Source: a virus. Taken from it: a stretch of DNA of 64,000 bases. Within the stretch, counting starts at the first letter, position 1, and each line of letters opens with the position of its first letter. A program made the translations under genes and the position numbers. The stretch lies in the IMG/VR virus record IMGVR_UViG_3300027826_000001. One strand, given 5' to 3'. Below are positions 1 through 64,000 of this stretch, piece by piece. The notes below the pieces were generated by a model. That model did not search any database. It worked only from the letters and a program-made list of their open reading frames with translations, and had not been told where the DNA came from.

Positions 1-647
1 GGATCTCCCGCCCACATATTGTAACCATAAGGATTACTTGGCCCACCAGGATTACTGACAGGCCCATTCCCAAAATTCAACTGCTGCATAAAATGCTGAT
101 ACGGTTGACCTGGAGTAACAGTAGGCACCTGATACAAATTACTATTCGGGTTAGCCTGTTCTTGTGCGGTAACACTACCCCCTAACCCCATTGCCTTATT
201 AAACGCATCGGGGTTAAAATTCCCCATCGTCATATACTGATTCCAGGCGTTATCAAACTGGGATTGACTAAAAGCAGGAGCTTGTCCAACATTCGAAAAC
301 CAAGCATCCATATTCTGGTTTAAATTTTTGGCGTAACTCGGTTGGGTAAAAGCGTTAGGATCGTTGGAACCACCTGCAAAACCACTAGCATAGGGGCTTC
401 CAGGAGGGGCACCACCGCCGTTAGTATTCGGAGGGGCTATTCCGCCACCAGCACCACTCGGATTCGGCATATAACCATTACCGACACCCCCACCCGAACC
501 CGTACCTTGAGGATTTACAGGAGGAGCCGGAGGAGCATACCCAACACCAGTACCCGTACTAGGATTTGCAGTTTGTCCAGTGGGAGTGTATCCAGTACCC
601 ATCTGGTAAAGTTGTGCAGGAGTATAACTTCCGGGATTAAATGCCAT
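1..647 (-). CDS. G/P/N/Q-rich low-complexity virion-block protein; 3' end lies beyond the window
   Basis: ATG at 647..645 and the frame stays open to nt 1, so it is absent from the ORF track. Translation begins MAFNPGSYTPAQLYQMGTGYTPTG... Composition matches the neighbouring minus-strand genes. The + ORF 342..656 is its antisense shadow. Confidence 0.6.
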   Translation of the reverse strand, partial: MAFNPGSYTPAQLYQMGTGYTPTGQTANPSTGTGVGYAPPAPPVNPQGTGSGGGVGNGYMPNPSGAGGGIAPPNTNGGGAPPGSPYASGFAGGSNDPNAFTQPSYAKNLNQNMDAWFSNVGQAPAFSQSQFDNAWNQYMTMGNFNPDAFNKAMGLGGSVTAQEQANPNSNLYQVPTVTPGQPYQHFMQQLNFGNGPVSNPGGPSNPYGYNMWAGD

Positions 648-698
648 GTAAAATAGGAATCTCTCGTCTATACCTATTTTACCTTATTTTACAAGTCT

Positions 699-1235
699 TT
701 ACGGAAGTAGTTCCAACCACCGGGTAGGACCCATAGGCCCTTGTCCCACATGAAGTTTGTAGTTTTTACCGTTTTCACTAAACGTATAGCCGTCTTGAAA
801 GTTATTCTGAGGAAAACCCGTTCCCAAAGCACATACATTACCCCAACAAGTACCCGCCTGAGGGCTAGGAGCCGGTACAGACGACGCCGGAGCTTGAAAG
901 GGAGGATAATCATTAGCGTCCAAAGACACTTTAATACTGCCAGCCGGAGGATGAAGAGGATCATATGGAGCCGTACCCGGTTGACTTACCCCAGGAGCGA
1001 CAGCGATATTCGGCTGTAAAAGTGAAGGAACCCAAGTATAACCATACTGTTGCCGATATTGCATAACCAAAACAGGGTCCCAATTCCACCCCATAATAGG
1101 CATGTCGATAATAAACCCTTGCGTAGCCAACGTAGCCAACGTATGGGCCTTACTGTCGCTAAACGGAACATTCCTAAGTGCCTGTACTTGAGGGTCAAAA
1201 TGCGCCCAATAAATATCGTCCGTCAAAGTTGCCAT
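699..1235 (-). CDS. hypothetical virion-block protein (178 aa)
   Basis: ORF track 699..1304. I prefer ATG 1235 (MATLTDDIYW...), which has GAGG about 9 nt upstream and lies 13 nt after the stop of 1249..1506. Confidence 0.7.
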   Translation of the reverse strand: MATLTDDIYWAHFDPQVQALRNVPFSDSKAHTLATLATQGFIIDMPIMGWNWDPVLVMQYRQQYGYTWVPSLLQPNIAVAPGVSQPGTAPYDPLHPPAGSIKVSLDANDYPPFQAPASSVPAPSPQAGTCWGNVCALGTGFPQNNFQDGYTFSENGKNYKLHVGQGPMGPTRWLELLP

Positions 1236-1248
1236 GTGTAAAACCTCG

Positions 1249-1506
1249 TTAATTCTTTGGAGTACTATTGGTACTGTTTCCGCTAGTGGCCTGTTTACTA
1301 TCATGGATATTTTTAATCAAGCCAAAAATAAGATTAACAAACTCCGTATTCAATTTTACCAAAGGATCAATTAGCTTCTGTCCCTCGGGGGTTGCTAAAA
1401 AGTTGAAAATTGCTGTAACTGGGTCCATACCTATTTTATTACTCCTCAAAAATGCTTTCAGAATCCTTGTATTAAAAAACTTATATATTTCCCACACGGG
1501 CCGCAT
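1249..1506 (-). CDS. hypothetical protein (85 aa)
   Basis: ORF track. The ATG abuts the stop of the upstream gene (TAA 1509..1507, ATG 1506..1504). Confidence 0.65.
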   Translation of the reverse strand: MRPVWEIYKFFNTRILKAFLRSNKIGMDPVTAIFNFLATPEGQKLIDPLVKLNTEFVNLIFGLIKNIHDSKQATSGNSTNSTPKN

Positions 1507-1944
1507 TTATTGACCATCATCGCCACTTGAAGTATCCCCGCCCCCACTTGCAGGCATTGGACCAGTAGTTGGTTGAAATTGACTACCCGCTTGTGCTCCA
1601 AAAATCTTTTTAAACATCTTCGCTAATCCCTGTCCAAGAGGATTACTTGCCAGCCTATTCATTGCGGCTTCCTGACTCGATTGCTGGAACTGAGCCTGTT
1701 GAGCCTGCTGAAACTTTTGCTGTTTTTGTAGCTGTTCCCCAAACTGTCCCAAAGCACTAAATAACATATGCTGGAAGTCGGGATGCAAATTCCGATACTG
1801 GTCCTGCCCCTGTGCATTCTGTCCTACTCCCGGTTGCGATTGTCCAAAGAAAGGAACATTTACACTATTAGCATCCGTTTGGGCCGGAGTCATATCCAGT
1901 TGCCCAATTTGCGAACCGCCAGTAGTAGGTCCTTGTCCTGGCAT
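1507..1944 (-). CDS. Q/G-rich low-complexity protein (145 aa)
   Basis: ORF track. Tightly packed in the minus-strand operon. Contains QKQQKFQQAQQAQFQQ and G/P/T-rich tracts. Confidence 0.7.
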   Translation of the reverse strand: MPGQGPTTGGSQIGQLDMTPAQTDANSVNVPFFGQSQPGVGQNAQGQDQYRNLHPDFQHMLFSALGQFGEQLQKQQKFQQAQQAQFQQSSQEAAMNRLASNPLGQGLAKMFKKIFGAQAGSQFQPTTGPMPASGGGDTSSGDDGQ

Positions 1945-1945
1945 A

Positions 1946-2287
1946 CTATTTAACCTTCTGCTTTGGTTGTGGAGCCGCTAAAATATCCTGAGGATTCGGA
2001 GGGGGAACTTTCTTTCCCTTTTTCTGAACCGTAATAGGCGTGGGACTATCCGCAGCCGCCGAACTAGTTTTCTTCGCCTTTAATGCAGCATCCGCCGCCT
2101 GTTGAGCATTTCTCTTTTGTTGTTCCATGAAAGTTGGATCATAACCTCCCTGTACAGCATTTGGGGAAGCTGTTGAATTATCCTTACCTGCCCCGCCTAC
2201 GGAAGCGGCCTTTTTAAGTGCCCCACCACCAGCAGCAAAATCTTTAATCTTATCCCAAACATTTCGTCCATCATCGTCCATTGGCAT
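1946..2287 (-). CDS. A/K/P-rich basic protein (113 aa)
   Basis: ORF track. One-nt spacing to the next gene. Low-complexity A/K/G/P composition. Confidence 0.7.
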   Translation of the reverse strand: MPMDDDGRNVWDKIKDFAAGGGALKKAASVGGAGKDNSTASPNAVQGGYDPTFMEQQKRNAQQAADAALKAKKTSSAAADSPTPITVQKKGKKVPPPNPQDILAAPQPKQKVK

Positions 2288-2289
2288 GT

Positions 2290-2619
2290 TTATTCCTCAC
2301 CCGCACCCTTAGCAAGTATCGCCTGTGGGTTTGTGCTTCGGCTACGAGTACGTTTTGGTTTCTTTTGTTCATTCATATATTGATCTACCAACGGAGCCAA
2401 ATAATCTGTACTCTGAAATGCTGGACCTCTTTGAGTCGTAGGAGCATTACCCGCAAAGGGAGCAAAAACACCCTGCATATTAGGCGTAGGCGCAATACCC
2501 TGTGTAGTTTGGGGCACAGCCTGACCTGCAAATAACTTCTGTAAAGTCTGATTATTCTTTACAAAGTTAATAATGGCATCTAATACATTAGGCTGTTGCT
2601 GGCCAGTCGTAGGAGTCAT
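2290..2619 (-). CDS. hypothetical protein (109 aa), P/Q/T-rich
   Basis: ORF track. Packed in the operon. Confidence 0.7.
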   Translation of the reverse strand: MTPTTGQQQPNVLDAIINFVKNNQTLQKLFAGQAVPQTTQGIAPTPNMQGVFAPFAGNAPTTQRGPAFQSTDYLAPLVDQYMNEQKKPKRTRSRSTNPQAILAKGAGEE

Positions 2620-2735
2620 GAAGGTATAAGGTTACTAAGTAAAGTTATTCCATTATTAATTGCATTCGTCCACCATTGGTATGCCGTTTGAAGCATAAGG
2701 GGACCAAGTATAGCGTATAGAGTAATCTTTTTCAT
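2616..2735 (-). CDS. 39-aa small hydrophobic protein
   Basis: Below the ORF-track cutoff. MKKITLYAILGPLMLQTAYQWWTNAINNGITLLSNLIPS. ATGA overlaps at both ends (2735/2732 and 2619/2616) suggest translational coupling. Confidence 0.45.
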   Translation of the reverse strand: MKKITLYAILGPLMLQTAYQWWTNAINNGITLLSNLIPS

Positions 2736-2917
2736 TTCTTTTTAGCCGCCAAGATAGCATTCGGGTTAGGAGCTTTAGATTTCTTATGTGCTGGAAGTTT
2801 ACTAATATTTGGAGTTTCATCGGCCCAGGATTTAGCTTTACTTTTCATTTCGTCTCCGAGATAACCCCCGAACGCAGCACGCATTTGAGCTTTAGATTTA
2901 AATGGCATGTTAGTCAC
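2732..2917 (-). CDS. small basic protein (61 aa)
   Basis: ORF track. MTNMPFKSKAQMRAAFGG... A similar K/A-rich small protein is at 40761..40928. Confidence 0.6.
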   Translation of the reverse strand: MTNMPFKSKAQMRAAFGGYLGDEMKSKAKSWADETPNISKLPAHKKSKAPNPNAILAAKKK

Positions 2918-3037
2918 TCATACATCGTCTACCTCTGCGGGATACGTAGGACGCGGTAAAGTATAGATTTCCAAGGGTTTATCCTCTTGAAAATTACCAT
3001 CATCTTCAAACCTATCCTGTTCGTGTTTTTCGTCCAT
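2918..3037 (-). CDS. 39-aa acidic microprotein (tentative)
   Basis: ATG 3037..3035, TGA 2920..2918, directly abutting ATG 2917. MDEKHEQDRFEDDGNFQEDKPLEIYTLPRPTYPAEVDDV. RBS is weak. Confidence 0.35.
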   Translation of the reverse strand: MDEKHEQDRFEDDGNFQEDKPLEIYTLPRPTYPAEVDDV

Positions 3038-3051
3038 ATCCGCTACTCTTA

Positions 3052-3480
3052 TTATACCCTGTAGTTACGCATACCGTTTAGCTGGTTATCCGACATTTTA
3101 GACCTTACTGGATCAGCTTCCCAACGGCTACAACAGGCTCCGGGGTGAATAATACCCACGGTAGGCCCTCCGCTTTCATCCACCTTTTTACACATTTTGG
3201 TATCGGCTATAAATTCTTCGCAACGCCTACACCCAAAGCCCTTTTCGTTTTCGGTATAACCCGTCTGTTCCTTAGTCCTATCATGGGTCCCTTGCACGTA
3301 TCCATGTTTCTGAGTACGCCAGTCGTTACAAGACCCATAGGGTTTAACGTTTTTATCCGATTCGATATAATTACTACAGTTACCCTGTGGGCTTATAAAA
3401 GCGCATTCTTTACAAGTGTAATTAGTTGGAGGGTTAAAAACGTATAAAACTAACGACTTATTCAGCTTTTCGGATTTCAT
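3052..3480 (-). CDS. Cys-rich protein with two HiPIP-like CxxC...C...CxxW modules
   Basis: CKECAFISPQGNCSNYIESDKNVKPYGSCNDW and CRRCEEFIADTKMCKKVDESGGPTVGIIHPGACCSRW. The spacing resembles high-potential iron-sulfur proteins. Confidence 0.7.
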   Translation of the reverse strand: MKSEKLNKSLVLYVFNPPTNYTCKECAFISPQGNCSNYIESDKNVKPYGSCNDWRTQKHGYVQGTHDRTKEQTGYTENEKGFGCRRCEEFIADTKMCKKVDESGGPTVGIIHPGACCSRWEADPVRSKMSDNQLNGMRNYRV

Positions 3481-3808
3481 AATAGTTTTTTAAAGGTGTA
3501 TCGGGGTCGAATTGCGGAAACTTACTAGCGACGAACTGAAAATAAGCTTCAGAGTTATTCTCGGAAGGGGGTGCCCAGTTATATACTAACTGTCTTAAAC
3601 TCTGTCCCCTACGCACGTCCAAAGCCAACTGAGTAATACCCCAAGCAATACCATCCGCGATAGTAGGAAAGTCGGCAATCTTGTATGGTGGAGTATAGTT
3701 CCTTAGGTCCCCTGGATTGTTATGTGTCTGGGGAATATCCGGCGTCCCATCCCGCCAAAAACCCTCTTCCGTAGCAATAACCGATAACAACTCTTCCAGG
3801 TCTAACAT
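3458..3808 (-). CDS. hypothetical protein (116 aa) with NNPGDLR motif
   Basis: ORF track. Start overlaps the stop of the upstream gene at 3808. Confidence 0.7.
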   Translation of the reverse strand: MLDLEELLSVIATEEGFWRDGTPDIPQTHNNPGDLRNYTPPYKIADFPTIADGIAWGITQLALDVRRGQSLRQLVYNWAPPSENNSEAYFQFVASKFPQFDPDTPLKNYYEIRKAE

Positions 3809-4218
3809 TAATTTTCCTTCATATATGGTTGAAGTGCCTCTATCAAAGTATCCTGTGCCTCACCCGGTACGCCTAACTGTTCCATTTTAATATGTAGAAG
3901 TTCATGTCGAAGGACTTGTCTCTGTTGCACCTTACGTTCCTTCATAGGCATTTGGGCGGGATAATCTTCAAGAGCCATTATATCTATCTCGGGGTATCCC
4001 TTATCAAAATGAACATCGCCCCACACATTTTTCTCATGCATGTCTTGAGGGTGTTTCACATTCATAACAATATAGATATTTTGAAACCCAAACATCTTTT
4101 CATCATTCCATAGCTGCTTATACAAAGCCTGTGTCTGTTCCCCAAGAGACGGGGGATTTGAGGTTCCGGAGAAAGGAAACGATATTAAAAATAAAGCAGC
4201 TAGAAATTTCATAGACAT
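3808..4218 (-). CDS. secreted small HExxH metallopeptidase-like protein
   Basis: N-terminal signal-like MSMKFLAALFLISFPFSG. Zinc motif RHELLH near the C-terminus. Confidence 0.7.
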   Translation of the reverse strand: MSMKFLAALFLISFPFSGTSNPPSLGEQTQALYKQLWNDEKMFGFQNIYIVMNVKHPQDMHEKNVWGDVHFDKGYPEIDIMALEDYPAQMPMKERKVQQRQVLRHELLHIKMEQLGVPGEAQDTLIEALQPYMKEN

Positions 4219-4223
4219 ATCTC

Positions 4224-4982
4224 TTAAAAAGAGAAACCCAAACCAAACAAAGCAGGACGGTAAGGACCTTGACTAACTAACGGTTCTGCCGGAGAGATAA
4301 TAGGCTCGGAAAGTTCCAGACCCTCTCTACTCGCAGCCCACTCGACCATGTTCATCATGACCGCAGCTTGACCATTAGAACTTATCTGTCCATTTGCCAT
4401 AGTAATCTGTCCCGCCCGAGGGTCGCTATCCATTTGCCACATAACCCACTTAGCCGTTTCAATCCACATTTCGAAGTAGATATCATCAAACGGTAACAGA
4501 GTCGTGGACAGATTTTCCGTCGTAATCTTAGCTGGTCTTTTTTTATAAACTCCCTCAATTAAGTACGTCGGGGAGCCAATATTATCCGGTATTCGAGGAA
4601 AAAGCCGGAAAGCCTTTTTTTCGCTTATATATCCAATTGCGTGCGGCAAGTACCGAATATGGGTAGTTTGCAAGTCTTTAATGACCGTAACAGGTTGTCT
4701 ATACGGTGGAGTATTGTCAGTCCTAACCAAGTTACACCAACGTAGACCATAAAAATCAGTAGGTATAGTGACTGTCGGAGCGCCATAATCTTGTTCGTTC
4801 GGAACGAGATAGAAAGGTGGTAATTGCCCAATTGACTCTCGCCAATCGTACTTATCCCATACCCAATTAAGCGTAGCATTCGCAATTATCGGTCCCAAAT
4901 CATCCACTAAACCACGGGAAGATTTACGTCCGACAATGGACATAACATCATTCCACGTATAAGTTGTTGGTCTAACAGCCAT
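4224..4982 (-). CDS. virion-block protein (252 aa), distant paralog of 5719..6426
   Basis: Motif order shared with the 235-aa protein: W.W..., DY...P.DF, YKK..., DD/DE-aromatic. Confidence 0.8.
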   Translation of the reverse strand: MAVRPTTYTWNDVMSIVGRKSSRGLVDDLGPIIANATLNWVWDKYDWRESIGQLPPFYLVPNEQDYGAPTVTIPTDFYGLRWCNLVRTDNTPPYRQPVTVIKDLQTTHIRYLPHAIGYISEKKAFRLFPRIPDNIGSPTYLIEGVYKKRPAKITTENLSTTLLPFDDIYFEMWIETAKWVMWQMDSDPRAGQITMANGQISSNGQAAVMMNMVEWAASREGLELSEPIISPAEPLVSQGPYRPALFGLGFSF

Positions 4983-5008
4983 GTACTATCTAACTCTATT
5001 GTACCGCT

Positions 5009-5719
5009 TTACTTATTCCATCCGGTCATAAAGTGCCGTATGAAGTAAATACCGGGAGGAAGGACGGGAAACTTGGAAATATCTATCCTCTGAAACTTCC
5101 ATTTGCCGCCACTTTTATGCAACCAAATAACTTCACCCGGTTCCCCTATGTCTTGGTTATAAATCTTAGCTGTGTAACCATCATCCCCTTTATCTGGATG
5201 GCCGTTATAGCAATGCAACCATGCGTCCACTAGCTGAATGTCATGGAAATGGGTAACTACTGCAATACGCTTAGTAGGATGTTCTTCCCACAATTCCATT
5301 AACTCACGTACTTTATTAAGTACACGGCTTTTAAATTGGTTAAAACTCTCTCCCGGTTTAGTACTTTTTGCTCCCATTCCAGGAGGGACTACCCAAGGAC
5401 GCTCGGCTACAAGGTCCTGAATATCTGGTAAAACGTCTTTAACGAACTTTCCTTCATAACCGCCCAAGTGCCAGCTTTCAAGCTCGGGCGAAGGGGCCAT
5501 AAAACGGGTTTCTGTACCACTCACCGCGATATGGGCACTATGGGCAGCACGCATCTGGGAAGAGTAGTAAATACGCCAAAAACCACCCAAACGCTTTATA
5601 TGTTCATTTAACTTACGTCCCTGCTCTTTACCCTCTTCCGAGATATTAAGTTCGGTAGACCCACGTATCACTTCGCCAGCCTTGGGTCCTTCGGCGGCTT
5701 CTCCCACTTTCCCCGGCAT
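5009..5719 (-). CDS. histidine-phosphatase (phosphoglycerate-mutase-like) superfamily protein
   Basis: SSQMRAAHSAHIA, PGESFNQFKSRV and VVTHFHDIQ match family motifs. The N-terminal RHG is degenerate (IRGSTELN), but the C-terminus ends IYFIRHFMTGWNK. Confidence 0.75.
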   Translation of the reverse strand: MPGKVGEAAEGPKAGEVIRGSTELNISEEGKEQGRKLNEHIKRLGGFWRIYYSSQMRAAHSAHIAVSGTETRFMAPSPELESWHLGGYEGKFVKDVLPDIQDLVAERPWVVPPGMGAKSTKPGESFNQFKSRVLNKVRELMELWEEHPTKRIAVVTHFHDIQLVDAWLHCYNGHPDKGDDGYTAKIYNQDIGEPGEVIWLHKSGGKWKFQRIDISKFPVLPPGIYFIRHFMTGWNK

Positions 5720-6426
5720 TATGTTAACTGCCTTTGTTCGTCTTGAATTGTGGAATCCATACCAGGAAGCTTTTCCCGTTGTTTCATAAGGGCTAAGTTT
5801 GCTTCGAATACACCCCGCTGACCCGTGAAACTGACTCGACCGCTAGACGGATCTACCTGTGCCGCCCCTGCTCGTTGGTCATCTCCGAAAAGATACGCAA
5901 AGTAAAGCACCCCACTCACATACACCCAAAACCATTCATCATCAAAAACCTGTACCCCAACGGTATTAGCGTTAGATGCAGTAATGATAGGGGCCTGTTT
6001 CTTATACAGCGTCTTAGCCGTCCAACCAATAGTAGGAACTTGTCCTATTTGGGGTGAAAACCGAATATTTCCACTAGCTCCCGGCGTCCCACTAGTAAGA
6101 GCCATCCGTGTAGGATTACCCTTTATCCCCCCTTGATTAAGGTAGGGTTCAATATAAAGCTTTTTAGTCGGCCCACCCGCACTATCTGTAATATAGGCTT
6201 CCTGGATATAAAGAAAATCACTCGGTACCGTAATTGTATAATCCGACGTATCGTTTATCAGGGTAATATCGGGGAACGTACTTACGGACCATCGCCAAGG
6301 ACTATGCATCCACATCATTTTATTGGTATCATCCAATATCTGCACTTGCACCTGTTCCAAAGGCATATTTTTAATATACCTCTTAGCATAGTCAAATGCC
6401 TGCTGTGGATAGTAAGTACTCGACAT
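5719..6426 (-). CDS. virion-block protein (235 aa), distant paralog of 4224..4982
   Basis: ORF track. See the paralog note at 4224..4982. Confidence 0.8.
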   Translation of the reverse strand: MSSTYYPQQAFDYAKRYIKNMPLEQVQVQILDDTNKMMWMHSPWRWSVSTFPDITLINDTSDYTITVPSDFLYIQEAYITDSAGGPTKKLYIEPYLNQGGIKGNPTRMALTSGTPGASGNIRFSPQIGQVPTIGWTAKTLYKKQAPIITASNANTVGVQVFDDEWFWVYVSGVLYFAYLFGDDQRAGAAQVDPSSGRVSFTGQRGVFEANLALMKQREKLPGMDSTIQDEQRQLT

Positions 6427-6435
6427 ACCTACCTC

Positions 6436-6822
6436 TTATTCAGGACCGCCAATTTTGGTACTATCAGGGCGAAGGTCAGGCGGAATAGTATGTTGATTAT
6501 ATTGTTTTTGACAGTAGGAACATAGGAAAATATAATTATGCTGATGATCCCGTTGCCCAACAATAGCAGACTGTCCATTGGGTTTCTTATGGGGACAGTA
6601 AGCTTGTACTGCTTCTTCCTGTTTTCGTGCCTTTTCCATCTGAAGTGCGGCATCTAATCGCGCCTTCTTATGTGAATTTTCTGCTTCTTCCTGCTCTTTA
6701 ACCTGCTTCGAAACCTGCTTCAACTGGAGAGCCAGCAAAGCCTTTCTAAGTTCAGCTTCTTCTTGGTCCACCGGCAATTGATGCTCGGAAGGAATAACTA
6801 GAGTTCCATCGTTTTTAGGCAT
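6436..6822 (-). CDS. hypothetical protein (128 aa), coiled-coil N-terminus plus Cys/His C-terminus
   Basis: ORF track. E/K/Q heptad-like N-terminal half, then YCPHKK...CSYCQ. Confidence 0.7.
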   Translation of the reverse strand: MPKNDGTLVIPSEHQLPVDQEEAELRKALLALQLKQVSKQVKEQEEAENSHKKARLDAALQMEKARKQEEAVQAYCPHKKPNGQSAIVGQRDHQHNYIFLCSYCQKQYNQHTIPPDLRPDSTKIGGPE

Positions 6823-6847
6823 ATATAAGTTGTTCTCTTACTTTATT

Positions 6848-7525
6848 TTACCACGGTAGAGTGGCGGTTGGAAGTTTACCGGTATGACCCGCCCAAGAGG
6901 GATGATCTTTGGAACCAAACACCCGCTCGGCATCGGTTAGGGTAATAACTTGGGCTAGGATAAGTTTTAACAGTATCGTCCTCCACCCACGTTTAATTTC
7001 ATGCCCTATAGTCTTGACCTTTATAAAACCCGGCCTAACTGTACTATCGTCAAAAACAAATCCTTGACCCGGTTTATAATCGAACTTACCCAAGTCCTTA
7101 CGGCTCACAGTCTTCTTACGAGATATAACATCGGGGTCCGGTATCTCTTTCTCCACCAACTGCATAATGGAATGTTCGGGAATGATACCTCGTTCATAAG
7201 GACACAAAGTCTCATAACCAACGTAAAATAACTGGGGACTAGCGGGCCGAATAATAGCCCTAAAACCCTGTCGGAAGGGGTTATCAATGAAGGCAATATT
7301 GTAAGGAAGTATGGAAGCTAGTTTCTTTTCGAACATAGCCGAATCCATATAGTTACCTAGTTGTTTAATACTATCGGTCGGATTGACTAGCCTATCCTCC
7401 ACATAGACCATATGGGACTTTTCATATTCTAGTTCTTTTAGAATTGCTTCCTTTTGCTTCTCGACCTGATCCCCTTGTCTAATAACCTTAAACTGCTTAT
7501 CATTAGCTAAAATATGATGAGACAT
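6848..7525 (-). CDS. hypothetical protein (225 aa)
   Basis: ORF track. Clean ORF in the operon. Confidence 0.8.
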   Translation of the reverse strand: MSHHILANDKQFKVIRQGDQVEKQKEAILKELEYEKSHMVYVEDRLVNPTDSIKQLGNYMDSAMFEKKLASILPYNIAFIDNPFRQGFRAIIRPASPQLFYVGYETLCPYERGIIPEHSIMQLVEKEIPDPDVISRKKTVSRKDLGKFDYKPGQGFVFDDSTVRPGFIKVKTIGHEIKRGWRTILLKLILAQVITLTDAERVFGSKDHPSWAGHTGKLPTATLPW

Positions 7526-7531
7526 ATATCC

Positions 7532-7804
7532 TTATTTCTTGCGGTCAATACTATCTCGTAAATCGTCCACCGACTGCTTCAATCTACCCATCTCATAGCG
7601 TAAATTATTCAAATCGTCATGTAGAGCCTTGTTATCCGATTGTAAGTTTTGCATGAGGTTAGATTGGTTTTGGTAACCAACGCGAAAACCCCCATATCCA
7701 ATGGACAAGGAAGCCACAATAATGATGAGATATATTAGCCACGACAGAGGTATTTTGATATCTTTCTTCAAAACGTTTTCTGCGGGCGGAAGGGTAAAAG
7801 GCAT
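7532..7804 (-). CDS. membrane-anchored coiled-coil protein (i-spanin-like topology)
   Basis: I prefer ATG 7804 (MPFTLPP...), 4 nt after the stop at 7809. TM segment WLIYLIIIVASLSIGYGGF followed by a coiled coil. Confidence 0.6.
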   Translation of the reverse strand: MPFTLPPAENVLKKDIKIPLSWLIYLIIIVASLSIGYGGFRVGYQNQSNLMQNLQSDNKALHDDLNNLRYEMGRLKQSVDDLRDSIDRKK

Positions 7805-7808
7805 GTTT

Positions 7809-8252
7809 TTAAGCGTCCGGTGTACTAGGAGTTCCAGGACCAACTGGTAGTGTAAGGGTCAAAAGGGGTGGAGTAAAGACATTCTGCGTCGTAACGGTAA
7901 AGTTACTTGTGGGACCCGCTATTTGGACGTTATTAGTGTCGTAGTAATAAGCGTTATAAACCGTACCGGGGGGTACTATGTCACTATTAAGGAATAAGCC
8001 ACACGCCGTATTTATCTGTCCATTAATAATCGGTATTCTCTGCCACAAAGGAAGGGTTATAGACGGAGCCAAGTTCCCATAGTTCGCACTCGGCCATTGA
8101 ACCGAGGAACCATTAACGGGAAGGATTAACTGTACGATTAAAAAACCATTAAACCCAGTCTGATTATCCGACCACAAGTATTGTGTATTGCCATCAAAAA
8201 GGGCTACACGAGGGGCGGGTACTGGCTGTTGACCGGGAGTAGGAGGAGGCAT
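7809..8252 (-). CDS. hypothetical protein (147 aa), Pro-rich N-terminus
   Basis: ORF track. Confidence 0.7.
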   Translation of the reverse strand: MPPPTPGQQPVPAPRVALFDGNTQYLWSDNQTGFNGFLIVQLILPVNGSSVQWPSANYGNLAPSITLPLWQRIPIINGQINTACGLFLNSDIVPPGTVYNAYYYDTNNVQIAGPTSNFTVTTQNVFTPPLLTLTLPVGPGTPSTPDA

Positions 8253-8294
8253 AGATTAGTTTTCTTCTCTATACCTATTTTAACAAAGAAGTTA

Positions 8295-8372
8295 TGGATG
8301 CGGGGGCCGCGATTTGAACGGGCGATCTCTAGGTCATGGGCCTAGTGAGTTACCAGACTTCTCCACCCCGCA
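8295..8372 (-). tRNA. tRNA-Met-like (anticodon CAU), initiator-like, CCA encoded, atypical T-stem
   Basis: Minus strand UGCGGGGUGGAGAAGUCUGGUAACUCACUAGGCCCAUGACCUAGAGAUCGCCCGUUCAAAUCGCGGCCCCCGCAUCCA. It has a 7-bp acceptor stem, anticodon stem CUAGG/CCUAG, loop CCCAUGA, and T-loop UUCAAAU. The T-stem pairs only if one C is bulged. Confidence 0.65.
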
Positions 8373-8393
8373 ATACTATTATACCGTGGAAGG

Positions 8394-8465
8394 CTGTGGA
8401 GGTAGGAATCGAACCTACATATTACTGATTAACAGTCAGTTCCATTACCGTTATGGTACCCCACA
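8394..8465 (-). tRNA. tRNA-Asn (anticodon GUU)
   Basis: Minus strand folds as UGUGGGG-UA-CCAU-AACGGUA-AUGG-A-ACUGA-CUGUUAA-UCAGU-AAUAU-GUAGG-UUCGAUU-CCUAC-CUCCACA-G. This is a clean cloverleaf. Confidence 0.85.
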
Positions 8466-8879
8466 TTAACCCGGAATACGAAACACTTTACCGTCATAAA
8501 AAAAGAGGTATATGTGTCCGTTAACTATAACTTGATCCGTAACACCATCCGCCTGCTTTAGTGTCATATCTCCTAACTGATCGACGTTTACCGCACAAGC
8601 ATCACTACAACTAGTATGGGCTACTACTATTAACGGCATACCGAGTGTATAGGTTGATAATGCGTGACCATTGTTCGAAAAAGAACATGGAAATACGGTT
8701 GCACTATTTACTAATAAACATACATTCTCTCCCGTATGCACTTGGTCATGTGTTACCCAAATAACAGAGTTAGGAAACGGCTGTTGGATCTGGGTACGTG
8801 GGTTAATTTGATTCTGAGAGTATAATAGAGCCGATAAAAGTAAGAGTACAATACCTACGGGAGTAAGTACGTCTTTCAT
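8466..8879 (-). CDS. signal-anchored/secreted protein (137 aa)
   Basis: I prefer ATG 8879 (MKDVLTPVGIVLLLLSALLYSQ...), 4 nt after the stop at 8884. The ORF-track start 8933 overlaps the upstream gene. Confidence 0.65.
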   Translation of the reverse strand: MKDVLTPVGIVLLLLSALLYSQNQINPRTQIQQPFPNSVIWVTHDQVHTGENVCLLVNSATVFPCSFSNNGHALSTYTLGMPLIVVAHTSCSDACAVNVDQLGDMTLKQADGVTDQVIVNGHIYLFFYDGKVFRIPG

Positions 8880-8883
8880 ACTT

Positions 8884-9318
8884 TTAGAAAATATAAATCG
8901 CCTGAATCTGGTCACTAGCACTAGGAGCCACAATAAAAGTCACACTAGTAGACCCCACGGCATTAGTAAACTCGCTCGAAGACATTGCAAGACCATTTTT
9001 AAGCAACACAATACTCGACTTAGGGGTACTAGGAAGTGTACCTGTACTACCCGCCACTGTAACCGGCACACCAGCCGCAAAATTAACACTTGATACCGCT
9101 GCGGTCAGATTTCCTGACGTATCAATACTCAAATTACTGCCGATACCCACGAAAGACATATTTCCATTAGGCAAAACTGCGGCCAACTGACCCCCAGAGC
9201 TTGTACCCGGAGACAAAACCTGTGTCAACCAATTCAATTTATTAGCAACCGTAGCCCCAATAAGACCACTCGCCACAAGTAGAACAAAACTAAGTGCAAA
9301 AATAAAAACAGTCTTCAT
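8884..9318 (-). CDS. secreted S/T/G-rich protein (144 aa)
   Basis: Signal-like MKTVFIFALSFVLLVASG. Confidence 0.7.
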   Translation of the reverse strand: MKTVFIFALSFVLLVASGLIGATVANKLNWLTQVLSPGTSSGGQLAAVLPNGNMSFVGIGSNLSIDTSGNLTAAVSSVNFAAGVPVTVAGSTGTLPSTPKSSIVLLKNGLAMSSSEFTNAVGSTSVTFIVAPSASDQIQAIYIF

Positions 9319-9324
9319 TACTTA

Positions 9325-9564
9325 TTACTCCACTTTCATTATATACCTGGGTAACTTATCATACTGGCACGTTTCACCCGGTTTCGAAGACGGCCAACCC
9401 GCTATAGTCCACCTACCCGTTACCCATTTTTTACAATCCGGCATATCCTTCATACAGTCCGCGTAAGAAGGCCAACTGTAAGATCGCTTACACATGTCTT
9501 CCCATCGCACTTGTACATCATGTAACCAAAGATTGAAAACAACTAGTAGGCCAGAAAATATCAT
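9325..9564 (-). CDS. membrane-anchored Cys-rich protein (79 aa)
   Basis: N-terminal TM segment MIFSGLLVVFNLWL, then 5 Cys. Confidence 0.6.
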   Translation of the reverse strand: MIFSGLLVVFNLWLHDVQVRWEDMCKRSYSWPSYADCMKDMPDCKKWVTGRWTIAGWPSSKPGETCQYDKLPRYIMKVE

Positions 9565-9654
9565 ATACGGAAACGGAGAAGGTGTCCATTTGGTGCGACC
9601 TCACGACCGCCCTCTCCTACCCGTTTTTGGAGGTAAATACAGAATAACACAGGT

Positions 9655-9828
9655 CTAAGAAAAAGTCAAGTATTTTTTCTTAATACTTTCCAACCATTTA
9701 TCATACTTAGCGGTGTCAAAAGTACCGTCTAAAGTAATGAAAACAGGAGGTTTATTCTTAACCGGCGTCATGTCTGCGTTAAAACACCAATTATCCAAGT
9801 AGTAATTATAGAAAGAAAAGTCTTCCAT
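9655..9828 (-). CDS. hypothetical protein (57 aa)
   Basis: I prefer ATG 9828 (MEDFSFYNYY...), which shares one base with the upstream TAA (9830..9828). Confidence 0.55.
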   Translation of the reverse strand: MEDFSFYNYYLDNWCFNADMTPVKNKPPVFITLDGTFDTAKYDKWLESIKKKYLTFS

Positions 9829-10103
9829 TATCCGTAAAGAATATCGAAAGGATCTACCCACTTAGCCGGAACATCTTTACCCGTGGCCGGAATAACTTCG
9901 ATAAGAACGTTAAGAGGTTTCCAACCGTTAAATTTAATCTGCTGTGCTACAGTTTCCTCGGCAATTTGAAAGGAACTTGTACCACCAACATGAACACCCG
10001 AGGGAAGAGTTCCACCGTCAGTAGTTTTGATATTAACCACTTCGTAACCCTTCGCCCGAACCTGATCCAACATCGGTTTCAAATCTAGTACACTCAAAAG
10101 CAT
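9828..10103 (-). CDS. hypothetical protein (91 aa)
   Basis: ORF track. Start overlaps the GT2 stop at 10103. Confidence 0.7.
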   Translation of the reverse strand: MLLSVLDLKPMLDQVRAKGYEVVNIKTTDGGTLPSGVHVGGTSSFQIAEETVAQQIKFNGWKPLNVLIEVIPATGKDVPAKWVDPFDILYG

Positions 10104-10816
10104 TATCTCTGTTCTCCTGTTTCTATCATAACACCGTTCTCTGTACGTGTGGGTTCTAGTCCTGCTGGAAACACATAGTCTTGTACTGACAATACGTTAG
10201 GTATGATATGGTGGCTCTCGACCCTAGGTGCCCAATATACCGGAATCCCTAACTTCTTGCAACGGAAGCAAAAAGAATAATCCTCGGAAAGACCCGGTAT
10301 AATTTGAAAGGGTTTCTCGTTTAATTCGGCCATCATACGACGTAGGACAGATTTATCCACCAAGAGACAACCACCGGGCATAGGCCCTACAGATATGGCA
10401 TCTGCATTTCTATCCCACGCAGTAATGGGCCGTACTTTCAAACCTTTATCTGTCTCTTCCCACATATTTGCAACGGGAGCATGGGGCGGAAATTTATATT
10501 GATACGTACCGCTAATAACTTGCGCCTTATATTTCTTCTTTATCCTCATAAGACGCTCTAATAGGTCGGGGGCAAACACATGGTCAGTGTCCAGCATTAA
10601 AAGCCAGTCTCCCTGTACCTTCTCGACAATTTGATTACGCGCTAATTCATGCCAAGAAACGGTAGGAGTTTCATAGTGAATGTATTTGCCTTTAGGAAGT
10701 TTAGATTGTTCGTAGATAAGTAACTGGGCTAGAGAGTCTAGGAACTTTGATCCGACATTATCAGCCCACATACGGGAAATGGTGCCTGCTGCTCCGGTAG
10801 TATGTAGCTTACTCAC
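10103..10816 (-). CDS. family-2-like (GT-A) glycosyltransferase
   Basis: DxD motif in WLLMLDTDHVF. Also GGCLLV and EDYSFCFRCKKLGIPVY, typical of GT2. Confidence 0.75.
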   Translation of the reverse strand: MSKLHTTGAAGTISRMWADNVGSKFLDSLAQLLIYEQSKLPKGKYIHYETPTVSWHELARNQIVEKVQGDWLLMLDTDHVFAPDLLERLMRIKKKYKAQVISGTYQYKFPPHAPVANMWEETDKGLKVRPITAWDRNADAISVGPMPGGCLLVDKSVLRRMMAELNEKPFQIIPGLSEDYSFCFRCKKLGIPVYWAPRVESHHIIPNVLSVQDYVFPAGLEPTRTENGVMIETGEQR

Positions 10817-11510
10817 GATAGTAAACCTCCGTACTGGCTGTATCTCCGTGGTTCATAAGTTGCCGGAAACCGTTATAACCATACTTATCTTTCATAGTTT
10901 TTCGAAACTTGTCAATATCACCAAAGGCATAATGAACTTCCATAAAAACCATCCACGAACCTTTTAATATCTCGGGATAGTTTTTAATAAAGTCAAACTC
11001 TGCGCCTTCAATATCACATTTGATAATATCGTAGGACTGTTGGCCGATATTATTTAGGTCTATGTAATCTACTTTTATCTTTGGATACTTACTTTTAAGA
11101 GGAACTACTGAACATGTAGCATGGTTGGCACTTGCAGTAATATACGCTGAACCTTTCTTTTTGCCTATAAGTCCAAAGTATGGACGAATATTACCATCCC
11201 ACTTAGTCCTTTCAGTCAGGACATCATAGTTATCCGGGTTACCTTCCACGGAAAAGATCGTATATGGCTGTCCAAACTTCTTGCATCTATGGGCCGCGTA
11301 GAGACTAAAGTACCCGATATTAGCCCCTAAGTCCAATATCTTCGCGGTACGGGCCGGGTTTACTTTAGGGAAGATAGGATACTCGTTATTAACAAATATG
11401 TCACAAAATACCACTAAGTCATGTTCGTTTTTAACTTCCAAGGGTACTCCGGTATCTGTGACCCATTTGAAAGGTTTAAAAGTAGTGGGAACTTTTTCCA
11501 AGAAACTCAT
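10809..11510 (-). CDS. FkbM-type SAM-dependent methyltransferase
   Basis: AKILDLGANIGYFSLYAA SAM-binding motif. Length and layout fit the FkbM family. Confidence 0.75.
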   Translation of the reverse strand: MSFLEKVPTTFKPFKWVTDTGVPLEVKNEHDLVVFCDIFVNNEYPIFPKVNPARTAKILDLGANIGYFSLYAAHRCKKFGQPYTIFSVEGNPDNYDVLTERTKWDGNIRPYFGLIGKKKGSAYITASANHATCSVVPLKSKYPKIKVDYIDLNNIGQQSYDIIKCDIEGAEFDFIKNYPEILKGSWMVFMEVHYAFGDIDKFRKTMKDKYGYNGFRQLMNHGDTASTEVYYRE

Positions 11511-12580
11511 TACATGTCTTCCTTAATCCATATATCCCACTGATTTACTACTTTTTCCCAGTCAAACCTCTCTAACGCCCATTCCTGCATTTCCTTACGT
11601 GTCTTTTCATCCCGACAGTGAAAGGCTTGTTCCAAAGCATGTAACCAGTTAGTACGTACAAGTTCCGATTTCTGGGGTATTCCCTGTACCATCCAACCAT
11701 AATTAACATTCTCTCGTAAGGCCCATAAGTTATTGGTAACCGGCCATGCTCCTAAGGCTTGTGCTTCCATAGAAGTAATACACGAGGTTTCGGGAAAATC
11801 AGTAGGATGTGCCCAAATATTGGTTCCCCTCCAATATTCATAAATACGATGCTGATTTTGTCGGCCTACAAAATATACACCCGGTTGTTTAGCTAGTTGC
11901 TGTAATTCTATTTGATATTGATAACGCCAATCTCCAGTACCCGCAAGTTTAACAATAGCCTCCATATTATCAAACCCATACGCTACATAGATTTCAGCCT
12001 TGGGATTTATCTCCCGGATACGAAACCAGTTCTCAAGTATTAATTTAATACCTCTATCCGGTGAGGATGGGAAGAAAAGGCGATTATAGTTACGTTTAAC
12101 TTGTGACCGCAGTCTAATACTATTGGATCGTATACCATTCGAAGAAATATAAACTCGCCCACGTAGTTCGGGATACTTAGATTCGGTATAGTTCTTATGG
12201 TCTTTACACAGACATATGTACCTATCGACCTTAGCCAACCGTTCTTTAGTCCATAACCCTTCGTAATCAACATCTTGGGCTATAAACCACCATTTGGCCT
12301 TACTATGTTTGTCCAAATCGAACTTAATAGGGTCCCGGTACCAGATATATAGACCATTCTTGCTACTTACAGCCTCGTCTACATGTCGATAGGGAACTTT
12401 ATTATGCATAGAAGGCTTTTCGACCGGCGTATAGGACTTTATCTTATAACCCCTATTCGCAAGCCGGTAAGCCATCTCAATATGTGAAGTCTCCGACCCA
12501 CCGATACCCTTAGTCCAAGGATTACGCCAATCCCAAGGCTCAAGGGACATAGAAGATATAAAAAAAACGGGCTTAGTCAT
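11510..12580 (-). CDS. GT-B fold (GT1/GT4-like) glycosyltransferase
   Basis: C-terminal HPTDFPETSCITSMEAQALGAWPVT resembles the EX7E region of GT4 enzymes. Confidence 0.7.
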   Translation of the reverse strand: MTKPVFFISSMSLEPWDWRNPWTKGIGGSETSHIEMAYRLANRGYKIKSYTPVEKPSMHNKVPYRHVDEAVSSKNGLYIWYRDPIKFDLDKHSKAKWWFIAQDVDYEGLWTKERLAKVDRYICLCKDHKNYTESKYPELRGRVYISSNGIRSNSIRLRSQVKRNYNRLFFPSSPDRGIKLILENWFRIREINPKAEIYVAYGFDNMEAIVKLAGTGDWRYQYQIELQQLAKQPGVYFVGRQNQHRIYEYWRGTNIWAHPTDFPETSCITSMEAQALGAWPVTNNLWALRENVNYGWMVQGIPQKSELVRTNWLHALEQAFHCRDEKTRKEMQEWALERFDWEKVVNQWDIWIKEDM

Positions 12581-12590
12581 ACTCTAGGAA

Positions 12591-12619
12591 AGTATAACAT
12601 ACCCGTTCTTAAATGTCAA
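12591..12619 (-). promoter_or_regulatory. consensus sigma70-type promoter for the GT-MT-GT cassette
   Basis: Minus strand TTGACA (12619..12614), 17-nt spacer, TGt-TATACT (12599..12591). Only 10 nt separate the -10 from ATG 12580, so the mRNA is near-leaderless. Confidence 0.7.
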
Positions 12620-12626
12620 GTTGTAA

Positions 12627-13145
12627 TTATCGGGCCGAATAACGAACCAATACACCAACATAAATACCTGTCGCAGCCTGACCCGCAGCCGCCGAACCAG
12701 CCGAAAGGAACCCATAGTCAATACTAATCTGGTCACCCTGAGCAAAGGTATTGGAGTTCTGGTTAACAATCGCGCTTGTAACAGTACCCAAAGAAGTACC
12801 GCTGTTATTACTACGGCTACGGTTATTAGCCGCACTCGCAGCCGCCATAGTAATAGCCGGTTGAGTACTAAGAATACCAACCGAGTTGATACGGACGTTA
12901 GCATTTGCCGTACCGCTCACAAAACCGCTAGCCGAAACCGCCGTTTGTGCCAGTCCAACAAAAGCGTCAACAACACGTCCAGCCGCCTTAGCCTGAAACA
13001 AAGGAACCAACTGAGCCGACGTAGCGTTAGTAGCCGCCGAAGTCTCACTCGTCATTGGCGTGTAGAAAAACATCTGTTCGTCGTTCTGGATACCACCACC
13101 GCTAGAACCCGAATCATTAGAAAGAAGAATACGATCATTAGCCAT
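12627..13145 (-). CDS. capsid-adjacent S/T/A/N-rich protein (172 aa), paralog of 22737..23216; possible decoration protein
   Basis: Immediately downstream of the MCP gene. Long near-identical stretch with the 159-aa protein (…LAQTAVSASGFVSGTANANVRINSVGILSTQP…). Confidence 0.8.
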   Translation of the reverse strand: MANDRILLSNDSGSSGGGIQNDEQMFFYTPMTSETSAATNATSAQLVPLFQAKAAGRVVDAFVGLAQTAVSASGFVSGTANANVRINSVGILSTQPAITMAAASAANNRSRSNNSGTSLGTVTSAIVNQNSNTFAQGDQISIDYGFLSAGSAAAGQAATGIYVGVLVRYSAR

Positions 13146-13162
13146 GTATTAAAATTCCTTAA

Positions 13163-14152
13163 TTATCCGATAGACGAAACAGTATCCAATAGACGGAAAC
13201 GGTAATTTCCACCGATACCCGCAGGACCTTCAAGAACCACGCCGCAAAACACGAAGTTATACGACACAGCCGCACCAATCACGCCCTCAGGATCAGCAAT
13301 GGAAGGCTCACCCTTAACCACGTTAATCTTAAACCGCTGCTTGGTAGGATCGTTAATATCTGACGGACCCCGACCTTCCAGATCAACGCAACCAATACCG
13401 TTACGACCAAAGACATAACCACGATACTTATTAGGGCTACCCGCAGTCTTCAGAACGTTAGTACTCTCAACCAAACGGCAACCCGCGACATGGGTAACAA
13501 GACCCCTATCCTCATACTTCACCAACGGTTGCTTCTCGGGCTGTGTGTACTTAAAGATATCAGCCAAACCACCCGCTGCCGGATCGTTGACAATATCATA
13601 CGTACTAAAGGGGTGGAAAATAGCGAAAAACTCACCGTCTTCCATCGGCAAAACGTCATTAGCTTGCAACTGGGATCGAGAGTTACGCAGATCAGCCACA
13701 CGGGTAAAGGTACCCAGAAGAGACTGAGAGGCGTTAGAAAACTCCGCATCCAACACGTTACGGACAATAGTATCAACCGTTAGGCCAGCACTATATCCAA
13801 GCAACTCCGAAGCATTCTGCACGATAGGATCAATAGCCGTATCCTGCAAAAGGTCCGAAACGGTAATATAAGCTGTGTACTGGCTGACCGTTGCACCCAC
13901 AACATGCGAAGTCAGAGACAGCGAAGTACCAACCACACCTTCAGTAGTCGGAACCGTGTTTGCCCCAAAGTTAATATAACGAAAGAACTGGACGGTACGA
14001 CCAACCTGTTTCGGGATCATATCCTTCATGGTTGCGTCACGGAAAACAAACTTCTTTTGAAGCCGATCCAGACCCTTTTTTCTGTAATAAACGTTAGCAA
14101 GATGCGCTAAACCTGCACTAGAAGTTGTATTCCCTGCTGGTTGATATGCCAT
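13163..14152 (-). CDS. major capsid protein (HK97-fold type)
   Basis: 329 aa, following the scaffold-like gene downstream of terminase and portal. Sequence pattern is reminiscent of N4-gp56-type capsid proteins (from memory, not searched). Confidence 0.8.
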   Translation of the reverse strand: MAYQPAGNTTSSAGLAHLANVYYRKKGLDRLQKKFVFRDATMKDMIPKQVGRTVQFFRYINFGANTVPTTEGVVGTSLSLTSHVVGATVSQYTAYITVSDLLQDTAIDPIVQNASELLGYSAGLTVDTIVRNVLDAEFSNASQSLLGTFTRVADLRNSRSQLQANDVLPMEDGEFFAIFHPFSTYDIVNDPAAGGLADIFKYTQPEKQPLVKYEDRGLVTHVAGCRLVESTNVLKTAGSPNKYRGYVFGRNGIGCVDLEGRGPSDINDPTKQRFKINVVKGEPSIADPEGVIGAAVSYNFVFCGVVLEGPAGIGGNYRFRLLDTVSSIG

Positions 14153-14184
14153 GGATTAATTAAATTTCCTTAATTCCTAATACA

Positions 14185-14193
14185 AATATACCA
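14185..14193 (-). promoter_or_regulatory. extended -10 element upstream of the capsid gene
   Basis: Minus strand TGgTATATT. It shares the ATGGTAT core with the promoters at 26016-26024 and 55439-55447. No good -35. Confidence 0.4.
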
Positions 14194-14284
14194 TATTTCT
14201 AATAACAGACGGAGCTAAGTTGCTCATAACACTCAAAGCCCCATAAACCCGCTCGTTAAAGGTATAGTCTGTTAAAATCATTGA

Positions 14285-15205
14285 TTACCTGGGATAACGG
14301 GGAAGTTGACCAATGTCTTGAAGAACGTTCTCAAGTTGTTGAAGAGAAAGGTTTTCGGGGTCATTAATCGCGCCAAACTGGTTAGGATTATTACGACCTG
14401 GAGACGGAGGAGCTTGAAGATAGGGGTTTTGCGCCATACCTCTTTGAAGACCCATTCCACCATTAAATTGCTGCGGAGACATAGTTTGCGTAGGACGCTG
14501 AATATTAAATTGCTGTTGCTGAGGCTGATATTGTCCCTGGTCCTGGCCTTGAGCCGCCTGTGCCGCCTGCTGTTGCTGTGCCTGTTGAGCATAGAAGTTA
14601 GGAAGCAAACCCCGCTGCATAGCCACAAGGTATGAGGCTTCCAAACCATTATAATCATATGGCAGATTCAACTGTTGACGCAGATTATCAATAACTTGAG
14701 CCGCTGGACCACCACCTGGAAATTCAGGATGGTTCTCTTTAAATTGATAGGCCGCAATACTACGTTTAGTAAGTTCCGTTTCCGTAAGACTACGCTTTAG
14801 ATCGGCAACCGGGTCCTCTGACTTACCATCAAAGACTTCCGCATTAAGCCAGTAAGACAAGCCCTCACGCGGAGATTTGGTCATTTTTTCAATAAACTGG
14901 TTATCGTCCCAAGCCGGTTCATCACCACGTACATAAGAACCCTGATTATCGGGAACCGCAGTAGCTTGAGCCGTTGCCTTTGCCTGAAGCTCGTTAAAAG
15001 TGCTTCCTACCGTAGTGGCAAACTGATTAAGTGCCTGCTCCATTTCGGCCTTATTCTTATATGTAAACTGCTGACCGGCAATATTAATGCTAATCGGTTG
15101 CTGTTCGGGAGGGAGAGCGACTTGCTGTTGCTGTTGATTCTTTGCTAGTTGGTTAGCCACTAATTCTTGGACATAACCATCAAAATCTGTCGTTGGATCA
15201 ATCAT
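14285..15205 (-). CDS. scaffolding-like protein (306 aa), Q-rich
   Basis: Sits between the portal-side gene and the MCP. Helical, Q/E/A-rich, with long poly-Q-like tracts. Confidence 0.65.
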   Translation of the reverse strand: MIDPTTDFDGYVQELVANQLAKNQQQQQVALPPEQQPISINIAGQQFTYKNKAEMEQALNQFATTVGSTFNELQAKATAQATAVPDNQGSYVRGDEPAWDDNQFIEKMTKSPREGLSYWLNAEVFDGKSEDPVADLKRSLTETELTKRSIAAYQFKENHPEFPGGGPAAQVIDNLRQQLNLPYDYNGLEASYLVAMQRGLLPNFYAQQAQQQQAAQAAQGQDQGQYQPQQQQFNIQRPTQTMSPQQFNGGMGLQRGMAQNPYLQAPPSPGRNNPNQFGAINDPENLSLQQLENVLQDIGQLPRYPR

Positions 15206-15582
15206 AAATTATTGTCTCTATTCGTATTATACTCTAATTTACCTTCTACCATATCCTGTAGCTTGTTAAGTCGTAAGAACAATTCTTTAAGCTGGTTATT
15301 TGTAGCCGGTTGGATATCTAACTCAGGTTTACGGGGTCCCATTTCTTCAACAATTGAGGCAAATTCCTGGGGAGTATCCCTTAGTTCGACGTATACGGTA
15401 CGTAGGGCCTTCCAGTAGGGTAATATAGTCTTCTGCTGTTCGTCATTAGCTACATGTATCTTATCCGTAAGGTCATCAACCATAGCCTTTATTTTAGTAA
15501 GAAGTAGCTGATAAGCTGGATCTTGACCTAAAGAAGCCAGTAATTCTGCTTCCGAGGGATTAACTTTACTTTGAGTAATCAT
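15202..15582 (-). CDS. hypothetical head-module protein (126 aa)
   Basis: ORF track. ATGA overlap with the scaffold-like gene. Confidence 0.7.
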   Translation of the reverse strand: MITQSKVNPSEAELLASLGQDPAYQLLLTKIKAMVDDLTDKIHVANDEQQKTILPYWKALRTVYVELRDTPQEFASIVEEMGPRKPELDIQPATNNQLKELFLRLNKLQDMVEGKLEYNTNRDNNL

Positions 15583-15585
15583 AAA

Positions 15586-17862
15586 TTACGCTGACGGAGG
15601 TTTCGCCTTTTGTTTTGGACTACCGTGTTCTTTAAGGGGCCGCTTTTCACTAGGTTCCTGTGGCCCTTGCTCCTGTTGCTGTTGATTAGTGGCCGGGTAA
15701 TTATCAGATATACTTTGCGTATTAGCCGCTTGCTGCTGCTGCATTTGCATTTGTTGAATCATTTGCTGCATTTTCTGAGCATGATCTAATTGGGCCATTT
15801 GACGCTCGGTATTTGACTTGTGGATATTAACCTGTACATCAGCGGCCTTCTTTTGTAAGTCCATCTGAGCCTGTTTCTTCTTGGCGTCTATCATAATTGC
15901 ATTCATAATAGACTTCTGTTGAAGCTCCTGCTGCTGTTTCTGCTGTTCAGCCTGTAACTCTTGCTGCCGTGCCTGTTGATCCATCTGGGCCTGATACTGT
16001 TGCATCTGCTGTTCCCAGTAGGAAGGCTGTTTCTTTATCTGTTCCTTCTGTAACTCGCCTTGGACCTTCATACCCATAAGATCCTTACGAGTCTGTTGTT
16101 CCTGTTGAGCCTGTTGCTGTTGAGCCACGACTTGAGGAGGCGGTTGTTGTTTAGCTTGCTGTTCCTGCTGCGTAAGCGGACGAACAAGAGCGTATTTATG
16201 CGATACTCCCGTGGCATCCTGCATCATACGAATAAATTCATCAAAGTCTACTGTTTTGCCGGTACTGGAAAGTTCCGACATAAGGTTACCCTGGGAAAGA
16301 GCTTGCATCCAAAAGGGAATAACCTGCATTAATTTATCCCGTGTGACCATCTTTGAAGCCGCATACATACGGAATTGAACCTTACGTTGAGCCAAAGACG
16401 CATCAATAAAATAATGACCCGTAGAATTAGTAGCTGGTAAAGCTTCTCCAGGACGAGTATGAAATTGAAGAATATAGAATAACTTGTACAAAGTTGGGAT
16501 AAGTAAGTAATTTTCAATATTCGCAACAATCGAACTAAGACGAGTAGAACTACCACCCTGCTGTGCTTGAATACCACCCAAAGTCCGGTTAGCATTAGAC
16601 GGGCTAGGAACACTTCCTTGACCCATAGCATTGATACCCGTTCTTTTTTCGGAAGCTATCGTCATCCACTGGATATCATCGAATACATTTACAGTGTTGT
16701 TACCCACCTGCAAGAGACTAACATCGTCTTTATTATCACCGTTAAATATCTGACCTGGACGCCATTTCTGTTGAGCAGGAGTGATAAGAGAAGAACGTTT
16801 TTGGACCCGTGGCGGATGTAACTGGAGAGTCAATTCATCCAAGTGCCCGTTTAACAAGGCTTCCATGTACCGTTGGTTATTTTCCTGAACGTCACCAATG
16901 GACTGCCCGTAGAATCTACCCGGTACCACGTAGCAAGGGGCAAAACAGAAAGGAATAAACCCGTAAGGATTCGGCCCATTATACGCAACCCACTCTTTAT
17001 TAAGAACCCAAATAATACGAGTTTTAGAATAATAGATTAGAACTTCAATTTTCTGGTCTGAAGGAAGAGGCAAATAATCCGAGAAACCTGGAGAATAATA
17101 GATACCCCGTAACGCTTCTTGAATCCGCTTAGTCTGTTCTGCCGGAGCTTGAGGAACGTTCTTGGCAAAATAGAATAATATCTCATTACTCGGAATCTTC
17201 ATTCGATCATCCGAACGAAGTTGCATAATTTCGTCAATAGTCATAAACTTACGACGAATTACACTACGGGCTTCATCAACCGAGGGTACTGTAAGACCTG
17301 GATCAACATAAAAGTCTCTAAGATCCACCCATTGGACGGATGGTTGTTTAGCTACGGGGTCCCATTCAACTGATACCCCACCGTTACCATAGAGAAGAAT
17401 ATTCTTAATCGCAATTGTAAACTCACTAATGGAATTAGAACCCACTACCGTCTTAGGGTGTTCTAGGATATACGATAAAGCATCCTGTATCTGTTGTGCT
17501 TCCTGAGGCTGTGTACCCGGCTCTGCTTCTACACTAAACCAATCTGGGGCAATACCGAAAAGAGAGTTAACAACTGCTGGTAAAGCCGCTTCTACTTGGT
17601 CAAATACAATCTGATTAGTAAAAGCTGCCCGTGCTACGTTACTTCCATCCCATACACGCGGAGGTACATATCCAAAATATAAACTATCATGTGTAGACCA
17701 ACGCCGATCATGATTCTGGGTCCGATACAACTCATATGCCCAATAAGTCTGATTAACCAACTCTTTAGCATACGCATCGGTAATAGACGTATCCTGTGGT
17801 TTAAGAGGCTCACTCTGTAGATCAACAAAATCTAACTGTGGAGGGCTTTGTTCAATCGGCAC
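15586..17862 (-). CDS. portal protein with about 190-aa Q/K/E-rich C-terminal extension
   Basis: 758 aa, immediately downstream of terL. GTG start with AGGA upstream. The size and position are canonical for a portal. Confidence 0.8.
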   Translation of the reverse strand: MPIEQSPPQLDFVDLQSEPLKPQDTSITDAYAKELVNQTYWAYELYRTQNHDRRWSTHDSLYFGYVPPRVWDGSNVARAAFTNQIVFDQVEAALPAVVNSLFGIAPDWFSVEAEPGTQPQEAQQIQDALSYILEHPKTVVGSNSISEFTIAIKNILLYGNGGVSVEWDPVAKQPSVQWVDLRDFYVDPGLTVPSVDEARSVIRRKFMTIDEIMQLRSDDRMKIPSNEILFYFAKNVPQAPAEQTKRIQEALRGIYYSPGFSDYLPLPSDQKIEVLIYYSKTRIIWVLNKEWVAYNGPNPYGFIPFCFAPCYVVPGRFYGQSIGDVQENNQRYMEALLNGHLDELTLQLHPPRVQKRSSLITPAQQKWRPGQIFNGDNKDDVSLLQVGNNTVNVFDDIQWMTIASEKRTGINAMGQGSVPSPSNANRTLGGIQAQQGGSSTRLSSIVANIENYLLIPTLYKLFYILQFHTRPGEALPATNSTGHYFIDASLAQRKVQFRMYAASKMVTRDKLMQVIPFWMQALSQGNLMSELSSTGKTVDFDEFIRMMQDATGVSHKYALVRPLTQQEQQAKQQPPPQVVAQQQQAQQEQQTRKDLMGMKVQGELQKEQIKKQPSYWEQQMQQYQAQMDQQARQQELQAEQQKQQQELQQKSIMNAIMIDAKKKQAQMDLQKKAADVQVNIHKSNTERQMAQLDHAQKMQQMIQQMQMQQQQAANTQSISDNYPATNQQQQEQGPQEPSEKRPLKEHGSPKQKAKPPSA

Positions 17863-17885
17863 GATAGTATCCTAACTATATTGTA

Positions 17886-19706
17886 CTAGGAATTGGGGTT
17901 AGTAAACCAATTCCCTTGCGTGGATTCAACTAACTCTTCTGTATATGGGTCTTCCAGCTTTAACCATTTGTCAAACGCCTTTGCCTGAACCTGTCGAAAA
18001 ACTCTATTAACTCCTGCAGGATCATCTATTACCCCGGCTGGATTACGCTTAAGAGTAAAGGGGTTACCACGGCTTATTTCTCGCCCAAAGTAGTCTTTTT
18101 CGGCCAAAAAATCACTCAAAGTGTCCAAAATATCATCTGTAGCGGACGAGGGAAACTCTTCCATTTCCTTAATCATATGAGTCCAAGCGGCAGGGTCGAT
18201 ATCGTCTAAGAAACGTAAATAATCGTTTTTATACCAGGGTTGGATCATTTTATGAATACGATCAGCCTTGGAAGTTCGATTACCTCGTTTAATCGTCTCA
18301 ATATTGAAATTTATACCCTTTGGACGCCATTTTGTCTCTAGGATACGATTAATCGTAGCCATAAGTCCCCGTAAATAGGAACTTTCCTCAATTTTGATAC
18401 AACGTAGGTGTCGGTAGTGTTTTAAGGCTACTAAAAATATCTTTTCCACCGCTACATCGGCTAAAAACCGTCCCCAATGAATTTCTTCGATATATAACCT
18501 ACCATCGCTGGCTATTGTACCCACCGTAATGACCGTATAGTTACTTCTAGGGTTATCTGTCTCGGTTAAATCGACACAAATTTCCTTATACGCGACTCTT
18601 ACGTTATTTTCGAAGTCTTTACGGCTTATTTTCTTCGGAAATTCATTATTTACCGGAAAAGGCGTAGCCCCATCTACTCCAAGAACCGGGGAATTAAGTT
18701 TTTGGGTACTAAAAAGCCAAGGATCGTTCTTTTCTTCTTCTTCTAATTTCTGAACTGGGAACATTTCTTCCCATCGAGATATTCTATGGCCTTTTTCATC
18801 CTTTTTAAAGGGTATTTTACCCTCTTCTGGCGTAAATTTCTCCCCTCCCGGCACATCTCTGACTAAAGCACCCCTACAAAATATCTCATATTCACGATCT
18901 TCGAGCTTTTTTGCTAATTCTCTCTCAATAATCTTCCCGTAAGTGTCTCCAAAGTGATAACGAGTCCCTTCTACGTCTATCCAATAACGAGGATTGATAA
19001 GAAGGTTAAGAGAAATATCGAATTTTTTTCTAATTCTCTCCAAACCGTCTCCCGCTATGTTATTTTCGTCCACAATATCGCTAAATTTTATAACATGGAA
19101 GTGGTAACCAGCCGCTCCTTTTTCCACAGAACCCGTCATAATGGTTGGTTCCTTACGTACAATCTCTTTTAAACGGCCTTCCGAAGTGAACTCGGCCATC
19201 GTACCCCATTCCGAGATACTTTTCTTGGGACAATGTTCAGGAAAAAGCTCACGGAAACGGGGGTTGTACTGAAAATGACCCTTAATTTCGCTCAAAACGT
19301 CGCTAGCACGTTTATCAGAGGCCATTAAAAGTAAGATGGATATGTCGGGATAATTTAAAATCCACTGAATGGAATGAGCCATACAGTTAATCGTAGTTTT
19401 TAAAAAGGAACGACTGTCAAGAATAAGGCGTCTTTTCTTACCGGGTAGTTGCAACATAGGTACTATGGGTGTATAAACCCATTTCCCATTCACTAAACAA
19501 TCATTTTGGGTAAATTGTTCTAAATTAGGTACTGGAAAATGCTGGAGAATGTCAATCGTAGGCTGATGAAGGGCATTCCACGGCCCACCATTTTTATCCG
19601 ATACGTCTGGGTAATTTAAAACTTCTCGGCATAGATAACCCAAATCCGTTCGAGCTTTCCAGCGGGCTATTCTTAACTGCTTGTATTGATCGTTTGTTAT
19701 TCCCAT
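17886..19706 (-). CDS. terL: terminase large subunit
   Basis: 606 aa. ATPase-like LILDSRSFLKTT and ILLLMASD. C-terminal RNaseH-like nuclease pattern (VITVGTIASDGRLYIEEI). Followed by the portal. Confidence 0.85.
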   Translation of the reverse strand: MGITNDQYKQLRIARWKARTDLGYLCREVLNYPDVSDKNGGPWNALHQPTIDILQHFPVPNLEQFTQNDCLVNGKWVYTPIVPMLQLPGKKRRLILDSRSFLKTTINCMAHSIQWILNYPDISILLLMASDKRASDVLSEIKGHFQYNPRFRELFPEHCPKKSISEWGTMAEFTSEGRLKEIVRKEPTIMTGSVEKGAAGYHFHVIKFSDIVDENNIAGDGLERIRKKFDISLNLLINPRYWIDVEGTRYHFGDTYGKIIERELAKKLEDREYEIFCRGALVRDVPGGEKFTPEEGKIPFKKDEKGHRISRWEEMFPVQKLEEEEKNDPWLFSTQKLNSPVLGVDGATPFPVNNEFPKKISRKDFENNVRVAYKEICVDLTETDNPRSNYTVITVGTIASDGRLYIEEIHWGRFLADVAVEKIFLVALKHYRHLRCIKIEESSYLRGLMATINRILETKWRPKGINFNIETIKRGNRTSKADRIHKMIQPWYKNDYLRFLDDIDPAAWTHMIKEMEEFPSSATDDILDTLSDFLAEKDYFGREISRGNPFTLKRNPAGVIDDPAGVNRVFRQVQAKAFDKWLKLEDPYTEELVESTQGNWFTNPNS

Positions 19707-19788
19707 AAGAAGCTAATACTGGCTCCGGCCAACTTATCTCCCAGTCAATTTCAATAAGAAAGTCATCATCAAGGCGGGAAAGAGACAT
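19594..19788 (-). CDS. small ORF (64 aa) overlapping the terL start out of frame
   Basis: Strong RBS (AGGAG 6 nt before ATG 19788). The N-terminus MSLSRLDDDFLIEIDWEISWPEP looks genuine. The last ~37 codons overlap terL. Confidence 0.45.
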   Translation of the reverse strand: MSLSRLDDDFLIEIDWEISWPEPVLASYGNNKRSIQAVKNSPLESSNGFGLSMPRSFKLPRRIG

Positions 19789-19854
19789 AAAGAACTCCTA
19801 GCCCTATTATATCGAGTCCACGTTTGGATTTGTAAATTATTCATAATAAAAGAC

Positions 19855-20214
19855 TTATTGATTTACTGGAGGCACACTATTTCCTTCCACAAGAGTATTT
19901 AAAGCCCCAGTTGCCGGTGTCGTAGTAGTCGTACCAGTACACCCTACCGCGTCTCCGGGAACGTTTACTTGAGTCACGTAGGCTATTGGCATAAGAACCG
20001 TGGGTTGAAAGCCCCGAGGAACCAAAAACAATAGGGGTATAGCATCAGGTACACAGGCATTAAAGTTGAATAAAATTCCAACCCCGGTAAAAATACCCTG
20101 ACCCGTAAAGGACCCGGACGCTTGAAAGACTGGAGGAGGAGGCGCAAATTGACTTGCATAAGTTCTTTTACGCTTAGTCGGATAACTTTCAAAGCGTATC
20201 TCTACTATACGCAT
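19855..20214 (-). CDS. hypothetical protein (119 aa)
   Basis: ORF track. Confidence 0.65.
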   Translation of the reverse strand: MRIVEIRFESYPTKRKRTYASQFAPPPPVFQASGSFTGQGIFTGVGILFNFNACVPDAIPLLFLVPRGFQPTVLMPIAYVTQVNVPGDAVGCTGTTTTTPATGALNTLVEGNSVPPVNQ

Positions 20215-20219
20215 GTAAG

Positions 20220-20690
20220 TTACCCACCTATTTCTTCAACTAGTGCCCCACCGGAAAGATGTACAGTTCCCGTAACGGTAGATAGAAGTTCAAATACCAA
20301 AGATTCACTAGGACCCACTACTGGAGGGCGAGGAAAGGGATAGTCATAACCATTAAATACATGAGTACTATCTTCTCGAATCGTAATCGCAGTACCGGAA
20401 GTTGTAGCCTTAGCGGTATTATTTGCCAGAGCCGTAAAAGAAGCCGCTGCATCGCCTGGATCTACTTTTTGCGGAGTAGGAGTACTACCACCGGAACCAT
20501 CGGTAACCGTAGCGGGAAGAAATCTAACACGTAAAGAGAGCATTTGGCTTGTGGGAATAGTAGTGTCAGTTGCGCCTGTCCACACTTCAAGTACCCTAAG
20601 CATTTTGCCAGTCGCACCTTTAATTTGTAATAGATCCTGTGCCGCACTAACGGCTACTTGTTCAAAAGTTACTGTATACGTTCTCGGCAT
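20220..20690 (-). CDS. hypothetical protein (156 aa)
   Basis: ORF track. Confidence 0.7.
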   Translation of the reverse strand: MPRTYTVTFEQVAVSAAQDLLQIKGATGKMLRVLEVWTGATDTTIPTSQMLSLRVRFLPATVTDGSGGSTPTPQKVDPGDAAASFTALANNTAKATTSGTAITIREDSTHVFNGYDYPFPRPPVVGPSESLVFELLSTVTGTVHLSGGALVEEIGG

Positions 20691-21549
20691 TTAATAGCTC
20701 TCCATCTACTATTATACGTGTTGTTTCTCGGGGAGGAACATAACCTGTACCGCCTGGTCCTGTACCTGTTGTAAATATCATGTTATTGGGTTTATAAGCA
20801 TAAAGCGACATAGGGCTAATATATAACCGTTGGACTTCTGGGGCTGTTAATTCTCGACTCCAAATACTTGCACCCCATACTGATCCAGTACAGAAACGAT
20901 TAGCAAAAGATGAACCGCCACCAACGAGTATTTTTTGAGCCGCTGTTCCAATTGCTGGTCCCCCAATACCGCCCATTGTTCCAACTATCTGTCCATTCAA
21001 CCACATACGAGTGTTACCGACTCGACCAAAAGTGAAACCAATATGATTCCAAACCTTAGCAGTTAAGGCCCCACTTATAGGGTCAGTATTACCCGTATTA
21101 AAATATAAAGCTAAATCGTTAGAGGGATTGACAAGTATTTCCCAATTAAAACCCCCTGCTCCATCCTCCTGTGAAAACAACATTTGATAACCACCGGAAA
21201 AGGATGTAAAATTGGCCCATATAAAGGCACTAAATCCAACCACCGTACCACCGTTAGTTACCGGAGTGAAGTTATTAGCCGTTTTAACCCCTGTCGTACT
21301 CCCGTCCAGTTTCAAACATGCCCCAAAAGGACTTGCACCCCAACTAACCGTTCCATTAATTGTACCGGGGTGAACCATATAGAGATCGTTAGCTACCGTC
21401 CCGGCCCCTTCGGACATAGGCATTAAGAATGATTGATCGAGAGATAAGGCGGAATTTGGGCTTTGGGTTACAGCATATTGGGTATTAAATCGCCTTGGCA
21501 GAAACATTTTGGGTATTAAGCTACCGTAGCTTGTACTCCCTGATACCAC
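20662..21549 (-). CDS. LamG/concanavalin-A-like lectin-fold protein (fibre or receptor-binding candidate)
   Basis: GTINGTVSWGASPFGACLKLDGST..., FSAFIWANF, WNHIGFTF and RMWLNGQIVGT are typical of Laminin_G_3-type domains. Start is uncertain (GTG 21549 or ATG 21507). Confidence 0.65.
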   Translation of the reverse strand: MVSGSTSYGSLIPKMFLPRRFNTQYAVTQSPNSALSLDQSFLMPMSEGAGTVANDLYMVHPGTINGTVSWGASPFGACLKLDGSTTGVKTANNFTPVTNGGTVVGFSAFIWANFTSFSGGYQMLFSQEDGAGGFNWEILVNPSNDLALYFNTGNTDPISGALTAKVWNHIGFTFGRVGNTRMWLNGQIVGTMGGIGGPAIGTAAQKILVGGGSSFANRFCTGSVWGASIWSRELTAPEVQRLYISPMSLYAYKPNNMIFTTGTGPGGTGYVPPRETTRIIVDGELLNAENVYSNF

Positions 21550-21992
21550 GCAGATCCAATACTCGCATCAAAAGATCCGCCTGTATTATTTGTCACCACA
21601 ATACCCCAATGATCGGGTAAAATTCCTCCAAAAGCAGCGGCTATAGAGAAAGGACCCGCCTCATAGGTCGTAGAAGTCGCAACCATATTAATTACCCCAA
21701 TAGGTTTCATGTTAGGCGGGTTAGTAAGCGTAATAGACCCATCAGTACCGGAAGCTCCGTCTGTATAAGTCGTACCACCATCCGCCGTTCCATAAGCATA
21801 TACGGTCGCATAACTACCAGATGCCGGACCCGATGAAGCACTTTTAATCTTAAGAAAGACTAAAGCATCAAGAAATAAATTAGTCGTATTATCCACTGCC
21901 GTAGACTGCCGGGAACTACCATTTCCTAAAGATGTAAGAGTACAAGTAATCGCTTGATTATTTGTCCCATATTTCATTGATACTGTAGACAT
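21516..21992 (-). CDS. hypothetical beta-rich virion protein (158 aa)
   Basis: ORF track. S/T/G/A-rich. Confidence 0.7.
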   Translation of the reverse strand: MSTVSMKYGTNNQAITCTLTSLGNGSSRQSTAVDNTTNLFLDALVFLKIKSASSGPASGSYATVYAYGTADGGTTYTDGASGTDGSITLTNPPNMKPIGVINMVATSTTYEAGPFSIAAAFGGILPDHWGIVVTNNTGGSFDASIGSAWYQGVQATVA

Positions 21993-22004
21993 GTTTACTC
22001 CGTA

Positions 22005-22412
22005 TTATTGAAAAGCTGCCGTTAAGTTCCCTATTGCAGTCTGAAAAATTGACCCCGAATTAATTAAAATAGACGAGGCTAGGGGTGTGAACATCAACAT
22101 ATTACCTCCGCTAACTGCATCAAAAAGAGCTAAGTATGTTATCGCGCCCCAATTCGTGCTGGCAGTAGGAAAAGTAATAACTGCATTATTAGCGACACTA
22201 AGATTACTACCCACAGAAGCCCACGAGATAGCTTGTCGGACATAACCGCTTCCTCCCGAAGTACTTACTTCTGTACCAGAGTTATTTGGGTTTGGATTGG
22301 TGGTATAAAGAGCAAGATAAACTGTAGTCGGGGCTGTCCATTGCCCTTGGTTAGTAAGAGTAAGTAAGAGCTTGTTTATTAAGTAGTTGCTTAATACTAA
22401 AGGACAAGACAT
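22005..22412 (-). CDS. hypothetical virion protein (135 aa)
   Basis: ORF track. Confidence 0.7.
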   Translation of the reverse strand: MSCPLVLSNYLINKLLLTLTNQGQWTAPTTVYLALYTTNPNPNNSGTEVSTSGGSGYVRQAISWASVGSNLSVANNAVITFPTASTNWGAITYLALFDAVSGGNMLMFTPLASSILINSGSIFQTAIGNLTAAFQ

Positions 22413-22418
22413 ACATAC

Positions 22419-22733
22419 TTACCGCCCCTCTAACAAGTAAAGTCCAAAGGTAAGAGTTTCTAATGCCGGTTCGGGTAATACAAACTTAATATACATCAAG
22501 CCGGTAGACCAATCAGGATCTAAAGTTTGAATATAGTATAGATCCAACGGGTAAACTATTGGTTGTCCTGCAAAATCCTGAACCTTACCAAAATTAAGTC
22601 CATCCGGCGAACCGTATAAAAAGAAATTAGAAGCCTTGGAATATTCAGGAACAAATACGGTAACTAATTGGAAATGTCCAAGTGTAAACGCTTCACTTTC
22701 CCGTTCACCCTTTTTAATCTGAAGTTGCTTCAT
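22419..22733 (-). CDS. hypothetical protein (104 aa)
   Basis: ORF track. Confidence 0.7.
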   Translation of the reverse strand: MKQLQIKKGERESEAFTLGHFQLVTVFVPEYSKASNFFLYGSPDGLNFGKVQDFAGQPIVYPLDLYYIQTLDPDWSTGLMYIKFVLPEPALETLTFGLYLLEGR

Positions 22734-22736
22734 ACA

Positions 22737-23216
22737 TTAGACCGCATTGTAACGAACAGAAACACCCACCTGAATACCCGTAGCCGCCAGTCCAGCCGCA
22801 GCCGATCCCGCAGACAGGAAGCCATAGTCAATAGACACTTGGTCACCCTTTTGGAAAGTATTAGAAGCCGCATTCACAACAGCCGAAGTAACCGCACCCA
22901 AAGAGTTTGTACTGTTATTACTCCGCGATCTATTATTAGCCGCAGAAGCCGCACCCATATTAATCGAAGGCTGTGTACTCAAGATACCAACGGAATTAAT
23001 ACGAACATTGGCGTTAGCAGTACCCGAGACAAACCCTGAAGCACTAACTGCCGTCTGAGCCAAAGCAACCCAAGCGTCAACCACCTGTCCCGGATGATTC
23101 GCCACGAAAAGAGGAACAATCTGAGCCGAGGTAGCATTGGTGCAAGCGGAAGTTTCCGATACTTGCGGATTATAGAAGTATTCCTGTTCCAAACTAAAAT
23201 ATTGTGTCTGAGCCAT
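22737..23216 (-). CDS. S/T/A/N-rich protein (159 aa), paralog of 12627..13145
   Basis: About three quarters of residues are identical by eye over ~130 aa with the capsid-adjacent protein. The DNA copies differ mostly at silent sites. Confidence 0.8.
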   Translation of the reverse strand: MAQTQYFSLEQEYFYNPQVSETSACTNATSAQIVPLFVANHPGQVVDAWVALAQTAVSASGFVSGTANANVRINSVGILSTQPSINMGAASAANNRSRSNNSTNSLGAVTSAVVNAASNTFQKGDQVSIDYGFLSAGSAAAGLAATGIQVGVSVRYNAV

Positions 23217-23225
23217 GTTTAAACC

Positions 23226-23558
23226 TTAAAGAACAACCAAATTGACCTGAGTTCCAGCAGCCGGAGTAATCGTAGAAATTGTAATATTCGACATTGTAAG
23301 CTGCAAAGTACCAGTAGCCGTAATATCTGCTCGATCAATAACCAAACCTGCTACGTTATTTGGGAGAGCAAAATTAGCCACAACAAGAGAATCAGTAGTC
23401 AAGTCCGCGATACTTCCCCCACCAGCCTGAATACCACCACTCGCCGAATAAGTTTCCGTAACCGTGGTCATACCAGGAACGGCAGTAATATTTAGAGCCA
23501 AAGGACGGACGTACTGATAACTTCCGGAACCCGCTCGAAAACTTTGTGTAATAGCCAT
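23226..23558 (-). CDS. hypothetical abundant-looking virion protein (110 aa)
   Basis: ORF track. Preceded by its own promoter-like element. Confidence 0.7.
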   Translation of the reverse strand: MAITQSFRAGSGSYQYVRPLALNITAVPGMTTVTETYSASGGIQAGGGSIADLTTDSLVVANFALPNNVAGLVIDRADITATGTLQLTMSNITISTITPAAGTQVNLVVL

Positions 23559-23588
23559 GTATCCGTATTAATTTCCTATCTTTAGTTT

Positions 23589-23617
23589 AACATACCATTT
23601 ATGGGGAAGTCTGTGAA
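23589..23617 (-). promoter_or_regulatory. promoter-like element (TTCACA-N14-TGg-TATGTT)
   Basis: Minus strand: -35 TTCACA 23617..23612, TGgTATGTT 23597..23589. Lies just after the stop of 23599..24258. Confidence 0.45.
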
Positions 23618-24258
23618 ATATTAGGTACAATTGTCAATGTCCCATACATCACGGTAAACACATGTCCGCCACTATCCGTATACTGAAGATCATACACAGG
23701 ATCGACCTTATGGAAAGGGATAGCGTTGATATTTGTAAGTGACCGGGCTATTGTAATCGTAGCCGTACCTAAGGACTGATTAATCCACGCGATACCGCTA
23801 CTAGGACTTGTGACTGTAAATATCTCATTTCCATCGGTATCCTGGGGTTTCCACTTAGCCGTAAAACGCAACGAACCTCCAGTACAGTTAACTGCGTTAC
23901 CGTTCAATATGACCTGGATATTAAACGAATAATCGTTAGCCCGCACCATTTTGAGATTTAAGTTCAAGAAGTCTCTCCCATACGGTTGTGTCGCATTACA
24001 AAAAGTATAAATAACTGGTGGATCTACTGCCGTTGTTGTTGCCGCTACGTTTGCCGCTGGAGCATTTGCTAAGAAACAAGCGTTTAAGGCTACGCCAGCA
24101 ATTAATCCCTGTCCTTCGCCAAGTATTCCAAAAGCTCCCGCCTGTGCTGGATGAGCCGCCCCTACGTTTATCTGTTTTGCATTGGCTACAGGTATCTTGC
24201 TGTAAAAGACTAGAAAGGACTTTTTGTGTAGAATCGCTTTGACAAATGTTTGCGCCAT
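23599..24258 (-). CDS. hypothetical virion protein (219 aa)
   Basis: ORF track. Confidence 0.75.
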   Translation of the reverse strand: MAQTFVKAILHKKSFLVFYSKIPVANAKQINVGAAHPAQAGAFGILGEGQGLIAGVALNACFLANAPAANVAATTTAVDPPVIYTFCNATQPYGRDFLNLNLKMVRANDYSFNIQVILNGNAVNCTGGSLRFTAKWKPQDTDGNEIFTVTSPSSGIAWINQSLGTATITIARSLTNINAIPFHKVDPVYDLQYTDSGGHVFTVMYGTLTIVPNISQTSP

Positions 24259-24264
24259 GCATGA

Positions 24265-25722
24265 CTACGCCGTAGTAGCGAACATAATACTATTGTGATT
24301 ACCTTCCCCGAAAGTCCAAAAAGTATGCGATGGACTATCGAAAACTGCTGTCTGGTCTAAAGAAAGGGCTGTTCGAACCATAGCCGCATCCCATACTTGA
24401 CCAATAATCTTAGCCGTTGCTCCCGACGTAGTACCCCAACATAAAAAGGGTTCGTTAAGAAGAAACGAGTTGTCATACCATTGGAGATCCGCATTAAGTC
24501 CGCTAGCAAACACGGTACCAGGAGTTACAATCTGTACACTAGCGGTATCGCTACCACTAGCGTTAGTTACACCGGCTCCGTTTACAATCCACCACGCCCC
24601 GTTAGTATAATAAGCCTGATTCCTAAACGTAGCATGGGAATTATTAAAAGCCTGTGACGACCAAATAGCTTCGTTAACCGTATTCCCTATCGTTATATCA
24701 GAACAATAAGCGGTATTTGCGTTATACGTTCCATTACCTGTACTACCATTAAGAGTAAAGTTATTAGCATCTACTACGGTAATATTAAAAATTCCATTAA
24801 TCGCTGTATTACCTGTACCCCCTACAATAATTACTTGATCCCCTGTCGTAAATCCATGAGAAGCAATAGTACATTGAATTGGACTGGCATTTGTAGCGGC
24901 TGAAATAGTTGGGGCTTGTAACTGGGAAGTAATAAACGGAACTCCCATACCCATCCCATTCCCCACTGTACCCGCTGCTGTTGATCCAGGAACAAATACC
25001 ACAAACTGATACTTACTTGCAATCATTTTGTACGTAGTATTACTGGAAATAACCGTCCCACTACCATTAACCATATAGCCTGTACTAGACGAAGGCTTAC
25101 GGCTTCCGGTACGATCCTGGGCATATAAGGTAATAGCAGTACCGGGTAGATAGAAACTACCACTATTTGTAAACTCGACTAATGTAGCGGCAAGGCCCTG
25201 AGGAGTGATAGCAGTAGTAAATTGATTTTGACCACCAGATAAAGTACTACTCGCCCAAGTTGCATTAATTGTTCCCGTTGTACTAGCAGCCGCCCCATTA
25301 CCTGCACTACCAGCCGTCTTATACGTAACCGTAAGTGTCGTAGCTGTTCCACTGGCCGTCATATTCGGGGGTAGGACAATTGAAGATCCATACTTGGTAC
25401 CTGACCCCGCACCCCCTGTAAGAGCATTAACCGCGTTTTGAATCGTTAACGCAAGGGTAGTATCAATTAATATCTGATTACCCGTAGGACCAGAAGAAAC
25501 AAACGTATACGTTTGGTTATTGGGACTATTATCTAACGTGAATGTACTATTAGCAGCCGGTTGGCTAGAAAAAGTCAACACGTCAGAAGCCGCTACCTGT
25601 GCTAGTGTCCAGCCAGCCGCTTGTAAGTTAGTGATTAGAAACGACTCAAAGTCTACGGACGGCTGAGTACTACCAGTAGTAACGGAATATATAGCTGTAT
25701 TCCCGCTATACTGAATAGCCAT
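24265..25722 (-). CDS. T/S/N/G-rich fibre- or spike-like protein (485 aa)
   Basis: ORF track. Long beta-rich S/T/N/G/A composition. Confidence 0.75.
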   Translation of the reverse strand: MAIQYSGNTAIYSVTTGSTQPSVDFESFLITNLQAAGWTLAQVAASDVLTFSSQPAANSTFTLDNSPNNQTYTFVSSGPTGNQILIDTTLALTIQNAVNALTGGAGSGTKYGSSIVLPPNMTASGTATTLTVTYKTAGSAGNGAAASTTGTINATWASSTLSGGQNQFTTAITPQGLAATLVEFTNSGSFYLPGTAITLYAQDRTGSRKPSSSTGYMVNGSGTVISSNTTYKMIASKYQFVVFVPGSTAAGTVGNGMGMGVPFITSQLQAPTISAATNASPIQCTIASHGFTTGDQVIIVGGTGNTAINGIFNITVVDANNFTLNGSTGNGTYNANTAYCSDITIGNTVNEAIWSSQAFNNSHATFRNQAYYTNGAWWIVNGAGVTNASGSDTASVQIVTPGTVFASGLNADLQWYDNSFLLNEPFLCWGTTSGATAKIIGQVWDAAMVRTALSLDQTAVFDSPSHTFWTFGEGNHNSIMFATTA

Positions 25723-25725
25723 ATA

Positions 25726-25956
25726 TTAACCGTTTGTAGCCAAATCGTTAGCAGCCGCACGCAAGGCAACCTGGAAAGCAACACCAAGCAACTTAGTTGT
25801 AGTCGTGGTGGGGTTACTAAAGTTCGATTCAACGTGAGGAATCGTCACAGAAGTACCACCCGAGGCAATAGTGCCAGGGTTACGAAGAACGGCAATGCTG
25901 TAATTCTGGTTACCATCGTTGGTAATGTTAATGCTGTAAGCAGTTGTAGAAGCCAT
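25726..25956 (-). CDS. hypothetical virion protein (76 aa)
   Basis: I prefer ATG 25956 (MASTTAYSINIT...). The longer ORF-track start 25992 lies inside the divergent promoter region. Confidence 0.6.
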   Translation of the reverse strand: MASTTAYSINITNDGNQNYSIAVLRNPGTIASGGTSVTIPHVESNFSNPTTTTTKLLGVAFQVALRAAANDLATNG

Positions 25957-25995
25957 GTAAAGAAAACTTAATCTCCTATCTAAGAGTATCATATA

Positions 25996-26024
25996 TTGAC
26001 ATGACCTCCACCTTATGGTATGCT
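25996..26024 (+). promoter_or_regulatory. consensus promoter of the plus-strand island
   Basis: TTGACA 25996-26001, 17-nt spacer, TGg-TATGCT 26016-26024. ATG 26030 follows only 5 nt after the -10, so the mRNA is leaderless. Confidence 0.7.
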
Positions 26025-26029
26025 TAGGT

Positions 26030-26212
26030 ATGGTTAAAGGCTATACGATTCGAAAACGTAAAGATTGTGATAGATATGAACTAATCGTGAGGGATAAGAA
26101 CTATGGGCGATTTTATGGGGGTCTTTTCACATCTGAAAAAGCAGCTAAAAAAGCTTACAAGGAGCGTTGGCATGTTCAGCCGACAGGAAAGCTACACACA
26201 GGCACTTCTTAA
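26030..26212 (+). CDS. AP2-like DNA-binding domain protein (60 aa)
   Basis: MVKGYTIRKRKDCDRYELIVRDKNYGRFYGGLFTSEKAAKKAYKE fits the three-strand plus helix AP2 pattern seen in phage and HNH-associated AP2 domains. The ORF-track start 26015 lies inside the promoter. Confidence 0.6.
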   Translation: MVKGYTIRKRKDCDRYELIVRDKNYGRFYGGLFTSEKAAKKAYKERWHVQPTGKLHTGTS

Positions 26213-26408
26213 AAAGTTCAAAGGTGCCGGAGATAAGACGGATTACGTAACGTATTGGATTCCGTCAGGGTTTGCTGATCCTAAGAAACACCTTATTATC
26301 AAGGGGATAGAGTATAAGATTGTAGAACTCTATGCCACATATAAGAAAGAACATGTAGAGGCATATCCGAAGGTTTTTAAAACTGCTATCCCCGAAATTG
26401 GAACGTAG
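26172..26408 (+). CDS. hypothetical protein (78 aa)
   Basis: In frame with ORF-track 26103..26408. AAGGAG lies 7 nt before ATG 26172. Overlaps the AP2 gene end by 41 nt. Confidence 0.55.
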   Translation: MFSRQESYTQALLKKFKGAGDKTDYVTYWIPSGFADPKKHLIIKGIEYKIVELYATYKKEHVEAYPKVFKTAIPEIGT

Positions 26409-26409
26409 C

Positions 26410-26781
26410 TTACTGAAGAGTACGGAACTGACAAGCCAGAGTTACAGCATTGGTTTGGTTACCCGTGGTAATAGTACCGTTGCTAATAGTCCCCGACACA
26501 AACCGAATCCAATTCACACCCATAAAATCATCAAAACGGGTACAAATGATTACTCCCGCAGCCGCTTGGGTCGCAGTGTAGGCCACATACGCACCACTAG
26601 CGGAACTGAACATAGGGAAGAAGTTAGCTCCATCAAAAGATCCCTGTAGGACAAGACCATTAGAAGTCCATCCCGAAGGTACAAGAACCGCAACCAATTG
26701 CATTTCCGTTCCTGGAGTTGGGATAGAAGTTGAAGTATTTCCGCCTGCTGAGATTGTTGCTGAAGTTATTGGATTCGCCAT
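26410..26781 (-). CDS. hypothetical virion protein (123 aa)
   Basis: ORF track. Its stop is 1 nt from the convergent + gene stop. Confidence 0.7.
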   Translation of the reverse strand: MANPITSATISAGGNTSTSIPTPGTEMQLVAVLVPSGWTSNGLVLQGSFDGANFFPMFSSASGAYVAYTATQAAAGVIICTRFDDFMGVNWIRFVSGTISNGTITTGNQTNAVTLACQFRTLQ

Positions 26782-26802
26782 GTTTCCTATAACTAGTATA
26801 AC

Positions 26803-27135
26803 TTAAAAAGTCTCTTCCCAAAAGGTTATGAGAGATGATTTTTTAGATATCCCATATATGGCCGATGTATTCATTATCTCAATATCTCCAGGAGAATGTA
26901 GTAGGTAGCCGGTGGTGAGAGTTACACTGCTATTACCTAGAAACACATCATTACCCGAGTTATTTGATACTATTAACCGTGTCCGGTGAGAGTTAGGTGA
27001 GAGTATTAGTACCTTCGTGGCACCTAACGTTACCTGTCCTGTATTGAACGTGGGCGCACTATTGGTAAAGTTTAAATTTAAATCATTACCCTGTGCGTCT
27101 ACAATCCGTACAGTTGGAATATTGTTTACTAACAC
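26803..27135 (-). CDS. hypothetical protein (110 aa)
   Basis: ORF track. GTG start. Confidence 0.65.
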   Translation of the reverse strand: MLVNNIPTVRIVDAQGNDLNLNFTNSAPTFNTGQVTLGATKVLILSPNSHRTRLIVSNNSGNDVFLGNSSVTLTTGYLLHSPGDIEIMNTSAIYGISKKSSLITFWEETF

Positions 27136-27168
27136 ACATTACGCTCTACTTTAATTCTCCCATTCCAC

Positions 27169-27197
27169 TTGACTTCCACTCAGGGCCATGATACAAT
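27169..27197 (+). promoter_or_regulatory. consensus promoter with no ORF behind it
   Basis: TTGACT 27169-74, 17-nt spacer, TGa-TACAAT 27189-97. Confidence 0.65.
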
Positions 27198-27203
27198 ACT
27201 TGT

Positions 27204-27291
27204 AGACCCCCCCGAAGGGTCAGGAGAGGGTTGTATGGCGGTTTTCCTCCTTTCGCTGCCATCCCCTTTCCGGCCTTTCATAGTCCTTTTT
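27204..27291 (+). ncRNA. candidate ~90-nt structured small RNA with CCUCC loop
   Basis: Hairpin 1 is GACCC/GGGTC (27205-21). Hairpin 2 is GGAGAGGG-ATGGCGG (27223-41) paired to CTGCCAT-CCCTTTCC (27256-71) with loop UUUUCCUCCUUUCG. Two G-U pairs exist only on the + strand. T5 run at 27287-91. Confidence 0.5.
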
Positions 27292-27377
27292 AAAAAACTA
27301 ACTCCTTTATTTTCAACTACATAGGGCAAAAGCGGCCCTAGTGTTTTTAGGTCAGTAAGTCTTTTGTTTTCAACTAG

Positions 27378-27851
27378 TTACATTTTTGAAGGGGGACCGT
27401 AGATACTTTGAATTTCCTTGGATAGCTCACCGGGGCTTACTTTCCAACGTTTCTCGCTATTCGCAGCAAGCAACCCGGTACCTTCTAAGACTTCGAAACA
27501 TACTTCACTACAAAACCGGTCCCTATCATCATGGACTTTCCAAGGACCCAAGAACCCTAGTAACCCTAACCAATCGTACTTTTTACCTGTCAAGAGTTTT
27601 GCAAAATTAAAAACTTTTAATCCAACTTGATTATCCAAAGAAAGGGTGTATACGTCGAATAATCCTTTTAACTCTATTATCTTGAAACCACTTTGCTCTC
27701 CTTCTCGGGCACTGAAGCAATACGCCATATCCACCGGCCCATCTAACCACAACTCACAATGGCTATAAGGGCTATGTGTCCACCACCCAATTCCCTTACT
27801 CCAAAAACTCCCTGTATCCTTGGCCCTTTTAAAAGCAATTTTAATAAACAC
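27378..27851 (-). CDS. permuted papain-fold (YiiX/C92, NlpC/P60-like) amidase; endolysin candidate
   Basis: His-before-Cys order: HSPYSHCELW ... DRFCSEVCFEVL. GTG start with GAGG 8 nt upstream. Confidence 0.6.
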   Translation of the reverse strand: MFIKIAFKRAKDTGSFWSKGIGWWTHSPYSHCELWLDGPVDMAYCFSAREGEQSGFKIIELKGLFDVYTLSLDNQVGLKVFNFAKLLTGKKYDWLGLLGFLGPWKVHDDRDRFCSEVCFEVLEGTGLLAANSEKRWKVSPGELSKEIQSIYGPPSKM

Positions 27852-27956
27852 GATGGTAACCTCGTACTTTAATTATAAAAAATTTTTCAAAATCAAATAC
27901 TTACTCCATTACACGGGAAGCTCCTGGGTCGCTTCCGCAGCCACCCCCCCACCCAA

Positions 27957-28177
27957 GGTACTGGTACGGGGGTCCTACGGGGGTACTTAAGTACTACGGA
28001 ACCTTCTTGGTACTTTGGTACTAAGGTCTGGAATGTAAAGAATTGTAAAGATTTGTAAAGTAACGGGCACGTAGTATAGTACGATAGTTCTAATAGTAAT
28101 AGCCCAATAGTACTAAAGCCAATAGTACTATAGTATTACGCCAGTAGTACTAAGTATAAAATGAACCGTTAGTACTA
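27957..28177. repeat. dense field of short direct repeats and palindromes built on GTAC
   Basis: TACGGGGGT x2 (27965, 27976). Palindrome GTACTTAAGTAC (27983-94). TTGGTACT x2 (28007-22). TGTAAAG x3 at 10-bp phase (28034-60). CCAATAGTACTA x2 plus 2 variants (28104-28177). Confidence 0.85.
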
Positions 28178-28224
28178 CGTGCCATACTGTCTTTACGGTA
28201 TACCGTACTAGGGTAAAAAAGTTA

Positions 28225-28253
28225 TTGACTTCCGGGGGACTGTGTGATAGCGT
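28225..28253 (+). promoter_or_regulatory. promoter-like element facing ~300 nt of non-coding DNA
   Basis: TTGACT 28225-30, 17-nt spacer, TGa-TAGCGT 28245-53. Confidence 0.45.
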
Positions 28254-28499
28254 TTGGCCCGTGAAATAGGGCATTTGGTTAATAAAACGAGTTAACTATG
28301 GTTAACATGGAAACTTAATCGTCGGTATTATTAGCCCGGATTGTGGCGAATAATGGGCGAATAAATTAACGCGTAAGTGACTGATAATCCCAAAAATGGA
28401 CATAGCGTTTAAAAGTGATTAGAAGCCCGTGGTAGGGACGAATTATTTTCAGGCCTGTTAGACATGTCCCCTGAAAGGCGATTAAATGGTCGGGCTGTA

Positions 28500-28534
28500 A
28501 TGAAAATGGCCCTTTACTTGCTAGGTAAAAGGCC
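28500..28534 (-). terminator. intrinsic terminator of the minus-strand accessory operon
   Basis: Minus strand GGCCUUUUAC-loop-GUAAAGGGCC forms 10 bp including one G-U, which would be a C-A mismatch on the + strand. Followed by AUUUUCAUU. Lies 26 nt after the stop at 28560. Confidence 0.6.
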
Positions 28535-28559
28535 CTTGGAGGTTTGGCTATTTGCGTGC

Positions 28560-29567
28560 TTAGTAACGTCTGGCACGTCTCTTACGTTTTTTCCCCGGTA
28601 CATATTTGGGGACATACGGTACATATTTGGGGACATATGGTACTGATTCGACTTTGGGCGTTTCGAGCTTAGACTCTGGGGGAAGGTTAATGACAATGCC
28701 AAGCTTGGCTAGTTCCTTCACAATCCACTCTTGAGCCGCACGTGGATTATTCCATTGACAGTCCCCCCACATTGCTGAACCAAGGTAAACATCATAACCA
28801 CGGGTAGCTAATGTTTCGGGGAATGGGTCTGAAGGATAACCGTACATGGAGGTAGGATAAACAGTATACTTTTGTAATAGATCCTTGGACGGTAGAGTTT
28901 CAAACCAAGCAAACCCGTGACGGCGAAACATACTGGAATGGGCCAAAGCGTAGGATAAACGGTCAAGGTCGAAGTCTTGATTAAAGTGTTTCACTTCGAC
29001 AGTACACAGGATGCGGTCACCCGTGTAATTGTAATTTACTCCTATCATCACCAGAACGTCTATTTGGGTACGGATTCCCATGTAGTCTAAAAGACGGGAA
29101 AGGGCCAATATACAAGCGCCACGGGCCGTCATAGTCTCGGTTGAGATACCACAAGAGGCTGAAAGATTAACACCAATTTTGGCCGTAGTCTTACCATTCA
29201 CTATGACAGTTTCAGACTCGCCCATTGCAAGCCAGTGTTCTGGTTCGCCCTCATGCCAGCGTCCGACATCCAAGTTAATACCCTCGGTTAAGTATTGAGG
29301 TTCGGGTTTACCTGCATACTGAGAGATAAAGCTAAAGAGAGACGTAGCAAGATCGTTTATTTTGTCCTTACCCTCGGGCCATCCGTTATGCGCTAGTTCA
29401 CATGCTTTAGGCCATGTTGCAGCATGGAGGTTACCATAACCTGATGATGTATCACGACTACGAGAGTCACTTGCACGTTTACCCTCGGGTATTAGACAAG
29501 GTGCGTTTTCACAATGGTCTAGGAACGCGTGCCAATCGGTAAAGGTTTGCTCGTAGTCGTATTTCAT
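28560..29567 (-). CDS. partner of the AAA+ ATPase (335 aa); possibly a degenerate VWA/CobT-like fold; repeat-containing basic tail
   Basis: ATGA-coupled to the ATPase gene. IGVNLSASCGIS sits where a MIDAS DxSxS would lie. The C-terminus is VPYVPKYVPYVPKYVPGKKRKRRARRY. Confidence 0.6.
   Translation of the reverse strand: MKYDYEQTFTDWHAFLDHCENAPCLIPEGKRASDSRSRDTSSGYGNLHAATWPKACELAHNGWPEGKDKINDLATSLFSFISQYAGKPEPQYLTEGINLDVGRWHEGEPEHWLAMGESETVIVNGKTTAKIGVNLSASCGISTETMTARGACILALSRLLDYMGIRTQIDVLVMIGVNYNYTGDRILCTVEVKHFNQDFDLDRLSYALAHSSMFRRHGFAWFETLPSKDLLQKYTVYPTSMYGYPSDPFPETLATRGYDVYLGSAMWGDCQWNNPRAAQEWIVKELAKLGIVINLPPESKLETPKVESVPYVPKYVPYVPKYVPGKKRKRRARRY
28597..28643. repeat. 21-bp tandem repeat (2.2 copies), each copy starting GGTAC
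   Basis: GGTACATATTTGGGGACATAC / GGTACATATTTGGGGACATAT / GGTAC. Encodes the VPYVPKY repeats on the minus strand. Confidence 0.9.
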
Positions 29568-30958
29568 GCGGCTGTAACCTCCATTTCAGACTTCGGAGTA
29601 ACCTTTACTCTCATAGTCTTACGGCATGAGTCTAGGGAAGCAAGTGGGAATTGGGTTAACAGCTTTTCACGGGTAGACTTGTCAAGTCCCTTGAAAACAC
29701 ATGCATCGGCCACAAGGGTAGCGGAGAGATCCGTATAGCCTAGAAGTTTTGCGCCGTCATAGGTGGCTCGGGGTGTAGCGAATACTTTACCATGCTTTCC
29801 AGACATAGCCTCAGGCCGAATGCCTTGCACCCATTGAATCCACGGGGTACAGTTGGGATTAATACTCAGCGCTACCCCTTGCTCAAGGTTCTGATCGTAT
29901 TCGACATGGAAAAACTTGGCGCGGTCCATTGTGGGGAACTCTTGCGCTACAGCTTCGGGGAAATATTCGTCACGGCCACGCATAGAAGTGTTTCCTGCCA
30001 TAAGAACGTAGGATTCAGAGTGACGGGAGATTGGGTGTTCATGGCCACGAGCATCAATGTAACCGTTAGCTAAGAACCCATTTAGCAAGGTGGTAATGTG
30101 AGACGGCCACCTGTCGAATTCATCGAAGAAAATAAGTGAAGGACGTTGGACAGCATTAATGAACCGTTGCTCTTGTTTCCCGCCGTTACCGTCAATAAAA
30201 CCTTTTAAAACAGACTCGGGAGACATTTTACCGATTTGAAATGGGTGGAACTCCAAGCCTAGTAAGTCTGCTATTTGACGGGCCATAAAAGTCTTACCCG
30301 CACCCGCTGCACCATAGATATAAACGTTTTGGGCCACTAGCAGCATTTCAGCGATGGTCGGAACGTCCTTATGGACTAGGCCTTCAAGCTTACGTGTGGT
30401 GTCCGGGGTAACGAATTCGATACGAGATTCCTTAACACTATGCTTGCGAACTAGGTCGATAACCCGTGTTTCGTCAATGGATTGGACGTTTAAAGCGGAC
30501 ATAGCAGCGGAAACGGCCTGATCCACTTTAGCGTCAAGGTTCTCAAGAGATTGAATCTTAGAAGCCAAGGGGCCTAACATTACGTTTGCTAGCGCTTGGA
30601 TGGCCGTAGTTGCTTCAGAGGGTGACGGAATAGGTTCGGGTATGGGTGTGGGTTTGGGTGTGTCTACAGGCATGTACACATCGTCCTTTGGCGGGGTAAA
30701 CGGGTTCGGCTCTGGTAATGGAGTTTCATTATCCTCTGACGGTTCTGGTTCACCCTGAATCAAATATTCGCCAGAGGGTAATGTACCAGTATAGTAAGAA
30801 TCGAAGTCTCTCTGATCGTCCCAACATTTAGGGTGATAGGAACGTCCTTTACCCCTAGAGTCATTACACCAGATTATCTTGGAACCAAGATTTACAGGTA
30901 ACCCGCACTTTTTACAGCGAGTATGAGGATACTTTGAGTTGAATGCTTTGACGATCAT
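29564..30958 (-). CDS. AAA+ ATPase (MoxR/CobS/AAA_5-like) with N-terminal zinc ribbon and Pro-rich linker
   Basis: Walker A YGAAGAGKTF and Walker B LIFFDEFDR. N-terminal CKKCGLP...HPKC. PEPNPFTPPKDD...PKPTPIPEPIPSP linker. Confidence 0.8.
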   Translation of the reverse strand: MIVKAFNSKYPHTRCKKCGLPVNLGSKIIWCNDSRGKGRSYHPKCWDDQRDFDSYYTGTLPSGEYLIQGEPEPSEDNETPLPEPNPFTPPKDDVYMPVDTPKPTPIPEPIPSPSEATTAIQALANVMLGPLASKIQSLENLDAKVDQAVSAAMSALNVQSIDETRVIDLVRKHSVKESRIEFVTPDTTRKLEGLVHKDVPTIAEMLLVAQNVYIYGAAGAGKTFMARQIADLLGLEFHPFQIGKMSPESVLKGFIDGNGGKQEQRFINAVQRPSLIFFDEFDRWPSHITTLLNGFLANGYIDARGHEHPISRHSESYVLMAGNTSMRGRDEYFPEAVAQEFPTMDRAKFFHVEYDQNLEQGVALSINPNCTPWIQWVQGIRPEAMSGKHGKVFATPRATYDGAKLLGYTDLSATLVADACVFKGLDKSTREKLLTQFPLASLDSCRKTMRVKVTPKSEMEVTAA

Positions 30959-30959
30959 G

Positions 30960-31121
30960 TTAGTTAACCTCCATTGCGAAGTTCGCCAAAACGAATCCGT
31001 TTAAATCTTCAACCATACCGTTAACCTTTTGGGCCAGCAGTACGGCGGTGTCGAGAGTATGAACGCGGAGGGAATTAAACCCGGCTGCGTCCACATAGAG
31101 AACCCAATAGTCATTTTGCAT
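30960..31121 (-). CDS. 53-aa protein upstream of the ATPase
   Basis: Below the ORF-track cutoff. ATG 31121 with GGAGG 10 nt upstream. The stop at 30962..30960 is 1 nt before ATG 30958. MQNDYWVLYVDAAGFNSLRVH... Confidence 0.55.
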   Translation of the reverse strand: MQNDYWVLYVDAAGFNSLRVHTLDTAVLLAQKVNGMVEDLNGFVLANFAMEVN

Positions 31122-31207
31122 AAGTTAGAAACCTCCACCCCTATTATCGGCGAAAAAGAGAGAATTATGTGTAAATGTTTGTAAAGGGGTGACGGGTAGT
31201 AGTGGTG

Positions 31208-31408
31208 CTACGCTACAGGTCGAAGTGGATAATAACCTTTCATCTTTACCCACGTACGCCAGCCTGGATTAGTCGTTGGGTTCTTTTTAATGGCGACGAT
31301 CAAAGCCTTATAGGTAGGATAGCCTTTATGATCCAATCGCCATAACATATTATCACTACCATACCAATACCAGTAGAAAAGTTTATTTACCCGGCGATAA
31401 AGTATCAT
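31208..31408 (-). CDS. hypothetical protein (66 aa), W/Y-rich
   Basis: ORF track. Confidence 0.55.
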   Translation of the reverse strand: MILYRRVNKLFYWYWYGSDNMLWRLDHKGYPTYKALIVAIKKNPTTNPGWRTWVKMKGYYPLRPVA

Positions 31409-31439
31409 ATAATCAAAATCATAAAATCCCTACTCACTC

Positions 31440-31793
31440 CTATTCGAATAGCGCGCTTATAACCTGGGGCCTCTTGAATAGCGCGACAAGGGACAGTAGT
31501 AAACACATAGCACCCAAGACTAGAAGTAACCCCGGCTCTGGCGTAACGTGACAGTCCGAATAGTGAGAGTCGTAGTGCGGGTTGTCAGGGCCTAGTGTGG
31601 GAAACCAGGATTGGGGTTTAACGGAACATATCTCAGTACGCCAGTCGTCCCAATTACGTATACATATTACGGTGTTATCCCGGTTACCATAGTGCGCCGT
31701 GTCAGTGGTAAACTCATGGTCAATGGCTAGCAGGTCGGATAAATTGAATGCAAGATCCTGGGGGCTACCAGATGGAAGTTGAGGAATTAGCAT
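31440..31793 (-). CDS. protein with PEP-CTERM-like C-terminal segment (117 aa)
   Basis: TPEPGLLLVLGAMCLLLSLVALFKRP reads as PEP, then a hydrophobic helix, then basic residues. The ATG overlaps the upstream stop (ATGCTAA). Confidence 0.6.
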   Translation of the reverse strand: MLIPQLPSGSPQDLAFNLSDLLAIDHEFTTDTAHYGNRDNTVICIRNWDDWRTEICSVKPQSWFPTLGPDNPHYDSHYSDCHVTPEPGLLLVLGAMCLLLSLVALFKRPQVISALFE

Positions 31794-32053
31794 TCAGGTT
31801 CTACCTTTGTAATTTTAACAGGGTAATATTTACAGGAAGTTCTATTACTAACACTCCCGAATATTACTCGACAACCTGTCAAATTATCTATACCCAATTC
31901 GCCTTGTTCTAAATAACGTGGCGTTCTTTCAGTGACTTCGACAATAAACTTTGGCAAAGGGTTCGACCTTTCGAAGGATAAGACGTTTACCGTGAGCATA
32001 TTCTTCAATTGTCGAATTTTTTGCTTTAGCCTGCTCCGGCTTATTATAAGCAC
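31787..32053 (-). CDS. hypothetical ORF (88 aa); possibly the 3' segment of a frame-broken gene
   Basis: ORF track, GTG start. The C-terminal two thirds look protein-like. The frame meets the upstream ORF at an A6 run (32017-32022 on +). Confidence 0.5.
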   Translation of the reverse strand: MLIISRSRLKQKIRQLKNMLTVNVLSFERSNPLPKFIVEVTERTPRYLEQGELGIDNLTGCRVIFGSVSNRTSCKYYPVKITKVEPEC

Positions 32054-32227
32054 TTAAATAATATTCATATATTTCGGGTATTCGAAAATCACCAGTAAAC
32101 TCATAACCCTCGGGCGGTACACAATATCCCTTAGGCGATTCTTCGCTACAAGTATAATTCCATGGGGGGCGGTTTCAGGGCTATCTTCGTCAAATTTGGC
32201 TAAATACTTCAAAATAGGTACTTTCAT
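31929..32227 (-). pseudogene. gene split at a C6 run: 21-codon start segment plus a 78-codon startless ORF
   Basis: ATG 32227 gives MKVPILKYLAKFDEDSPETAP up to the run (G6 on +, 32164-69). The -1 frame opens 3 codons before the run with no start codon and reads PWNYTCSEESPKGYCVPPEGYEFTGDF... to the TGA at 31929. Confidence 0.55.
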
Positions 32228-32239
32228 ATTAATCTCTTT

Positions 32240-32353
32240 TTAGTCGTCTAAGTCCTTTAAATTGTCTAATGTGTAATCCTTAATACACTCACCCCAACAT
32301 GAATTAGAGCCGCAGTAAGGGCACGTTAGAGTATCAAAATCAGGATCTATCAT
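32240..32353 (-). CDS. 37-aa zinc-ribbon-like microprotein
   Basis: MIDPDFDTLTCPYCGSNSCWGECIKDYTLDNLKDLDD. The stop is 12 nt before the next ATG (32227). Confidence 0.45.
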   Translation of the reverse strand: MIDPDFDTLTCPYCGSNSCWGECIKDYTLDNLKDLDD

Positions 32354-32385
32354 TGGTTGTTCGTATGGTTGTTCGTATGGTCGTT
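32354..32385. repeat. 12-bp tandem repeat TGGTTGTTCGTA x2 plus partial
   Basis: Copies at 32354-65 and 32366-77 are identical, with a partial copy at 32378-85. It fills the gap between two minus-strand genes. Confidence 0.9.
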
Positions 32386-32756
32386 TATGTTTTGGAGTCA
32401 GGGGCATTTAGTTTAAACATCCTTTCCAACTCATCAATACCCGGTGTCTCTTGGGCGATAAGGGCTTTTTGACGTTCCATTTCACGGCCAATTTCCAAGG
32501 CTTGGATAATGACTTCTGCAAAGGCCTGTTGAGGCTTGGATAAATTATTATCCATACAGTATTTCATGGCGCGAAGACCAGAAAAAACAAATTTCTCAAA
32601 AGACTTGGACTCATAGAGACAATTACTGTCGGCCATGAAGTCAAGTATCTTGTTAAGATCGGGGGTTTCGTCTTTAGGGAAGAAAGCGTTAACTTTCTCT
32701 TTCATTTGGTCATATGCACGTTCGAAGAGATCGGCGGTAGTAATGTTGGTAGTCAT
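32385..32756 (-). CDS. hypothetical helical protein (123 aa)
   Basis: ORF track. Own promoter and GAAAGGA RBS. Confidence 0.75.
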   Translation of the reverse strand: MTTNITTADLFERAYDQMKEKVNAFFPKDETPDLNKILDFMADSNCLYESKSFEKFVFSGLRAMKYCMDNNLSKPQQAFAEVIIQALEIGREMERQKALIAQETPGIDELERMFKLNAPDSKT

Positions 32757-32777
32757 TTGGATTCCTTTCGTAATTAA

Positions 32778-32806
32778 AGCTTATCAAACATGGGCGCGTA
32801 GGTCAA
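32778..32806 (-). promoter_or_regulatory. consensus promoter
   Basis: Minus strand TTGACC 32806..32801, 17-nt spacer, TGa-TAAGCT 32786..32778. Confidence 0.65.
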
Positions 32807-32817
32807 GTGAAAAATGA

Positions 32818-34149
32818 TTAAAGTTCCTTAATATCTTGTGGGTCACTTTCCGCCGTCTCAATATCTACCGTCCCTTTGTCCAACTGATCGGACTCGTATT
32901 TAAGGAACGCAAAGTTTTTAATCTTGAAGGGTTCGCAGGAATATAGTTTATCAGCTTTCACTACTACACCTTCTGCGGGGACTTCGTTATTATTGAAAAT
33001 ACAGGGTAAATCGCCAAGATATTCCTTTTCCACGTCTTGCAGGAAATCACTTTGCCAGTCCTGTATTAAACCCGGCTTTGTAGTACAGAATTTACTAGCC
33101 TTTCCATAATAGTGCTCAACCACCGTATGCAAGCCCCATTTTTCACAAGCTTCTTTAATTTGGGGCCAAGAGTATTCTGTTACTTGTCCATCAGTATCCG
33201 TATGGGTAATACGATATACAATAAACAAGTGACTACCCTTTTCACAACCATAATGATAACCCGGTTGAATAGGACTTCCCTCCGGGGTATAGCCCACTAT
33301 CTCGCCGTACACAGTAACGCCTTTAGGCAGGACAGGGAAAACTTCCTTTCCCACGATACCCCAAATATCTGAGGGGTAGAAATGTACTGCGGTATGACGT
33401 TCCTCTTGGGCTATACCCTTTACGACACGTCGGGAGGACCATATATACTCGTAACAAGTATCTTGAATACGGACGCCTACTAGCTTTAGCAACTTTTCGA
33501 ACCAAGATAGCGGACGCTTACACAGGACGTTTGCGTAGACAGCGGATGTCCCATGCCATTTGTCAGTAATACTAATGATATCCCATGGGTTAATACGGTG
33601 TACGTTTTTCCGAAGTTGCTCCGTGTCTACATGGAAATGGAACTGTCCGTCTACAATACGATCTTCAATACGGGGAGCTTTACGACCCTGCTTATCACGC
33701 GTGGAAGCGGGATTATGGGCCGGTACGTACTTACGGCATATCTCATGGTCCCCCAGGGTATCGAATTCACTTCCTAGGGGCAGTTCTCCAATATTAAGAT
33801 AGCTTAATGCATCCTGGGGTATCCAGAAACCTTCTGACTTGTGGCCGCGAAACTTGACCGCCTTAACACGTCTGGATTGTTCAAAGAAACCACCACGGGC
33901 AAGTGGGTCTACATTTCCCCATTCGGCCTTACGATAGAGATTGTTATGGGATACAAATTCGTGGGATAATTGGCATTCAAGGGGAAAGTAAAGACCGATG
34001 TCTCCGGGTTGACATTCTTTCCCTACTATGATATGATTACCCTGCACTATGGCACCCTTGACGTTATCGCAATTAGGCAGGGTTACAAATTTGTCCAATG
34101 CTACCACCGTGGCACAGTAGTTTGGGTTTTTTGGGGCGGCTAGTTTCAT
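32818..34149 (-). CDS. ATP-dependent RNA ligase (Rnl2/Rnl5-like, DRB0094-type N-terminal module)
   Basis: Nucleotidyltransferase motifs I DKWHGTS, III VYGEIVGY, IV EGVVVK, V FKIKN. OB-like N-terminus (VVALDKF...GDIGLYFP). I prefer ATG 34149 because the ORF-track GTG 34173 lies inside the promoter spacer. Confidence 0.75.
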   Translation of the reverse strand: MKLAAPKNPNYCATVVALDKFVTLPNCDNVKGAIVQGNHIIVGKECQPGDIGLYFPLECQLSHEFVSHNNLYRKAEWGNVDPLARGGFFEQSRRVKAVKFRGHKSEGFWIPQDALSYLNIGELPLGSEFDTLGDHEICRKYVPAHNPASTRDKQGRKAPRIEDRIVDGQFHFHVDTEQLRKNVHRINPWDIISITDKWHGTSAVYANVLCKRPLSWFEKLLKLVGVRIQDTCYEYIWSSRRVVKGIAQEERHTAVHFYPSDIWGIVGKEVFPVLPKGVTVYGEIVGYTPEGSPIQPGYHYGCEKGSHLFIVYRITHTDTDGQVTEYSWPQIKEACEKWGLHTVVEHYYGKASKFCTTKPGLIQDWQSDFLQDVEKEYLGDLPCIFNNNEVPAEGVVVKADKLYSCEPFKIKNFAFLKYESDQLDKGTVDIETAESDPQDIKEL

Positions 34150-34163
34150 AATGCTATGAGGAT

Positions 34164-34192
34164 AGCGTAACACAGGTGAGATAGATTGTCAA
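34164..34192 (-). promoter_or_regulatory. consensus promoter of the RNA ligase gene
   Basis: Minus strand TTGACA 34192..34187, 17-nt spacer, TGt-TACGCT 34172..34164. 14 nt to the ATG, so the leader is very short. Confidence 0.7.
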
Positions 34193-34198
34193 GACCTT

Positions 34199-34216
34199 TT
34201 GTTCAGGTTGTTCAGG
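34199..34216. repeat. tandem 9-bp repeat TTGTTCAGG x2 between divergent promoters (operator candidate)
   Basis: Copies at 34199-34207 and 34208-34216 are identical. Confidence 0.8.
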
Positions 34217-34249
34217 ACCTAGTGTTAAAAATTCTTAATACAATTCTTG

Positions 34250-34278
34250 TTGACAATCCATGCCTCTTGTGTTAGTCT
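34250..34278 (+). promoter_or_regulatory. consensus promoter of the main plus-strand operon
   Basis: TTGACA 34250-55, 17-nt spacer, TGt-TAGTCT 34270-78. Confidence 0.7.
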
Positions 34279-34306
34279 TAATTTAAGCTTGAAAGGCGAA
34301 CGAGGA

Positions 34307-34522
34307 TTGGGATCAATAAAGGCGAAATACCTATACAAGGCCTTGTTACGTAATGGGTGGGCCGTAGATGGACAAACGGGTTCGCATGTAAAGTTTGTTT
34401 CTAGTAACCCCGCTTCGCCACGCAAACACTTTACCCTGTGTTTTCAGAAGGGCGTAGAAGTAGGGCCTAAGATGCTGGCAAGGATACTTAAGGATACAGG
34501 ACTACGATACGAGGATCTATGA
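34307..34522 (+). CDS. hicA: HicA-family mRNA interferase (toxin-type RNase)
   Basis: ...YLYKALLRNGWAVDGQTGSHVKFV...GPKMLARILKDTGL matches the HicA dsRBD-like pattern with the GSH histidine. The ORF-track start 34247 lies in the promoter, so the real start is TTG 34307 or 34289. Confidence 0.7.
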   Translation: MGSIKAKYLYKALLRNGWAVDGQTGSHVKFVSSNPASPRKHFTLCFQKGVEVGPKMLARILKDTGLRYEDL

Positions 34523-34737
34523 TTACGAATAAAGGTGACTGGACTCCAGAACTTTTACACTTGACACAAGCTGTCGTTAATGGTATAACTAAACTTCGTC
34601 ATGTGACAGAGGATCTTAAGACGGCGGAACAGGAATGGGATGACCCACAAACTTTTATGTTTTTCCTGAAACGGGCGCATAATGACGTGGTGGAAGTTAT
34701 TGATACCCTAAGGCTTACTGTGAAGGGAAGAATATGA
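34519..34737 (+). CDS. 72-aa acidic helical protein, ATGA-coupled to hicA (not HicB-like)
   Basis: ORF track. No RNaseH-like beta N-terminus and no RHH/HTH are recognisable. Confidence 0.7.
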   Translation: MITNKGDWTPELLHLTQAVVNGITKLRHVTEDLKTAEQEWDDPQTFMFFLKRAHNDVVEVIDTLRLTVKGRI

Positions 34738-35363
34738 AGTTATATAAATTGACTACACAAGACGGTAAAACACGTCCTGGTCAAAGTAATGAAACACAAT
34801 GGGGCGAAGGTGTAACTCATACGGCTAAAGGGACTGGTGGATTGTGTACGGACGGAGTTATTCATGCCTATACGTCCCCGTTACTGGCTGTTCTATTAAA
34901 CCCTTCTCATGCAAATATTAAAGACCCTATCTTATGGGAAGCAAAAGGGAAGATTGTCAAATCCGAACCCTGTAAGTGCGGAGTTAAAACACTTACTACT
35001 ATTCGACAGATTCCATTACCTGAAATTTCTACAGAACAAAAAATACGCTTTGCAATTGGATGTGCATTAACTTTTTATAAAAATTCTAAGTTTAAAATTT
35101 GGGCTTTAAATTGGTTAGCTAATATTGATAGAAGCTATACTGCTGCTAATGCTGCTTATGCTGCTGCTAAGGCTGCTAATGCTGCTAATGCTGCTGTTAA
35201 TGCTGCTTATGATGCTGCTAAGGCTGTTAATGCTGCTTATGCTGATGTTAATGCTGCTTATGCTGCTGCTAATGCTGCTAATGCTGCTGCTCGTGCTTCT
35301 CATTTTATTAATCTATTAAAAATTGCAGAATGGGCCATGACGGAGGAACCCTGGAATGAATAA
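34734..35363 (+). CDS. protein with globular N-domain and Ala/Asn-rich tandem-repeat helix (209 aa)
   Basis: AANAAYAAAKAANAANAAVNAAYDAAKAVNAAYADVNAAYAAANAANAAARA. ATGA coupling at both ends. Confidence 0.8.
   Translation: MKLYKLTTQDGKTRPGQSNETQWGEGVTHTAKGTGGLCTDGVIHAYTSPLLAVLLNPSHANIKDPILWEAKGKIVKSEPCKCGVKTLTTIRQIPLPEISTEQKIRFAIGCALTFYKNSKFKIWALNWLANIDRSYTAANAAYAAAKAANAANAAVNAAYDAAKAVNAAYADVNAAYAAANAANAAARASHFINLLKIAEWAMTEEPWNE
35142..35297 (+). repeat. imperfect GCT-GCT-AAT/TAT/AAG 9-12-nt tandem repeat array
   Basis: Visible directly in the DNA. It also generates the SSISS and LLMLL shadow ORFs in other frames. Confidence 0.9.
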
Positions 35364-35604
35364 TCAACGTAGATGTAAATGGTGTGGACGGTGGATGTCA
35401 AAGTGGCATAAAGAGGCTAATTTTTATCTATGTCCTAATTGTTTTGCCGAACCTGCGGGTATGAGTACGAACGATGATTATAGACGCGAAGCCCATAGGG
35501 ACAGACTTGAAAAGTACTTTGCATGGGTAGGTACCGGGCTACTATGTACTATTGCGTGGTTGAGTATTCTGTGGTATGCTTTTAGCTACTTTGGAAGGCA
35601 CTAA
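35356..35604 (+). CDS. zinc-ribbon plus C-terminal TM protein (82 aa)
   Basis: CKWCGRW...CPNC, then GTGLLCTIAWLSILWYAFSYFG. Confidence 0.7.
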   Translation: MNNQRRCKWCGRWMSKWHKEANFYLCPNCFAEPAGMSTNDDYRREAHRDRLEKYFAWVGTGLLCTIAWLSILWYAFSYFGRH

Positions 35605-35739
35605 ATGGTCGTGGTAATAGCGTTATGGCTGTGCGTAACTCGTCGTTTACCGCAGTTACTACGTACTGTAAGCTATCTGACACTTTGTAAGTTCGCGGTG
35701 TGGTTGTTAGTGATCGTTATTAAGAAAGGAACCTTATGA
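35605..35739 (+). CDS. 44-aa two-helix hydrophobic microprotein
   Basis: TAA-ATG abutting the upstream gene and ATGA overlap downstream. MVVVIALWLCVTRRLPQLLRTVSYLTLCKFAVWLLVIVIKKGTL. Confidence 0.45.
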   Translation: MVVVIALWLCVTRRLPQLLRTVSYLTLCKFAVWLLVIVIKKGTL

Positions 35740-36073
35740 AACGCTTGGATAAGATGCAAGACGGTGACGTAATGATTTTTGATCTCAAGTGCGGCGCACA
35801 TGTTGAGATTAAACGCCATACAGGAAAAAGGGATACAAAGACCCATTCAATCTGTATAAAAAGGGATACGAAATTTATATCAAAGATCCATTGCTTTTTG
35901 CTATTACAAAGACTTTTGATAACAAAGACAACTGGAGTTTTGAGCAAGGACATTATAATTCAAAAGAACTTAAGTTCTATATTTGGGACGATGCGATTGA
36001 TTTTTTAATTCGATTGCTAGCCCCGGTGGCAAAGGCACGTAGTAAGAAAGGAAAGAAAAATGCTAAAAGTTAG
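35736..36073 (+). CDS. gene requiring a -1 shift at an A5 run (35825-35829) to give a ~112-aa product
   Basis: Frame 0 is protein-like only up to ...EIKRHTGK. The -1 frame opens at 35813, has no start codon, and reads KGYKDPFNLYKKGYEIYIKDPLLFAITKTFDNKDNWSFEQGHY...KKNAKS. Confidence 0.55.
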
Positions 36074-36200
36074 TATTGATCGTAGTAAGTGGGCGGTGTA
36101 TCCGAATAAGCGGGCCTTAGTCGCGTTAGCAAGTTTTCTTTTTACAAGTTTTTCTTTTCTGGTGGGGACCGGGTTGGGAAGGCTGGTAAGAAGAGTTTGA
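36060..36200 (+). CDS. 46-aa hydrophobic microprotein
   Basis: ATG 36060 after AAAGGAAAG. MLKVSIDRSKWAVYPNKRALVALASFLFTSFSFLVGTGLGRLVRRV. Confidence 0.4.
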   Translation: MLKVSIDRSKWAVYPNKRALVALASFLFTSFSFLVGTGLGRLVRRV

Positions 36201-36310
36201 AAAGGATAGGGTTAATGGGGTTTTTAACACTAGGTCACAAAAACAATAGGACCTGTTAGAACCCAAACTATCCTTTTCTAAACTATAAGTTATTGATAAT
36301 AAAGGAGTTA

Positions 36311-36454
36311 ATGGTAAGGATGGAAACTACTAAGGAAACATGCCCGTACTGTGGGAGTGATGATTTGTATTGGGATAACGTGAGTATTGCTTGTAGGTTT
36401 GCTTCCTTATTTTGCCGGAAGTGTGAACGGTATATTAGGGAGTTTAACGTATGA
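36311..36454 (+). CDS. 47-aa zinc-ribbon microprotein
   Basis: AAAGGAG 4 nt before the ATG. CPYCGS...CRKC. Confidence 0.55.
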   Translation: MVRMETTKETCPYCGSDDLYWDNVSIACRFASLFCRKCERYIREFNV

Positions 36455-36505
36455 ACGAAAGCAGTAAGGGCATTAAACTTAACACATTACCGGGAGAATA
36501 CTAAT

Positions 36506-36708
36506 ATGGAAATTGAAGTTCATGAACCCCGTAGTATATATGAGAAAGACTATCACTGCGAGATGTGCGGTAAGTATGTCAAAAAGACCAAAATGACGTA
36601 TAAAGAGTATCAGGTTCATAAAAACATTCCCATTGTCCAGTATGTGAGCCAAAGTTTAAGGAAAGAATAAAGGAACATAAAGAAAATTTCAAGAAAATGT
36701 GGATATAA
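36506..36708 (+). CDS. zinc-finger microprotein needing a -1 shift at an A5 run (36620-36624)
   Basis: Frame 0 carries CEMC but then ends in poor sequence at 36670. The -1 frame continues HSHCPVCEPKFKERIKEHKENFKKMWI to 36708, completing a CxxC...CxxC pair. Confidence 0.5.
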
Positions 36709-36710
36709 CT

Positions 36711-37154
36711 ATGTGCCTAGATACTATTACGCGTCGTATCGAAGAACAAGACGTAACAGACGAAGTTGTAAAAGTTAGGAAATATTTTATTCGATATAGT
36801 AACGATGAAGATTGGTACGGTTCAGTATGTGGAACTTATCGTTATCCACAACAATTTAACGTATGGATTAAAGCCTCTGATATTAAAGTGAATACTAAAA
36901 CTTTAGCAACTTTAGCTTCTCAGAGGATTTCTTCTGTCTTAGTTGCAAACTGTCCTTCAAATCCGTTAGGCGGTTGGAAAGATGATTTATATCCGGCAGG
37001 ATTTCATGGATACCCAGGAGACTTACCCGAGTTCCGACCATATGGCTGTTTCCTTGTTACAGTGGAGTTTCGAAAGGTCCATACTTATGGGACGCAAGAA
37101 GGGGTACCTGTGATAGTGGCACATGAAATGCGAATAACCAGGGAGGATAAGTAA
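36711..37154 (+). CDS. hypothetical protein (148 aa), paralog of the next gene
   Basis: In frame with ORF-track 36699..37154. Shares GFHG/GFHA and the C-terminal ...G.Q.G...IVA..M.I pattern with 37156..37530. Confidence 0.7.
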   Translation: MCLDTITRRIEEQDVTDEVVKVRKYFIRYSNDEDWYGSVCGTYRYPQQFNVWIKASDIKVNTKTLATLASQRISSVLVANCPSNPLGGWKDDLYPAGFHGYPGDLPEFRPYGCFLVTVEFRKVHTYGTQEGVPVIVAHEMRITREDK

Positions 37155-37155
37155 T

Positions 37156-37530
37156 ATGTGCATGAATAAAGTGACTAATACCTTTGACCCGCCCCTGACC
37201 CATGAGGTTAAGGCTTGGAAGGTACTTTATAAAAACGAGGATAATGGTAAATACTATTCCGAATTTAGAAGACATATGCACCCAAATGGGTTTAAGCCTA
37301 ATAGATGGTATGTAAATAAGGGTAGTAAACCTATTTACACATATGATAGTTCCTATCCAATAGGTTTTCACGCGTTTACTACAAAGAAGGGTGCTGAGAA
37401 TTGGGCATTTAGTGACATGTATGTAGTACCCGTACTGTTAACTAACATTGTGGCCCGTGGTAGGCAAGATGGGCACATATGTATCGTGGCTCGTAAGATG
37501 AAAATCCTAGAAAAGAAGAAAGGTAAATAA
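37156..37530 (+). CDS. hypothetical protein (124 aa), paralog of the previous gene
   Basis: ORF track. Confidence 0.75.
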   Translation: MCMNKVTNTFDPPLTHEVKAWKVLYKNEDNGKYYSEFRRHMHPNGFKPNRWYVNKGSKPIYTYDSSYPIGFHAFTTKKGAENWAFSDMYVVPVLLTNIVARGRQDGHICIVARKMKILEKKKGK

Positions 37531-37543
37531 AGGAACCCGGCGT

Positions 37544-38431
37544 ATGAAACTATACATGACTAAAGGACTTCCAGGGTCCGGTAAAACTACTTGGGCGCGG
37601 GATATGATGAAAGTTAATGATTCGATTAAGCGGGTTAATAAAGACGATATTCGGGCTATGATTGGTAAGACTCGGGAAAATGTGGTCTTAGATATTCGAA
37701 ACGATATCATTTGTCAGCTTATGAAAGCAAATTATAGCGTTATCGTAGACGATACTAACTTTAATCCTATTCATGAACTAAAACTCAAAGAAATAGCTAG
37801 TATTTTCGGGGCTGAGTTTGAAATTAAGGACCTTACCCACGTCACTTTGGAAGAATGTATTGCTAATGACCGTAAGAGATTGGGTACATTAGGCCACGTT
37901 GGAGAGAAGGTTATTCGAGACATGCATAAGAAGTACCTAAGTAAATATCCGTTTCAAAAAGAGGCGCTTATTTATCCTGAACCCCCGGCTTATAACCCTA
38001 CCTTACCGGACTGCATTATAGTAGATATTGACGGTACTGTGGCAACTATGAACGGACGTGGACCCTATGACTGGGATAAAGTAGATACAGACTTGCCCCG
38101 TAAAGAAGTATTAAAAATTATCAAGAGTGTAAAACTGGGAAGTGGAGCAGAGGTTATTTTTGTAAGTGGCCGGGATGGGTCTTGTAGGCGTAAAACTATC
38201 TATTGGCTTCAGAGTAATTTTGATTGGTCGCCTTTTCACCTATATATGCGAGAAGCCGGAGACATGAGACGAGATAGCGTGGTCAAGCGGGAAATATATG
38301 ATACGCATATTAAGGGCCATTATAACGTCATAGCTATTTTTGATGACAGGCCCCAGGTAATACGTGAATGTTGGTATGCACTGGGCTATCGGGATAGAGT
38401 GTTTAATGTTGGGGATATGAAGGAATTTTAA
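37544..38431 (+). CDS. bifunctional polynucleotide 5'-kinase/3'-phosphatase (T4 Pnkp-like)
   Basis: N-terminal P-loop GLPGSGKTT. C-terminal HAD motif IVDIDGTVA plus VSGRD and FDDR. Domain order and size match T4 Pnkp. Confidence 0.8.
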   Translation: MKLYMTKGLPGSGKTTWARDMMKVNDSIKRVNKDDIRAMIGKTRENVVLDIRNDIICQLMKANYSVIVDDTNFNPIHELKLKEIASIFGAEFEIKDLTHVTLEECIANDRKRLGTLGHVGEKVIRDMHKKYLSKYPFQKEALIYPEPPAYNPTLPDCIIVDIDGTVATMNGRGPYDWDKVDTDLPRKEVLKIIKSVKLGSGAEVIFVSGRDGSCRRKTIYWLQSNFDWSPFHLYMREAGDMRRDSVVKREIYDTHIKGHYNVIAIFDDRPQVIRECWYALGYRDRVFNVGDMKEF

Positions 38432-38445
38432 TAAAGGATAACTAT

Positions 38446-38691
38446 ATGAATATAAACAAGTTAGTAGAATTAGTTCGTAAGATGAATAAAAAAGAATACC
38501 TGGAAGATGATGCTATCTTTGGAACCATCGAAGACTCGATTTTATTTGATCCTGAAGCCCTTAAGGAATATTTAAAAGCTGTTTATAATTTAGATCCTAG
38601 TGGAATAAATCAGGAAAACTACTGGACTATGTGGCTTTGCGGTATCGAACTGGGCTACAAATGGTCGCAAAAAGAAAAGGAAGGTAAGTAG
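38446..38691 (+). CDS. hypothetical protein (81 aa)
   Basis: ORF track. Confidence 0.7.
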   Translation: MNINKLVELVRKMNKKEYLEDDAIFGTIEDSILFDPEALKEYLKAVYNLDPSGINQENYWTMWLCGIELGYKWSQKEKEGK

Positions 38692-38694
38692 CTT

Positions 38695-39096
38695 ATGTTT
38701 CTTAGGATTGGACGATATATTATCCGTTGGGATCGGGTAATTCAGATTTTGTTTCGTGACGACCATGCGATTATCTGGCTGGTAAACGAAACTGGTAGTC
38801 CCATTCAATGGCGGGTAGATGAAGAAGACTTTAAAGCCCTGTCATGGTTCTTTGATACCTTCGGCGCACAGTTCCAGGTTAATAACGTTACGGACGCCTA
38901 TAAGAACCGGGAAGAGGTTGAAAGGCAGTTAGCCCTTATGAAAGAGGCAGCGAAGGCACAGGCGGGAGCTAATAAGCAGGAAGGGCCTAGTAATTTTAAC
39001 TCCTCCATGCCTTTTAAACCCCGTCAGAAGGTTCAAAGTATCAAACGTGACGAAGTACTATTAGATGAAACGGAGAATACAACAAATGTCGAATAA
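38695..39096 (+). CDS. hypothetical protein (133 aa)
   Basis: ORF track. Confidence 0.7.
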   Translation: MFLRIGRYIIRWDRVIQILFRDDHAIIWLVNETGSPIQWRVDEEDFKALSWFFDTFGAQFQVNNVTDAYKNREEVERQLALMKEAAKAQAGANKQEGPSNFNSSMPFKPRQKVQSIKRDEVLLDETENTTNVE

Positions 39097-39370
39097 TATC
39101 ATGGATCAATTTACCCCGGAAGAGTTTAATAAACTGGGGTTGGAATTTTTCAAAGATGAAAACATGCCTAATGTGCAAGAATACACAAATAGGGTTGCGA
39201 AGAATCTTACTTTGCAAAAAGAACTTATTACCTACAGTCGCATAATTATTGAGGCTTTAGGCAGTCGAACGGTCGGAAGTAAGCCGGATATCCTTATGGG
39301 TATTGGGTTTGGGTTGGGAATTGCGTTTGCAGATCAGCTAACAAAACTTGTATCCAAAGCGGAGGCGTAG
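39086..39370 (+). CDS. hypothetical protein (94 aa)
   Basis: In frame with ORF-track 39065. ATG 39086 has GGAG 10 nt upstream. Confidence 0.65.
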   Translation: MSNNIMDQFTPEEFNKLGLEFFKDENMPNVQEYTNRVAKNLTLQKELITYSRIIIEALGSRTVGSKPDILMGIGFGLGIAFADQLTKLVSKAEA

Positions 39371-39480
39371 CGTGAGCGAAGACGTAGCGCTTATACATTA
39401 TATACTTATAAATAGTTATAAATAGTACACTTATAAAGTGTACTATCGAGCGCAATACTATCACGATAATATATATATAG
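39365..39480. repeat. AT-rich repeat/inverted-repeat cluster (origin or operator candidate)
   Basis: CGTAGCG x2 (39365, 39383). TTATAAATAG x2 tandem (39406-25). Perfect inverted repeat AGTACACTT-ATA-AAGTGTACT (39424-44). (AT)n at 39468-78. Confidence 0.8.
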
Positions 39481-39496
39481 GAAAGGGTGGTAAGAA

Positions 39497-39730
39497 ATGG
39501 GAATGGTTGATGGGATTAGGGTACAGAAGAACAAAACGTATGATGTGCAATTGGGTTCTAGGGTCGTTAAAGCTACGGTGACTAGGATAACTGGAAATAG
39601 TATCGAGTGGGAAAGGGTTGGTCCGTTTATGGGTGAAATTCTTGAGTACTCGGACGACTACCGGGAGTTTAGAAACCGTTTACTTGGTGCCAGGGAAGTT
39701 GAGAAGGACTTACCGGAGTGTTGGATATAA
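39497..39730 (+). CDS. hypothetical protein (77 aa)
   Basis: ORF track. GGAAAGGGTGG RBS. Confidence 0.7.
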   Translation: MGMVDGIRVQKNKTYDVQLGSRVVKATVTRITGNSIEWERVGPFMGEILEYSDDYREFRNRLLGAREVEKDLPECWI

Positions 39731-39731
39731 A

Positions 39732-39860
39732 ATGAACCCACCGATTCATATTCAAAAAGGTAAAAAATACCCAGTTGCTTTTGCGGGAAAGATCATTAGA
39801 GGCTAAAGTATTATGGAAGCAGAGGTAATCTCAAAAAACTTGGATGAGGTTTGGATATGA
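39732..39860 (+). pseudogene. shortened paralog of 39497..39730 interrupted by an in-frame TAA (39804-06)
   Basis: MNPPIHIQKGKKYPVAFAGKIIRG*SIMEAEVISKNLDEVWI. The N-terminus matches IRVQKNKTYDVQLGSRVVK and the C-terminus matches KDLPECWI of the neighbour. Its final TGA overlaps the next ATG. Confidence 0.45.
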
Positions 39861-40195
39861 TTGTATCCGCCAAAGTCCAGGTAAGTAACCTTACTCCCCT
39901 TACTAAACCGGGCCACTATGGGTTCAATTTGTACTTGACTTTTGACGAAAAGGGTAGTATACTTGTCAAAGGAATGAGGATAGTGGGCGGCTACATTTCC
40001 TGTCCTGCTAGGCCCACGGGAAAGAAGTGGTACAGTGTGGTGGAGTTGAACGAGGATATGGCAAGACTTGTGTACTTGGAAGTCGTGGCTAAGATAGCGC
40101 GACAGGGTTTATCCGTCACTCTTAAGGACTTTCCACAGGCTTTTAGTACGTTGTTGAAGGATAGCGATTTAAAGACATGGGGGATAGAATTATAA
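39857..40195 (+). CDS. hypothetical protein (112 aa)
   Basis: In frame with ORF-track 39851 (TTG). I prefer ATG 39857. Confidence 0.7.
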   Translation: MIVSAKVQVSNLTPLTKPGHYGFNLYLTFDEKGSILVKGMRIVGGYISCPARPTGKKWYSVVELNEDMARLVYLEVVAKIARQGLSVTLKDFPQAFSTLLKDSDLKTWGIEL

Positions 40196-40561
40196 ATGTT
40201 ACAAGAACTTAATGATTACAATTGGGCGGAAGTTTTTGGAGAGGGTGAGGGTGGTAACTGTACTCCTATTATTCCGAACCGACTTGTGACCGATACCAAA
40301 ACGCCTATTACAACATTTTCACGGGAGGATGTTGTTAAGATTTATGGCATGGTAGAAGGCGAACATGACGGGCCAGATTGGGTAGTGTATGGAAAGCTTA
40401 AAGATGGTCGATACTTTGTTGCCCGTGGAGGATGTGATTATACTGGGTGGGATTGTCAGGCTAGTAATAGTGGGGATGTTGCGAGTACAAAGAATAGTCT
40501 TATTCGTTATGGTATGTCGGAAAATGAAAGGGAAAGGTTTGGTCTTACGTTAGAGGATTAA
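40196..40561 (+). CDS. hypothetical protein (121 aa) with CDYTGWDC motif
   Basis: ORF track. Confidence 0.75.
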   Translation: MLQELNDYNWAEVFGEGEGGNCTPIIPNRLVTDTKTPITTFSREDVVKIYGMVEGEHDGPDWVVYGKLKDGRYFVARGGCDYTGWDCQASNSGDVASTKNSLIRYGMSENERERFGLTLED

Positions 40562-40563
40562 TA

Positions 40564-40734
40564 ATGCTTAATCAATATCGAGTTACGTTTCAGGTTACCG
40601 GAGAGTTTAGCGAAGTTGTAAACGCTCTTTCCGCAGATCAGGCTATTAAGAACGCACAAGAGTTTGTGGAAGAGACATACGCTGTACGATGGCCGGTTCA
40701 GGATATTCAAGTGGTTAAAGTGGAGCAAGAATAG
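40564..40734 (+). CDS. 56-aa hypothetical protein
   Basis: Below the cutoff. ATG lies 2 nt after the upstream stop. MLNQYRVTFQVTGEFSEVVNALSADQAIKNAQEFVEETYAVRWPVQDIQVVKVEQE. Confidence 0.55.
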   Translation: MLNQYRVTFQVTGEFSEVVNALSADQAIKNAQEFVEETYAVRWPVQDIQVVKVEQE

Positions 40735-40760
40735 GGGATAATAGTAGCAGGGAGTGTTGT

Positions 40761-40928
40761 ATGGCTACTATTAAACCGTCTCATGTTGGTAAGTTGCACA
40801 GGGCGTTAGGGATACCTGAAGGTAAACCTATTCCTTGGGCACAAAAAGTAAAAGCCGCAAATAGTAAGAATCCAAAAATGGCTAAGATGGGTCAGTTTGC
40901 GGTCAATTTTGGTAAAAAGGGAAAATAA
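40761..40928 (+). CDS. 55-aa basic protein
   Basis: MATIKPSHVGKLHRALGIPEGKPIPWAQKVKAANSKNPKMAKMGQFAVNFGKKGK. GGGAG RBS. Confidence 0.55.
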   Translation: MATIKPSHVGKLHRALGIPEGKPIPWAQKVKAANSKNPKMAKMGQFAVNFGKKGK

Positions 40929-40935
40929 GGGGTGT

Positions 40936-41118
40936 ATGATTAAGACTAATCAACAATATGACTTGACGAAGTATCAAATTGGGCTTTTCTCAAAGGCTAT
41001 CGAGAAGCTGTATAACAAGATTAAATTGGAACAGGCTTCCTTGGATGGGATGAAGGGACAACTTGAGATCCTGAAGCTTGAAGCCGACGAATGGGAAAGA
41101 AATAATCCAACAGAGTGA
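40936..41118 (+). CDS. 60-aa coiled-coil protein
   Basis: In frame with ORF-track 40897. ATG 40936 follows AAGGGG. Confidence 0.6.
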   Translation: MIKTNQQYDLTKYQIGLFSKAIEKLYNKIKLEQASLDGMKGQLEILKLEADEWERNNPTE

Positions 41119-41591
41119 TTACGGACTTTAAAGGAACCGCTTTGGAGGGGGGACCCACTAGTTCCATTCGTCAAATCGAAGCCCCACGTATTGTAGTCCC
41201 TGAGTTCAAGATACATTTAAACTCATTCCGTATCTTGACTAGGGAAATGAGGGGTTGGCCGGGGAAGAAGCTACGTTTTACCATTACGTGGCGTGTTGAC
41301 ATACCTCCGGTTAACCCCGAGTTAGGGGACAGGGCCGAGGAATTGGGGATGGATATTGAAGGGTGTTTGGCGCGAGTAACTACTAACGGGGAATTGGTTT
41401 GGTGTACGCCACAGGCTAGAAATGGACATTATTACGCGAATATCGTGTGGGCGTCACCGGATCTTTATAAACGTGTACAAAGGGCTATAGCCGGAAGTAA
41501 ATACGTGAAATTAATATATACTCCGCACCCTAGTCCTAGTATCGATCCAAAGACCCTAGATCCAGATATTCCTGCGGAGATAGAAGCGTAA
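41115..41591 (+). CDS. hypothetical protein (158 aa)
   Basis: ORF track. GTGA overlap with the upstream stop. Confidence 0.7.
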   Translation: MITDFKGTALEGGPTSSIRQIEAPRIVVPEFKIHLNSFRILTREMRGWPGKKLRFTITWRVDIPPVNPELGDRAEELGMDIEGCLARVTTNGELVWCTPQARNGHYYANIVWASPDLYKRVQRAIAGSKYVKLIYTPHPSPSIDPKTLDPDIPAEIEA

Positions 41592-42184
41592 TGGCTAATA
41601 CTTGGATTATATCCGATACCCACTTTGGACATTCAAATATTATCGAGTATTGTAAGCGCCCTTTCAAAGACGCCGATCATATGGATGCGGTAATGATTAA
41701 GCGTTGGCAGGCACGAGTTAGACCGTGGGATACTGTTTATCACCTAGGGGATGTGATGTTAACGGCTCGTAAGACTGATGAAGAGTTACGACAGTTTATA
41801 GATCAACTACCGGGTAAGAAGATTCTGATATTGGGTAACCATGATAAATCTGCGGAAAGAATGATGGATTTTGGTTTTACCCATGCGGTCGAAAGTGCCG
41901 TGGTTTCAGTACCGGGTTTTAGTGGAATGCGGGTGGTTCTGAATCATTACCCTTTAACCTTTAAGCCTCTATCGTTTAGCCGCGACGGAATACCCCCTGA
42001 CTATGTGTTGCATGGACACATACACAATTCGACGGAGGAAATGAGGCGGGAAATTCATGAAAAGAATGAACTTGTTCACATACCATCGTTTAACATAAAC
42101 TGCTGTGTTGAAATGTGGAATTACGAACCTTGTACGATTCAGCATATTATTAAAAAACATAAATATTTTGAAAAGGGCCTATGA
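41591..42184 (+). CDS. calcineurin-like metallophosphoesterase
   Basis: ISDTHFGH, HLGDV, LGNHD, LHGHIHN. Confidence 0.8.
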   Translation: MANTWIISDTHFGHSNIIEYCKRPFKDADHMDAVMIKRWQARVRPWDTVYHLGDVMLTARKTDEELRQFIDQLPGKKILILGNHDKSAERMMDFGFTHAVESAVVSVPGFSGMRVVLNHYPLTFKPLSFSRDGIPPDYVLHGHIHNSTEEMRREIHEKNELVHIPSFNINCCVEMWNYEPCTIQHIIKKHKYFEKGL

Positions 42185-42585
42185 GTTGTATACACCTATA
42201 CTACGATAAGAAATTAATTAACGACTTTAAGCGTAAGGCTCAGGACTCACATAAAGAAGTACTTGCTTACATGTGTGGTACCGTGGATAAGTTTAAGAAG
42301 GGAAAGAAAGTTAGAATAACTATAGAAGAACTTACGTATCCTAAAGTTACTTCTAGCGATAGTCATGTACAGGATGTCGGGGGAGTTTCGTATCCAAAGC
42401 GGTTTATAGGTTCCCTTCATAGCCACCCGTACGATACGCATCAGTATGTAAGTAAAGCGGATATTGAGTCCGCACAGTATGATGGAGGTTTAATATTTGG
42501 GATCTATACATGTGGAGAAAAGAACTTAAGTAGGCTTGACTTTTACGTAACTCCGCAGTATACTATACTTACACATGCCTTATGA
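42181..42585 (+). CDS. JAB/MPN (JAMM) metalloprotease-domain protein
   Basis: HSHPYDTHQYVSKAD fits H-x-H-x7-S-x2-D, with the upstream Glu in HKEVLAYMCG. Confidence 0.7.
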   Translation: MSCIHLYYDKKLINDFKRKAQDSHKEVLAYMCGTVDKFKKGKKVRITIEELTYPKVTSSDSHVQDVGGVSYPKRFIGSLHSHPYDTHQYVSKADIESAQYDGGLIFGIYTCGEKNLSRLDFYVTPQYTILTHAL

Positions 42586-42710
42586 AAATTGAATATATTG
42601 GTTATATCTTTGCATTCCTTACTGTTGCTCTGGTGGCTTTTCAATTGAAAGATGCAGCAGTGTTAAGTGGTGTATTCACTTTTTTCTTTTTAATAGCAAA
42701 GTTTCTTTAA
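42582..42710 (+). CDS. 42-aa hydrophobic microprotein
   Basis: ATGA overlap with the JAB gene. MKIEYIGYIFAFLTVALVAFQLKDAAVLSGVFTFFFLIAKFL. Confidence 0.45.
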   Translation: MKIEYIGYIFAFLTVALVAFQLKDAAVLSGVFTFFFLIAKFL

Positions 42711-42726
42711 ATGGATATGCAAATAA

Positions 42727-43251
42727 ATGCCTTTCGATAAAGAACTAGATAGCGTGCGTCCTTTGGAAGTCGTAGAAGGTGAACAGGCCCTAGCCACTAC
42801 TGTTAGCGGCGTAGAAGTCACTCTGGATACCTCTACCGATAGCGAAGCCCGTAAACAGGCCCGTAAGTTCGTAGACCTAGTGAAGAGTGGAGAGAAACCC
42901 GGTATAGCGGCTGAAAGAGTGGGAACTACATTAAAAAGAATTAATAGTAGTCAGGAAATGAAAGCCGCCGTAGAAGCCCTTTTAGAAGGGGCCACGTTAG
43001 ATAAGAAAATACGCCAAATGATGGTTAAAGCGGGTCTTAATAAGGTCTTTATGGAAGGTGTAGCAAGTGAAAGTGTAAAGGAACGTAAACTAGCGTTGGA
43101 AGCGGCAAAGTTAATAAGTGCGGATGAGAATATGGCGGTACCTACTGATAGTAGTATTACTATCAATTTGAGTCCGGAGTTACAGGGTCGGATTAAGGAT
43201 ATTTCATTACCCGGATTGGAGTTTCCAAATGAAGAAAAGACTGAAAATTAA
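42727..43251 (+). CDS. HTH-containing protein; possible small terminase subunit or regulator
   Basis: KPGIAAERVGTTLKRINSSQE is helix-turn-helix-like, in a 174-aa helical protein. The assignment is weak. Confidence 0.35.
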   Translation: MPFDKELDSVRPLEVVEGEQALATTVSGVEVTLDTSTDSEARKQARKFVDLVKSGEKPGIAAERVGTTLKRINSSQEMKAAVEALLEGATLDKKIRQMMVKAGLNKVFMEGVASESVKERKLALEAAKLISADENMAVPTDSSITINLSPELQGRIKDISLPGLEFPNEEKTEN

Positions 43252-43414
43252 TGTCGATTTTCTATTGCAACCAATGCAGTACGAGACTGACGACCAGATG
43301 TTTAAAAGATTGGAAGGGGATTTGGAAAGGCTAAAGAACTTTGTTGAGGAATACTTTTCCCTGGATAGCGGGAAGGTGATTATAGAATTAGAGGATAGGG
43401 ATGCCGAAGTTTAA
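43229..43414 (+). CDS. hypothetical protein (61 aa)
   Basis: ORF track. Confidence 0.55.
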   Translation: MKKRLKINVDFLLQPMQYETDDQMFKRLEGDLERLKNFVEEYFSLDSGKVIIELEDRDAEV

Positions 43415-43643
43415 AACTCTTTCCCCCGGACCTGAAGAGGTTCATTTTCAAGAGTACCAGTTTGATGAGTACTTAGGCGTTAGTCCCGGTATTACGAAGG
43501 GTTTAGACTTGACAAAACAGGAAAGTCATGATACAATTACAAGTACAGTTTGTCGAGAACTTAAATTAATTTTCGACAGTGTACGACAGGAAAAAAGAGA
43601 GTTCGCGAAACTGCGAAAGTGGATACAGGAAAGTGAAAGTTAA
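43401..43643 (+). CDS. hypothetical protein (80 aa)
   Basis: ORF track. Contains an internal consensus promoter. Confidence 0.55.
   Translation: MPKFKTLSPGPEEVHFQEYQFDEYLGVSPGITKGLDLTKQESHDTITSTVCRELKLIFDSVRQEKREFAKLRKWIQESES
43509..43537 (+). promoter_or_regulatory. intragenic consensus promoter upstream of the nuclease gene
   Basis: TTGACA 43509-14, 17-nt spacer, TGa-TACAAT 43529-37. Confidence 0.5.
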
Positions 43644-44484
43644 AATCCCCGAGTTTGAAGCTGTATGGCCCCTTATAGACCAAACGAAAGTTGAAGAAGC
43701 TCTGTGGTCACCTAAACGGGATGGTAGAAAGCCTACCTACAGTCTGGACGAGGTAAATAATATCTACGAGATGCTAGAGAATGCTTGTAGACATTGGTTA
43801 CCACGAGACTTAGTGGAGTTAAAAATTGAGGAAGTAGAAGGTCTGTATCAAGATGAAATAGGGATTAAGGGATATATAGATGTCTTAGGTACTATGAACG
43901 GTACTATAAAGCCCTTCGATGCTTATAAAAATAAACGAATTATTATCGATTGGAAAACCCGAGACGGAGAGTTAGACCAGCGATGGCGGGATAGGCTTAT
44001 TGATTCATGGCAGTGGAAGATATACGCCAGTCTTACCGGAGCCAGTGTTATTAGTTACCGGGGTGTAAGCAGTAGGTGTTACGATGATGGATGCGCTACA
44101 AAAGAGATACTTCTTGGAGTCCACGATACTTGTGTCAAAGAAACATTTGACTATATCCGTGGCGTTCAATTACAAAGACAAGCGCTAGTTAATGTTGGTA
44201 TGGACATTTGGCCTCGTAATATGCCCGATGCTTGTTTCAAGTATAGTTACGAATGCCCCTTCAAGTACGATTGTGACCATTACACAATGCCCCGGTACGT
44301 ACCTAAGTCGGATAGGGAAATGAGTTACACGTCCTTGGGTCAGTTTCAACGTTGCCCTGAGTTTGCGCGTCGTATGGAAAATGCCCCAGAAGCCGATGAT
44401 ACGGATACATCCAATAAGGGTGACGCGTTTCATAAGTGTATTGCGGAAGTCTACCGGCAAGCCTCTAAGATTAAGGTTTATTAA
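43579..44484 (+). CDS. PD-(D/E)XK (Cas4/RecB-like) exonuclease with Cys cluster
   Basis: YIDVLG ... IIDWKT (D...D-x-K), QWKIY (QxxxY), CFKYSYECPFKYDC. Start is uncertain (GTG 43579 or 43633). Confidence 0.7.
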   Translation: MYDRKKESSRNCESGYRKVKVKIPEFEAVWPLIDQTKVEEALWSPKRDGRKPTYSLDEVNNIYEMLENACRHWLPRDLVELKIEEVEGLYQDEIGIKGYIDVLGTMNGTIKPFDAYKNKRIIIDWKTRDGELDQRWRDRLIDSWQWKIYASLTGASVISYRGVSSRCYDDGCATKEILLGVHDTCVKETFDYIRGVQLQRQALVNVGMDIWPRNMPDACFKYSYECPFKYDCDHYTMPRYVPKSDREMSYTSLGQFQRCPEFARRMENAPEADDTDTSNKGDAFHKCIAEVYRQASKIKVY

Positions 44485-44939
44485 TGTCATTTGACGATAA
44501 TCTAAAGAACATTATTGCCTGGAATGTGGCCGCTTTTAAGTATCTACTTGAATGGGTTGGTACTTTCCCTCCTACCCGTGAAAACTTATTCTTATTCCAA
44601 ATGCTTAAGGTTGGATTGAACCAAAATTATTATCTTCAGAAGTTATTCGATAATATGGTCTTTGTACCCGAAGACGGACAGACCCAGGAAGCAAGGGAAG
44701 AGTATGAGCAGGAAATAGAAAAAGCCATAACGCAGGATAACCAGATCCTAGACAGTGAGTATCAAGGTAAGTGGAAAGATATCAAAGAGTTAGAACGTAT
44801 ATATAATCTTACGAAGGATGAAAATGGAACAACAGGTACAAGCGAAACCGTCAGTGGTTGGTACGAAAGACTCTACGGAGCAGGGGGGAGTAAAGGTCCT
44901 GGTGAGTCCCCGACAAAAGAAGGTGATTCGGGGAAATGA
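44484..44939 (+). CDS. hypothetical protein (151 aa)
   Basis: ORF track. Confidence 0.7.
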   Translation: MSFDDNLKNIIAWNVAAFKYLLEWVGTFPPTRENLFLFQMLKVGLNQNYYLQKLFDNMVFVPEDGQTQEAREEYEQEIEKAITQDNQILDSEYQGKWKDIKELERIYNLTKDENGTTGTSETVSGWYERLYGAGGSKGPGESPTKEGDSGK

Positions 44940-45768
44940 TTTATCCGAGACTCCAGTAAAGCTATTTTTCTTTGGTCCGTGGGGTAGTGGTAAGACGTAT
45001 ACGGCGGTTGATCTGCTACGGGCCGGTTATAAGATTGTAATGTTGGTTACTGATATTGGAGGAAGCGGCAGTAACTCTATCCGTCTGGCCCTACGTAAAG
45101 CTGGACAAGAAGAACTATTAAACAATTTTGTCGAGATTGTTTTGGACGACGAGGAAGAAGTAGAGAAATTTATTTACTCACCGACTGTCTATATGCCCGA
45201 TATCTATGACTTCGACCCTGACTTCCTTTTTTGGGATGGGTTTGGTTCATGGCAACAGGTATATCTGTCAGAGAAGATCGGTAGCATGGCGCATGGATCA
45301 GATAAGCGGGAGTTGCCCGAAGCCGTAGAAGAGGGATTGCAATTTGAAACGGCCCAGTGGGGACAGTTACGTAACGCCACGTTTAGGCGTTTACACAAAT
45401 TCTGTACCATGCGTAATACTAAGACGGGTAAGGTATGGCACAAGATTCTAACGGCCCAGGAAGGCGTGAAGTCTAAGTCTAGTGGGCCTAACCAAAGTGA
45501 ACTAGTAGAAACGCATATCCCCCTACTTCAAGGTGCCGGTGGTAAGCTTGCTGGTGGGGCGTTCGACCTTATTATCCGTACCGTGGAGAAGGTGGATAAA
45601 GACGGCGGTAAGACTACACGTAAGTATGTGTATGAAATTAAAGGGGATAATGCCATGTCTAAAAACCGTGGATTCGATCTTCCTAATGTCTTGCCTGCCG
45701 ATATGGGTAAGTTGTGGGAGATGATTAGTGACCAGTTAGGACTTAAAAAGAAAGAGAAAGGACAATGA
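44818..45768 (+). CDS. RecA-fold ATPase (AAA_24/Sak4-like recombination protein)
   Basis: Walker A FFFGPWGSGKTY and Walker B-like FLFWDGFG. Start is uncertain because the ORF overlaps the upstream gene by ~120 nt. Confidence 0.65.
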   Translation: MKMEQQVQAKPSVVGTKDSTEQGGVKVLVSPRQKKVIRGNDLSETPVKLFFFGPWGSGKTYTAVDLLRAGYKIVMLVTDIGGSGSNSIRLALRKAGQEELLNNFVEIVLDDEEEVEKFIYSPTVYMPDIYDFDPDFLFWDGFGSWQQVYLSEKIGSMAHGSDKRELPEAVEEGLQFETAQWGQLRNATFRRLHKFCTMRNTKTGKVWHKILTAQEGVKSKSSGPNQSELVETHIPLLQGAGGKLAGGAFDLIIRTVEKVDKDGGKTTRKYVYEIKGDNAMSKNRGFDLPNVLPADMGKLWEMISDQLGLKKKEKGQ

Positions 45769-46052
45769 AAGAATTAAAAGAACTTAATATTGATTTTGAA
45801 AAGATTCAAAAAGGCGAGTTTGCCTCCCTTTTAAACGATTTTACTAATGGTAAGAGTGGGATGGACTTTGTGCAAAGTATCTATGATAACTTGCAGGAAA
45901 TTACACAACACCCTTACATTGCATTGTATTTGGGTATGGTGCCAAAAGAAAAAGTTTTGGGTATTGGTATTCATATGGGATTGTTGCTTGCGCGTATTCG
46001 AGATCAAAGGTCTGCGGCAGCGGCGGTTCCTACAGCGGATAGGGTTAATTAA
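45765..46052 (+). CDS. hypothetical protein (95 aa)
   Basis: ORF track. Confidence 0.7.
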   Translation: MKELKELNIDFEKIQKGEFASLLNDFTNGKSGMDFVQSIYDNLQEITQHPYIALYLGMVPKEKVLGIGIHMGLLLARIRDQRSAAAAVPTADRVN

Positions 46053-46055
46053 CCC

Positions 46056-46084
46056 TTGACAATTACCATAACTTGTGTTATGCT
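46056..46084 (+). promoter_or_regulatory. consensus promoter
   Basis: TTGACA 46056-61, 17-nt spacer, TGt-TATGCT 46076-84. Confidence 0.7.
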
Positions 46085-46101
46085 AAAGGAAATTAAAAAC
46101 T

Positions 46102-46794
46102 ATGACTGAACAAATTTCAACATTTAATCCTACTGAAGCCTCTCCCAAGCCGACACTTCATTGTGTTGGTCAGGTGGGGACAATTGAAGAACCGCGTATG
46201 ACAGAAGGGGACAAGTACGTTAATATTCCGATTAATCTTGATGCCCTTGAGACTGGACGGAGTACGAAAGTGTACTTTTTGTATCGTCCTGAGTGGTTGA
46301 CTAAGGGTTTCCGGCCTCATACCTTGAAGCTGGATGACCGTGGCGCGTACTTTGTGTATAGTAAGAATATTGCGGCTGAGGATAGTTTCTCTTTGCTGCG
46401 TGGTATTGCGGGAAGTAAAGAAGCGTTTAACCAATTGGCTAATATCCTTCTTAACCTGGACGTTGACGCCGCTACTGGTGGCCCGACTATGGAAGATGTG
46501 CGACAGGCTCTTATTGAGTTTGTTGAGAATAACGTGGACGATGAGGGACAGAAGGTTCTGATTGGTTACACGTTGCAACAACAGCAGAAAGACACGGGAG
46601 AGGTTGATCCTGAGACGGGTAAGAAGATTTACTCCCGGACGAGTAACTATAACCTGCATAAGAAGACGCCTTTCTGGGATGTTACTAAGGAGGGCTTGGA
46701 ACGGAAGCGTAAGAATGCGGAGAATAGTGCCGTGTTTGAAGAGACGGGTAAGAAGAAGGTGCAGTTTTGCTACAGTAGTCAGGTGCCTTTCTAG
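46102..46794 (+). CDS. stand-alone highly expressed unit (230 aa); possible ssDNA-binding protein
   Basis: Own promoter, AAAGGAAA RBS and own terminator. Size and position next to recombination genes suggest an SSB, but no motif proof. Confidence 0.4.
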   Translation: MTEQISTFNPTEASPKPTLHCVGQVGTIEEPRMTEGDKYVNIPINLDALETGRSTKVYFLYRPEWLTKGFRPHTLKLDDRGAYFVYSKNIAAEDSFSLLRGIAGSKEAFNQLANILLNLDVDAATGGPTMEDVRQALIEFVENNVDDEGQKVLIGYTLQQQQKDTGEVDPETGKKIYSRTSNYNLHKKTPFWDVTKEGLERKRKNAENSAVFEETGKKKVQFCYSSQVPF

Positions 46795-46821
46795 CAAGGG
46801 TTGGTTGTTAGTGTTGTGGTG

Positions 46822-46857
46822 GGGTCGGGACATTAAGAACCCCGGCCCTTTATTTTT
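46822..46857 (+). terminator. intrinsic terminator
   Basis: GGGTCGGG (46822-29) pairs with CCCGGCCC (46841-48) including one G-U, then TTTATTTTT. Confidence 0.75.
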
Positions 46858-46901
46858 ATGTCTCCTAAAAAGAAACAATACCTGAAATATACCTCTTCCG
46901 T

Positions 46902-47135
46902 ATGGAAGATAATTGGAAAGCTCCTAATAAATGGGTTTATTGTCCAAAATGTAAGCAATACAAAGATAGATTCTATATTACGACTAAACAGATTTACCCC
47001 TGTGTTAGTGGGCCTTTAAATGGTTCTGAAAGTGAAGATAATGAAGTTGTTAGAGAAATGGGTTATGAATTATTTAATCCTAGTTATTCAGGAAGATGTA
47101 TATTAGTTTACACAAAAGATATTATTAATGAATAA
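46902..47135 (+). CDS. 77-aa protein with N-terminal CxxC
   Basis: ORF track. YCPKCKQY. Confidence 0.65.
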   Translation: MEDNWKAPNKWVYCPKCKQYKDRFYITTKQIYPCVSGPLNGSESEDNEVVREMGYELFNPSYSGRCILVYTKDIINE

Positions 47136-47832
47136 CTTACCCCCTATCCTAGTAGCTTCTCGTGCTCCATGGGCTTCTAGTGGGGTGGGTAGTAAGCCGG
47201 TCGAATGCGATACGTGTTTATTTAACCCATACTCCTATGGCTTTGTACCAGACTTCGTTGGTAGTAATGCAAAAATTGCTATCATGTTTTCCTATCCTGA
47301 AAAGGACGATGCTAACGAACGGGAAGCTATGGCAAGTGATATGGGGAAGTTTATCCTTCGTACTTATGTGTATCCGGCAGGTATCAAGAAGGACGAGTTA
47401 TTGATAACGTACTTATTGCGGTGCGTGCCAAAGTGGAATAGTAAGTTGAAGAAGCCTAACTATCCCACCGGACGTACCAGGGATAACGCGGAAGTATCAT
47501 GCCGAGTGTTTGATAATTCACACGGAGAGGAGGGCAAATTGGTTTCAGGGGGTTTAAGGAAATTTAATCCTAACATATGCTTCATTACCTTTAACCCCCG
47601 AGAAGTCTTCAGAGTACCGGCGTATCATAGACAATTGCAGGTGGATTTTAAGAAAGCTTTGGAGTTGAGTAAACAAGGTATGAGACCCTTAGTCCTGTGT
47701 GGCAATGAGCCGGGAGAGCTATTCGCACCTTGGATTAAAGGAAAGGGTAGTGCAAAGGCGTGGCGTGGGCACTTTTGGGAAATGGATTATAAGTATGGTG
47801 AGTTTAGGAATGAGGGGTTCATACCGGCGTAA
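47128..47832 (+). CDS. uracil-DNA-glycosylase-superfamily (family-4-like) protein with diverged catalytic motif
   Basis: AKIAIMFSYPEKDDANE...GKFIL...LLITYLLRCVPK follows the family-4 layout, but GE(A/G)PG is replaced by SYPEKDD. Confidence 0.5.
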   Translation: MNNLPPILVASRAPWASSGVGSKPVECDTCLFNPYSYGFVPDFVGSNAKIAIMFSYPEKDDANEREAMASDMGKFILRTYVYPAGIKKDELLITYLLRCVPKWNSKLKKPNYPTGRTRDNAEVSCRVFDNSHGEEGKLVSGGLRKFNPNICFITFNPREVFRVPAYHRQLQVDFKKALELSKQGMRPLVLCGNEPGELFAPWIKGKGSAKAWRGHFWEMDYKYGEFRNEGFIPA

Positions 47833-48261
47833 ATGGCGTTTCCAATGAATAATGAAGATTGGATTTATGAACAGCTTCAAAACCAACAACAAGCTGCTCA
47901 ACAGTTTGCGAGTCAGGCGGGTTTACAAGCTTATAGTGGTCTAGGATTGGGATTAGGAAATGCTGCGTATTCATGCGCCGTATCTCCTCAAGGTCCGACA
48001 AATGCGTATCCCATTCGTAAAGGTACTGAAATTAAATTAAATTTCAAAGAGTCCGATTTAAAGAAAAAGAAAGGAAAATCAATGATTAAGCAATTTCAAG
48101 ACTATATTTCTGAACACAAGGATATCGTGTTTAGTGTTCTTCTTCTGTTCCTTTGTGACAAGGTGTTTTTGAATGGTGCCTTGCAGGAGAAGCTGGCAAG
48201 TTTTGTGCATAAGCTTGTCGAAGGAATGGAAAAGAGGGTTAGTCCAACTGAGGGAAAGTAA
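47833..48261 (+). CDS. hypothetical protein (142 aa) with one TM segment
   Basis: ORF track. IVFSVLLLFLC. Confidence 0.7.
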   Translation: MAFPMNNEDWIYEQLQNQQQAAQQFASQAGLQAYSGLGLGLGNAAYSCAVSPQGPTNAYPIRKGTEIKLNFKESDLKKKKGKSMIKQFQDYISEHKDIVFSVLLLFLCDKVFLNGALQEKLASFVHKLVEGMEKRVSPTEGK

Positions 48262-48262
48262 C

Positions 48263-48382
48263 GTGAAGAATCTGGGATTTTTAGCCGGTCTTTTATTGGG
48301 CTGGCTAATGGGTGGCGGGAAGATTATATTGCACGTAGTCTATCTGGCTATTATCCTTATTCTTATACTTACTCGACACTAA
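48263..48382 (+). CDS. 39-aa membrane microprotein
   Basis: GTG 48263 after GAGGGAAAG, in frame with ORF-track 48173. VKNLGFLAGLLLGWLMGGGKIILHVVYLAIILILILTRH. Confidence 0.45.
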   Translation: MKNLGFLAGLLLGWLMGGGKIILHVVYLAIILILILTRH

Positions 48383-48384
48383 TC

Positions 48385-48789
48385 ATGTATAAGACTTATC
48401 TCGACCGTATTGAAGCAGAAACTAAAAGAGCCGTAGCACTTCATGGTGAATTTAGTAGTTTGCATGAGGCTTATGCCGTAATGCTTGAAGAGTTGGATGA
48501 AATTTGGGAGATTGTACGGGAAAAACGCGAGAATAGATCATCGGTAGAATTAGAAACAGAATTTATCCAACTTGCGGCTATGTGTTATAAGGCGTTACAT
48601 TCGTTAAATAAATTTGTAGGACCCCTGGAACCCAGAATGACAGATACTAAAATTATTCAAGTTATTTCTCACGAGGGGTTGCTTTTTGCTCTGGACGATA
48701 GTGGTAATTTTTACAAAAAAGCATATGATACTAATGGTAGTGAATATTGGGAAATATATATTGGATTTGAAGACAAAGACCCTGTATGA
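48385..48789 (+). CDS. MazG-like nucleotide pyrophosphohydrolase-domain protein
   Basis: HGEFSSLHEAYAVMLEELDEIWEIV is a typical all-alpha NTP-PPase helix pair. Confidence 0.55.
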   Translation: MYKTYLDRIEAETKRAVALHGEFSSLHEAYAVMLEELDEIWEIVREKRENRSSVELETEFIQLAAMCYKALHSLNKFVGPLEPRMTDTKIIQVISHEGLLFALDDSGNFYKKAYDTNGSEYWEIYIGFEDKDPV

Positions 48790-49079
48790 AACTTCCTAAG
48801 TACTTACGTCGTGCGTTAGAGCAGGAGACCCGTAAGGACATATTCCAAAGGGCGGTAGACCAAGGTTTCGAAGCCTGGGAAGACGGGGAACAGATTGAAA
48901 TGTTGGATGGTACGGTATATGAAGTTCAAAAAGATGGTTCTTGGCGTAATGTTACTCTTACTACCGGCCCTTCCAACAAACGAACAAGAAACGTACTTGA
49001 CCGTCGAATTAGAACTCATACAACACCTTCAGACCCATTTTTTGAAGGCCATAGGATGTTACCGGATAGGCGTAGATAG
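48786..49079 (+). CDS. hypothetical protein (97 aa); C-terminal third doubtful
   Basis: ORF track. The first ~60 aa are protein-like, and the tail is R/T/P-rich. Confidence 0.5.
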   Translation: MKLPKYLRRALEQETRKDIFQRAVDQGFEAWEDGEQIEMLDGTVYEVQKDGSWRNVTLTTGPSNKRTRNVLDRRIRTHTTPSDPFFEGHRMLPDRRR

Positions 49080-49200
49080 TGACGTTGTTACGCGGGAACT
49101 GACTAAAGATGACTGCGGGAAGCCAAAAGAGCAGGATTATAGAGAATGGATGAAGGCACAGGAAGCAGCGAAGAAACTGTTCCAATTACGGGAGAAGTAG
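48919..49200 (+). CDS. overlapping-frame ORF with signal-peptide-like N-terminus (93 aa)
   Basis: MKFKKMVLGVMLLLLPALP..., then a plausible ...DVVTRELTKDDCGKPKEQDYREWMKAQEAAKKLFQLREK. In frame with ORF-track 48895. Confidence 0.4.
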   Translation: MKFKKMVLGVMLLLLPALPTNEQETYLTVELELIQHLQTHFLKAIGCYRIGVDSDVVTRELTKDDCGKPKEQDYREWMKAQEAAKKLFQLREK

Positions 49201-49322
49201 TTTGTCCTGATTGTAACGGAATGGGAGATATTTACAATTACGCGGACAAAGTATGGGAAACGTGTGTTTGTTGTGCAGGTACAGGATTCCTATTTGAAGA
49301 AGGTTATGGATGGGGCGTATAG
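49146..49322 (+). CDS. 58-aa DnaJ-type zinc-finger microprotein
   Basis: Two CxxCxGxG repeats, CPDCNGMG and CVCCAGTG. Ends 6 nt before the polymerase start. Confidence 0.5.
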   Translation: MDEGTGSSEETVPITGEVVCPDCNGMGDIYNYADKVWETCVCCAGTGFLFEEGYGWGV

Positions 49323-49328
49323 GTACTC

Positions 49329-51389
49329 GTGTCTCGTAAGTCACAAATAGTACTACCCGGTAATGACTCAGTACAAACGGGCTTATTTACTTCGAGTACT
49401 AAGGAAAAGTATTACCCTAAAGTCTATCGAGATGAGGGTAATTATTGGCGTATTGTAGAACAGGGTATTAAGGAAGGTTATCTTGGACTTGATTTTGAAT
49501 TTCCAGAAACATATCGCGCTTCCGTTGTTGGAGTGGCTAGCAAAGGCCAGTGCTGTGCTATCCCGGCAACTACAAATATTACATCTAAAACAATCCTACC
49601 TTGTCTGGAAAAAGGAATCAAACTTGTTGGCCACAGTGTCATCGGAGCAGAACAAAAAGTAATTAAAGTCACATGCGGGATTGACACCCCCTTATCCCTA
49701 TACGATGACTCCATGCTACGGCACTATCTCCTAAATGCGGACTTAGCAAAAGCACCCGACAAGACAGAAGCCGATGATGCAGGGGCATTGGGCTTTATGG
49801 GTCTGTGGACAGCAGCTAGTATGGTTCTGTTATGGCCTAACTGGAAACAGTGCCAAGGAATGGACTGTGAACAAACCATCTGTCCCACTCATGACGTATT
49901 AGGCTATTGCGCTGTGGATGCAGCCGCCTCTCTTGAAGCTAACTACTTGCAAATAAAGGACTTACAAAAGTGGAAAGTACCGGATAAACTTTATCAGGAA
50001 CTTAAAGAACTAACCTATATCGCCCAATGTATGCAGGAGCAGGGGGTACGGGTTAATATGCAGTTCGTTAAGGAAATGGAGAAGAAGGCCGGGGAGTACA
50101 AGTCTTCACTTTTTGACGAAAGTAAAGAATTTAATCCCCGTGCTCCGTCTCAGGTTGTCGAGTGGTTTAAGAAAAACGGTATTCAGTTAGCCGGTAATGA
50201 TAAAGTATCTATTCGCCGTTCCCTGGAGAAGACTGCGGAGAAGTACGGATACTCGACCCATGACGAAACAGGTAAGTTTAGTCTGGAAGCCTTGGAACTA
50301 TCTGCTACCCTTCCTAAAGAACTTGACGCCCTATACCGTCTATATGAATACAAAAGTGCAGGAAAAGGTTTGGACCCTTGGTTTGGTGACAAATATATTA
50401 AGAATGACTGCTATATTCACCCGCGTTTTATTACTATCGGTGCTAGTACTAGTCGTTGGAGCAGCAGCCGTCCAAACTTTACCAATATACCTGCTAGGGG
50501 GTTTGGTTCGCTGGTTAAGGCCGCAATAGTTCCGCGTGATCCTTCCTTAGACCTTATCCATGCAGATAGTAGTAATTTGGAACTTAGAGTCTGCATATAC
50601 CTTGCCGGTTACGACCCTTCCGAGATATTACCCGGTGACCCCTTTACGTGGCTTGTCGAAAATAGTAATGGAGCTTTTGAAGAGATTGCCCGTATCAATA
50701 ACGACACTCCACGAGGGGTAGCTAAGACCGTATCCCATGCGAGTAATTATCTTGAGGGTATAAAAATTCTATATCCCAGGGACCTGATTAACCCTTTTTA
50801 TAAGAAACAGATAGACGCGGGAGCCTTGTATGTCTATAGAGATTGGGAATATTGTGGTGGGGTGGTGGCATTTACCGGAGCAAACCTTGCCGAGCGTATT
50901 TTTGGTAACAAGACGCTTGAATCACGGAAGCGAGCGCTTGCCATTACGGAAGAGGTATATTTCAAGCGATTGCCTATGCTTAGAAATTGGCATAGGAAAA
51001 TACTCCATGAAATTGAAAATAAAAAATATATCCAGTATCCCACAGGTCACTTCTTAAGACTATACGGTAACCCTACCGATAACGCGAAGATGGGGGCGGC
51101 AGCTTATGGGCAGGGAGTAGGAGCGCATTACGTACAAGGGCAAGTGTTGAGGTTTTACCGGGAGACGGGTAAGATTCCATTAATGTTTGTTCATGATTCC
51201 CTGGATTTTGAGATACCTAGGACCTGGACGCCTGAGGAAGCTAAAGATTTCATTAAACTTATGGGCGAAGAAAATGACAGGTTGCCGGGTTTCAAATGCC
51301 CATATAAAGCGGCTAGGGGACAGTGCGGGTTGGAGTTTGACGAGAAGAAAAAAGAAACCCATATCCCAGGAGCAATGATAAAGATATAG
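49329..51389 (+). CDS. family-A DNA polymerase with 3'-5' exonuclease domain
   Basis: Exo I GLDFEF. Motif A IHADSSNLELRV, motif B PRGVAKTVSHASNYL, motif C FVHDSLDFE. GTG start. Confidence 0.9.
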   Translation: MSRKSQIVLPGNDSVQTGLFTSSTKEKYYPKVYRDEGNYWRIVEQGIKEGYLGLDFEFPETYRASVVGVASKGQCCAIPATTNITSKTILPCLEKGIKLVGHSVIGAEQKVIKVTCGIDTPLSLYDDSMLRHYLLNADLAKAPDKTEADDAGALGFMGLWTAASMVLLWPNWKQCQGMDCEQTICPTHDVLGYCAVDAAASLEANYLQIKDLQKWKVPDKLYQELKELTYIAQCMQEQGVRVNMQFVKEMEKKAGEYKSSLFDESKEFNPRAPSQVVEWFKKNGIQLAGNDKVSIRRSLEKTAEKYGYSTHDETGKFSLEALELSATLPKELDALYRLYEYKSAGKGLDPWFGDKYIKNDCYIHPRFITIGASTSRWSSSRPNFTNIPARGFGSLVKAAIVPRDPSLDLIHADSSNLELRVCIYLAGYDPSEILPGDPFTWLVENSNGAFEEIARINNDTPRGVAKTVSHASNYLEGIKILYPRDLINPFYKKQIDAGALYVYRDWEYCGGVVAFTGANLAERIFGNKTLESRKRALAITEEVYFKRLPMLRNWHRKILHEIENKKYIQYPTGHFLRLYGNPTDNAKMGAAAYGQGVGAHYVQGQVLRFYRETGKIPLMFVHDSLDFEIPRTWTPEEAKDFIKLMGEENDRLPGFKCPYKAARGQCGLEFDEKKKETHIPGAMIKI

Positions 51390-51391
51390 GC

Positions 51392-51420
51392 TTGACAAAT
51401 ACTGTAATTCGTGTTATACT
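51392..51420 (+). promoter_or_regulatory. consensus promoter
   Basis: TTGACA 51392-97, 17-nt spacer, TGt-TATACT 51412-20. Confidence 0.7.
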
Positions 51421-51440
51421 CTTTAATATTACACTTTAAA

Positions 51441-51464
51441 TAACCCCTCCCGGATAACCCCTCC
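51441..51464 (+). promoter_or_regulatory. duplicated TAACCCCTCC element in an ~80-nt 5' leader
   Basis: Copies at 51441-50 and 51455-64 are identical. Each carries a CCUCC anti-SD-like core. Confidence 0.5.
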
Positions 51465-51508
51465 TCAAGGTAGCTAGGCTACACAAGTAAAAATAAAAGG
51501 TACTTTTT

Positions 51509-51886
51509 ATGGCTGATGCCACTATATACGATGACAAGGCGTTAATTCCTTTCCTAGCAGACCAGATAGCCAGTCAGGACGCTTTACTTACTTTCGTGGT
51601 TGAGTGTATCCGAACGTCCGAAACTTACGACATATTTAGGACAAAAGTTATTGATAACTTATCCGAAGTAAAGATCGTTACATCTATCAACTTGGACGAG
51701 TGGATTAAAGGACAAAAAGAAGGCTACATTGCGTCTGTGAAGTATGACGGAAATATCGACTACTTACGTCAAGACGACGGATTACCTCAGATATTTGCAA
51801 CACCAGAAGACGCATTCAAAGCCAAGGGAGATGCTGAATTGATTCGTATTATCAACTTACGTGAAGAGTATGAAAAAAGAAATTAA
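51509..51886 (+). CDS. hypothetical protein (125 aa)
   Basis: ORF track. Confidence 0.75.
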   Translation: MADATIYDDKALIPFLADQIASQDALLTFVVECIRTSETYDIFRTKVIDNLSEVKIVTSINLDEWIKGQKEGYIASVKYDGNIDYLRQDDGLPQIFATPEDAFKAKGDAELIRIINLREEYEKRN

Positions 51887-52202
51887 TCCAAAAAATAAAA
51901 CATACTCGCAGCAAGAGATTGGAATAGCTCTTAACAATGCCCTAGTAGCTAGTATGGGCGCACAGGGGTTAGTTGGATTAGATGAGCGTAGACGGCGGAA
52001 GATTCGAAGCTACACGGCGGCTATTATTGAAGTCTTATGTGATTACCGGAAAAAAGACGATCTTACCTCGGAAGAGGTTGTCGTGGTCCTTACCGGAGCC
52101 GCCCTATTCGCTCAAGTCCTACTAGTGGCTAAAGGTGGATTAAAGAAGTTGGCCGCATATGAGGATCTTGCAAAACGAGTCATTGAGGATATGGAAAAGT
52201 AA
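51861..52202 (+). CDS. hypothetical protein (113 aa)
   Basis: ORF track. Start is GTG 51861 or ATG 51870. Confidence 0.65.
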   Translation: MKSMKKEINPKNKTYSQQEIGIALNNALVASMGAQGLVGLDERRRRKIRSYTAAIIEVLCDYRKKDDLTSEEVVVVLTGAALFAQVLLVAKGGLKKLAAYEDLAKRVIEDMEK

Positions 52203-52985
52203 ATGAAAAAATTCGTTGCATTATATGACATGCATTTTGGTTGGGAGAGGGGTTTAGTTAAGGGTAAGTGGGTCGAGAAACTGGCGTGTAATATCAAGGC
52301 GATTGGGGTTGTTAAGAAGTTCATTAATGACTTCAAGCCGGATATTCTGATATTGGGTGGAGATCAACTTAATTGCGGTCCTGTGTCTCATTGGCACCAG
52401 GGGAAACCTATCCTATCCGAGAAGTTCCGTTTAAAGGATGAAATGGATCAGTTGAACCAAGTTATCCTTAAACCTTATGACAATATTCCTAAGAAGATTT
52501 GGCTAGATGGAAACCACGAAGCTTGGATTACAGATTTTATCTCAGCTAACCCCGGTATTCAAGGGTTAGTAGAACCTGTTAACTATCTTAACTTAGAGAA
52601 ACGTGGATGGGATATTTATTCCCAGGGTGAAGTAGCCCGAGTAGGAAAGCTTAACTTTGTCCATGGAGATGTGGTTCTACGACAAGCAAGTACCGTCAAT
52701 CCCGCCCGTACCTTACTGGGTGCCTATCACCGTAATATCCGTGCCGGACATATTCACTCTTATAGTGCAGCGGTTCAAAAGACGGCTGTGGATAGTCAGG
52801 ATTGGCATTCAGCTATTGTGGTTCCTAGTCTTAGCGTTATTGAACCTTTCTGGGTTAAGAATAGGCCCGTGAATTTTGTTAATGGCTTCCTATATGGTTA
52901 TGTGTACCCGGATGGTTCCTTTACAGATCAGGTGGTATTGATTAATAAGAATCAGTTTACTTTGGGCGGTAAGAAATATGAGTAA
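52203..52985 (+). CDS. calcineurin-like metallophosphoesterase (Mre11/SbcD-type motifs)
   Basis: LYDMHFG, LGGDQLN, DGNHE, FVHGD, AGHIHS. Confidence 0.75.
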   Translation: MKKFVALYDMHFGWERGLVKGKWVEKLACNIKAIGVVKKFINDFKPDILILGGDQLNCGPVSHWHQGKPILSEKFRLKDEMDQLNQVILKPYDNIPKKIWLDGNHEAWITDFISANPGIQGLVEPVNYLNLEKRGWDIYSQGEVARVGKLNFVHGDVVLRQASTVNPARTLLGAYHRNIRAGHIHSYSAAVQKTAVDSQDWHSAIVVPSLSVIEPFWVKNRPVNFVNGFLYGYVYPDGSFTDQVVLINKNQFTLGGKKYE

Positions 52986-53556
52986 GACAATACTTAAACA
53001 TTCGGTAGGAGTCCATGTAACGGATAGAGGGCCATATATCGTTACTTACACGGGTAAGAAGTTTTTTCCCATGTCCATTCGAGCGGGGGATATTTGTATT
53101 GAAGATATCGCTCATGCCTTAAGTAACCAGTGTCGCTTTGCCGGTCATACAGAATGGTTTTATAGTGTCGCACAGCATAGTATTCTGGTGTCAATGGTTC
53201 TTAGTGGGATGCTTAAGAAGCCGGAATTAGCGCTTAAGGGCCTCCTGCATGACGCTAGCGAAGCCTACTTAGTAGACGTACCTCGACCCATTAAGCGTAT
53301 GGCCGATTTTACCGTATACCGGAGCATTGAAAAGGCTCTTACCGGAGTCATATATTCCAAGTACGGTATTGGTAATACGAGTCAGGAAGATATCGAAGAA
53401 GCGGATAATTTGTTACTTGCCACGGAAGCTAGGGATCTTATGAGTAATCCTCAGTGGGCCAATGAAATGCCTAAGTTACGGATTAAGATTCCCCGTTGGA
53501 CGCCGGAACATGCAGAGAAGATGTATCTAAAGAAATTTAAGGAACTTTATGTCTAA
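52978..53556 (+). CDS. HD-domain phosphohydrolase (YfbR-like 5'-deoxynucleotidase type)
   Basis: SVAQHSILV ... LLHDASEAYLVDVPRPIK. Confidence 0.75.
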   Translation: MSKTILKHSVGVHVTDRGPYIVTYTGKKFFPMSIRAGDICIEDIAHALSNQCRFAGHTEWFYSVAQHSILVSMVLSGMLKKPELALKGLLHDASEAYLVDVPRPIKRMADFTVYRSIEKALTGVIYSKYGIGNTSQEDIEEADNLLLATEARDLMSNPQWANEMPKLRIKIPRWTPEHAEKMYLKKFKELYV

Positions 53557-54040
53557 AACCCTAAGAGAAGTATATTTCGAAACTTTCACCCAGAATTGCC
53601 TGGACAGTGTGGCCCTTACCAAGCGTAAGAATGAAGGGTACACGGCAGGGAGTAATGATCCCTACCAGAATTTTAGATTTGCCGCACAGTTAGCGAGTCT
53701 TCCCGGTAAGGAACCTGTTACCGTGGAGCAGACTATCCTTAGTCGAATGGCAGATAAATTGTCTCGACTTAAAAGCCTTATAGTGCATCCTGAGTTTTCA
53801 ACAAATGATGAAAGTGTCATGGATACTGTAAAGGATCTATTCGTCTATACAAATATCCTTCTTACGTACTTGCAACTTGGACAGCCGGGGCCGGATACTG
53901 AGTATCGAGAAGAGGAAACACAAGAAGCTATAGCTAAATCTACTAATCCTATTTCAGCAGCGGCAAATGCTCTTGCATCTTCTCCATTAGCAAAACTTTT
54001 TAATTGGCCTAGTGCTAAGGTAGCAGCCGGTAGCAAATAG
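53549..54040 (+). CDS. all-alpha MazG/DUF1599-like nucleotide-binding protein
   Basis: NDPYQNFRF...ILSRMADKLSRLKSL...DTVKDLFVYTNILLTYL recalls DUF1599-type domains (from memory, not searched). Confidence 0.45.
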   Translation: MSKTLREVYFETFTQNCLDSVALTKRKNEGYTAGSNDPYQNFRFAAQLASLPGKEPVTVEQTILSRMADKLSRLKSLIVHPEFSTNDESVMDTVKDLFVYTNILLTYLQLGQPGPDTEYREEETQEAIAKSTNPISAAANALASSPLAKLFNWPSAKVAAGSK

Positions 54041-54059
54041 TAGCACTGGAGAGCTTTGA

Positions 54060-54977
54060 GTGGATAAAGTTCTTAAAGCTATAGGTGTAGATGAATTACT
54101 ACGTAAAGAATTTCCAAAAGATTATTCTTGGATTGAACCCGCTGTGCTAACAAAAGGCGGAACATTAGCTTTAGGTGGTCAAGCGAAGGTAGGAAAGTCT
54201 TTCGTGTGTTTGGAACTTTGCAGGGCATTGGCGTGTGGAAAACCCCTATTTGGTAACCCCGACTTCATAGTTCCTTCACAGTGTAAAGTACTTTATATTG
54301 ACGCCGAGATGGGTGAAAGGACGGATCAGGATAGGATAAAGAAGATTTTCGGGATGGAGTTCTTAGAAGAATATAAAGACTATCTATCCATACTGCCGAA
54401 GGAAATTGGCATACAGTTGAATACCAGGGAAGGAATAGAGACGTTAAAGGCTTATATCCGGGGAGAGAAGCCGGATGTACTAGTACTGGACCCTATTACC
54501 TTCCTGTATCACAAAGACGAGAATCAGGCGTACGAGATTAATAAGCTGTTTTTCATACTAGCAGAGTTGAAGAAGTTTGGTGGGCCGGATATGTCGATTA
54601 TATTTACTCACCATTTTGGAAAACCGCCTTGGCAGAAACAGATACTACGGGACTATGACCCCTTAAGTGAGTATAACTTCCGAGGTAGTAGTAAATGGAA
54701 GGATGGGGCCGATACTCTTATTACCATGCAGCGGGAAAAGGAATTATCGGATACTTCTTGGCAAATTAAGATGCGGTTCCTGTCTCGTCATGCGGCTAGT
54801 TATCCAGAGGGATATGCTATTTTTAACGAAGACGGAGACCTAAGGGTTAAGTGGTATCATACATGTCACAAGTTACCCAAGTTGAAGAGGGTTAAGGCGG
54901 AAGGCACAGTAAAGACAGAGAAGCAGGGTATTATACGTTTCTCAGATGTGTTTGCGGAAGCGACAAAGGATGATTAA
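54060..54977 (+). CDS. RepA/DnaB-like RecA-fold ATPase (AAA_25-type; replicative helicase candidate)
   Basis: Walker A GGQAKVGKSF and Walker B DVLVLDPITF. GTG start. Confidence 0.7.
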   Translation: MDKVLKAIGVDELLRKEFPKDYSWIEPAVLTKGGTLALGGQAKVGKSFVCLELCRALACGKPLFGNPDFIVPSQCKVLYIDAEMGERTDQDRIKKIFGMEFLEEYKDYLSILPKEIGIQLNTREGIETLKAYIRGEKPDVLVLDPITFLYHKDENQAYEINKLFFILAELKKFGGPDMSIIFTHHFGKPPWQKQILRDYDPLSEYNFRGSSKWKDGADTLITMQREKELSDTSWQIKMRFLSRHAASYPEGYAIFNEDGDLRVKWYHTCHKLPKLKRVKAEGTVKTEKQGIIRFSDVFAEATKDD

Positions 54978-55157
54978 ATGGGACTTTTTGGAAAACAATA
55001 TTACTTTTGCCCCAATTGTGGTGATTGTTTTTACGATACTAAAGTAACTAGTCAGTACGTTTCCCCTTTACTATGTTCGGATGAATGTCGAAAAGAGTGG
55101 GAAATTAAATATGCTAGGTCGATTCTAGGTAAAGATGGTCTTAAAGATGAAGCTTAA
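54978..55157 (+). CDS. 59-aa zinc-ribbon microprotein
   Basis: CPNCGDC ... CSDEC. The ATG is immediately after the upstream TAA. Confidence 0.5.
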   Translation: MGLFGKQYYFCPNCGDCFYDTKVTSQYVSPLLCSDECRKEWEIKYARSILGKDGLKDEA

Positions 55158-55416
55158 AGATCCCTTTATTATCGGCGTCTTACAGTTTTTAAACTGGGGA
55201 CTATGTACGATTTCCTGTAGAGCCACGTCACAGGCTAATATCATGGCTTGTATCATGACAGATACCCTACTTACGTCGTTTAACTTCTTTCTATACCGTA
55301 AGATTGCTAAAGGGGCCGACGAAGGGGCTTTTATACCGTGGCTGTTTTATACGATAGGGGGATTGTGTGGAACGGTGGTAGGGATACTACTTTCCATTAA
55401 GATACTTGGACGTTAA
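55135..55416 (+). CDS. multi-pass membrane protein (93 aa)
   Basis: ORF track. Three hydrophobic segments. Confidence 0.65.
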   Translation: MVLKMKLKDPFIIGVLQFLNWGLCTISCRATSQANIMACIMTDTLLTSFNFFLYRKIAKGADEGAFIPWLFYTIGGLCGTVVGILLSIKILGR

Positions 55417-55438
55417 CCGCTACTTATCCTCCACCCTA

Positions 55439-55447
55439 TGGTATAAT
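55439..55447 (+). promoter_or_regulatory. extended -10 element TGgTATAAT
   Basis: CCTCCACCCTATGGTATAAT is homologous to CCTCCACCTTATGGTATGCT in the 26 kb promoter. No -35. Confidence 0.4.
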
Positions 55448-55469
55448 ACTAGTAGACCAAGCGATAGAG

Positions 55470-55515
55470 GGAACCAAGCAGCGGAGTAATCCGTGTAGCT
55501 ATGGTTCCTTTTATT
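55470..55515 (+). terminator. terminator at the convergence point of plus and minus blocks
   Basis: GGAACCA (55470-76) pairs with TGGTTCC (55502-08), with an inner GCGGA/TCCGT stem, then TTTTATT. Confidence 0.5.
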
Positions 55516-55557
55516 GTAGCCCGAACTTTAAACGCTAAGTTATTGATTTTAAAGAAG

Positions 55558-55929
55558 TTATTTTTTGAAGAGGGGCAAGGGCGGGAAACTATGACGCCGG
55601 TATTCTTCATATTCTTGTCCGAAAGCTTTAAGCAGTACTTGTTCTTCTTTGCAGGCCCTTACTATCTGTATAGGTATCCCAATGAATAGGATAAAAAGAA
55701 AAAAGTACCACCAGCCAAACATAGCCGCTATCGCTAACCACATAGACATACCGTAAACATACACGGGATGCCTTATATATTTAAAAGGACCGCCCTTAAT
55801 AAAAGCCCTAGGCACTCTAGGTTTCCATAAATTAGCTTCAACAAAACGTAAACACATATACGCTTCTGTCGTTTTCTGTCTACAATGTAAGATAAATAAC
55901 AGTTCTAAGAAATGGACAAGGGAGGGCAT
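55558..55929 (-). CDS. ICMT/PEMT-type membrane methyltransferase-like protein (short, 123 aa)
   Basis: IRHPVYVYGMSMWLAIA ... EEQVLLKAFGQEYEEYRR matches the C-terminal catalytic half of isoprenylcysteine carboxyl / phospholipid methyltransferases. Confidence 0.65.
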   Translation of the reverse strand: MPSLVHFLELLFILHCRQKTTEAYMCLRFVEANLWKPRVPRAFIKGGPFKYIRHPVYVYGMSMWLAIAAMFGWWYFFLFILFIGIPIQIVRACKEEQVLLKAFGQEYEEYRRHSFPPLPLFKK

Positions 55930-56097
55930 TTATTTCCTATAACCTTCGCGTTCCTTATGTCTCCAGTCACGGAAACCGATAAGTTTTACGTATGGACACC
56001 ACGAAGCATGTTTTCCGGTTCCAAAAACGCATAACTCACAACATTTCGAAGGGTCAGGTTCATATTGGCGAGAAACTATCTTAGGTCCATTGTTCAT
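55930..56097 (-). CDS. 55-aa Cys-rich microprotein
   Basis: Below the cutoff. MNNGPKIVSRQYEPDPSKCCELCVFGTGKHASWCPYVKLIGFRDWRHKEREGYRK. Its TAA abuts ATG 55929. Confidence 0.5.
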   Translation of the reverse strand: MNNGPKIVSRQYEPDPSKCCELCVFGTGKHASWCPYVKLIGFRDWRHKEREGYRK

Positions 56098-56320
56098 AGT
56101 AAACGATATCGTTCTTTTTATCGACGTGGGTAAATCGAAACTCTACGGAGTGTACTGCTTCAAATACATCATTCTCTAAATCGTAATTAAAATGAAAGGG
56201 ATACATTTCGGCAAACCTATAAGTCGGAGGCGGAAATAAACCTCTAAACTGTAATCGCTTTTCAAAACCCTTATTGTCTTTGAAAACAAGTACGTAGAGT
56301 TTATCTTTTGTATCGGCCAT
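56081..56320 (-). CDS. hypothetical protein (79 aa)
   Basis: ORF track. Confidence 0.65.
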   Translation of the reverse strand: MADTKDKLYVLVFKDNKGFEKRLQFRGLFPPPTYRFAEMYPFHFNYDLENDVFEAVHSVEFRFTHVDKKNDIVYYEQWT

Positions 56321-56327
56321 AAATGAA

Positions 56328-56372
56328 ACAGAAAGGAAAGCGAAGCCTCGGCTCCCATTCTTTCCCTTCTGT
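56328..56372 (-). terminator. strong hairpin after the 640-aa gene (terminator or attenuator)
   Basis: Minus strand ACAGAAGGGAAAG...CUUUCCUUUCUGU forms 13 bp including one G-U, which would be an A-C mismatch on the + strand. Followed by UUCAUUU. Confidence 0.5.
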
Positions 56373-56404
56373 CCCTAGCGTTCACTAGCTAGTGTAACAT
56401 AGGT

Positions 56405-58327
56405 TTACTCATTTGTCAAGTCATTATTTGAAGTCTTACCACTACCTACCAGTACTCGACTCAACATAGGTATTTTAAACATGGTCTTCATGTCCCCGCC
56501 TGTTTGTGCCCAGTTATGAAAGGCTTGGGCGAATTGGGGGTTACTAATGTACTTATCAATAAGGGGTATGTATCCCTGGAACACAGCCTGAGCGCCCTTA
56601 CTTGCCACCCCTGCCAAAGCCGCAGAACCCATAGCAGCCGGGTAGGAAGTATGTAGTCCGTAATGCAGCGCCGCATATGTAGCACCCATAGGAGTAAAGT
56701 ACCAACCCGCTAGGTGTCCAAAACCAGTACTCTTCTTCGCCGTATCTTTAACATCCTGCAAGGTCTTAAAGTCCTGTAACAACTGATCCACTTGCTTAGT
56801 AGTTTCTTGGCCTTCTCGTCCCCCGCCAAAAATCGATATCAACTTATTTCGGTTAAACGGCCCATCTCCAGCCGTAATCTTCCCAATATTACTAAGCTGT
56901 TTCGTTTGAGGATCATAGGCCCGCGCCATCATCTCGGTAAGAAATGCGTCACGAGTCGTTTTAATCATTTGATCCCCGTTCTTCTGGTTACCTAAGTATT
57001 TGAAAAGACGGTCAATGTTATCGGAGTCACCGTTAATCAGATTCCCGACTAGTTGCTTGGGGCCAAACACACCGTCTTTATCCGGCGTCAGTAAACCCTT
57101 AAGATTCGAATTTTCAATAATTTCCGTATTAACCGCAGACCGGATAGTATCGGAAACTTTATTAAGCCTTTGAGTAGCCGCTAATGCTGGATCGTAAAGA
57201 TTGTTAACGTGCTGTTCTGCCGCCTGACGGACTTTATCCGCCATCTGGTCAAACATTTGCCCCCGGTTCTTATCAATTTCTTCTTGTATCTGTTTTAACT
57301 GTGCGTTCTTATAACTTGCATCTTTCCAAGGTCCGCCTTCTTGGTTCGATATATCATCATACTGTTGCTGAAGATTCTTGATTGCCTTAACTTGTGGGTT
57401 ATCAACATCCTGTCCTTCGACAACTTTCGCATAACCTGCCCGTAGTTTATTATTTTCGGCAAGACTTTTGGCCTTCTGCAAGTCATCCTGTGCAAAAGAC
57501 CCTTGGGGAGCCGTAAGCTTAAGTAATCTCTCGGCTTCTAGCTTTTGATTATTCTCCGCAAACATCTTAGCGGCTTGTTGTGTTTGGGCAAACTTCTGCT
57601 GTTGTAGAAAACCAGCCTCCGGTACCGCCTGCTGCACTTTTTGGGCTTCCTGAGCAGCTTGAGCCTCAAAGCCCGTACTTGGAACATTAGGACCCATTAC
57701 GCCCTGAATATTACCCCGTAGATTAGCCCTGTCTGCTACACTTCCGCCCATACCCGGTACCAATGCGGCCAAGGCATCAGACATAAGCCTGCTAGCCCCT
57801 TCATTAGCTCCTTGCCCCAGTGCGTCCTGTATCTTATTCTGTGTTTCGTTAATACCTAACCCTGTAGCCGCCCGAGCTAAGAACCTACTTACCGGACTTT
57901 TAATAGCCGTATATGCTTGTGACGCCTTATTAGCCAACCCCATCCCAAACACATTAGCGGCATTCATTACAGCCCCGCCAAGATCATGAGGAGCACTTCC
58001 AGCCAGCATAGCCCCGGTTCCTAAAGCCGCTCCAATGGGTGCTCCGCCAAGGGCCATAGCCGCCCCACCAGCAACTCCATACGGTAGGTCATGTTTGACA
58101 AAATCATAGAACTTATCGGGGTCCTGATTCATTGCAATGTTATATGGAGCCGCCCCCATACCACTACCCGCAGCCCCTAACAACATGGGCATAATGGACT
58201 TATTCTGTATAGACTCCTGTTTCATACTTTGTACAACTTGGACCTGTTTTTGCGTAGGTATCTTGTCCCATTCGCTACGGGGTATGGTACTGCCGTCAGG
58301 AAGTTGTACTAGTTGATCGTCAGGCAT
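56405..58327 (-). CDS. large virion/internal protein (640 aa)
   Basis: ORF track. G/A-rich N-terminal region followed by a long helical Q/K/A-rich region. Confidence 0.8.
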   Translation of the reverse strand: MPDDQLVQLPDGSTIPRSEWDKIPTQKQVQVVQSMKQESIQNKSIMPMLLGAAGSGMGAAPYNIAMNQDPDKFYDFVKHDLPYGVAGGAAMALGGAPIGAALGTGAMLAGSAPHDLGGAVMNAANVFGMGLANKASQAYTAIKSPVSRFLARAATGLGINETQNKIQDALGQGANEGASRLMSDALAALVPGMGGSVADRANLRGNIQGVMGPNVPSTGFEAQAAQEAQKVQQAVPEAGFLQQQKFAQTQQAAKMFAENNQKLEAERLLKLTAPQGSFAQDDLQKAKSLAENNKLRAGYAKVVEGQDVDNPQVKAIKNLQQQYDDISNQEGGPWKDASYKNAQLKQIQEEIDKNRGQMFDQMADKVRQAAEQHVNNLYDPALAATQRLNKVSDTIRSAVNTEIIENSNLKGLLTPDKDGVFGPKQLVGNLINGDSDNIDRLFKYLGNQKNGDQMIKTTRDAFLTEMMARAYDPQTKQLSNIGKITAGDGPFNRNKLISIFGGGREGQETTKQVDQLLQDFKTLQDVKDTAKKSTGFGHLAGWYFTPMGATYAALHYGLHTSYPAAMGSAALAGVASKGAQAVFQGYIPLIDKYISNPQFAQAFHNWAQTGGDMKTMFKIPMLSRVLVGSGKTSNNDLTNE

Positions 58328-60231
58328 TATTTAATATTTCTAGCTTTCAATAAGTCTTCAGCTTTAACATAGTTCTTACTCGCACCCTTAGCCCCTGTCC
58401 CACCTACGTCTGGGGGACCGACTTCTTTACCATAAATACTCTTATAAGCATCGGGATGGAAAGCTCTTACCACGTTTTCAGTAGTCCAATTTCTAACCGG
58501 CCCCGTAGCCTTAAGTTCTTGATTATGCTGCAACTGTTGGTTAAAAGTATCTTCATACTCATAAATCTTACCGGCCAGAGTCTTTTTACCCTGAGCCAAG
58601 TTATCCAACGCCTTACCAATATCTTCAACAAACTGCGTACTTCGGAAACCCTGCACAGCCGCGTGATGAGCACCCAAAATCTGAGCCGCTTGAGCAAACC
58701 GTTCGAATTTATCAGCCGGGACATTACTCCAGGATGTAGGATCAGCGTACTTGGTAGTAAGTTTCGTCCACATACCTTTTAAGTTACCCAGATCGCTAGG
58801 AGAGAAGTCTTTAAGCAACCCGTACATCTCCTGAGCCTTAGCCGCACCTTTAAGAGCCGCGTCGTTCTTAGTCTGTACACCGGCCTGTACCTTCGCACCA
58901 ATAGGAGCCGAATGAATATAAGCCGCTAAACGAGGATCAGTACCCGGAGGAAGATCATCCTTGAAAGTCAAACCGACTGGGGCAACGGGCTTACCTTGAT
59001 AAGCGGAACTAATATCCGTATAATACTTTTGAATATCATCCCGGTATTTATCGGGCTTACCAGTTACAGGATCAATAGCAGGAGTTTTAGGAGCCTGTTC
59101 ACCACCACCCTGCGTAGCATTCACCCCTGGACCCTGACTTTGAGCCGCACCTTGTCCACCAGTCATATAGTTCGGTAAAGTTCTCTTATCAGCCGCCATT
59201 GGTCCACGATCAGTTTGAACCACGGTAATATTCTTAGCACCCAAAGCTTGATTACGGATATCCATTTGCTGCTTAATCTGTTTAGCCGTATCAAAATCGC
59301 CCTTGGCTACAGCCCGGTTAATGGCATTAATATCCTGTAAGTCCCTGTCACCCTTAGTCGTAGATAGACCTTCATTACTCTGCACCTGTCCCACAGTACG
59401 AGCCTTTGTATATTCGTCTTCATCGGCCAGTAAGTCATGATGAATTTTAAGCATTTCAACTTGAGCTTCTGGTTGACCCGCAGCTAGTTTACGTTCTGCA
59501 TCTTCATATCGGGCAATATAGACCATTTTTTTAGCATTATCCAAATTACCCTGTTGCTCATATAACTTCGACCGAACATCTGTAGCAGCCTGCCGAGTCA
59601 AGTTACTTGTAGCATTATTGGTCAAACTTGTCATATCCCGTAGTGCCCAAGTTCGCATTTGGTTATTATATTGAACTTCCTTGGCAATGGGATTAATTTC
59701 GGATTGATATTCCTGTAACGCCTGATGCTGTGCTCGATCCCTAGCCGGTACGTAGTTTTCCTTCTGAGCCATCGCACGGCCCATCTCACTTAACACGGCT
59801 AAAGGATACTTCTTCCAATCAATTTTATCCTTATACTGTGGTTCCTGTCCCTCTGGCATAGGTCCGACAGGTACAACGGGTACTTTCTTAATACCCATCA
59901 TACTATTATAGATATCGTGTGCCCGCTGTTCGACCGTATATTGTGACCGCTTTTGAAATTCCAACTCCGCAGCCGAAGGTTTATTAATCTCTTGTAATTG
60001 TTTACTCAAATTCTGGAACATATTTGTATATGTATCCAGGAAAGATTGATTACCTGTCAAACCACCAGCCGCACCACCTGTACCACCAGGAATAGTCGGA
60101 GGAAGCCCACCTGCCTGTGAACTCTGTAGCGCCTGCATAACAAGAGGATTGACAGATTGATCGGGCGCACCTGGAGCCTGTTGTGTACTACCCTGTGGCA
60201 AAGCACTAAGAATGTCGTTAATATCTGGCAT
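58327..60231 (-). CDS. large virion/internal protein (634 aa)
   Basis: ORF track. Start overlaps the stop of the upstream gene. Confidence 0.8.
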   Translation of the reverse strand: MPDINDILSALPQGSTQQAPGAPDQSVNPLVMQALQSSQAGGLPPTIPGGTGGAAGGLTGNQSFLDTYTNMFQNLSKQLQEINKPSAAELEFQKRSQYTVEQRAHDIYNSMMGIKKVPVVPVGPMPEGQEPQYKDKIDWKKYPLAVLSEMGRAMAQKENYVPARDRAQHQALQEYQSEINPIAKEVQYNNQMRTWALRDMTSLTNNATSNLTRQAATDVRSKLYEQQGNLDNAKKMVYIARYEDAERKLAAGQPEAQVEMLKIHHDLLADEDEYTKARTVGQVQSNEGLSTTKGDRDLQDINAINRAVAKGDFDTAKQIKQQMDIRNQALGAKNITVVQTDRGPMAADKRTLPNYMTGGQGAAQSQGPGVNATQGGGEQAPKTPAIDPVTGKPDKYRDDIQKYYTDISSAYQGKPVAPVGLTFKDDLPPGTDPRLAAYIHSAPIGAKVQAGVQTKNDAALKGAAKAQEMYGLLKDFSPSDLGNLKGMWTKLTTKYADPTSWSNVPADKFERFAQAAQILGAHHAAVQGFRSTQFVEDIGKALDNLAQGKKTLAGKIYEYEDTFNQQLQHNQELKATGPVRNWTTENVVRAFHPDAYKSIYGKEVGPPDVGGTGAKGASKNYVKAEDLLKARNIK

Positions 60232-60235
60232 ATTT

Positions 60236-61906
60236 TTAAGCGAAACTTAAAGCAGCACCGGCAAGTTGCATAAGAGATCCAAGCAGAGGATTGCCACCAC
60301 CGGCCTGACTTGCACCACCACCAAACAAGTTAGCTTCACTACCAAGCGAACTTCCAAGCAAGCTTTCACCCTGACCACTAATACCCACAAGCGGATTGAA
60401 GTAGTTATTCAGCAAAGAACTATACACGTTACCCGCATTAATACCGCTATTCATCGCACCCTGTATCGCATTCGTAAGCGCCCCATACTGTCCAAGACCC
60501 AATTGGCCCTGTTGGTTATACATACCCGCGTTAGTGCCAAAGAGACTATTAAGCAAATTACCCGTTCCCTGTGTCATGGAGTTTTGCAGATTACCCATAC
60601 CAAGTTGATATTGGTTCTGGTTCTGCATAATATTACCCAACGCGCCAATTCCACCTAGTTGCCCCTGTTGAAGCATACTAGCCAGATTACTACCGGCACC
60701 CAACATACCCAACTGATTACCCATCCCTCCCGTTCCATAAGACACGTAGGGAGACATATAATTAGCAGCCGCGTTAGTAAGAGACGGAACTTCATTTAAT
60801 CCTGTCCCAAATAAGTTATTAGCCAACTGTCCGCTACCCTGTACCAATCCGCCACTCGTACCTAGAAGGGCATTTTGTAAACTACCGGCCCCTTGAGCTA
60901 AGTTAATACCCTGACCCTGTTGAGTCAAGTTCAACCCCTGCTGTTGCTGGAGGGCATTATTAACCGCTCCACTAATTCCCGTAGCAGCTTGATTGTAAAA
61001 ATCCGCCATCCCTTGATTCTGTAACCCATTAGCCACAGTTGCCCCGGCCCCACCACCCCTAGCCAACGCCTGCTGTTCCGCTTGTTGTTCTTGTCCCGCA
61101 AAGTTCTGGGAAGCTTGAGTACGCGCAATACTAGCCGCTTGAGCAGGATTCATAAGGGCCTGTTGAGAATATAAATCAACACCCCGTCCCGCCATATTAT
61201 TCCCTAGCTGCGTCTGTCCACCACTAGCAAGTAAGGGACTACCCCCGGAGTATAAAGCATTACTCTGTCCGGTATTTCCCTGTGTCCCCAGTATCCCGGC
61301 AACCGGATTCAATGCCATTGACAACTGAGGCGTCCAACCACCCTGACCAAGCATATTATTCGCCATGGCCTGAGCGTTAATATTAAAATCCGTTTGTCCA
61401 AAGTTACCTACAAGATTATTCGCCGTATTTGCCGAAGTTTGTAACCCAGGAATATTTTGCCCTAATACATTTCCAATCGCATTATAAGCGCCCTGATACT
61501 GTGGCGTCCAACCCCCACTTTGGAAATTCTGGATAGCCGTGGGCATCATAGCCCCAAGACCCTGCATACCGCCCTGTGCAAGATTAGAAGCACCTTGTAA
61601 CGGGCTACTCATACCTTGACCCAAATATCCAAGATCCTGAATCGAACGGCCTACTAGCGGATTCATCATTCCGCCAACTTGGTTTTGCCAATTTTGTAAC
61701 CCTTGAGTCTGTCCTTGCCAGAAGGGAAGCTCACCACCGATAGTAGGAAAAAGTCCCGTCTTAGCCGAATTTAAAGCGGCATCAGTAGACCATTTCATTA
61801 TGTCTGTAGCTGGATTTACACCTTGGTTTCCCAGGTTAGACAGAACCGTAGCCATACCGCCACGAAGCCAGTCACCACCACCACCTAATTGTCCGCCGCC
61901 ACTCAT
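60236..61906 (-). CDS. G/Q/N/L-rich low-complexity virion protein (556 aa)
   Basis: ORF track. Repetitive G-x-G / QG / NL motifs run along almost the whole length. Confidence 0.8.
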   Translation of the reverse strand: MSGGGQLGGGGDWLRGGMATVLSNLGNQGVNPATDIMKWSTDAALNSAKTGLFPTIGGELPFWQGQTQGLQNWQNQVGGMMNPLVGRSIQDLGYLGQGMSSPLQGASNLAQGGMQGLGAMMPTAIQNFQSGGWTPQYQGAYNAIGNVLGQNIPGLQTSANTANNLVGNFGQTDFNINAQAMANNMLGQGGWTPQLSMALNPVAGILGTQGNTGQSNALYSGGSPLLASGGQTQLGNNMAGRGVDLYSQQALMNPAQAASIARTQASQNFAGQEQQAEQQALARGGGAGATVANGLQNQGMADFYNQAATGISGAVNNALQQQQGLNLTQQGQGINLAQGAGSLQNALLGTSGGLVQGSGQLANNLFGTGLNEVPSLTNAAANYMSPYVSYGTGGMGNQLGMLGAGSNLASMLQQGQLGGIGALGNIMQNQNQYQLGMGNLQNSMTQGTGNLLNSLFGTNAGMYNQQGQLGLGQYGALTNAIQGAMNSGINAGNVYSSLLNNYFNPLVGISGQGESLLGSSLGSEANLFGGGASQAGGGNPLLGSLMQLAGAALSFA

Positions 61907-61909
61907 GTA

Positions 61910-62281
61910 TTAGAACACCTTACGCCACACTTGAATAGGTAACTTATCACCAAACATCTTTGCCACTAAACCCTGTTTCTTTTTCTCTTCAAAAAAATAA
62001 TAACCCCGGCCCTTACCCCAGGGAAGAGAATTAATAGCTTCTACTAATTTTCGCCACAAACCCTTACTTCGATACTTAGGAGCTATCCACATACTATCTG
62101 CCACAATTACTTGGTATAAACCAAAAAATCCTACTATCTTCCCCGTCTCGTCTCTCGCTACCATAGGCCGCATATTCGCAAGATCGGGGTGTATTCCAAA
62201 AGCCTCCACATATATGGCATCAAATTCTTTGTAATCTTCAATTTCTGTGCCCAAGAGACTAAATGTAAGATTATCAAGCAT
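61910..62281 (-). CDS. GNAT-family N-acetyltransferase
   Basis: IVGFFGLYQVIVADSMWIAPKYRSKGLWRKLVEAI matches the acetyl-CoA-binding motif A region. Confidence 0.65.
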   Translation of the reverse strand: MLDNLTFSLLGTEIEDYKEFDAIYVEAFGIHPDLANMRPMVARDETGKIVGFFGLYQVIVADSMWIAPKYRSKGLWRKLVEAINSLPWGKGRGYYFFEEKKKQGLVAKMFGDKLPIQVWRKVF

Positions 62282-62309
62282 ATACCTCTAGTACTATTAT
62301 ACCCCCAAT

Positions 62310-63413
62310 TTAACTTAAAGTTTGAAGGGTAAAGTTCGTGGAAGTTATTGTATTTCCAGGCGCTCCTGTACCCCAAGTAATGGTAATATCGAGTAACTGG
62401 GAAGATGTGGTATCTATCGTCACAGGAACCGTATTGACCATTTGAAAAGACGTAGACCCCTCTTCCATAAAAGACCCTTGAGCCGCTACGGTACCAGATA
62501 CCCCCGTGCTTCTACACGTAATATCAGCATTTAGCTCAAAACCCTGGTTTGTATTATTATTATCCGTTACGGCAGTAGTGGTAAGGATTATTGTAGAACC
62601 CAATTTAACCTTAACGTTAATAGTGGGTCCCCCGGTAGCAGAGTGGTAACCCCGCATAACCAGCCGTAAAGTACGCCCAGTGGTAAGGAAATTAGCTGCC
62701 AGCGTAACTGATCCCGTCCCAGTACCCACAATACTAGTTTCAGTATTTGTATTTCCTACCGTTGCATCGGCAGTTTGAATGAATAAGTTACGGGTAAAAT
62801 TAAAAGTTTGATAGGTAGGAGGGGAAGAAACTCCGTTAGATATCAAATAACTACCCGCCGCTACATCAGATAGACTCGAAGGATTACCGCTTCCATCATA
62901 AACAAACAACGCCCCTGCCGTACCTGCTGCAAGTTGAGCAAGAGTAATACTACCATTTGGAATATCCGTCGTATTAACTGTTGCCGCAATAGTTGTACCT
63001 GTACACTTTGGCGAAGCATTAAGGTCGCTTACTAATCCATTCTTAAGTACTGTCTGTACCGTAAAAACCACATTCTGAGCCGCCGAAGTTGTAACCCTTA
63101 CTACCGCCGGGGAACCCTTAACCGTAGTTGGACTTGTCAACTGACTGATATTACCCGTCAAACCGCCTACAAAAATATTATAATGATCTATCTGTGCAAC
63201 TGTGGCGTTAGGTTCTTGAAAAGTAAGAATAAACTGGGTACCCCCCACGAAAGTACTACTAGAATAGACCTTCAGGGTCGTAACAAAAGGTACTCGAAAT
63301 TGGCCTTGCTGTGGGGGAGGGAGAAGGCTACCTTCTGCGGCATTAAAGCTATTCCGTACCGTACCCAGTATTTTTAACTGATCGGCTTCGCTAATTGTTT
63401 TGACTTGAGGCAT
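62310..63413 (-). CDS. fibre-like T/S/G/N-rich protein (367 aa)
   Basis: ORF track. Beta-rich composition. Confidence 0.75.
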   Translation of the reverse strand: MPQVKTISEADQLKILGTVRNSFNAAEGSLLPPPQQGQFRVPFVTTLKVYSSSTFVGGTQFILTFQEPNATVAQIDHYNIFVGGLTGNISQLTSPTTVKGSPAVVRVTTSAAQNVVFTVQTVLKNGLVSDLNASPKCTGTTIAATVNTTDIPNGSITLAQLAAGTAGALFVYDGSGNPSSLSDVAAGSYLISNGVSSPPTYQTFNFTRNLFIQTADATVGNTNTETSIVGTGTGSVTLAANFLTTGRTLRLVMRGYHSATGGPTINVKVKLGSTIILTTTAVTDNNNTNQGFELNADITCRSTGVSGTVAAQGSFMEEGSTSFQMVNTVPVTIDTTSSQLLDITITWGTGAPGNTITSTNFTLQTLS

Positions 63414-64000
63414 TAAGATCCCTGATCCGGTGAGAAGGTAATAATCACATTCTGCAATTCAAACCTATCACCAGACGCAATTTTAGTAAGTTCCCAGGCC
63501 ACTCTTTGCGCCACGTTAAAAATGGGAAACTCCATAGTCTTATATCCCTTACTCTGCGGCCTACGGGGTGGATCTTCACTCACATTTACGCTTATTGGAT
63601 CTGTCCATAGGTCATCAGCAAACCAATAGAAACTGGGGTCATCGTCGCCGGAAAAAGCTGTACGTTCGAAACTAATGGAGTAAACAACCGGAGTAACCCG
63701 TGGAACTCGCCTTTGATTAACATGATCCCCTGCCGGAACCATTTGTAAAGCAAACACCATATCAATATCGTAGTTAATATTACCTGCCGTACCATTTTGT
63801 ACCGCCCAATCTTGAGCCGTAACTAACGTAGGGTCCATACGTGCAAAAGTACCAACTAGATTAACAGGGTCCCATGAAAAGAACACCATACGCCGTTGTC
63901 CTGTAAGTTCCGATATTCGCCCCGACATTTGAGCCGTAGAGGGGTAGGTCCATGGAAGATTCCATAAGTGCTTTAGGGGCGTATAGATACCTGCCTGAAG
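63413..64000 (-). CDS. hypothetical virion protein; 5' end may lie beyond the window
   Basis: ORF track 63413..63928, but the same frame stays open from 63929 to 64000 (…LQAGIYTPLKHLWNLPWTYPSTAQ-M…). Confidence 0.7.
   Translation of the reverse strand, partial: LQAGIYTPLKHLWNLPWTYPSTAQMSGRISELTGQRRMVFFSWDPVNLVGTFARMDPTLVTAQDWAVQNGTAGNINYDIDMVFALQMVPAGDHVNQRRVPRVTPVVYSISFERTAFSGDDDPSFYWFADDLWTDPISVNVSEDPPRRPQSKGYKTMEFPIFNVAQRVAWELTKIASGDRFELQNVIITFSPDQGS

Follow-up and report, generated by a model that had tools for sequence, protein, structure and literature searches.

A candidate virion-glycosylation module in a probable SU10-like podophage: glycosyltransferases linked to a small jelly-roll protein and a predicted promoter nested in a terminator-like hairpin

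Introduction

The 64,000-nucleotide stretch of viral DNA analysed here (IMG/VR record IMGVR_UViG_3300027826_000001, hereafter the window) encodes two glycosyltransferases and a methyltransferase amid its head genes, preceded by what appears to be a promoter of their own; the locus raises the question of which molecule these enzymes would glycosylate, and how their expression would be set apart from that of the structural genes around them. A first-pass annotation had left two readings side by side, namely glycosylation of the virion with a methylated sugar and remodelling of the host surface polysaccharide. Virions of mycobacteriophages carry sugars attached by the phages' own glycosyltransferases, e.g. 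Che8 gp110, Corndog gp38 and that of Myrna, cluster O phages carry an O-methyltransferase beside three glycosyltransferase genes, and actinophage glycans shield particles from antibodies (Freeman et al. 2023, as cited in PMC11600133 and PMC12363180; PMC11600133, PMC12363180). Among phages, virion glycosylation is not known to have been shown outside the actinophages.

The locus and its enzymes

Every gene across 1−26 kb of the window lies on the minus strand. The upstream anchor of the locus is the major capsid protein gene (13163−14152), assigned to PHROG 1357 major head protein (E 3e-24) with a weak Pfam Phage_capsid_4 match under the cut-off; relatives of this protein share 40−90% identity. 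An SU10-like podophage type is suggested by Pfam SU10_portal and SU10_adaptor matches, which sit on homologues in related loci (L012, L015, L051−L053) that are 43−66% (portal) and 45−58% (adaptor) identical to the window proteins. The capsid gene is followed by the gene for p172, a 172 aa all-β jelly-roll protein (12627−13145), and then by the cassette: a GT4-type GT-B glycosyltransferase (11510−12580; 356 aa, ATG start), an FkbM-family SAM methyltransferase (10809−11510; 233 aa, ATG start), and a GT2 (GT-A) glycosyltransferase (10103−10816; 237 aa, GTG start). A 91 aa ORF (9828−10103) lies 3' of GT2, its start overlapping the GT2 stop by 1 nt (TAATG); it has no Pfam or PHROG family match, and tblastn found no match to it in any of the relatives' loci. 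Farther downstream, genes for tRNA-Met and tRNA-Asn (8295−8465), just before the conserved p147 gene, form the end of an accessory island; tRNA-Met occurs at the corresponding place in L001, L015, L026 and L029.

The gene identities and the coupling by overlaps proposed by the first-pass annotation are borne out. Pfam scores exceed the gathering cut-offs for the GT-B (Glycos_transf_1, 32.4 against 26.4 bits), the methyltransferase (Methyltransf_21, FkbM, PF05050, 38.2 against 22.7 bits; NCBIfam fkbM_fam, TIGR01444, 51.3 against 37.7) and GT2 (Glycos_transf_2, PF00535, 36.9 against 23.3 bits). As read from the sequence, the GT-B stop and methyltransferase start have 1 nt in common (TAATG), and the methyltransferase and GT2 genes overlap by 8 nt; AAGGAAG stands upstream of the methyltransferase start and GGAGG precedes the GTG of GT2. 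The catalytic motifs are present: in the GT-B motif E264-x7-E272, E264 is invariant in homologues and E272 falls within PETSCITSME, while GT2 displays DTD(H) at residues 76−79 and SED at 177−179, with D76-T77-D78 invariant across 10 homologues. The AF2 model of the GT-B (pLDDT 96, pTM 0.92) features the two-Rossmann-domain GT-B fold; its first strand (residues 5−9) is modelled at pLDDT 92, and S9, L13 and W16 are nearly invariant, which supports the assigned start codon. Foldseek matches the model to MshA, GlgA, PimA, BshA, TarM and GtfA at E ~1e-10 to 1e-13, with TMq mostly 0.6−0.7 for the first four; small-molecule, lipid, polysaccharide and protein glycosyltransferases match about equally, and the fold gives no clue to the acceptor. 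None of the three enzymes has a transmembrane segment (top 19-residue hydropathy at most 1.12).

The sequences themselves stand apart from those of isolated phages. At the nucleotide level the cassette region matched nothing in 50,697 phage records, tblastn with p172, the methyltransferase and GT2 returned zero matches in the same records, and tblastn with the GT-B gave no mycobacteriophage match; the 622 GT-B homologues found are metagenomic without exception. Searches of solved-structure sequences yielded noise alone with single proteins and weak generic GT4 and GT2 matches only with profiles. Host inference from genome collections returned only relatives at no more than 31% identity, in assorted MAGs.

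Glycosylation of DNA is an established activity among phage GT-B enzymes, according to work cited in PMC12619734, and the nearest match of the present GT-B in an annotated record carries the label glucosyltransferase; sugars placed on modified phage bases would then evade restriction. Such a target is considered very improbable: the GT-B falls in the GT1/GT4-type Pfam families and not with the T4 DNA glucosyltransferases, the cassette lies within the head module and is linked to a structural-type protein, and a scan confined to the larger non-structural ORFs of the window, which covers all but ~3 kb of the genome, detected no hydroxymethylase or thymidylate-synthase family.

Linkage to p172 across related phages

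The cassette is half of a larger conserved module, which had gone unnoticed in the first-pass annotation, as had the optional nature of the methyltransferase. A fetch with the p172 profile returned 21 loci, and the GT-B is encoded downstream of p172 in all 10 (L018, L023−L027, L029, L032, L033, L035) that have at least ~1.3 kb of uninterrupted sequence there; it likewise follows p172 in L004, L006, L012−L017, L051−L053, L055 and L059, and is carried by a contig with three tandem p172 paralogues. GT2 always accompanies the GT-B, and both enzymes follow the ~170 aa protein in every relative with enough sequence; these loci are metagenomic and many come from kindred phages, so the counts are not independent events. 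The pairing is also retained where the genes have moved, since in L014 and L024/L025 p172, the GT-B and GT2 make up a plus-strand island of their own, flanked by genes on the minus strand, and no homologue of the capsid gene was detected in the vicinity.

The methyltransferase, by comparison, is an optional and interchangeable part: its slot is filled in relatives by an FkbM enzyme or a non-orthologous class I enzyme, or is empty. In L007−L011 the GT-B, methyltransferase and GT2 are fused in one protein, and P0105 and P0116 are fusion proteins as well. The p172/GT-B junction is in addition a hotspot at which homing endonucleases and arrays of tRNAs occur.

In distant p172 homologues the N-terminal (D/N)R...SND arm is retained and the two serine-containing loops described below are missing; their genes immediately follow the capsid gene in L058, immediately precede it in L001 and L003, and lie among structural genes in L056 and L057. 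No GT-B or GT2 occurs within ~6 kb of these loop-less homologues, so that presence of the loops correlates with presence of the enzymes, with three GT-less lineages sampled. L005 was rejected as a GT-less locus and left out of the negative set, as a different GT2-like gene lies upstream of its capsid gene.

The p172 family and the likely acceptor

p172 has no Pfam or PHROG family. Its AF2 model is of moderate quality (pLDDT 74.5, pTM 0.70) and its fold matches are weak, being TNF/C1q/ExsFA-like with TMq ~0.3−0.4 to solved structures; solved decoration proteins gave no sequence match and no convincing fold match. Two loops are invariant, SASGFVSG (residues 71−78) and GSAAAG (150−155), the latter being the lowest-confidence segment of the model, and serine occupies 6 of the 13 invariant columns (hypergeometric p = 0.003). 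A second member of the family, p159 (22737−23216, minus strand; hmmsearch E 1.6e-62), keeps both loops and is without the N-terminal arm; it sits among S/T-rich β-proteins upstream of the terminase gene, in a synteny shared with L054 and L055 and missing in GT-less L003. From gene position and fold, p172 is proposed to be a virion protein with a head-accessory role, and its family is a candidate glycan acceptor; the invariant loops could instead be structural or capsid-contact elements. A 165 aa protein encoded after the MW202524 capsid gene was considered and is not a p172 homologue.

The best reading of these data, given roughly even chances, is that the enzymes act in the cytoplasm to glycosylate virion surface proteins, most likely those of the p172 family. 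Of the two readings in the first-pass annotation virion glycosylation is the better supported, through comparative genomics only, and the probable target differs from that implied earlier, as it is the ~170 aa capsid-adjacent protein that tracks with the enzymes. No insertion or C-terminal extension that goes with the GTs is seen in the capsid protein; its sequences are collinear between phages with and without GTs, and both groups end in SSIG. The co-variation of p172 with the enzymes, together with this unaltered capsid protein, points to the p172 family rather than the capsid as the target.

Glycans could be attached to a different virion protein, either the capsid or the S/T-rich fibre-like proteins, with p172 serving as a structural partner or as an adaptor that recruits the enzymes. 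Many S/T-rich β-proteins are encoded at 19.8−25.7 kb; the fused enzyme of L007−L011 adjoins S/T-rich fibre-like proteins of very large size, and p172 is absent from its surroundings (the neighbouring genes in L007 gave nothing informative in PHROG scans); and the mycobacteriophage targets are capsid and tail-tube subunits (PMC11600133). This assignment is nonetheless improbable in view of the collinear capsid proteins with their identical C-terminus and of the p172 family alone co-varying with the enzymes.

The jelly-roll fold also bears on remodelling of host glycans, in which the enzymes would modify lipid-linked LPS, EPS or teichoic-acid intermediates at the inner membrane face, and the changed receptor glycan would block superinfection or the trapping of progeny on debris; p172 and p159 would then bind glycans and co-evolve with the modification, which would explain the linkage. 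Lectins and fibre tips are found among TNF/C1q-like jelly rolls, the fold class of the GT-B includes TarM, RmlT is the only sequence match of GT2 (weak, E 0.02), the cassette promoter is of a class found in the non-structural region, and the island encodes p144 and p155, each with an N-terminal membrane segment. Such remodelling is judged fairly unlikely, on the following grounds: members of the p172 family are stand-alone proteins of 150−190 aa, in no case forming the tip of a fibre shaft and usually encoded directly after the capsid gene; invariant Ser/Ala/Gly loops are atypical of sugar-binding sites, and tandem p172 paralogues, of which one contig has three, all retain both loops in every copy; no flippase or seroconversion-type membrane glycosyltransferase is present, in that Pfam searches for the gtrABC-type parts (GtrA flippase, membrane GtrB and polytopic GtrC) gave no matches; and p144 and p155 are not conserved alongside the cassette.

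A predicted promoter within a terminator-like hairpin

The predicted promoter before the GT-B gene (12591−12619, minus strand) is of the sigma-70 type with an extended −10 element, TTGACA-N14-TGT-TATACT; it comprises TTGACA at 12619−12614, a 17-nt spacer ending in TGT, and TATACT at 12596−12591, and matches the consensus at 11 of 12 hexamer positions plus the TG. Its −35 box begins 7 nt past the stop codon of p172, and its −10 box is separated from the GT-B ATG (12580) by the 10 nt TTCCTAGAGT. This confirms the near-leaderless layout noted in the first-pass annotation; the GT-B gene has no Shine-Dalgarno sequence, and the predicted leader is ~4 nt. Leaderless messages are exemplified by lambda cI transcribed from PRM. 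A −10 element also lies 6−11 nt before the GT-B start in L012, L015, L024, L026 and L029.

The promoter class was likewise correctly assigned. The strict pattern TTGACA-N14-TGN-TANNNT occurs 9 times in the window, where 0.03 would be expected, and none of 100 shuffles reaches 9. The other 8 matches lie between 25996 and 56419 in the non-structural region, among them the sites preceding the RNA ligase gene (start 34149) and a short ORF at 34289, named hicA in the first-pass annotation, leaving the cassette promoter as the sole strict-type site within the structural block; the major capsid gene is preceded, as earlier stated, by an extended −10 element only (TGGTATATT) with no TTGACA-like −35 box. 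From its promoter class, the cassette may be expressed early.

A counterpart in a GT-less relative, not remarked on before, complicates this picture. L001 carries TTGACT-N17-(TGT)TACATT ~130 nt upstream of the tRNA-Met gene in the corresponding island, and the cassette promoter may therefore serve the whole island rather than the cassette. Taken further, the promoter would belong to a generic accessory island within the late operon, serving tRNAs and assorted genes, with the glycosyltransferases as one cargo among several, acting on a small molecule or a different non-virion target; the hotspot character of the p172/GT-B junction fits this account. It is held to be quite improbable, as it leaves unexplained both the strict p172/GT-B linkage, which persists after relocation, and the short distance between −10 element and GT-B start in several lineages.

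The promoter is overlaid by a second signal that the first-pass annotation missed. RNA folding identifies a terminator-like hairpin with a U8 tract (12560−12610, minus strand; hairpin 12563−12610, U8 12560−12567) whose 5' arm holds the −10 box and whose 3' arm holds the AUG and codons 2−4 of the GT-B gene; the U tract falls within codons 5−8. The hairpin has a free energy of −21.6 kcal/mol (z −5.68), none of 200 shuffles folds as well, and its CGGG/CCCG base with U8 directly after has the form of an intrinsic (Rho-independent) terminator; a simple terminator scanner missed it. RNA from the predicted start site folds at just −0.6 kcal/mol. According to the folding models, upstream transcripts can thus form the hairpin and promoter-started RNA cannot. 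The same design is found with different sequences in L012, L055 and L059; in L053 there is no gap between p172 and the GT-B, and the insulation is therefore not universal. Efficient termination at the hairpin would require another promoter for the structural genes farther downstream.

Proposed mechanism and relation to known systems

The full proposal, which is tentative and on balance doubtful in its details, is that SU10-like podophages possess a module in which a capsid-adjacent jelly-roll protein with serine loops is O-glycosylated by a GT4 and a GT2 enzyme, with or without a methyltransferase, and in which enzyme dose is set by a promoter within a terminator. The three enzymes would form the catalytic half and the small stand-alone jelly-roll proteins, here p172 and its paralogue p159, the other half. 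In the cytoplasm the soluble GT-B and GT2 would build a short glycan on virion surface proteins, most likely on serines of the p172-family loops, and the methyltransferase, where present, would O-methylate a sugar; released particles would bear a glycan-covered surface. Expression of the cassette would be uncoupled from that of the head proteins, which are made in abundance: RNA arriving from the capsid and p172 genes would form the hairpin with its U8 tract and should terminate, the GT-B AUG being buried, while the host-type promoter, its −10 box in the 5' arm, would start RNA inside the hairpin. Such RNA would be unfolded and would serve as a GT-B message with almost no leader, and translation of the methyltransferase and GT2 would follow by coupling.

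The proposal resembles mycobacteriophage O-glycosylation in its soluble phage glycosyltransferases, sometimes joined by a methyltransferase, with cytoplasmic action on virion proteins proposed. It differs in that the cassette has no sequence relationship to any isolated phage among the 50,697 records, that the phage is probably an SU10-type podophage, without a tail tube, rather than an actinophage siphovirus or myovirus, that the capsid protein is without a GT-associated C-terminal extension and the enzymes are tied to a dedicated small protein family, and that the function here is a predicted one. In chlorovirus PBCV-1, virus-encoded enzymes including a glycosyltransferase-methyltransferase protein glycosylate the capsid; both cases would combine virus-encoded cytoplasmic glycosyltransferase and sugar-methylating activities acting on a jelly-roll virion protein. 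PBCV-1, however, is a giant virus of eukaryotes, its glycans are N-linked, and the protein that bears them is a major capsid protein of the double jelly-roll type.

The wall-teichoic-acid enzymes TarM (GT4) and TarS, TarP and RmlT (GT2), of which TarP is of phage origin, are likewise soluble and of the same two fold classes; the likeness is limited to generic catalytic cores at 10−16% identity, and the oligomerisation and acceptor-binding domains of those 490−620-residue enzymes are absent here. Lambda gpD and the phi29 head fibre gp8.5 are familiar examples of small head-accessory proteins whose genes adjoin that of the capsid; p172 and its motif-less homologues are similarly small and encoded beside the capsid gene, with a predicted virion location. 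The regulatory region shares with known terminators a GC-based hairpin and U tract, and with known extended −10 promoters a consensus −35 box, TGn and an AUG near the start; it differs from them in nesting the promoter in the hairpin, with both signals on one stretch of DNA, and a search of the literature for such nesting returned nothing relevant and no described example.

If the proposal is true, glycan-coated capsids exist well outside the actinophages, and a second, unrelated system in soil and freshwater podophages would show more than one origin of phage glycan coats; outside an animal host, such coats might serve in adhesion, in protection from proteases or drying, or as decoys for binding. 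The promoter inside a terminator would be a compact switch from high structural transcription to low enzyme expression and could find further use as a synthetic insulator. The enzyme-substrate pair proposed here is small, and it is testable in E. coli without knowledge of the host.

Genes of the cassette and the head region

From 1 to ~26 kb of the window every gene lies on the minus strand, and the head block is transcribed from the terminase (17886-19706, -) through the portal (15586-17862, -), a scaffold-like protein (14285-15205, -) and the major capsid protein (13163-14152, -; PHROG major head protein, E 3e-24) to p172, a 172 aa protein (12627-13145, -) located between the capsid gene and the glycosylation cassette; p172 has no family match in Pfam or PHROG scans, and a Shine-Dalgarno sequence, AAGGAA, precedes the capsid and p172 genes alike. 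The first-pass annotation had proposed three overlap-coupled enzymes under their own promoter, and genes, overlaps and promoter class are all confirmed. The GT-B glycosyltransferase (Glycos_transf_1; 11510-12580, -), the FkbM methyltransferase (10809-11510, -; NCBIfam agrees) and the GT2 enzyme (Glycos_transf_2; 10103-10816, -) each score above the Pfam gathering cut-off; GT-B and methyltransferase have one base in common (TAATG), an 8 nt overlap joins methyltransferase and GT2, and a 91 aa ORF after GT2 has one base in common with it. Shine-Dalgarno sequences are found at the methyltransferase (AAGGAAG) and GT2 (GGAGG); inspection of the sequence upstream of the GT-B start reveals none. Between cassette and tRNAs there are two ORFs (144 and 155 aa; 8466-9318, -) with N-terminal membrane/signal segments; neither is conserved in relatives.

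The predicted GT-B model is confident (pLDDT 96) and the protein contains an E-x7-E motif; its fold matches are retaining GT4/GT5 enzymes with very diverse acceptors, including MshA, glycogen synthases, PimA, BshA and TarM, as well as the protein O-GlcNAc transferases GtfA and SdgB. GT2 features an invariant DTD(H) plus an SED motif; its sole match among solved structures is weak, the Listeria teichoic-acid rhamnosyltransferase RmlT (E 0.02). A hydropathy check found no hydrophobic segment in any of the three enzymes. Remodeling of host glycans is a serious rival reading of these enzymes, although we consider it unlikely. Glycosylation of DNA is highly improbable, as no hydroxymethylase/thymidylate-synthase-like gene is present among the larger non-structural ORFs scanned. 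The best-supported reading, which we hold at roughly even confidence, is that the cassette glycosylates virion surface proteins, most likely those of the p172 family.

A conserved module of p172 and glycosyltransferases

Nucleotide and protein searches of phage records returned no cultured phage with the cassette or p172 genes; the 622 GT-B homologues are metagenomic, many on contigs of 56-72 kb. The recurrent gene order is terminase, SU10-type portal, scaffold, capsid (~330 aa), a ~170 aa protein, GT-B and GT2 with or without a methyltransferase, with an SU10-type adaptor further along. With the p172 family alone as query, 21 loci were retrieved, and GT-B lies downstream of p172 in all 10 that have at least ~1.3 kb of uninterrupted downstream sequence; in the lone apparent exception (L031) a LAGLIDADG endonuclease is inserted after p172, followed by the contig end. 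In L014 and L024/L025, p172, GT-B and GT2 form their own plus-strand island amid minus-strand genes; no capsid homologue was detected near these relocated islands, therefore it is p172, rather than the capsid gene, that the glycosyltransferases are linked to. On one contig a single GT-B is preceded by three tandem p172 paralogues.

The cassette is thus half of a larger conserved module, the core of which is p172, GT-B and GT2; module gene order varies among relatives. The methyltransferase is optional and interchangeable: its slot holds an FkbM type in the window, L004, L012/L013, L052 and L059, a class I SAM type in L015-L017, L029, L032 and L051, and nothing in L014, L018, L024, L026, L027 and L053. 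Fusions of GT-B with GT2 (P0105) and with a methyltransferase (P0116) are found among the homologues. On higher-GC phage contigs (L007-L011, 9995-14033) GT-B, SAM methyltransferase and GT2 are fused into a 735 aa protein, after which come a HAD phosphatase and two further GT2 genes; the fusion adjoins a 1357 aa S/T-rich fibre-like protein, and no p172 is found nearby.

Three further loci bear mention. The relative L005 (46% capsid identity) is without p172 and GT-B; its capsid gene has a different GT2-like gene immediately upstream and is followed by unrelated S/T/A-rich proteins (7604-8389, 9910-10972). The terminase-position gene of L053 (1-536) has intein and LAGLIDADG Pfam matches. An unrelated 42.6 kb podophage (MW202524, 1656-11396) encodes a capsid, a 165 aa protein and then a glycosyltransferase cluster with a methyltransferase; its capsid and 165 aa proteins were rejected as counterparts, having no homology to the window proteins.

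The p172 family as candidate acceptor

The AF2 model of p172 is an all-beta jelly roll (pLDDT 74.5, pTM 0.70) that is least confident at residues 151-154. Solved structures match weakly (TMq ~0.3-0.4), the matches being TNF/C1q/ExsFA-type and viral jelly rolls; among predicted viral structures, those sharing the fold include the knobs of collagen-like proteins and of fibre proteins. Just 79 relatives were found among 1.84 billion representative proteins searched; almost every one stands alone as a 150-190 aa protein, so the family is not a fibre-tip domain. Only two invariant blocks are common to 40 homologues, SASGFVSG (71-78) and the core of S-x-G-SAAAG (148-155), and serine occupies six of the 13 invariant columns (p = 0.003).

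Weaker-tier relatives keep the N-terminal (D/N)R...SND arm, with the loops replaced by TNPL.L and TRTASP.TE. The genes of these loop-less members belong to the structural block, where they follow the capsid gene immediately (L058), stand among structural genes (L056/L057) or lie between the scaffold and capsid genes (L001/L003); no GT-B or GT2 homologue occurs within ~6 kb of any of them. The window encodes a second family member, p159 (159 aa; 22737-23216, -), which keeps both invariant loops and is encoded upstream of the terminase gene, amid a block of S/T-rich beta-proteins; this arrangement is kept in L054 and L055 and is missing from L003, which lacks the glycosyltransferases. The capsid proteins of phages with and without the glycosyltransferases are collinear with identical C-termini. 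On sequence comparison, it is the loop-bearing p172 family that co-varies with the enzymes, which is the main argument for this family as acceptor or obligate partner; a different virion protein as acceptor is considered distinctly unlikely.

Compared with the glycosylation systems of mycobacteriophages (PMC11600133, PMC12363180), that of the window is alike in predicted function but does not belong to their family: the systems share no homology, the virus types differ, the capsid C-terminal acceptor is absent here, and a dedicated partner protein is a feature of the window system.

Promoter class and a terminator-like hairpin

The cassette promoter, TTGACA-N14-TGT-TATACT (12619-12591), ends 10 nt before the GT-B ATG. 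The strict pattern TTGACA-N14-TGN-TANNNT has nine matches in the window versus 0.03 expected; eight lie between 25996 and 56419, a region of RNA ligase, polynucleotide kinase-phosphatase, DNA polymerase and helicase-like genes, which bears out the assignment of the cassette promoter to the class that precedes the RNA ligase gene. Several others are likewise nearly leaderless: at 25996-26030 (+) the ATG of a 60 aa ORF follows the -10 box by 5 nt, at 34149-34192 (-) the RNA ligase ATG follows by 14 nt, and at 34250-34289 (+) the TTG of a short ORF first labelled hicA follows by ~10 nt. The likelier RNA ligase start is 34149, as the listed GTG at 34173 falls inside the promoter. Early timing of the cassette is suggested by its promoter class. 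The RNA ligase (32818-34149, -) and polynucleotide kinase-phosphatase (37544-38431, +) are likely a tRNA-repair pair. A perfect 12/12 TTGACA-N17-TATAAT (6508-6536, +) inside a minus-strand gene (6436-6822) could serve as an antisense promoter or have arisen by chance.

Read-through RNA from p172 (12612 to 12545) forms a 20 bp hairpin (-21.6 kcal/mol, z -5.68; none of 200 shuffles folds as well) with the -10 box in its 5' arm and AUG-ACU-AAG-CCC in its 3' arm, directly followed by a U8 tract from V-F-F-I codons; RNA from the predicted start site (~12584) is missing the 5' arm and stays unfolded (-0.6 kcal/mol). This design recurs with different sequences in three relatives: the arms in L012 differ together with codons 2-3, L055 has a 16 bp stem with TATAAT at the apex followed by UUCUUUUU (z -3.9), and L059 has a 16 bp stem (z -6.4). 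In L006, L015, L024, L026 and L051 p172 is followed by a separate, canonical terminator, a -10 element lies 6-8 nt before the GT-B start in L015, L024, L026 and L029, and in L053 there is no gap between p172 and GT-B. The head transcript would be ended after p172 by the predicted terminator, and a host-type promoter would restart transcription to give a GT-B message with no leader or a very short one. As a pattern read from sequence, this recurring layout argues against expression solely through the late polycistron, and fits catalytic rather than structural dosage; downstream structural genes would then need read-through or another promoter.

The p172/GT-B junction is an insertion hotspot across relatives, holding a LAGLIDADG-like homing endonuclease ORF (L031, 1031-1750), a GIY-YIG-like one (L033, 4997-5689), an array of 24 tRNAs (L035, 1623-4618) or a single tRNA (L006). 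The structural block of the window also contains tRNA-Met and tRNA-Asn (8295-8372 and 8392-8465, -); in the window as in L001, L015, L026 and L029, the conserved p147 gene comes right after tRNA-Met, and in L001, which lacks the glycosyltransferases, TTGACT-N17-(TGT)TACATT is found ~130 nt upstream of this tRNA (9015-9248). Because of this tRNA-Met, the L001 promoter and the junction insertions, we consider this part of the head module an accessory island that has host-type transcription of its own. That the enzymes are generic cargo of such an island is quite improbable; the promoter may be older than its glycosyltransferase cargo.

Follow-up and report, generated by a model that had tools for sequence, protein, structure and literature searches.

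A candidate antisense small RNA with its own predicted promoter and terminator and a conserved 5' oligo-C tail in an environmental phage

Gene context and promoter

The 64,000-nt viral stretch analysed here (the window), part of a 67-kb Logan contig, carries the large terminase, portal and major capsid genes on the minus strand downstream of the locus under study, and elsewhere encodes a DNA polymerase, a primase/helicase, an RNA ligase, a polynucleotide kinase and two tRNAs, the latter being the only gathering-level Rfam matches in the window. The nearest large terminases share 23% identity and belong to cyanophages such as PP and Pf-WMP3. A megablast search of INPHARED with the window returned no close relative, the flanking proteins likewise have no close relatives in INPHARED, and IMG/VR holds no close relative of the window; the phage appears to represent a previously undescribed lineage. 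The genome has an RNA repair set consisting of the RNA ligase (phrog_968, E = 6e-61), the polynucleotide kinase (phrog_505, E = 4e-82), tRNA-Met and tRNA-Asn. In addition, a HicA toxin-like ORF (34247-34522, plus strand; Pfam PF07927, E = 1.2e-10) is present in a divergent control region, directly 3' of an early-type promoter with TTGACA at 34252.

The locus itself is a 242-bp gap (27136-27377) between two minus-strand ORFs of 110 and 157 aa (Table 1), with a promoter pointing into it. The original prediction described a gap of 240 bp lacking plus-strand ORFs; the gap is there, but it does contain short plus-strand ORFs (one of 51 aa with a TTG start and one of 29 aa starting at an ATG), none of which is conserved in relatives. 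The label of lysin given to the 157-aa gene is plausible and unproven, as the family profile has only a weak, full-length resemblance to the YiiX permuted-papain fold (E = 0.14). A sequence scan of the gap detected neither a terminator nor a sigma70-like promoter on the minus strand, and read-through mRNA is therefore expected across the locus. On the plus strand, there is no gene 3' of the putative RNA for 7 kb.

The proposed promoter is present as TTGACT-17-TACAAT (27169-27197), matching 10 of 12 consensus positions in our promoter scan and carrying the TG of an extended -10. With a loose threshold, promoter-like sites in the 4.5-kb neighbourhood are not enriched (12 vs. 8.9 expected by chance). 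A strict class, defined by a consensus -35, a 17-nt spacer and TGn-TAnnnT, occurs nine times in the whole window vs. 0.8 expected from block-wise dinucleotide shuffles, an 11-fold enrichment that makes a chance match at 27169-27197 unlikely. The other sites of this class are mostly located 5' of genes and in the same orientation as the gene. Further promoters face minus-strand genes: a perfect TTGACA-17-TATAAT at 6508-6536 (plus strand; chance expectation ~0.01) lies inside the minus-strand gene 6436-6822 and may drive another antisense transcript, and another antisense promoter site is found at 58996 (plus strand). Finally, a 101-aa plus-strand gene is embedded in the minus-strand structural block (25996-26408 including its own consensus promoter, TTGACA-17-TGtTATGCT). 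A gene with the same position and orientation is present in the related contig L003, and in the window its transcript would run antisense toward the terminator of the small RNA.

Table 1 Features of the locus and related elements in the window. Handles beginning with L denote loci on metagenome contigs.
Feature	Position	Strand	Remarks
110-aa ORF, GTG start	26803-27135	-	missed by the gene caller of the collection, yet conserved in L002
-35 hexamer TTGACT	27169-27174	+	same hexamer and same spacing also in L002
Extended -10 TGaTACAAT	27189-27197	+	TACAAT 27192-27197, TG 27189-27190
Predicted small RNA, ~80-88 nt	27204-27291	+	start inferred from promoter geometry, end from U-rich tail
C7 run	27207-27213	+	in unpaired 5' tail AGACCCCCCC, 27204-27213
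25-bp interrupted hairpin, predicted terminator stem	27214-27279	+	minimum-energy fold; base GAAGGGUC/GGCCUUUC
Apical loop UUUCCUCCUUUC	27243-27254	+	CCUCC at 27246-27250; within 24-nt block 27237-27260 identical in L002
U-rich tail UUUCAUAGUCCUUUUU, predicted terminator U-tract	27276-27291	+	weaker than in relatives
Motif copy 2, 18-nt TTGAAAATAAAGGAGTTA, ~25 nt extended	27299-27316	-	adjoins RNA 3' end; beside the RNA in 7/7 loci
Small hairpin TAGGGC-AAAAGCG-GCCCTA, then GTGTTTTT	27322-27348	+	candidate back-up terminator
Motif copy 1 TTGAAAACAAAAGACTTA	27356-27373	-	just after stop codon of 157-aa gene; inverted in L002, L006, L007
157-aa gene	27378-27851	-	YiiX-like putative peptidase
Conserved structured element, ~130 nt	27870-27995	-	L001 2860-2990; also L002-L007, L141; 8/8 loci
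Second, paralogous unit	55439-55520	+	promoter/initial-transcript block, hairpin, UUUUAUU; no C-run
Further motif copies	36283-36310, 55533-55560, 49947-49964	+	
RNA repair and tRNA genes	32818-34173, 37544-38431, 8295-8465	-, +, -	

Structure and conservation of the predicted RNA

The predicted transcript folds with a free energy of -34.8 kcal/mol (z = -3.3), a value not reached by any of 200 shuffles, while its reverse complement has a z-score of +0.6, in agreement with the plus-strand structure proposed originally. That structure had been drawn as two hairpins, of 5 and 15 bp. In the minimum-energy form there is instead one 25-bp hairpin with a single 12-nt loop and five G·U pairs, leaving the 5' tail A-G-A-C7 unpaired, and the GACCC/GGGUC hairpin is only an alternative. 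The wobble pairs, which had been taken to indicate a plus-strand RNA, do so in the relatives as well, since each homologue has one to five G·U pairs, which the opposite strand would have as A·C mismatches. Runs of C7 or G7 are rare, with only two in 64 kb, the C7 of the tail and a G7 at 27944-27950.

The long hairpin is predicted to be the intrinsic terminator of the RNA itself, a feature overlooked in the first reading and missed by a simple terminator scan owing to the long loop. The U-tract of the window is weak, consisting of UUUC, 7 nt and then U5, the last being the T5 run at 27287-27291 that had been noted before. Because homologues have their U-tract right at the 3' foot of the stem, the functional tract in the window is suggested to start there as well, from 27276 onward. 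Further downstream, the stem of the small hairpin at 27322-27348 is kept via compensatory changes in L002, L003, L004 and L141, and a clear T-run follows it in the window only; there, it may serve as a back-up terminator catching read-through of the plus-strand RNA.

Relatives were reached via homologues of the 157-aa protein, and all of them are metagenome assemblies. Six contigs (L002, L003, L004, L005, L007 and L141), on which the protein is 76% to 42% identical to that of the window, carry the downstream region and together with the window form a comparison set of seven loci; in L142 and L143 the element is either not reached or not contained, and these contigs are outside the comparison. 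In IMG/VR, JGI metagenomes and GTDB genomes, the 157-aa protein has more distant homologues that show no synteny and no element, a motif scan of IMG/VR gave chance matches only, and a word-indexed search with the downstream 123-aa protein found no homologues.

All six relatives have the same kind of RNA unit at the same place 3' of the 157-aa gene, on the strand matching the plus strand of the window. A TGnTAnnAT extended -10 is found 6-8 nt 5' of the A/G that precedes the C-run in 5/7 loci (window, L002, L003, L005 and L141). The C6-7 run is kept in six of the seven and stays single-stranded in all minimum-energy folds; L004 has its C7 internally, after an extra 5' hairpin, and L007 has a promoter-like site and no C-run. 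Directly after the C-run comes a long GC-rich hairpin whose sequence differs between loci. Compared with shuffles, the homologue hairpins have z-scores of -2.6 to -7.0 on the plus strand vs. +0.5 to -2.6 for the reverse complements, and by raw free energy the plus strand comes out ahead in five of the seven loci, level in one and behind in one. At its foot, the stem of the homologues has GA(G)AA-CGG paired with CCG-UUUUC and runs into U-rich tails (CCGUUUUCAUUU, CCGUUUUUCAU, CCGUUUUGGUUUAU and similar) on the plus-equivalent strand only, the other strand having a G-run after the hairpin instead of a U-tract. All seven loci have a GC-rich hairpin and a trailing U-tract on the plus strand, arranged as in an intrinsic terminator.

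Since MAFFT could not bring the diverged hairpins into structural register, stems were compared in hand-made structural alignments scored by script. Between the window and L002, this hand alignment (which is not a formal covariation test) contains eight compensatory double changes, three single changes that keep the pair (e.g. from G·U to a Watson-Crick pair), 12 identical pairs and four that are broken or interrupted by a gap. Covariation extends to the basal stem in more distant loci, for example from CGG/CCG to CAG/CUG in L004. The hairpin is kept across the seven loci, as had been asked of a genuine structure at the outset.

No conserved ORF is present on either strand: the plus-strand ORFs of the window are absent from relatives, and several homologues have no start codon at all within the transcript. 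We rejected a protein-coding reading of either strand for lack of a conserved frame, a minus-strand ORF of 33 aa reading the conserved block in another frame in L002. Likewise rejected was a terminator acting on the minus strand, where the hairpin is followed by a G-run rather than a U-tract and has a z-score of ~0. Among 4227 Rfam models, including C4, VrrA and other sRNAs, no family reaches its gathering threshold for the RNA; the best match of a permissive local scan is VrrA (18 bits vs. a threshold of 50, E = 5.5), and a scan of five relatives matched no family. Taken together, the conserved extended -10, the covarying hairpin, the U-tract confined to the plus strand and the lack of a conserved ORF provide good support for a real non-coding plus-strand RNA of ~80-88 nt with its own promoter and terminator, and we consider its existence probable.

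The most eye-catching feature of the first reading, an anti-Shine-Dalgarno CCUCC loop, turns out not to be the conserved one. The loop with CCUCC is identical only in the closest relative, L002, as part of a 24-nt block (27237-27260) that is unchanged beside diverged stems. The loops of the other homologues are C/A-rich as well and have UCCG, AACC, CACCA or CAACC (L003, L004, L005 and L141) or, in L007, UUUUCUCCAC, which keeps only CUCC. The ribosome-binding sites that the loop was thought to mask, said to be AAAGGAG(G) throughout the genome, were overstated: any upstream GGAG, GAGG, AGGA or GGGG occurs at ~46% of 80 ORF starts, GGAGG occurs at few, and AAAGGAGG sites are not in general use. 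Target prediction, which covered the 80 phage initiation regions of the window, singled out no target, with pairing no better than for shuffled seeds for either the loop (p ~0.75) or the 5' tail (p ~0.90). Masking of ribosome-binding sites by the loop is thus not supported as a conserved function of the RNA family, although the 24-nt CCUCC block may have a lineage-specific role. The primary-sequence feature that does persist in these alignments is the unpaired 5' A/G-C6-7 tail, which the first reading had overlooked.

A second unit, a recurrent motif and an upstream structured element

The window contains a second, paralogous unit at the junction of two convergent gene blocks. Its promoter/initial-transcript block, TGGTATAATACTAGTAGAC, shares 16 of 19 bases with that of the first unit, TGATACAATACTTGTAGAC; L002 has the same ACTAGTAG. 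Folding of the second unit is also stronger on the plus strand (z = -6.9) than on the minus strand (z = -3.0). Both units are trailed by a conserved motif of 18-25 nt, TAAsTTA-TTGAwwwyAAAGrAsTTA, which after the second unit lies at 55543-55560. This motif has nine matches with at most two mismatches in the window vs. 0.8 expected and, in either orientation, flanks the small covarying hairpin that all relatives have 3' of the 157-aa gene. The motif is more probably a site for protein binding than a promoter.

Another conserved structured element lies 5' of the 157-aa gene and is composed in order of an invariant AGAAGGTTCC, a covarying hairpin, GACCCC, a G-run predicted to pair with the GACCCC, a hairpin with a GNRA cap and an A6T6 palindrome. 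In every locus the gene strand gives the lower free energy of the two, with modest z-scores. It has no Rfam match and is a candidate new cis-regulatory or non-coding RNA. The non-coding region 5' of the 157-aa gene extends over 700 bp and, at 28020-28310, is dense in short repeats of kinds also seen in relatives: TAGTACT-type repeats, three CTTTACA at ~11-nt spacing (28034-28060) and a GTTAAC-N4-GTTAAC palindrome (28292-28307). This stretch may be a control region or a replication origin. A sub-threshold likeness to the manA RNA motif at 28358-28522 (plus strand; 15.5 bits vs. 55.2, E = 0.46) is probably due to chance.

Possible modes of action

Its position makes the RNA complementary over its full length to any transcript that leaves the 157-aa gene on the minus strand and extends into the following genes of the structural operon. 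The 5' end of the RNA lies ~70 nt 5' of the next start codon in the window and ~40 nt in L141, L003 and L005. An antisense brake on read-through, one of the two roles originally envisaged, is the best-fitting mechanism, and our working model, which we favour tentatively, is that of a cis-antisense RNA of the λ OOP kind, transcribed by the host RNA polymerase, that would target leader or read-through mRNA on its way into the structural genes and use its oligo-C tail as a toehold. In this model, a sigma70-type host RNA polymerase would start at about A27204, ~7 nt after the -10, and the RNA, with its unpaired A-G-A-C7 tail, would end at the hairpin and U-rich tail of its own terminator, any read-through perhaps being caught at the small hairpin with the T5 run. 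The single-stranded oligo-C tail would then nucleate pairing with the G-run of the mRNA (C7 vs. G7), after which the complementary hairpins of the two RNAs would zip up to form a long duplex. Given that both partners are stable hairpins, a single-stranded toehold of only G and C is a sensible nucleation site, and the C-run may have been kept for this purpose, even though a pure cis-antisense role needs no conserved C-run because the target covaries automatically. The duplex would be cleaved by an RNase III-type activity, or expression downstream otherwise uncoupled or lowered. As it does not cover the downstream ribosome-binding site, cleavage or uncoupling is likelier than a direct block of translation, and translation would be affected only indirectly, if at all. 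Transcriptional interference from the convergent promoter itself may add to this.

Phage antisense RNAs with which the candidate can be compared are λ OOP, which promotes RNase III-dependent decay of cII mRNA, P22 sar, directed against ant, and BTP1 STnc6030, directed against late/tailspike transcripts (PMC12197685). Like λ OOP, which has 77 nt and is made from the promoter pO, the RNA is predicted to be short, to use host RNA polymerase, its own promoter and its own intrinsic terminator, and to be transcribed against a phage operon with complementarity to the mRNA expected near a gene junction. In contrast to λ OOP, which belongs to a temperate phage and lies across the 3' end of cII, it is wholly intergenic or leader-located, 5' of genes of the structural module, has a conserved 5' oligo-C tail and shows no similarity to OOP in sequence or in Rfam; no lysogeny genes were detected in this phage. 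P22 sar and STnc6030 restrain a specific phage gene or late transcript (PMC12197685), and our candidate resembles them as a small, promoter-driven RNA that is cis-antisense by position. However, sar covers the ribosome-binding site of ant, which has no equivalent here as the site would be left uncovered, and STnc6030 is a prophage-expressed RNA that brings about superinfection exclusion.

Several other explanations have to be weighed against cis-antisense action. The RNA could act in trans, with the C-rich tail and loops serving as a seed for G-rich host or phage mRNAs or for another RNA. In RsaE/RoxS-type sRNAs of Firmicutes, unpaired C-rich motifs can in principle pair with G-rich Shine-Dalgarno regions, and the candidate shares with them the unpaired C-rich motifs (the C6-7 tail of six of the seven loci and the C/A-rich loops), the hairpins and a terminator at the end. 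It differs from these sRNAs, which have UCCC in loops, by the homopolymeric C6-7 at the extreme 5' end, the absence of an Rfam match and of any enrichment for ribosome-binding targets, and by being phage-encoded and cis-antisense by position. The tail is the one primary-sequence feature kept across diverged homologues, always unpaired, and the C/A-rich loops and the CCUCC apical block kept intact in L002 despite changed stems would also suit a trans seed. Nevertheless, no initiation region of the window beats shuffled seeds with tail or loop, C7 mismatches a canonical GGAGG, and CCUCC is not conserved beyond L002, so that we regard trans action as doubtful. A specific version of it is suggested by the G7 at 27944-27950, the only other such run of the window, which lies in the upstream structured element 95 nt 5' of the 157-aa gene and has a G4-G7 counterpart at the aligned position in five of the six loci that have a C-run RNA. 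The oligo-C tail is similar to one strand, GACCCC(C)G, of a helix within this element, with a duplex between RNA tail and element of -20.3 kcal/mol in the window, and might displace that strand by invading via the G7, thereby switching the structure of the element and expression of the flanked gene. Since L003 has the C7 but no G-run in its upstream element, and the G-run is predicted to pair internally with the GACCCC, we assign this reading a low probability.

Alternatively, the convergent promoter and terminator could act at the level of DNA and transcription, with the RNA as a by-product: a polymerase at 27169-27204 would hinder polymerases arriving from the 157-aa gene, and the strong terminator would shield that gene from antisense transcription, including that from the plus-strand gene at 26103-26408. 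A near-consensus promoter facing the operon, a terminator within ~80 nt in all homologues, the antisense consensus promoters at 6508 and 25996 and the second promoter-terminator unit at a convergent gene junction are all consistent with this, but it explains neither the conserved unpaired C-run nor the perfect preservation of the 24-nt apical block in L002 next to diverged stems, and we think it unlikely. A regulated promoter-proximal terminator, i.e. an attenuator or a unit resembling λ PR'-tR'/6S, would by conditional read-through yield a long antisense transcript over the 157-aa gene and its upstream control region. As in λ PR'-tR', where a constitutive promoter closely followed by an intrinsic terminator gives the short 6S RNA, the terminator is immediately 3' of the promoter; the weak U-tract of the window and the second hairpin with T5 downstream would fit conditional termination, and the homopolymer at the very start of the transcript in five homologues (a C-run at +3 to +9) could support CTP-sensing reiterative transcription, although we know of no precedent for such control at a C-run. 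However, the λ unit is directed toward the late genes and needs the Q protein to open it, whereas the present one faces away from all genes and against the operon, with no plus-strand gene for 7 kb downstream; moreover, no antiterminator pairing is evident, as the RNA lacks a G-run able to pair with the C7. Such regulation is very improbable. Much the same can be said of an ordinary intergenic terminator or DNA-level element without dedicated function, next to a fortuitous promoter match. The chance-level frequency of loose promoter matches and the escape of the long-looped hairpin from the simple terminator scan speak for it, yet the extended -10 at a fixed distance in 5/7 loci, the 11-fold enrichment of high-scoring promoters, a U-tract that opposes the orientation of the flanking genes, the G·U pairs in the stem and the 16 of 19 bases shared with the paralogous unit all argue against it, making it quite improbable.

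Overall, the sequence comparisons point to a new family within a known kind of RNA, the antisense small RNA that a phage encodes together with its promoter and terminator, here with a conserved oligo-C 5' end that is unusual. If confirmed, this family would extend the few phage antisense regulators on record and would imply RNA-level control over the timing of structural-gene expression in environmental phages, with the 5' oligo-C tail as an unusual and testable determinant of the gene. Should the tail invade the upstream element, the two conserved non-coding RNAs flanking one gene would constitute, in a new phage lineage, an RNA-RNA regulatory pair not described before.

Follow-up and report, generated by a model that had tools for sequence, protein, structure and literature searches.

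Does a phage that encodes a HicA-family protein alongside an RNA ligase and a polynucleotide 5′-kinase/3′-phosphatase (Pnkp) deploy the three as one set that breaks and then repairs RNA? A preliminary description of the 64,000-nucleotide stretch of viral DNA analyzed here (the window) had suggested so, placing nuclease and repair enzymes under shared control. We showed directly what the genes are, that their catalytic motifs are intact, to which class the promoters belong, that HicB is absent, and how each gene is distributed among relatives; enzymatic activities, substrates, and expression timing are inferred. The account that we favor, at slightly below an even chance, is that a standard RNA repair pair stands beside an independently captured, antitoxin-less HicA RNase under a host-type promoter.

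The RNA ligase and Pnkp

The putative repair pair comprises two genes on opposite strands:

32818..34149 (−): ATP-dependent RNA ligase, 443 aa; first gene of the leftward unit
37544..38431 (+): T4-type polynucleotide 5′-kinase/3′-phosphatase (Pnkp), 295 aa; HAD_PNKP and AAA_33 domains

The ligase open reading frame (ORF) spans 32818-34173(−), and agreement among homologue N termini identifies ATG 34149 as the true start. All four motifs previously reported for the protein (KWHGTS, VYGEIVGY, EGVVVK, and FKIKN) lie where they had been placed, and motif I K197xHG, E283, E393-G394, and K409xK411 showed no variation across 30 homologues. The sequence matched Pfam RNA_ligase (4.4e-8) and phrog_968 (5.4e-61), with a subthreshold match to the PHA02142 OB model; the protein shares 33% identity with the RNA ligase of mycobacteriophage Cjw1 and 42% with gp24 of Synechococcus phage B3. 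When a profile of the ligase family was compared with PDB, residues 255-417 aligned with T4 Rnl2 (2HVQ, 9.5e-8) and residues 12-119 with the OB domain of NgrRnl (5COT, 5e-5). An OB-like module N-terminal to the nucleotidyltransferase domain is likewise found in the Rnl5 ligases of Naegleria gruberi (NgrRnl) and Deinococcus radiodurans (DraRnl), and the window ligase also partially matches TIGR02306 (RNA_lig_DRB0094). However, it is ~100 aa longer than Rnl5 ligases, scores below the trusted cutoffs of Rnl5-specific models (28 versus 151 bits and 22 versus 27 bits), and has a catalytic domain that scores higher against T4 Rnl2. The earlier label "Rnl2/Rnl5-type" is therefore apt, and the protein is predicted to join an Rnl5-like architecture to an Rnl2-like catalytic core.

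Pnkp contains the motifs GLPGSGKTT and DIDGTV and matched Pfam HAD_PNKP (E = 3e-39) and AAA_33 (4.9e-14), as well as phrog_505 (4.3e-82). Its alignment to T4 Pnkp (1LTQ) was full-length (E = 4.8e-35) and indicated retention of the P-loop GSGKT, DD-x-R, DxDGT, GRGPYD, SGR, and DDR, both active sites being intact; bacterial Pnkp1 was also matched (4XRP, 2.6e-28). The gene lies ~3 kb downstream of hicA in the rightward operon, as proposed earlier, and no convincing terminator was found between the two.

To place this pair among known systems, we compared it with related loci. Of 80 metagenomic ligase loci, 27 also carry Pnkp, in every case on the ligase strand (27/27), at a distance of ≤300 bp in 12 and ≤1.5 kb in 22. 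The pair also occurs in Cjw1 (gp88 and gp92), Gordonia phage Rabbitrun (gp82 and gp84), and Microbacterium phage Fork (gp77 and gp76). Pnkp plus ligase is thus a conserved, widespread phage module, whose members are neighboring and codirectional in most relatives but split by a divergent promoter region in the window. The preliminary description had invoked the logic of Pnkp-ligase repair, which is indeed established knowledge: the T4 system that repairs tRNA against the host anticodon nuclease PrrC likewise couples a T4-type Pnkp to a phage ATP-dependent RNA ligase, although that ligase is Rnl1, which the window ligase is not. Both T4 genes are delayed-early (PMC3014915). The bacterial Pnkp-Hen1 and Pnkp1-Rnl-Hen1 systems heal and seal ribotoxin-cut RNA, as the window pair may do, but their ligase architecture differs, and no Hen1 methyltransferase was found in the window. 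The window ligase would seal breaks in structured RNA after healing, most plausibly in tRNAs that host anticodon nucleases, or other defenses aimed at RNA, have cut.

An orphan HicA and the adjoining ORF72

The rightward operon opens with two small overlapping genes:

34307..34522 (+): orphan HicA-family protein, 71 aa, TTG start; first gene of the rightward operon
34519..34737 (+): ORF72, 72 aa; start overlaps the HicA stop (ATGA)

The first gene contains GSHVKF, as noted previously, and matched Pfam HicA_toxin (E = 5.6e-11, 42.8 bits against a cutoff of 27). The catalytic-site residues G25-S26-H27 are kept, and H27 aligned with H24 of Burkholderia pseudomallei HicA and H28 of Yersinia pestis HicA3 in a profile alignment. 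The AlphaFold2 model (pLDDT 87.5) has an alpha-beta-beta-beta-alpha topology, and its best five matches among PDB folds were all HicA (1WHZ, TM 0.78). Sequence and modeled fold agree in assigning the protein to the HicA family; the profile and structure searches that the preliminary description had called for thus bore out all three of its family assignments.

The closest relatives of the window HicA are bacterial chromosomal hicBA toxins (identity up to 55%), with at least 591 relatives in bacterial genomes. A HicB-like gene adjoins hicA in 77 of 80 sampled bacterial relatives, whereas the window HicA has none: an HMM built from the adjacent HicBs of relatives gave a best E value of 1.5 in the window, and no HicB family was found among the 107 window ORFs. 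The loss of the cognate HicB had gone unremarked in the preliminary description. In family sequence, fold, and catalytic histidine the protein resembles bacterial type II hicBA/hicAB toxins, but those are expressed from an autoregulated toxin-antitoxin promoter, whereas the window gene sits in a phage operon. The protein thus appears to be of bacterial toxin-antitoxin origin, its antidote lost.

Could hicA be a piece of horizontally acquired DNA that is no longer expressed and is decaying? It starts with TTG at a poor Shine-Dalgarno spacing, was not called by the gene finder of the source assembly, and departs from the subfamily consensus at several conserved positions (W1, P2, K21D, R22G, H47Q, and D48K, plus four inserted loop residues). 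Nevertheless, the ORF is uninterrupted, full-length, and of family size (70-71 aa), with a confidently modeled HicA fold and an intact GSH. A strong promoter directly precedes it, it is coupled to the gene that follows, and it belongs to a phage genome, where dead DNA is rarely kept. We regard decay as very improbable.

ORF72 had no family matches in the databases searched, only a self-match among 5.8 billion proteins, and no relatives in IMG/VR. An AlphaFold2 single-sequence model (pLDDT 88.8) predicts a two-helix hairpin (helices 10-38 and 43-68). ORF72 is the sole candidate for a noncanonical antitoxin or other partner of HicA and could be an unrecognized antitoxin. Were this helical hairpin to replace HicB, the two genes would form a new toxin-antitoxin pair unrelated to RNA repair, useful in superinfection exclusion, interphage competition, or timed toxin release. 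The ATGA overlap is the usual coupling of toxin-antitoxin operons, and a small, confidently folded, phage-unique protein fits recent recruitment. However, 4-nt start-stop overlaps are common in this operon (ORF72/ORF209 and ORF209/ORF82), and ORF72 resembles no antitoxin by homology or structure and has no DNA-binding motif. The window encodes an SU10 portal and adaptor, a GP4 fiber, and a family A DNA polymerase, and no integrase or repressor families were detected in it; these features suggest that the phage is probably a virulent SU10/GP4-like podophage. With no signs of lysogeny, there is nothing for a toxin-antitoxin pair to addict, and we consider such a pair improbable.

The divergent promoter region

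The ligase and hicA are separated by three sequence features:

34164..34192 (−): leftward promoter P_L; TTGACA, 17-bp spacer with TGTG extended −10, TACGCT
34199..34216 (no strand): exact tandem 9-mer, TTGTTCAGG x2
34250..34278 (+): rightward promoter P_R; TTGACA, 17-bp spacer with TGTG extended −10, TAGTCT

Two divergent consensus promoters had been described here. The pair is real and correctly placed, with TTGACA at 34192-34187(−) for P_L and 34250-34255(+) for P_R and 57 nt between them, but the −10 hexamers TACGCT and TAGTCT fit the consensus at only 3/6 positions, which is why a generic promoter scanner missed both. By their sequence they are classed as sigma70-type extended −10 promoters (TGTG-T-TAnnCT). 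Together they form a 25-nt inverted repeat with 80% complementarity. From its predicted transcript start, P_L would leave a leader of only ~8 nt before the ligase ATG; P_R heads the rightward operon, beginning with hicA.

Across the window, the class consensus is TTGACA, a 17-bp spacer, a TRTG extended −10, and TAnnCT. The pattern TTGACA-N12-TGTGTTA with ≤2 mismatches occurred 10 times against 1.8 expected, a count reached in 0 of 100 shuffles. Seven copies are good: 9669(−), 12619(−), 34192(−), 34250(+), 46056(+), 51392(+), and 56419(−). A class with at least seven copies in the window points to generic host-sigma70 control, not gene-specific control. Because it heads at least five other positions, the shared control proposed for nuclease and repair genes is not specific to them.

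The exact tandem repeat between the promoters, also recorded earlier, is on the upstream side of both −35 elements, 7 nt from that of P_L and 34 nt from that of P_R. The window holds no further exact copies of TTGTTCAGG, and one-mismatch copies showed no enrichment there (13 found against 14.6 expected). The tandem is possibly a regulator site or a slippage duplication.

HicA in relation to the repair pair

To determine whether HicA belongs to the repair module, we searched for it across ligase-bearing phages. HicA was found in 0 of the 80 metagenomic ligase loci by tblastn or a subfamily HMM. A Pfam scan of 148 neighboring small ORFs and a profile-profile comparison of the small-ORF clusters that recur did not reveal it either. 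It is also missing from Cjw1, Baka, Rabbitrun, Fork, and B3, the ligase phages that we sampled; tblastn against 50,697 phage records gave no match, and IMG/VR holds no relatives. HicA as a recurrent partner of the repair pair thus failed in all four tests of the loci and in all five phages; the repair pair therefore works without HicA almost everywhere. On these sequence comparisons HicA appears to be lineage-specific and outside the Pnkp-ligase module.

One other lineage carries a comparable trio. In the cluster L mycobacteriophage LeBron, Pnkp (gp74), an orphan HicA-like protein (gp82), and RNA ligase (gp85) are encoded within ~5 kb; in DuncansLeg (gp76, gp85, and gp86) the HicA-like and ligase genes share 4 nt, with Pnkp ~2.6 kb upstream. 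The HicA-like gene, 0-0.7 kb upstream of the ligase, is kept in ~93 genomes at 76-98% identity. [quoted passage not shown] In contrast to the window phage, cluster L phages are temperate siphoviruses of actinobacteria, with all three genes codirectional. Their HicA-like protein is from a different, very divergent subfamily, matching Pfam HicA_toxin at only E = 0.02-0.08 and showing no BLAST similarity to the window HicA. The suggestion in the preliminary description that the three-part arrangement is undescribed thus calls for qualification. A 2026 paper treats all three LeBron genes; it proposes no link among them, and it reports that overexpression of the orphan was nontoxic (PMC13148394). 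That HicA and ligase genes adjoin each other in two unrelated lineages suggests that they may be functionally connected; our preferred reading treats this as coincidence.

One rival interpretation is that HicA is no longer a nuclease but an RNA-binding accessory that guides the ligase and Pnkp to, or regulates them on, specific RNAs. The modeled HicA fold is dsRBD-like, the window protein has replaced basic and acidic residues that its subfamily conserves, and the nontoxic cluster L orphan is translationally coupled to the ligase. Yet the catalytic histidine is kept both in the window (GSH) and in LeBron gp82 (GGNH), and H47Q does not imply inactivity, since the active Y. pestis HicA3 also lacks the second conserved histidine. 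Such a partner is missing from most ligase/Pnkp modules, and we judge this role unlikely.

Alternatively, the three genes may form a functional triad, in which the phage Pnkp, and perhaps the ligase, would act on the ends that HicA makes. The T4 RNase RegB has a RelE/YoeB-like fold, not that of HicA. It is nevertheless an early RNase of toxin-type fold that leaves 5′-OH ends, on which T4 PNK acts through its kinase and phosphatase activities, speeding mRNA decay (PMC3014915). No other case is documented in which a phage RNase is functionally coupled to a phage Pnkp, and this one, absent from the preliminary description, is the best precedent for such a link; its result is faster decay, not repair (PMC3014915), and the ligase takes no part. 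In T4 repair, by comparison, the nuclease is a host enzyme, whereas the window phage itself encodes a nuclease-type gene.

A triad could take two forms: (a) cutting, healing, and sealing, either as programmed cleavage after which the RNAs that are needed are selectively resealed, or as RNA rejoining; or (b) decay licensing of the RegB/PNK type, in which Pnkp would phosphorylate 5′-OH ends and remove 3′-phosphates, host RNase E/G/J and PNPase would complete mRNA decay, and the ligase would separately repair tRNA. The hicA start lies 157 bp from the ligase start, hicA shares an operon with Pnkp, the same trio recurs in the unrelated cluster L (~93 genomes), and HicB is missing beside both HicAs; in T4, moreover, a phage Pnkp does process the products of a phage RNase of toxin fold, RegB. 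Against this, HicA is missing from all 80 related ligase loci and from the other sampled ligase phages, cluster L represents one evolutionary event with a marginal Pfam match and a nontoxic product, and the promoters are generic. A review leaves open which ends HicA produces (PMC5408214), in keeping with the preliminary description, which had marked its 5′-OH/cyclic-phosphate ends as an assumption. Moreover, mRNA "self-repair" is mechanistically hard because the ligase cannot distinguish phage from host fragments. A triad is possible, with a chance of rather less than one in four at the lower end of our estimate and about that at the upper.

We therefore return to the favored account of a repair pair beside a separately acquired RNase, in which we infer that HicA acts independently of the pair. 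The gene would have been taken from a bacterial hicBA module without HicB and set directly behind P_R. Its product would most likely be an unneutralized, translation-independent endoribonuclease that cleaves host and/or phage mRNA after infection, in a role resembling that of T4 RegB, another early RNase of toxin fold (PMC3014915). Several points count against this account: the replaced subfamily-conserved residues, the TTG start, the uncalled gene, and the short gap between hicA and the ligase. Because the LeBron orphan is nontoxic, phage HicAs that lack an antitoxin may have no strong RNase activity.

A further gene may bear on end healing:

41591..42184 (+): metallophosphoesterase (Metallophos_2), 197 aa; Pfam 5.7e-10

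Six of the 80 ligase loci contain homologues, which directly adjoin Pnkp in two of these loci (L092 and L044). The protein is possibly an accessory end-healing enzyme, and we tentatively include it in the repair set.

Layout and identity of the three genes

The preliminary description had proposed a HicA RNase, a Pnkp-like enzyme and an RNA ligase as a co-regulated set for breaking, healing and sealing RNA. Direct reading of the sequence bore out the three coding regions, their motifs and the exact tandem repeat between the ligase and HicA genes. The features of the locus are as follows.

32818 to 34149 (−): RNA ligase, start ATG 34149, end 32818, the ATG agreeing with homologue N termini; motifs KWHGTS, VYGEIVGY, EGVVVK and FKIKN
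34164 to 34192 (−): P_L, predicted leftward promoter before the ligase, with a perfect TTGACA box at 34192 to 34187 (−)
34199 to 34216: tandem TTGTTCAGG x2
34250 to 34278 (+): P_R, predicted rightward promoter heading the HicA-Pnkp operon, with a perfect TTGACA box at 34250 to 34255 (+)
34307 to 34522 (+): HicA, 71 codons, TTG start, motif GSHVKF
34519 to 34737 (+): ORF72, a 72-aa ORF
37544 to 38431 (+): Pnkp, 295 codons, motifs GLPGSGKTT and DIDGTV

The two TTGACA boxes thus lie on opposite strands between ligase and HicA. The window comes from a 66,987-bp Logan assembly contig of SRR5579871, and the HicA ORF was missed by the gene caller of that assembly. A longer ligase ORF from GTG 34173 was rejected because this start lies inside P_L and homologues begin at the position of ATG 34149. 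Within the window, the 9-mer repeat is found in the ligase-HicA intergenic region alone, and no similar or near-identical DNA was detected in the phage collection.

The identification of the Pnkp held up in profile searches (HAD_PNKP, E = 3e-39, plus AAA_33; phrog_505, E = 4e-82). The protein aligns over its full length with T4 Pnkp (1LTQ, 4.8e-35) and keeps the catalytic residues of both kinase and phosphatase. With K15, S16, D35, R38 and R126 of the T4 enzyme taken as the kinase criterion, the N-terminal P-loop 5′-kinase domain (AAA_33, E = 4.9e-14) was found to retain GSGKT, DD-x-R and the R126-equivalent arginine of 1LTQ. The C-terminal DxDxT acylphosphatase (3′-phosphatase) domain scores 134.8 bits against HAD_PNKP (cutoff, 27.6), and its DIDGT, GRGPYD, SGR and DDR motifs align with T4 D165/D167, R176, R213 and D277/D278, respectively.

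The ligase likewise matched its proposed family (PF09414, 33.9 bits against a cutoff of 27; phrog_968, E = 5e-61), with 33% identity to the Cjw1 RNA ligase and 42% to gp24 of Synechococcus phage B3. Motifs I (KxxG), III/IIIa, IV (EGxxxK/R) and V (KxK) of the covalent nucleotidyltransferase superfamily are all present, and K197-W-H-G, Y281-G-E283, E393-G394-VVVK and K409-I-K411 vary little or not at all among 30 homologues. In a profile built from these 30 sequences, the catalytic half matches T4 Rnl2 (9.5e-8), and residues 12 to 119 match the OB domain at the N terminus of NgrRnl, the exemplar of Rnl5 (5e-5). The Rnl5 clade (DraRnl/NgrRnl) was defined by an N-terminal OB module preceding the nucleotidyltransferase domain, with neither a C-terminal OB nor an Rnl2-type C domain; the substrates that characterize it are 3′-OH/5′-phosphate nicks in duplex RNA. 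Because Rnl5-specific models score under their cutoffs (PF21189, 22 bits against 27; TIGR02306, 28 bits against 151), we call the ligase Rnl5-like in predicted architecture only and do not assign it to the clade.

P_L and P_R have TTGACAATCYAT-N6-TGTGTTA in common and together form a 25-nt inverted repeat. Their −10 hexamers, TACGCT and TAGTCT, each match the consensus at only 3/6 positions, so that a generic promoter scan does not list either one. The resulting reading that no promoter is present was rejected, as the extended motif is strongly enriched: TTGACA-N12-TGTGTTA with at most two mismatches occurs 10 times against 1.8 expected, a count reached in none of 100 shuffles. Seven good copies combine TTGACA, a 17-bp spacer, TRTG-T and TAnnCT:

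9669 (−)
12619 (−)
34192 (−)
34250 (+)
46056 (+)
51392 (+)
56419 (−)

By sequence match, P_L and P_R carry each element of a sigma70 extended −10 promoter (TTGACA −35, 17-bp spacer, TG(n), TAnnnT −10) and are predicted to belong to a class of such promoters in use genome-wide. The divergent promoter pair of the preliminary description is therefore real at the sequence level; the shared control that it drew from the pair is not specific to the trio, since the promoter class is spread across the genome. Transcription from P_L is predicted to give the ligase mRNA a leader of only ~8 nt that lacks a Shine-Dalgarno sequence, making it nearly leaderless (34149 to 34192, −).

A HicA-family protein without a cognate HicB

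Assignment of the 71-codon ORF to the HicA family was upheld (PF07927, 42.8 bits against a cutoff of 27, E = 5.6e-11). An AlphaFold2 model (pLDDT, 87.5) predicts the dsRBD-like alpha-beta-beta-beta-alpha fold, and in a PDB fold search with this model the best five matches were all HicA structures (TM, 0.62 to 0.78). The catalytic histidines of Burkholderia pseudomallei HicA (H24; reference, the H24A mutant chain 4C26) and Yersinia pestis HicA3 (H28) correspond in the alignment to H27 in the GSH motif of the window protein, a residue kept in 60/62 subfamily members. The window protein diverges from the subfamily consensus at W1, P2, K21, R22, H47 (Q) and D48 (K) and has four additional loop residues. 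Since the second histidine is also missing in Y. pestis HicA3, the loss of H47 is no argument for inactivity. A dead remnant is highly improbable, and we also regard as unlikely that HicA serves as a noncatalytic RNA-binding accessory, a role that its predicted dsRBD-like fold would allow.

The relatives of this HicA are short bacterial proteins (63 representatives at E ≤ 1e-3 in a library of 1.84 billion proteins), encoded at no fewer than 591 loci in GTDB genomes from many phyla. A HicB-like (UPF0150-type) gene adjoins hicA in 77/80 sampled GTDB loci, upstream in 75. In the window, P_R occupies the position where relatives have hicB. Searches of the window for HicB found nothing with an HMM of the 77 cognate HicBs against the six-frame translation (best E, 1.5), no HicB family by Pfam among 107 ORFs (78 small and 29 large) and no match by phmmer with two seeds. 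The window HicA was likewise absent from 50,697 phage records by tblastn and from IMG/VR. As judged from these sequence comparisons, the gene is a putative orphan that the phage took over from a bacterial toxin-antitoxin system without the cognate HicB.

One alternative is that HicA and ORF72 form a new toxin-antitoxin pair. The start of ORF72, downstream of HicA, overlaps the HicA stop. ORF72 matched no family and had no homologue besides itself in the databases searched, and its predicted two-helix hairpin is unlike HicB, a model that is uninformative on an antitoxin role. We consider such a pair improbable. Screening of eight proteins of the region against PADLOC defense models returned no matches.

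The gene content of the window comprises an SU10-type portal and adaptor, a GP4-type fiber, a family A DNA polymerase and helicase-type ATPases, and family searches of its ORFs detected no integrase or repressor. The phage is thus probably a virulent podophage, in which a toxin is unlikely to serve for addiction in the manner of a plasmid or prophage.

Distribution of the trio

To place the locus in context, we scanned metagenomic contigs with the ligase alignment, which yielded 343 relatives, and retrieved and examined 80 loci. A T4-type Pnkp is encoded in 27/80, on the ligase strand every time; 12 of these genes are no more than 300 bp from the ligase and 22 no more than 1.5 kb. Of the 30 loci that extend at least 3 kb to each side of the ligase, 13 have it. 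Cjw1, Gordonia phage Rabbitrun and Microbacterium phage Fork likewise carry the two genes next to, or nearly next to, each other. Together, these counts and named phages establish Pnkp and a ligase of this family as a well-conserved module. The window layout is atypical: in 22 of the 27 pairs the two genes share a strand and are separated by no more than 1.5 kb, whereas here they occupy opposite strands with 3.4 kb, including the divergent promoter, between them. Neither the sole ligase locus found in IMG/VR (L001) nor Synechococcus phage B3 is syntenic with the window.

Neither tblastn, the subfamily HMM nor phmmer with the mycobacteriophage type detected HicA at any of the 80 ligase loci. 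Pfam also found none among the 148 small ORFs closest to ligase or Pnkp, a search that, at E 0.01, would miss a HicA with the divergence of the cluster L type. When 519 small ORFs of the 80 loci were clustered, no small-ORF family proved to be a recurrent partner beside the ligase; the largest cluster had four members and none was HicA-like by hhalign. We put the probability that HicA acts independently of the Pnkp-ligase pair at somewhat below even; a functional link of either kind with the repair enzymes is doubtful.

A parallel to the window arrangement occurs in cluster L mycobacteriophages. LeBron gp82 has been described as HicA-like and without a cognate antitoxin (PMC13148394). Pnkp (gp74), this HicA-like protein and an RNA ligase of the window family (gp85) are encoded in one LeBron operon, within 5.6 kb. 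Two examples of the region are as follows.

5753 to 11385 of L013: LeBron trio region
3237 to 8299 of L180: trio region of Mycobacterium phage DuncansLeg

The HicA-like gene is 76 to 98% identical across ~93 cluster L genomes and precedes the RNA ligase by 0 to 0.7 kb; in DuncansLeg, the two genes share 4 nt at the ligase start. Pnkp is located ~2.6 kb upstream. LeBron gp84, between the HicA-like gene and the ligase, is a YAcAr/SLOG-family protein. LeBron gp82 was reported to be nontoxic and gp74 and gp85 toxic, in a paper that draws no link among the three (PMC13148394), and the parallel has been left uninterpreted in the literature. The identification of gp82 as a HicA is weak, resting on published and SEA-PHAGES annotation: its sole relevant match to PF07927 is subthreshold (E = 0.024), a PDB sequence search was negative, and gp82 showed no similarity to the window HicA (3% probability by hhalign against the window subfamily). 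Given this dissimilarity, the two genes, if both are HicA, would be independent acquisitions. That two unrelated lineages each have a HicA-type gene without an antitoxin next to a ligase of this family is suggestive of a functional link, on a count of two events in all, one of them located by searching for exactly this combination. Rabbitrun (L096) also carries a nucleotidyl transferase, and together with LeBron it suggests a larger RNA maintenance gene set.

Possible roles and neighboring genes

Phage-encoded Pnkp and RNA ligase are the textbook answer to host defenses that cut tRNA. All three genes studied here are new members of known families, and the Pnkp-ligase pairing is known already; new members of the pair mainly lengthen the catalogue. 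The unusual feature is an antitoxin-less HicA that heads a promoter-proximal operon next to repair genes in an apparently virulent phage.

Beyond the observed identities, motifs, layout and distribution, Pnkp and the ligase would heal and then seal broken structured RNA, most plausibly tRNA cut by host defenses, for which T4 Pnkp/Rnl1 against PrrC is a precedent (PMC3014915). HicA-family toxins are marked by translation-independent RNase activity and toxicity. The window HicA, as the first gene behind a host-RNAP promoter and without an antidote, may act as an early RNase on host and/or phage mRNA, a function that can be likened to that of T4 RegB. Should HicA be coupled to Pnkp, RegB with PNK would offer a documented analogy. 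In T4, the action of the kinase/phosphatase on mRNAs cut by RegB improves them as substrates of RNase E/G and PNPase (PMC3014915), and the outcome there is therefore decay rather than repair. A review gives no settled end chemistry for RNA cut by HicA (PMC5408214).

A broader reading is that some phages have repeatedly (at least twice, in an SU10-like podophage and in cluster L) enlisted an antitoxin-less HicA with Pnkp and an Rnl5-like ligase. The three would form a self-contained, virus-encoded system for breaking RNA and then either healing and sealing it or priming it for decay, with the repair enzymes, not a protein antitoxin, limiting or redirecting toxin damage. In cluster L, the HicA-like gene is translationally coupled to the ligase. 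We hold repeated recruitment of this kind to be rather doubtful. If its RNase is active, HicA would be a clear case of a phage taking over its host with a bacterial toxin-antitoxin toxin as the weapon. Were it also to supply the repair enzymes with substrates, the phage would encode an RNA cut-and-process pathway in which toxin control is enzymatic and not exerted by a protein antitoxin.

Genes for tRNA-Met(CAT) and tRNA-Asn(GTT) (8295 to 8465, −) lie downstream of the same-class promoter at 9669 (−); phage tRNAs beside RNA repair genes are compatible with host conflict over tRNAs. These two tRNAs were the only noncoding RNAs found with Rfam, with nothing credible in 34100 to 36700 and nothing in 35604 to 36290. 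A Metallophos_2 phosphoesterase of 197 aa (41591 to 42184, +) may be a third end-healing enzyme, e.g., a cyclic phosphodiesterase; its homologues occur in 6/80 ligase loci and directly adjoin Pnkp in two of these contigs (L092 and L044).

Several other genes of the region were characterized. ORF209, the gene after ORF72 (34734 to 35363, +), has an N domain (residues 1 to 134) that recurs in seven IMG/VR contigs, twice in tandem in contig L006; these contigs have nothing else in common with the window. Its C-terminal half is an Ala/Asn-rich repeat from a 51-nt x2.9 tandem array (35140 to 35288). In the ~700 bp without a called gene at 35604 to 36290, ORFs 35736 to 36008 and 35891 to 36073 resemble one gene with a frameshift near 35890 (assembly error, programmed shift or decay). 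Directly upstream of Pnkp (36699 to 37530, +), genes of 151 and 124 aa are weak paralogues (E = 5e-5) that have a C-terminal segment with a YP-x-GFH motif in common and match no family. Downstream of the ligase, an AAA_5 (MoxR/CobS-like) ATPase and then a DUF7192 protein are encoded in the leftward unit (28560 to 30958, −).
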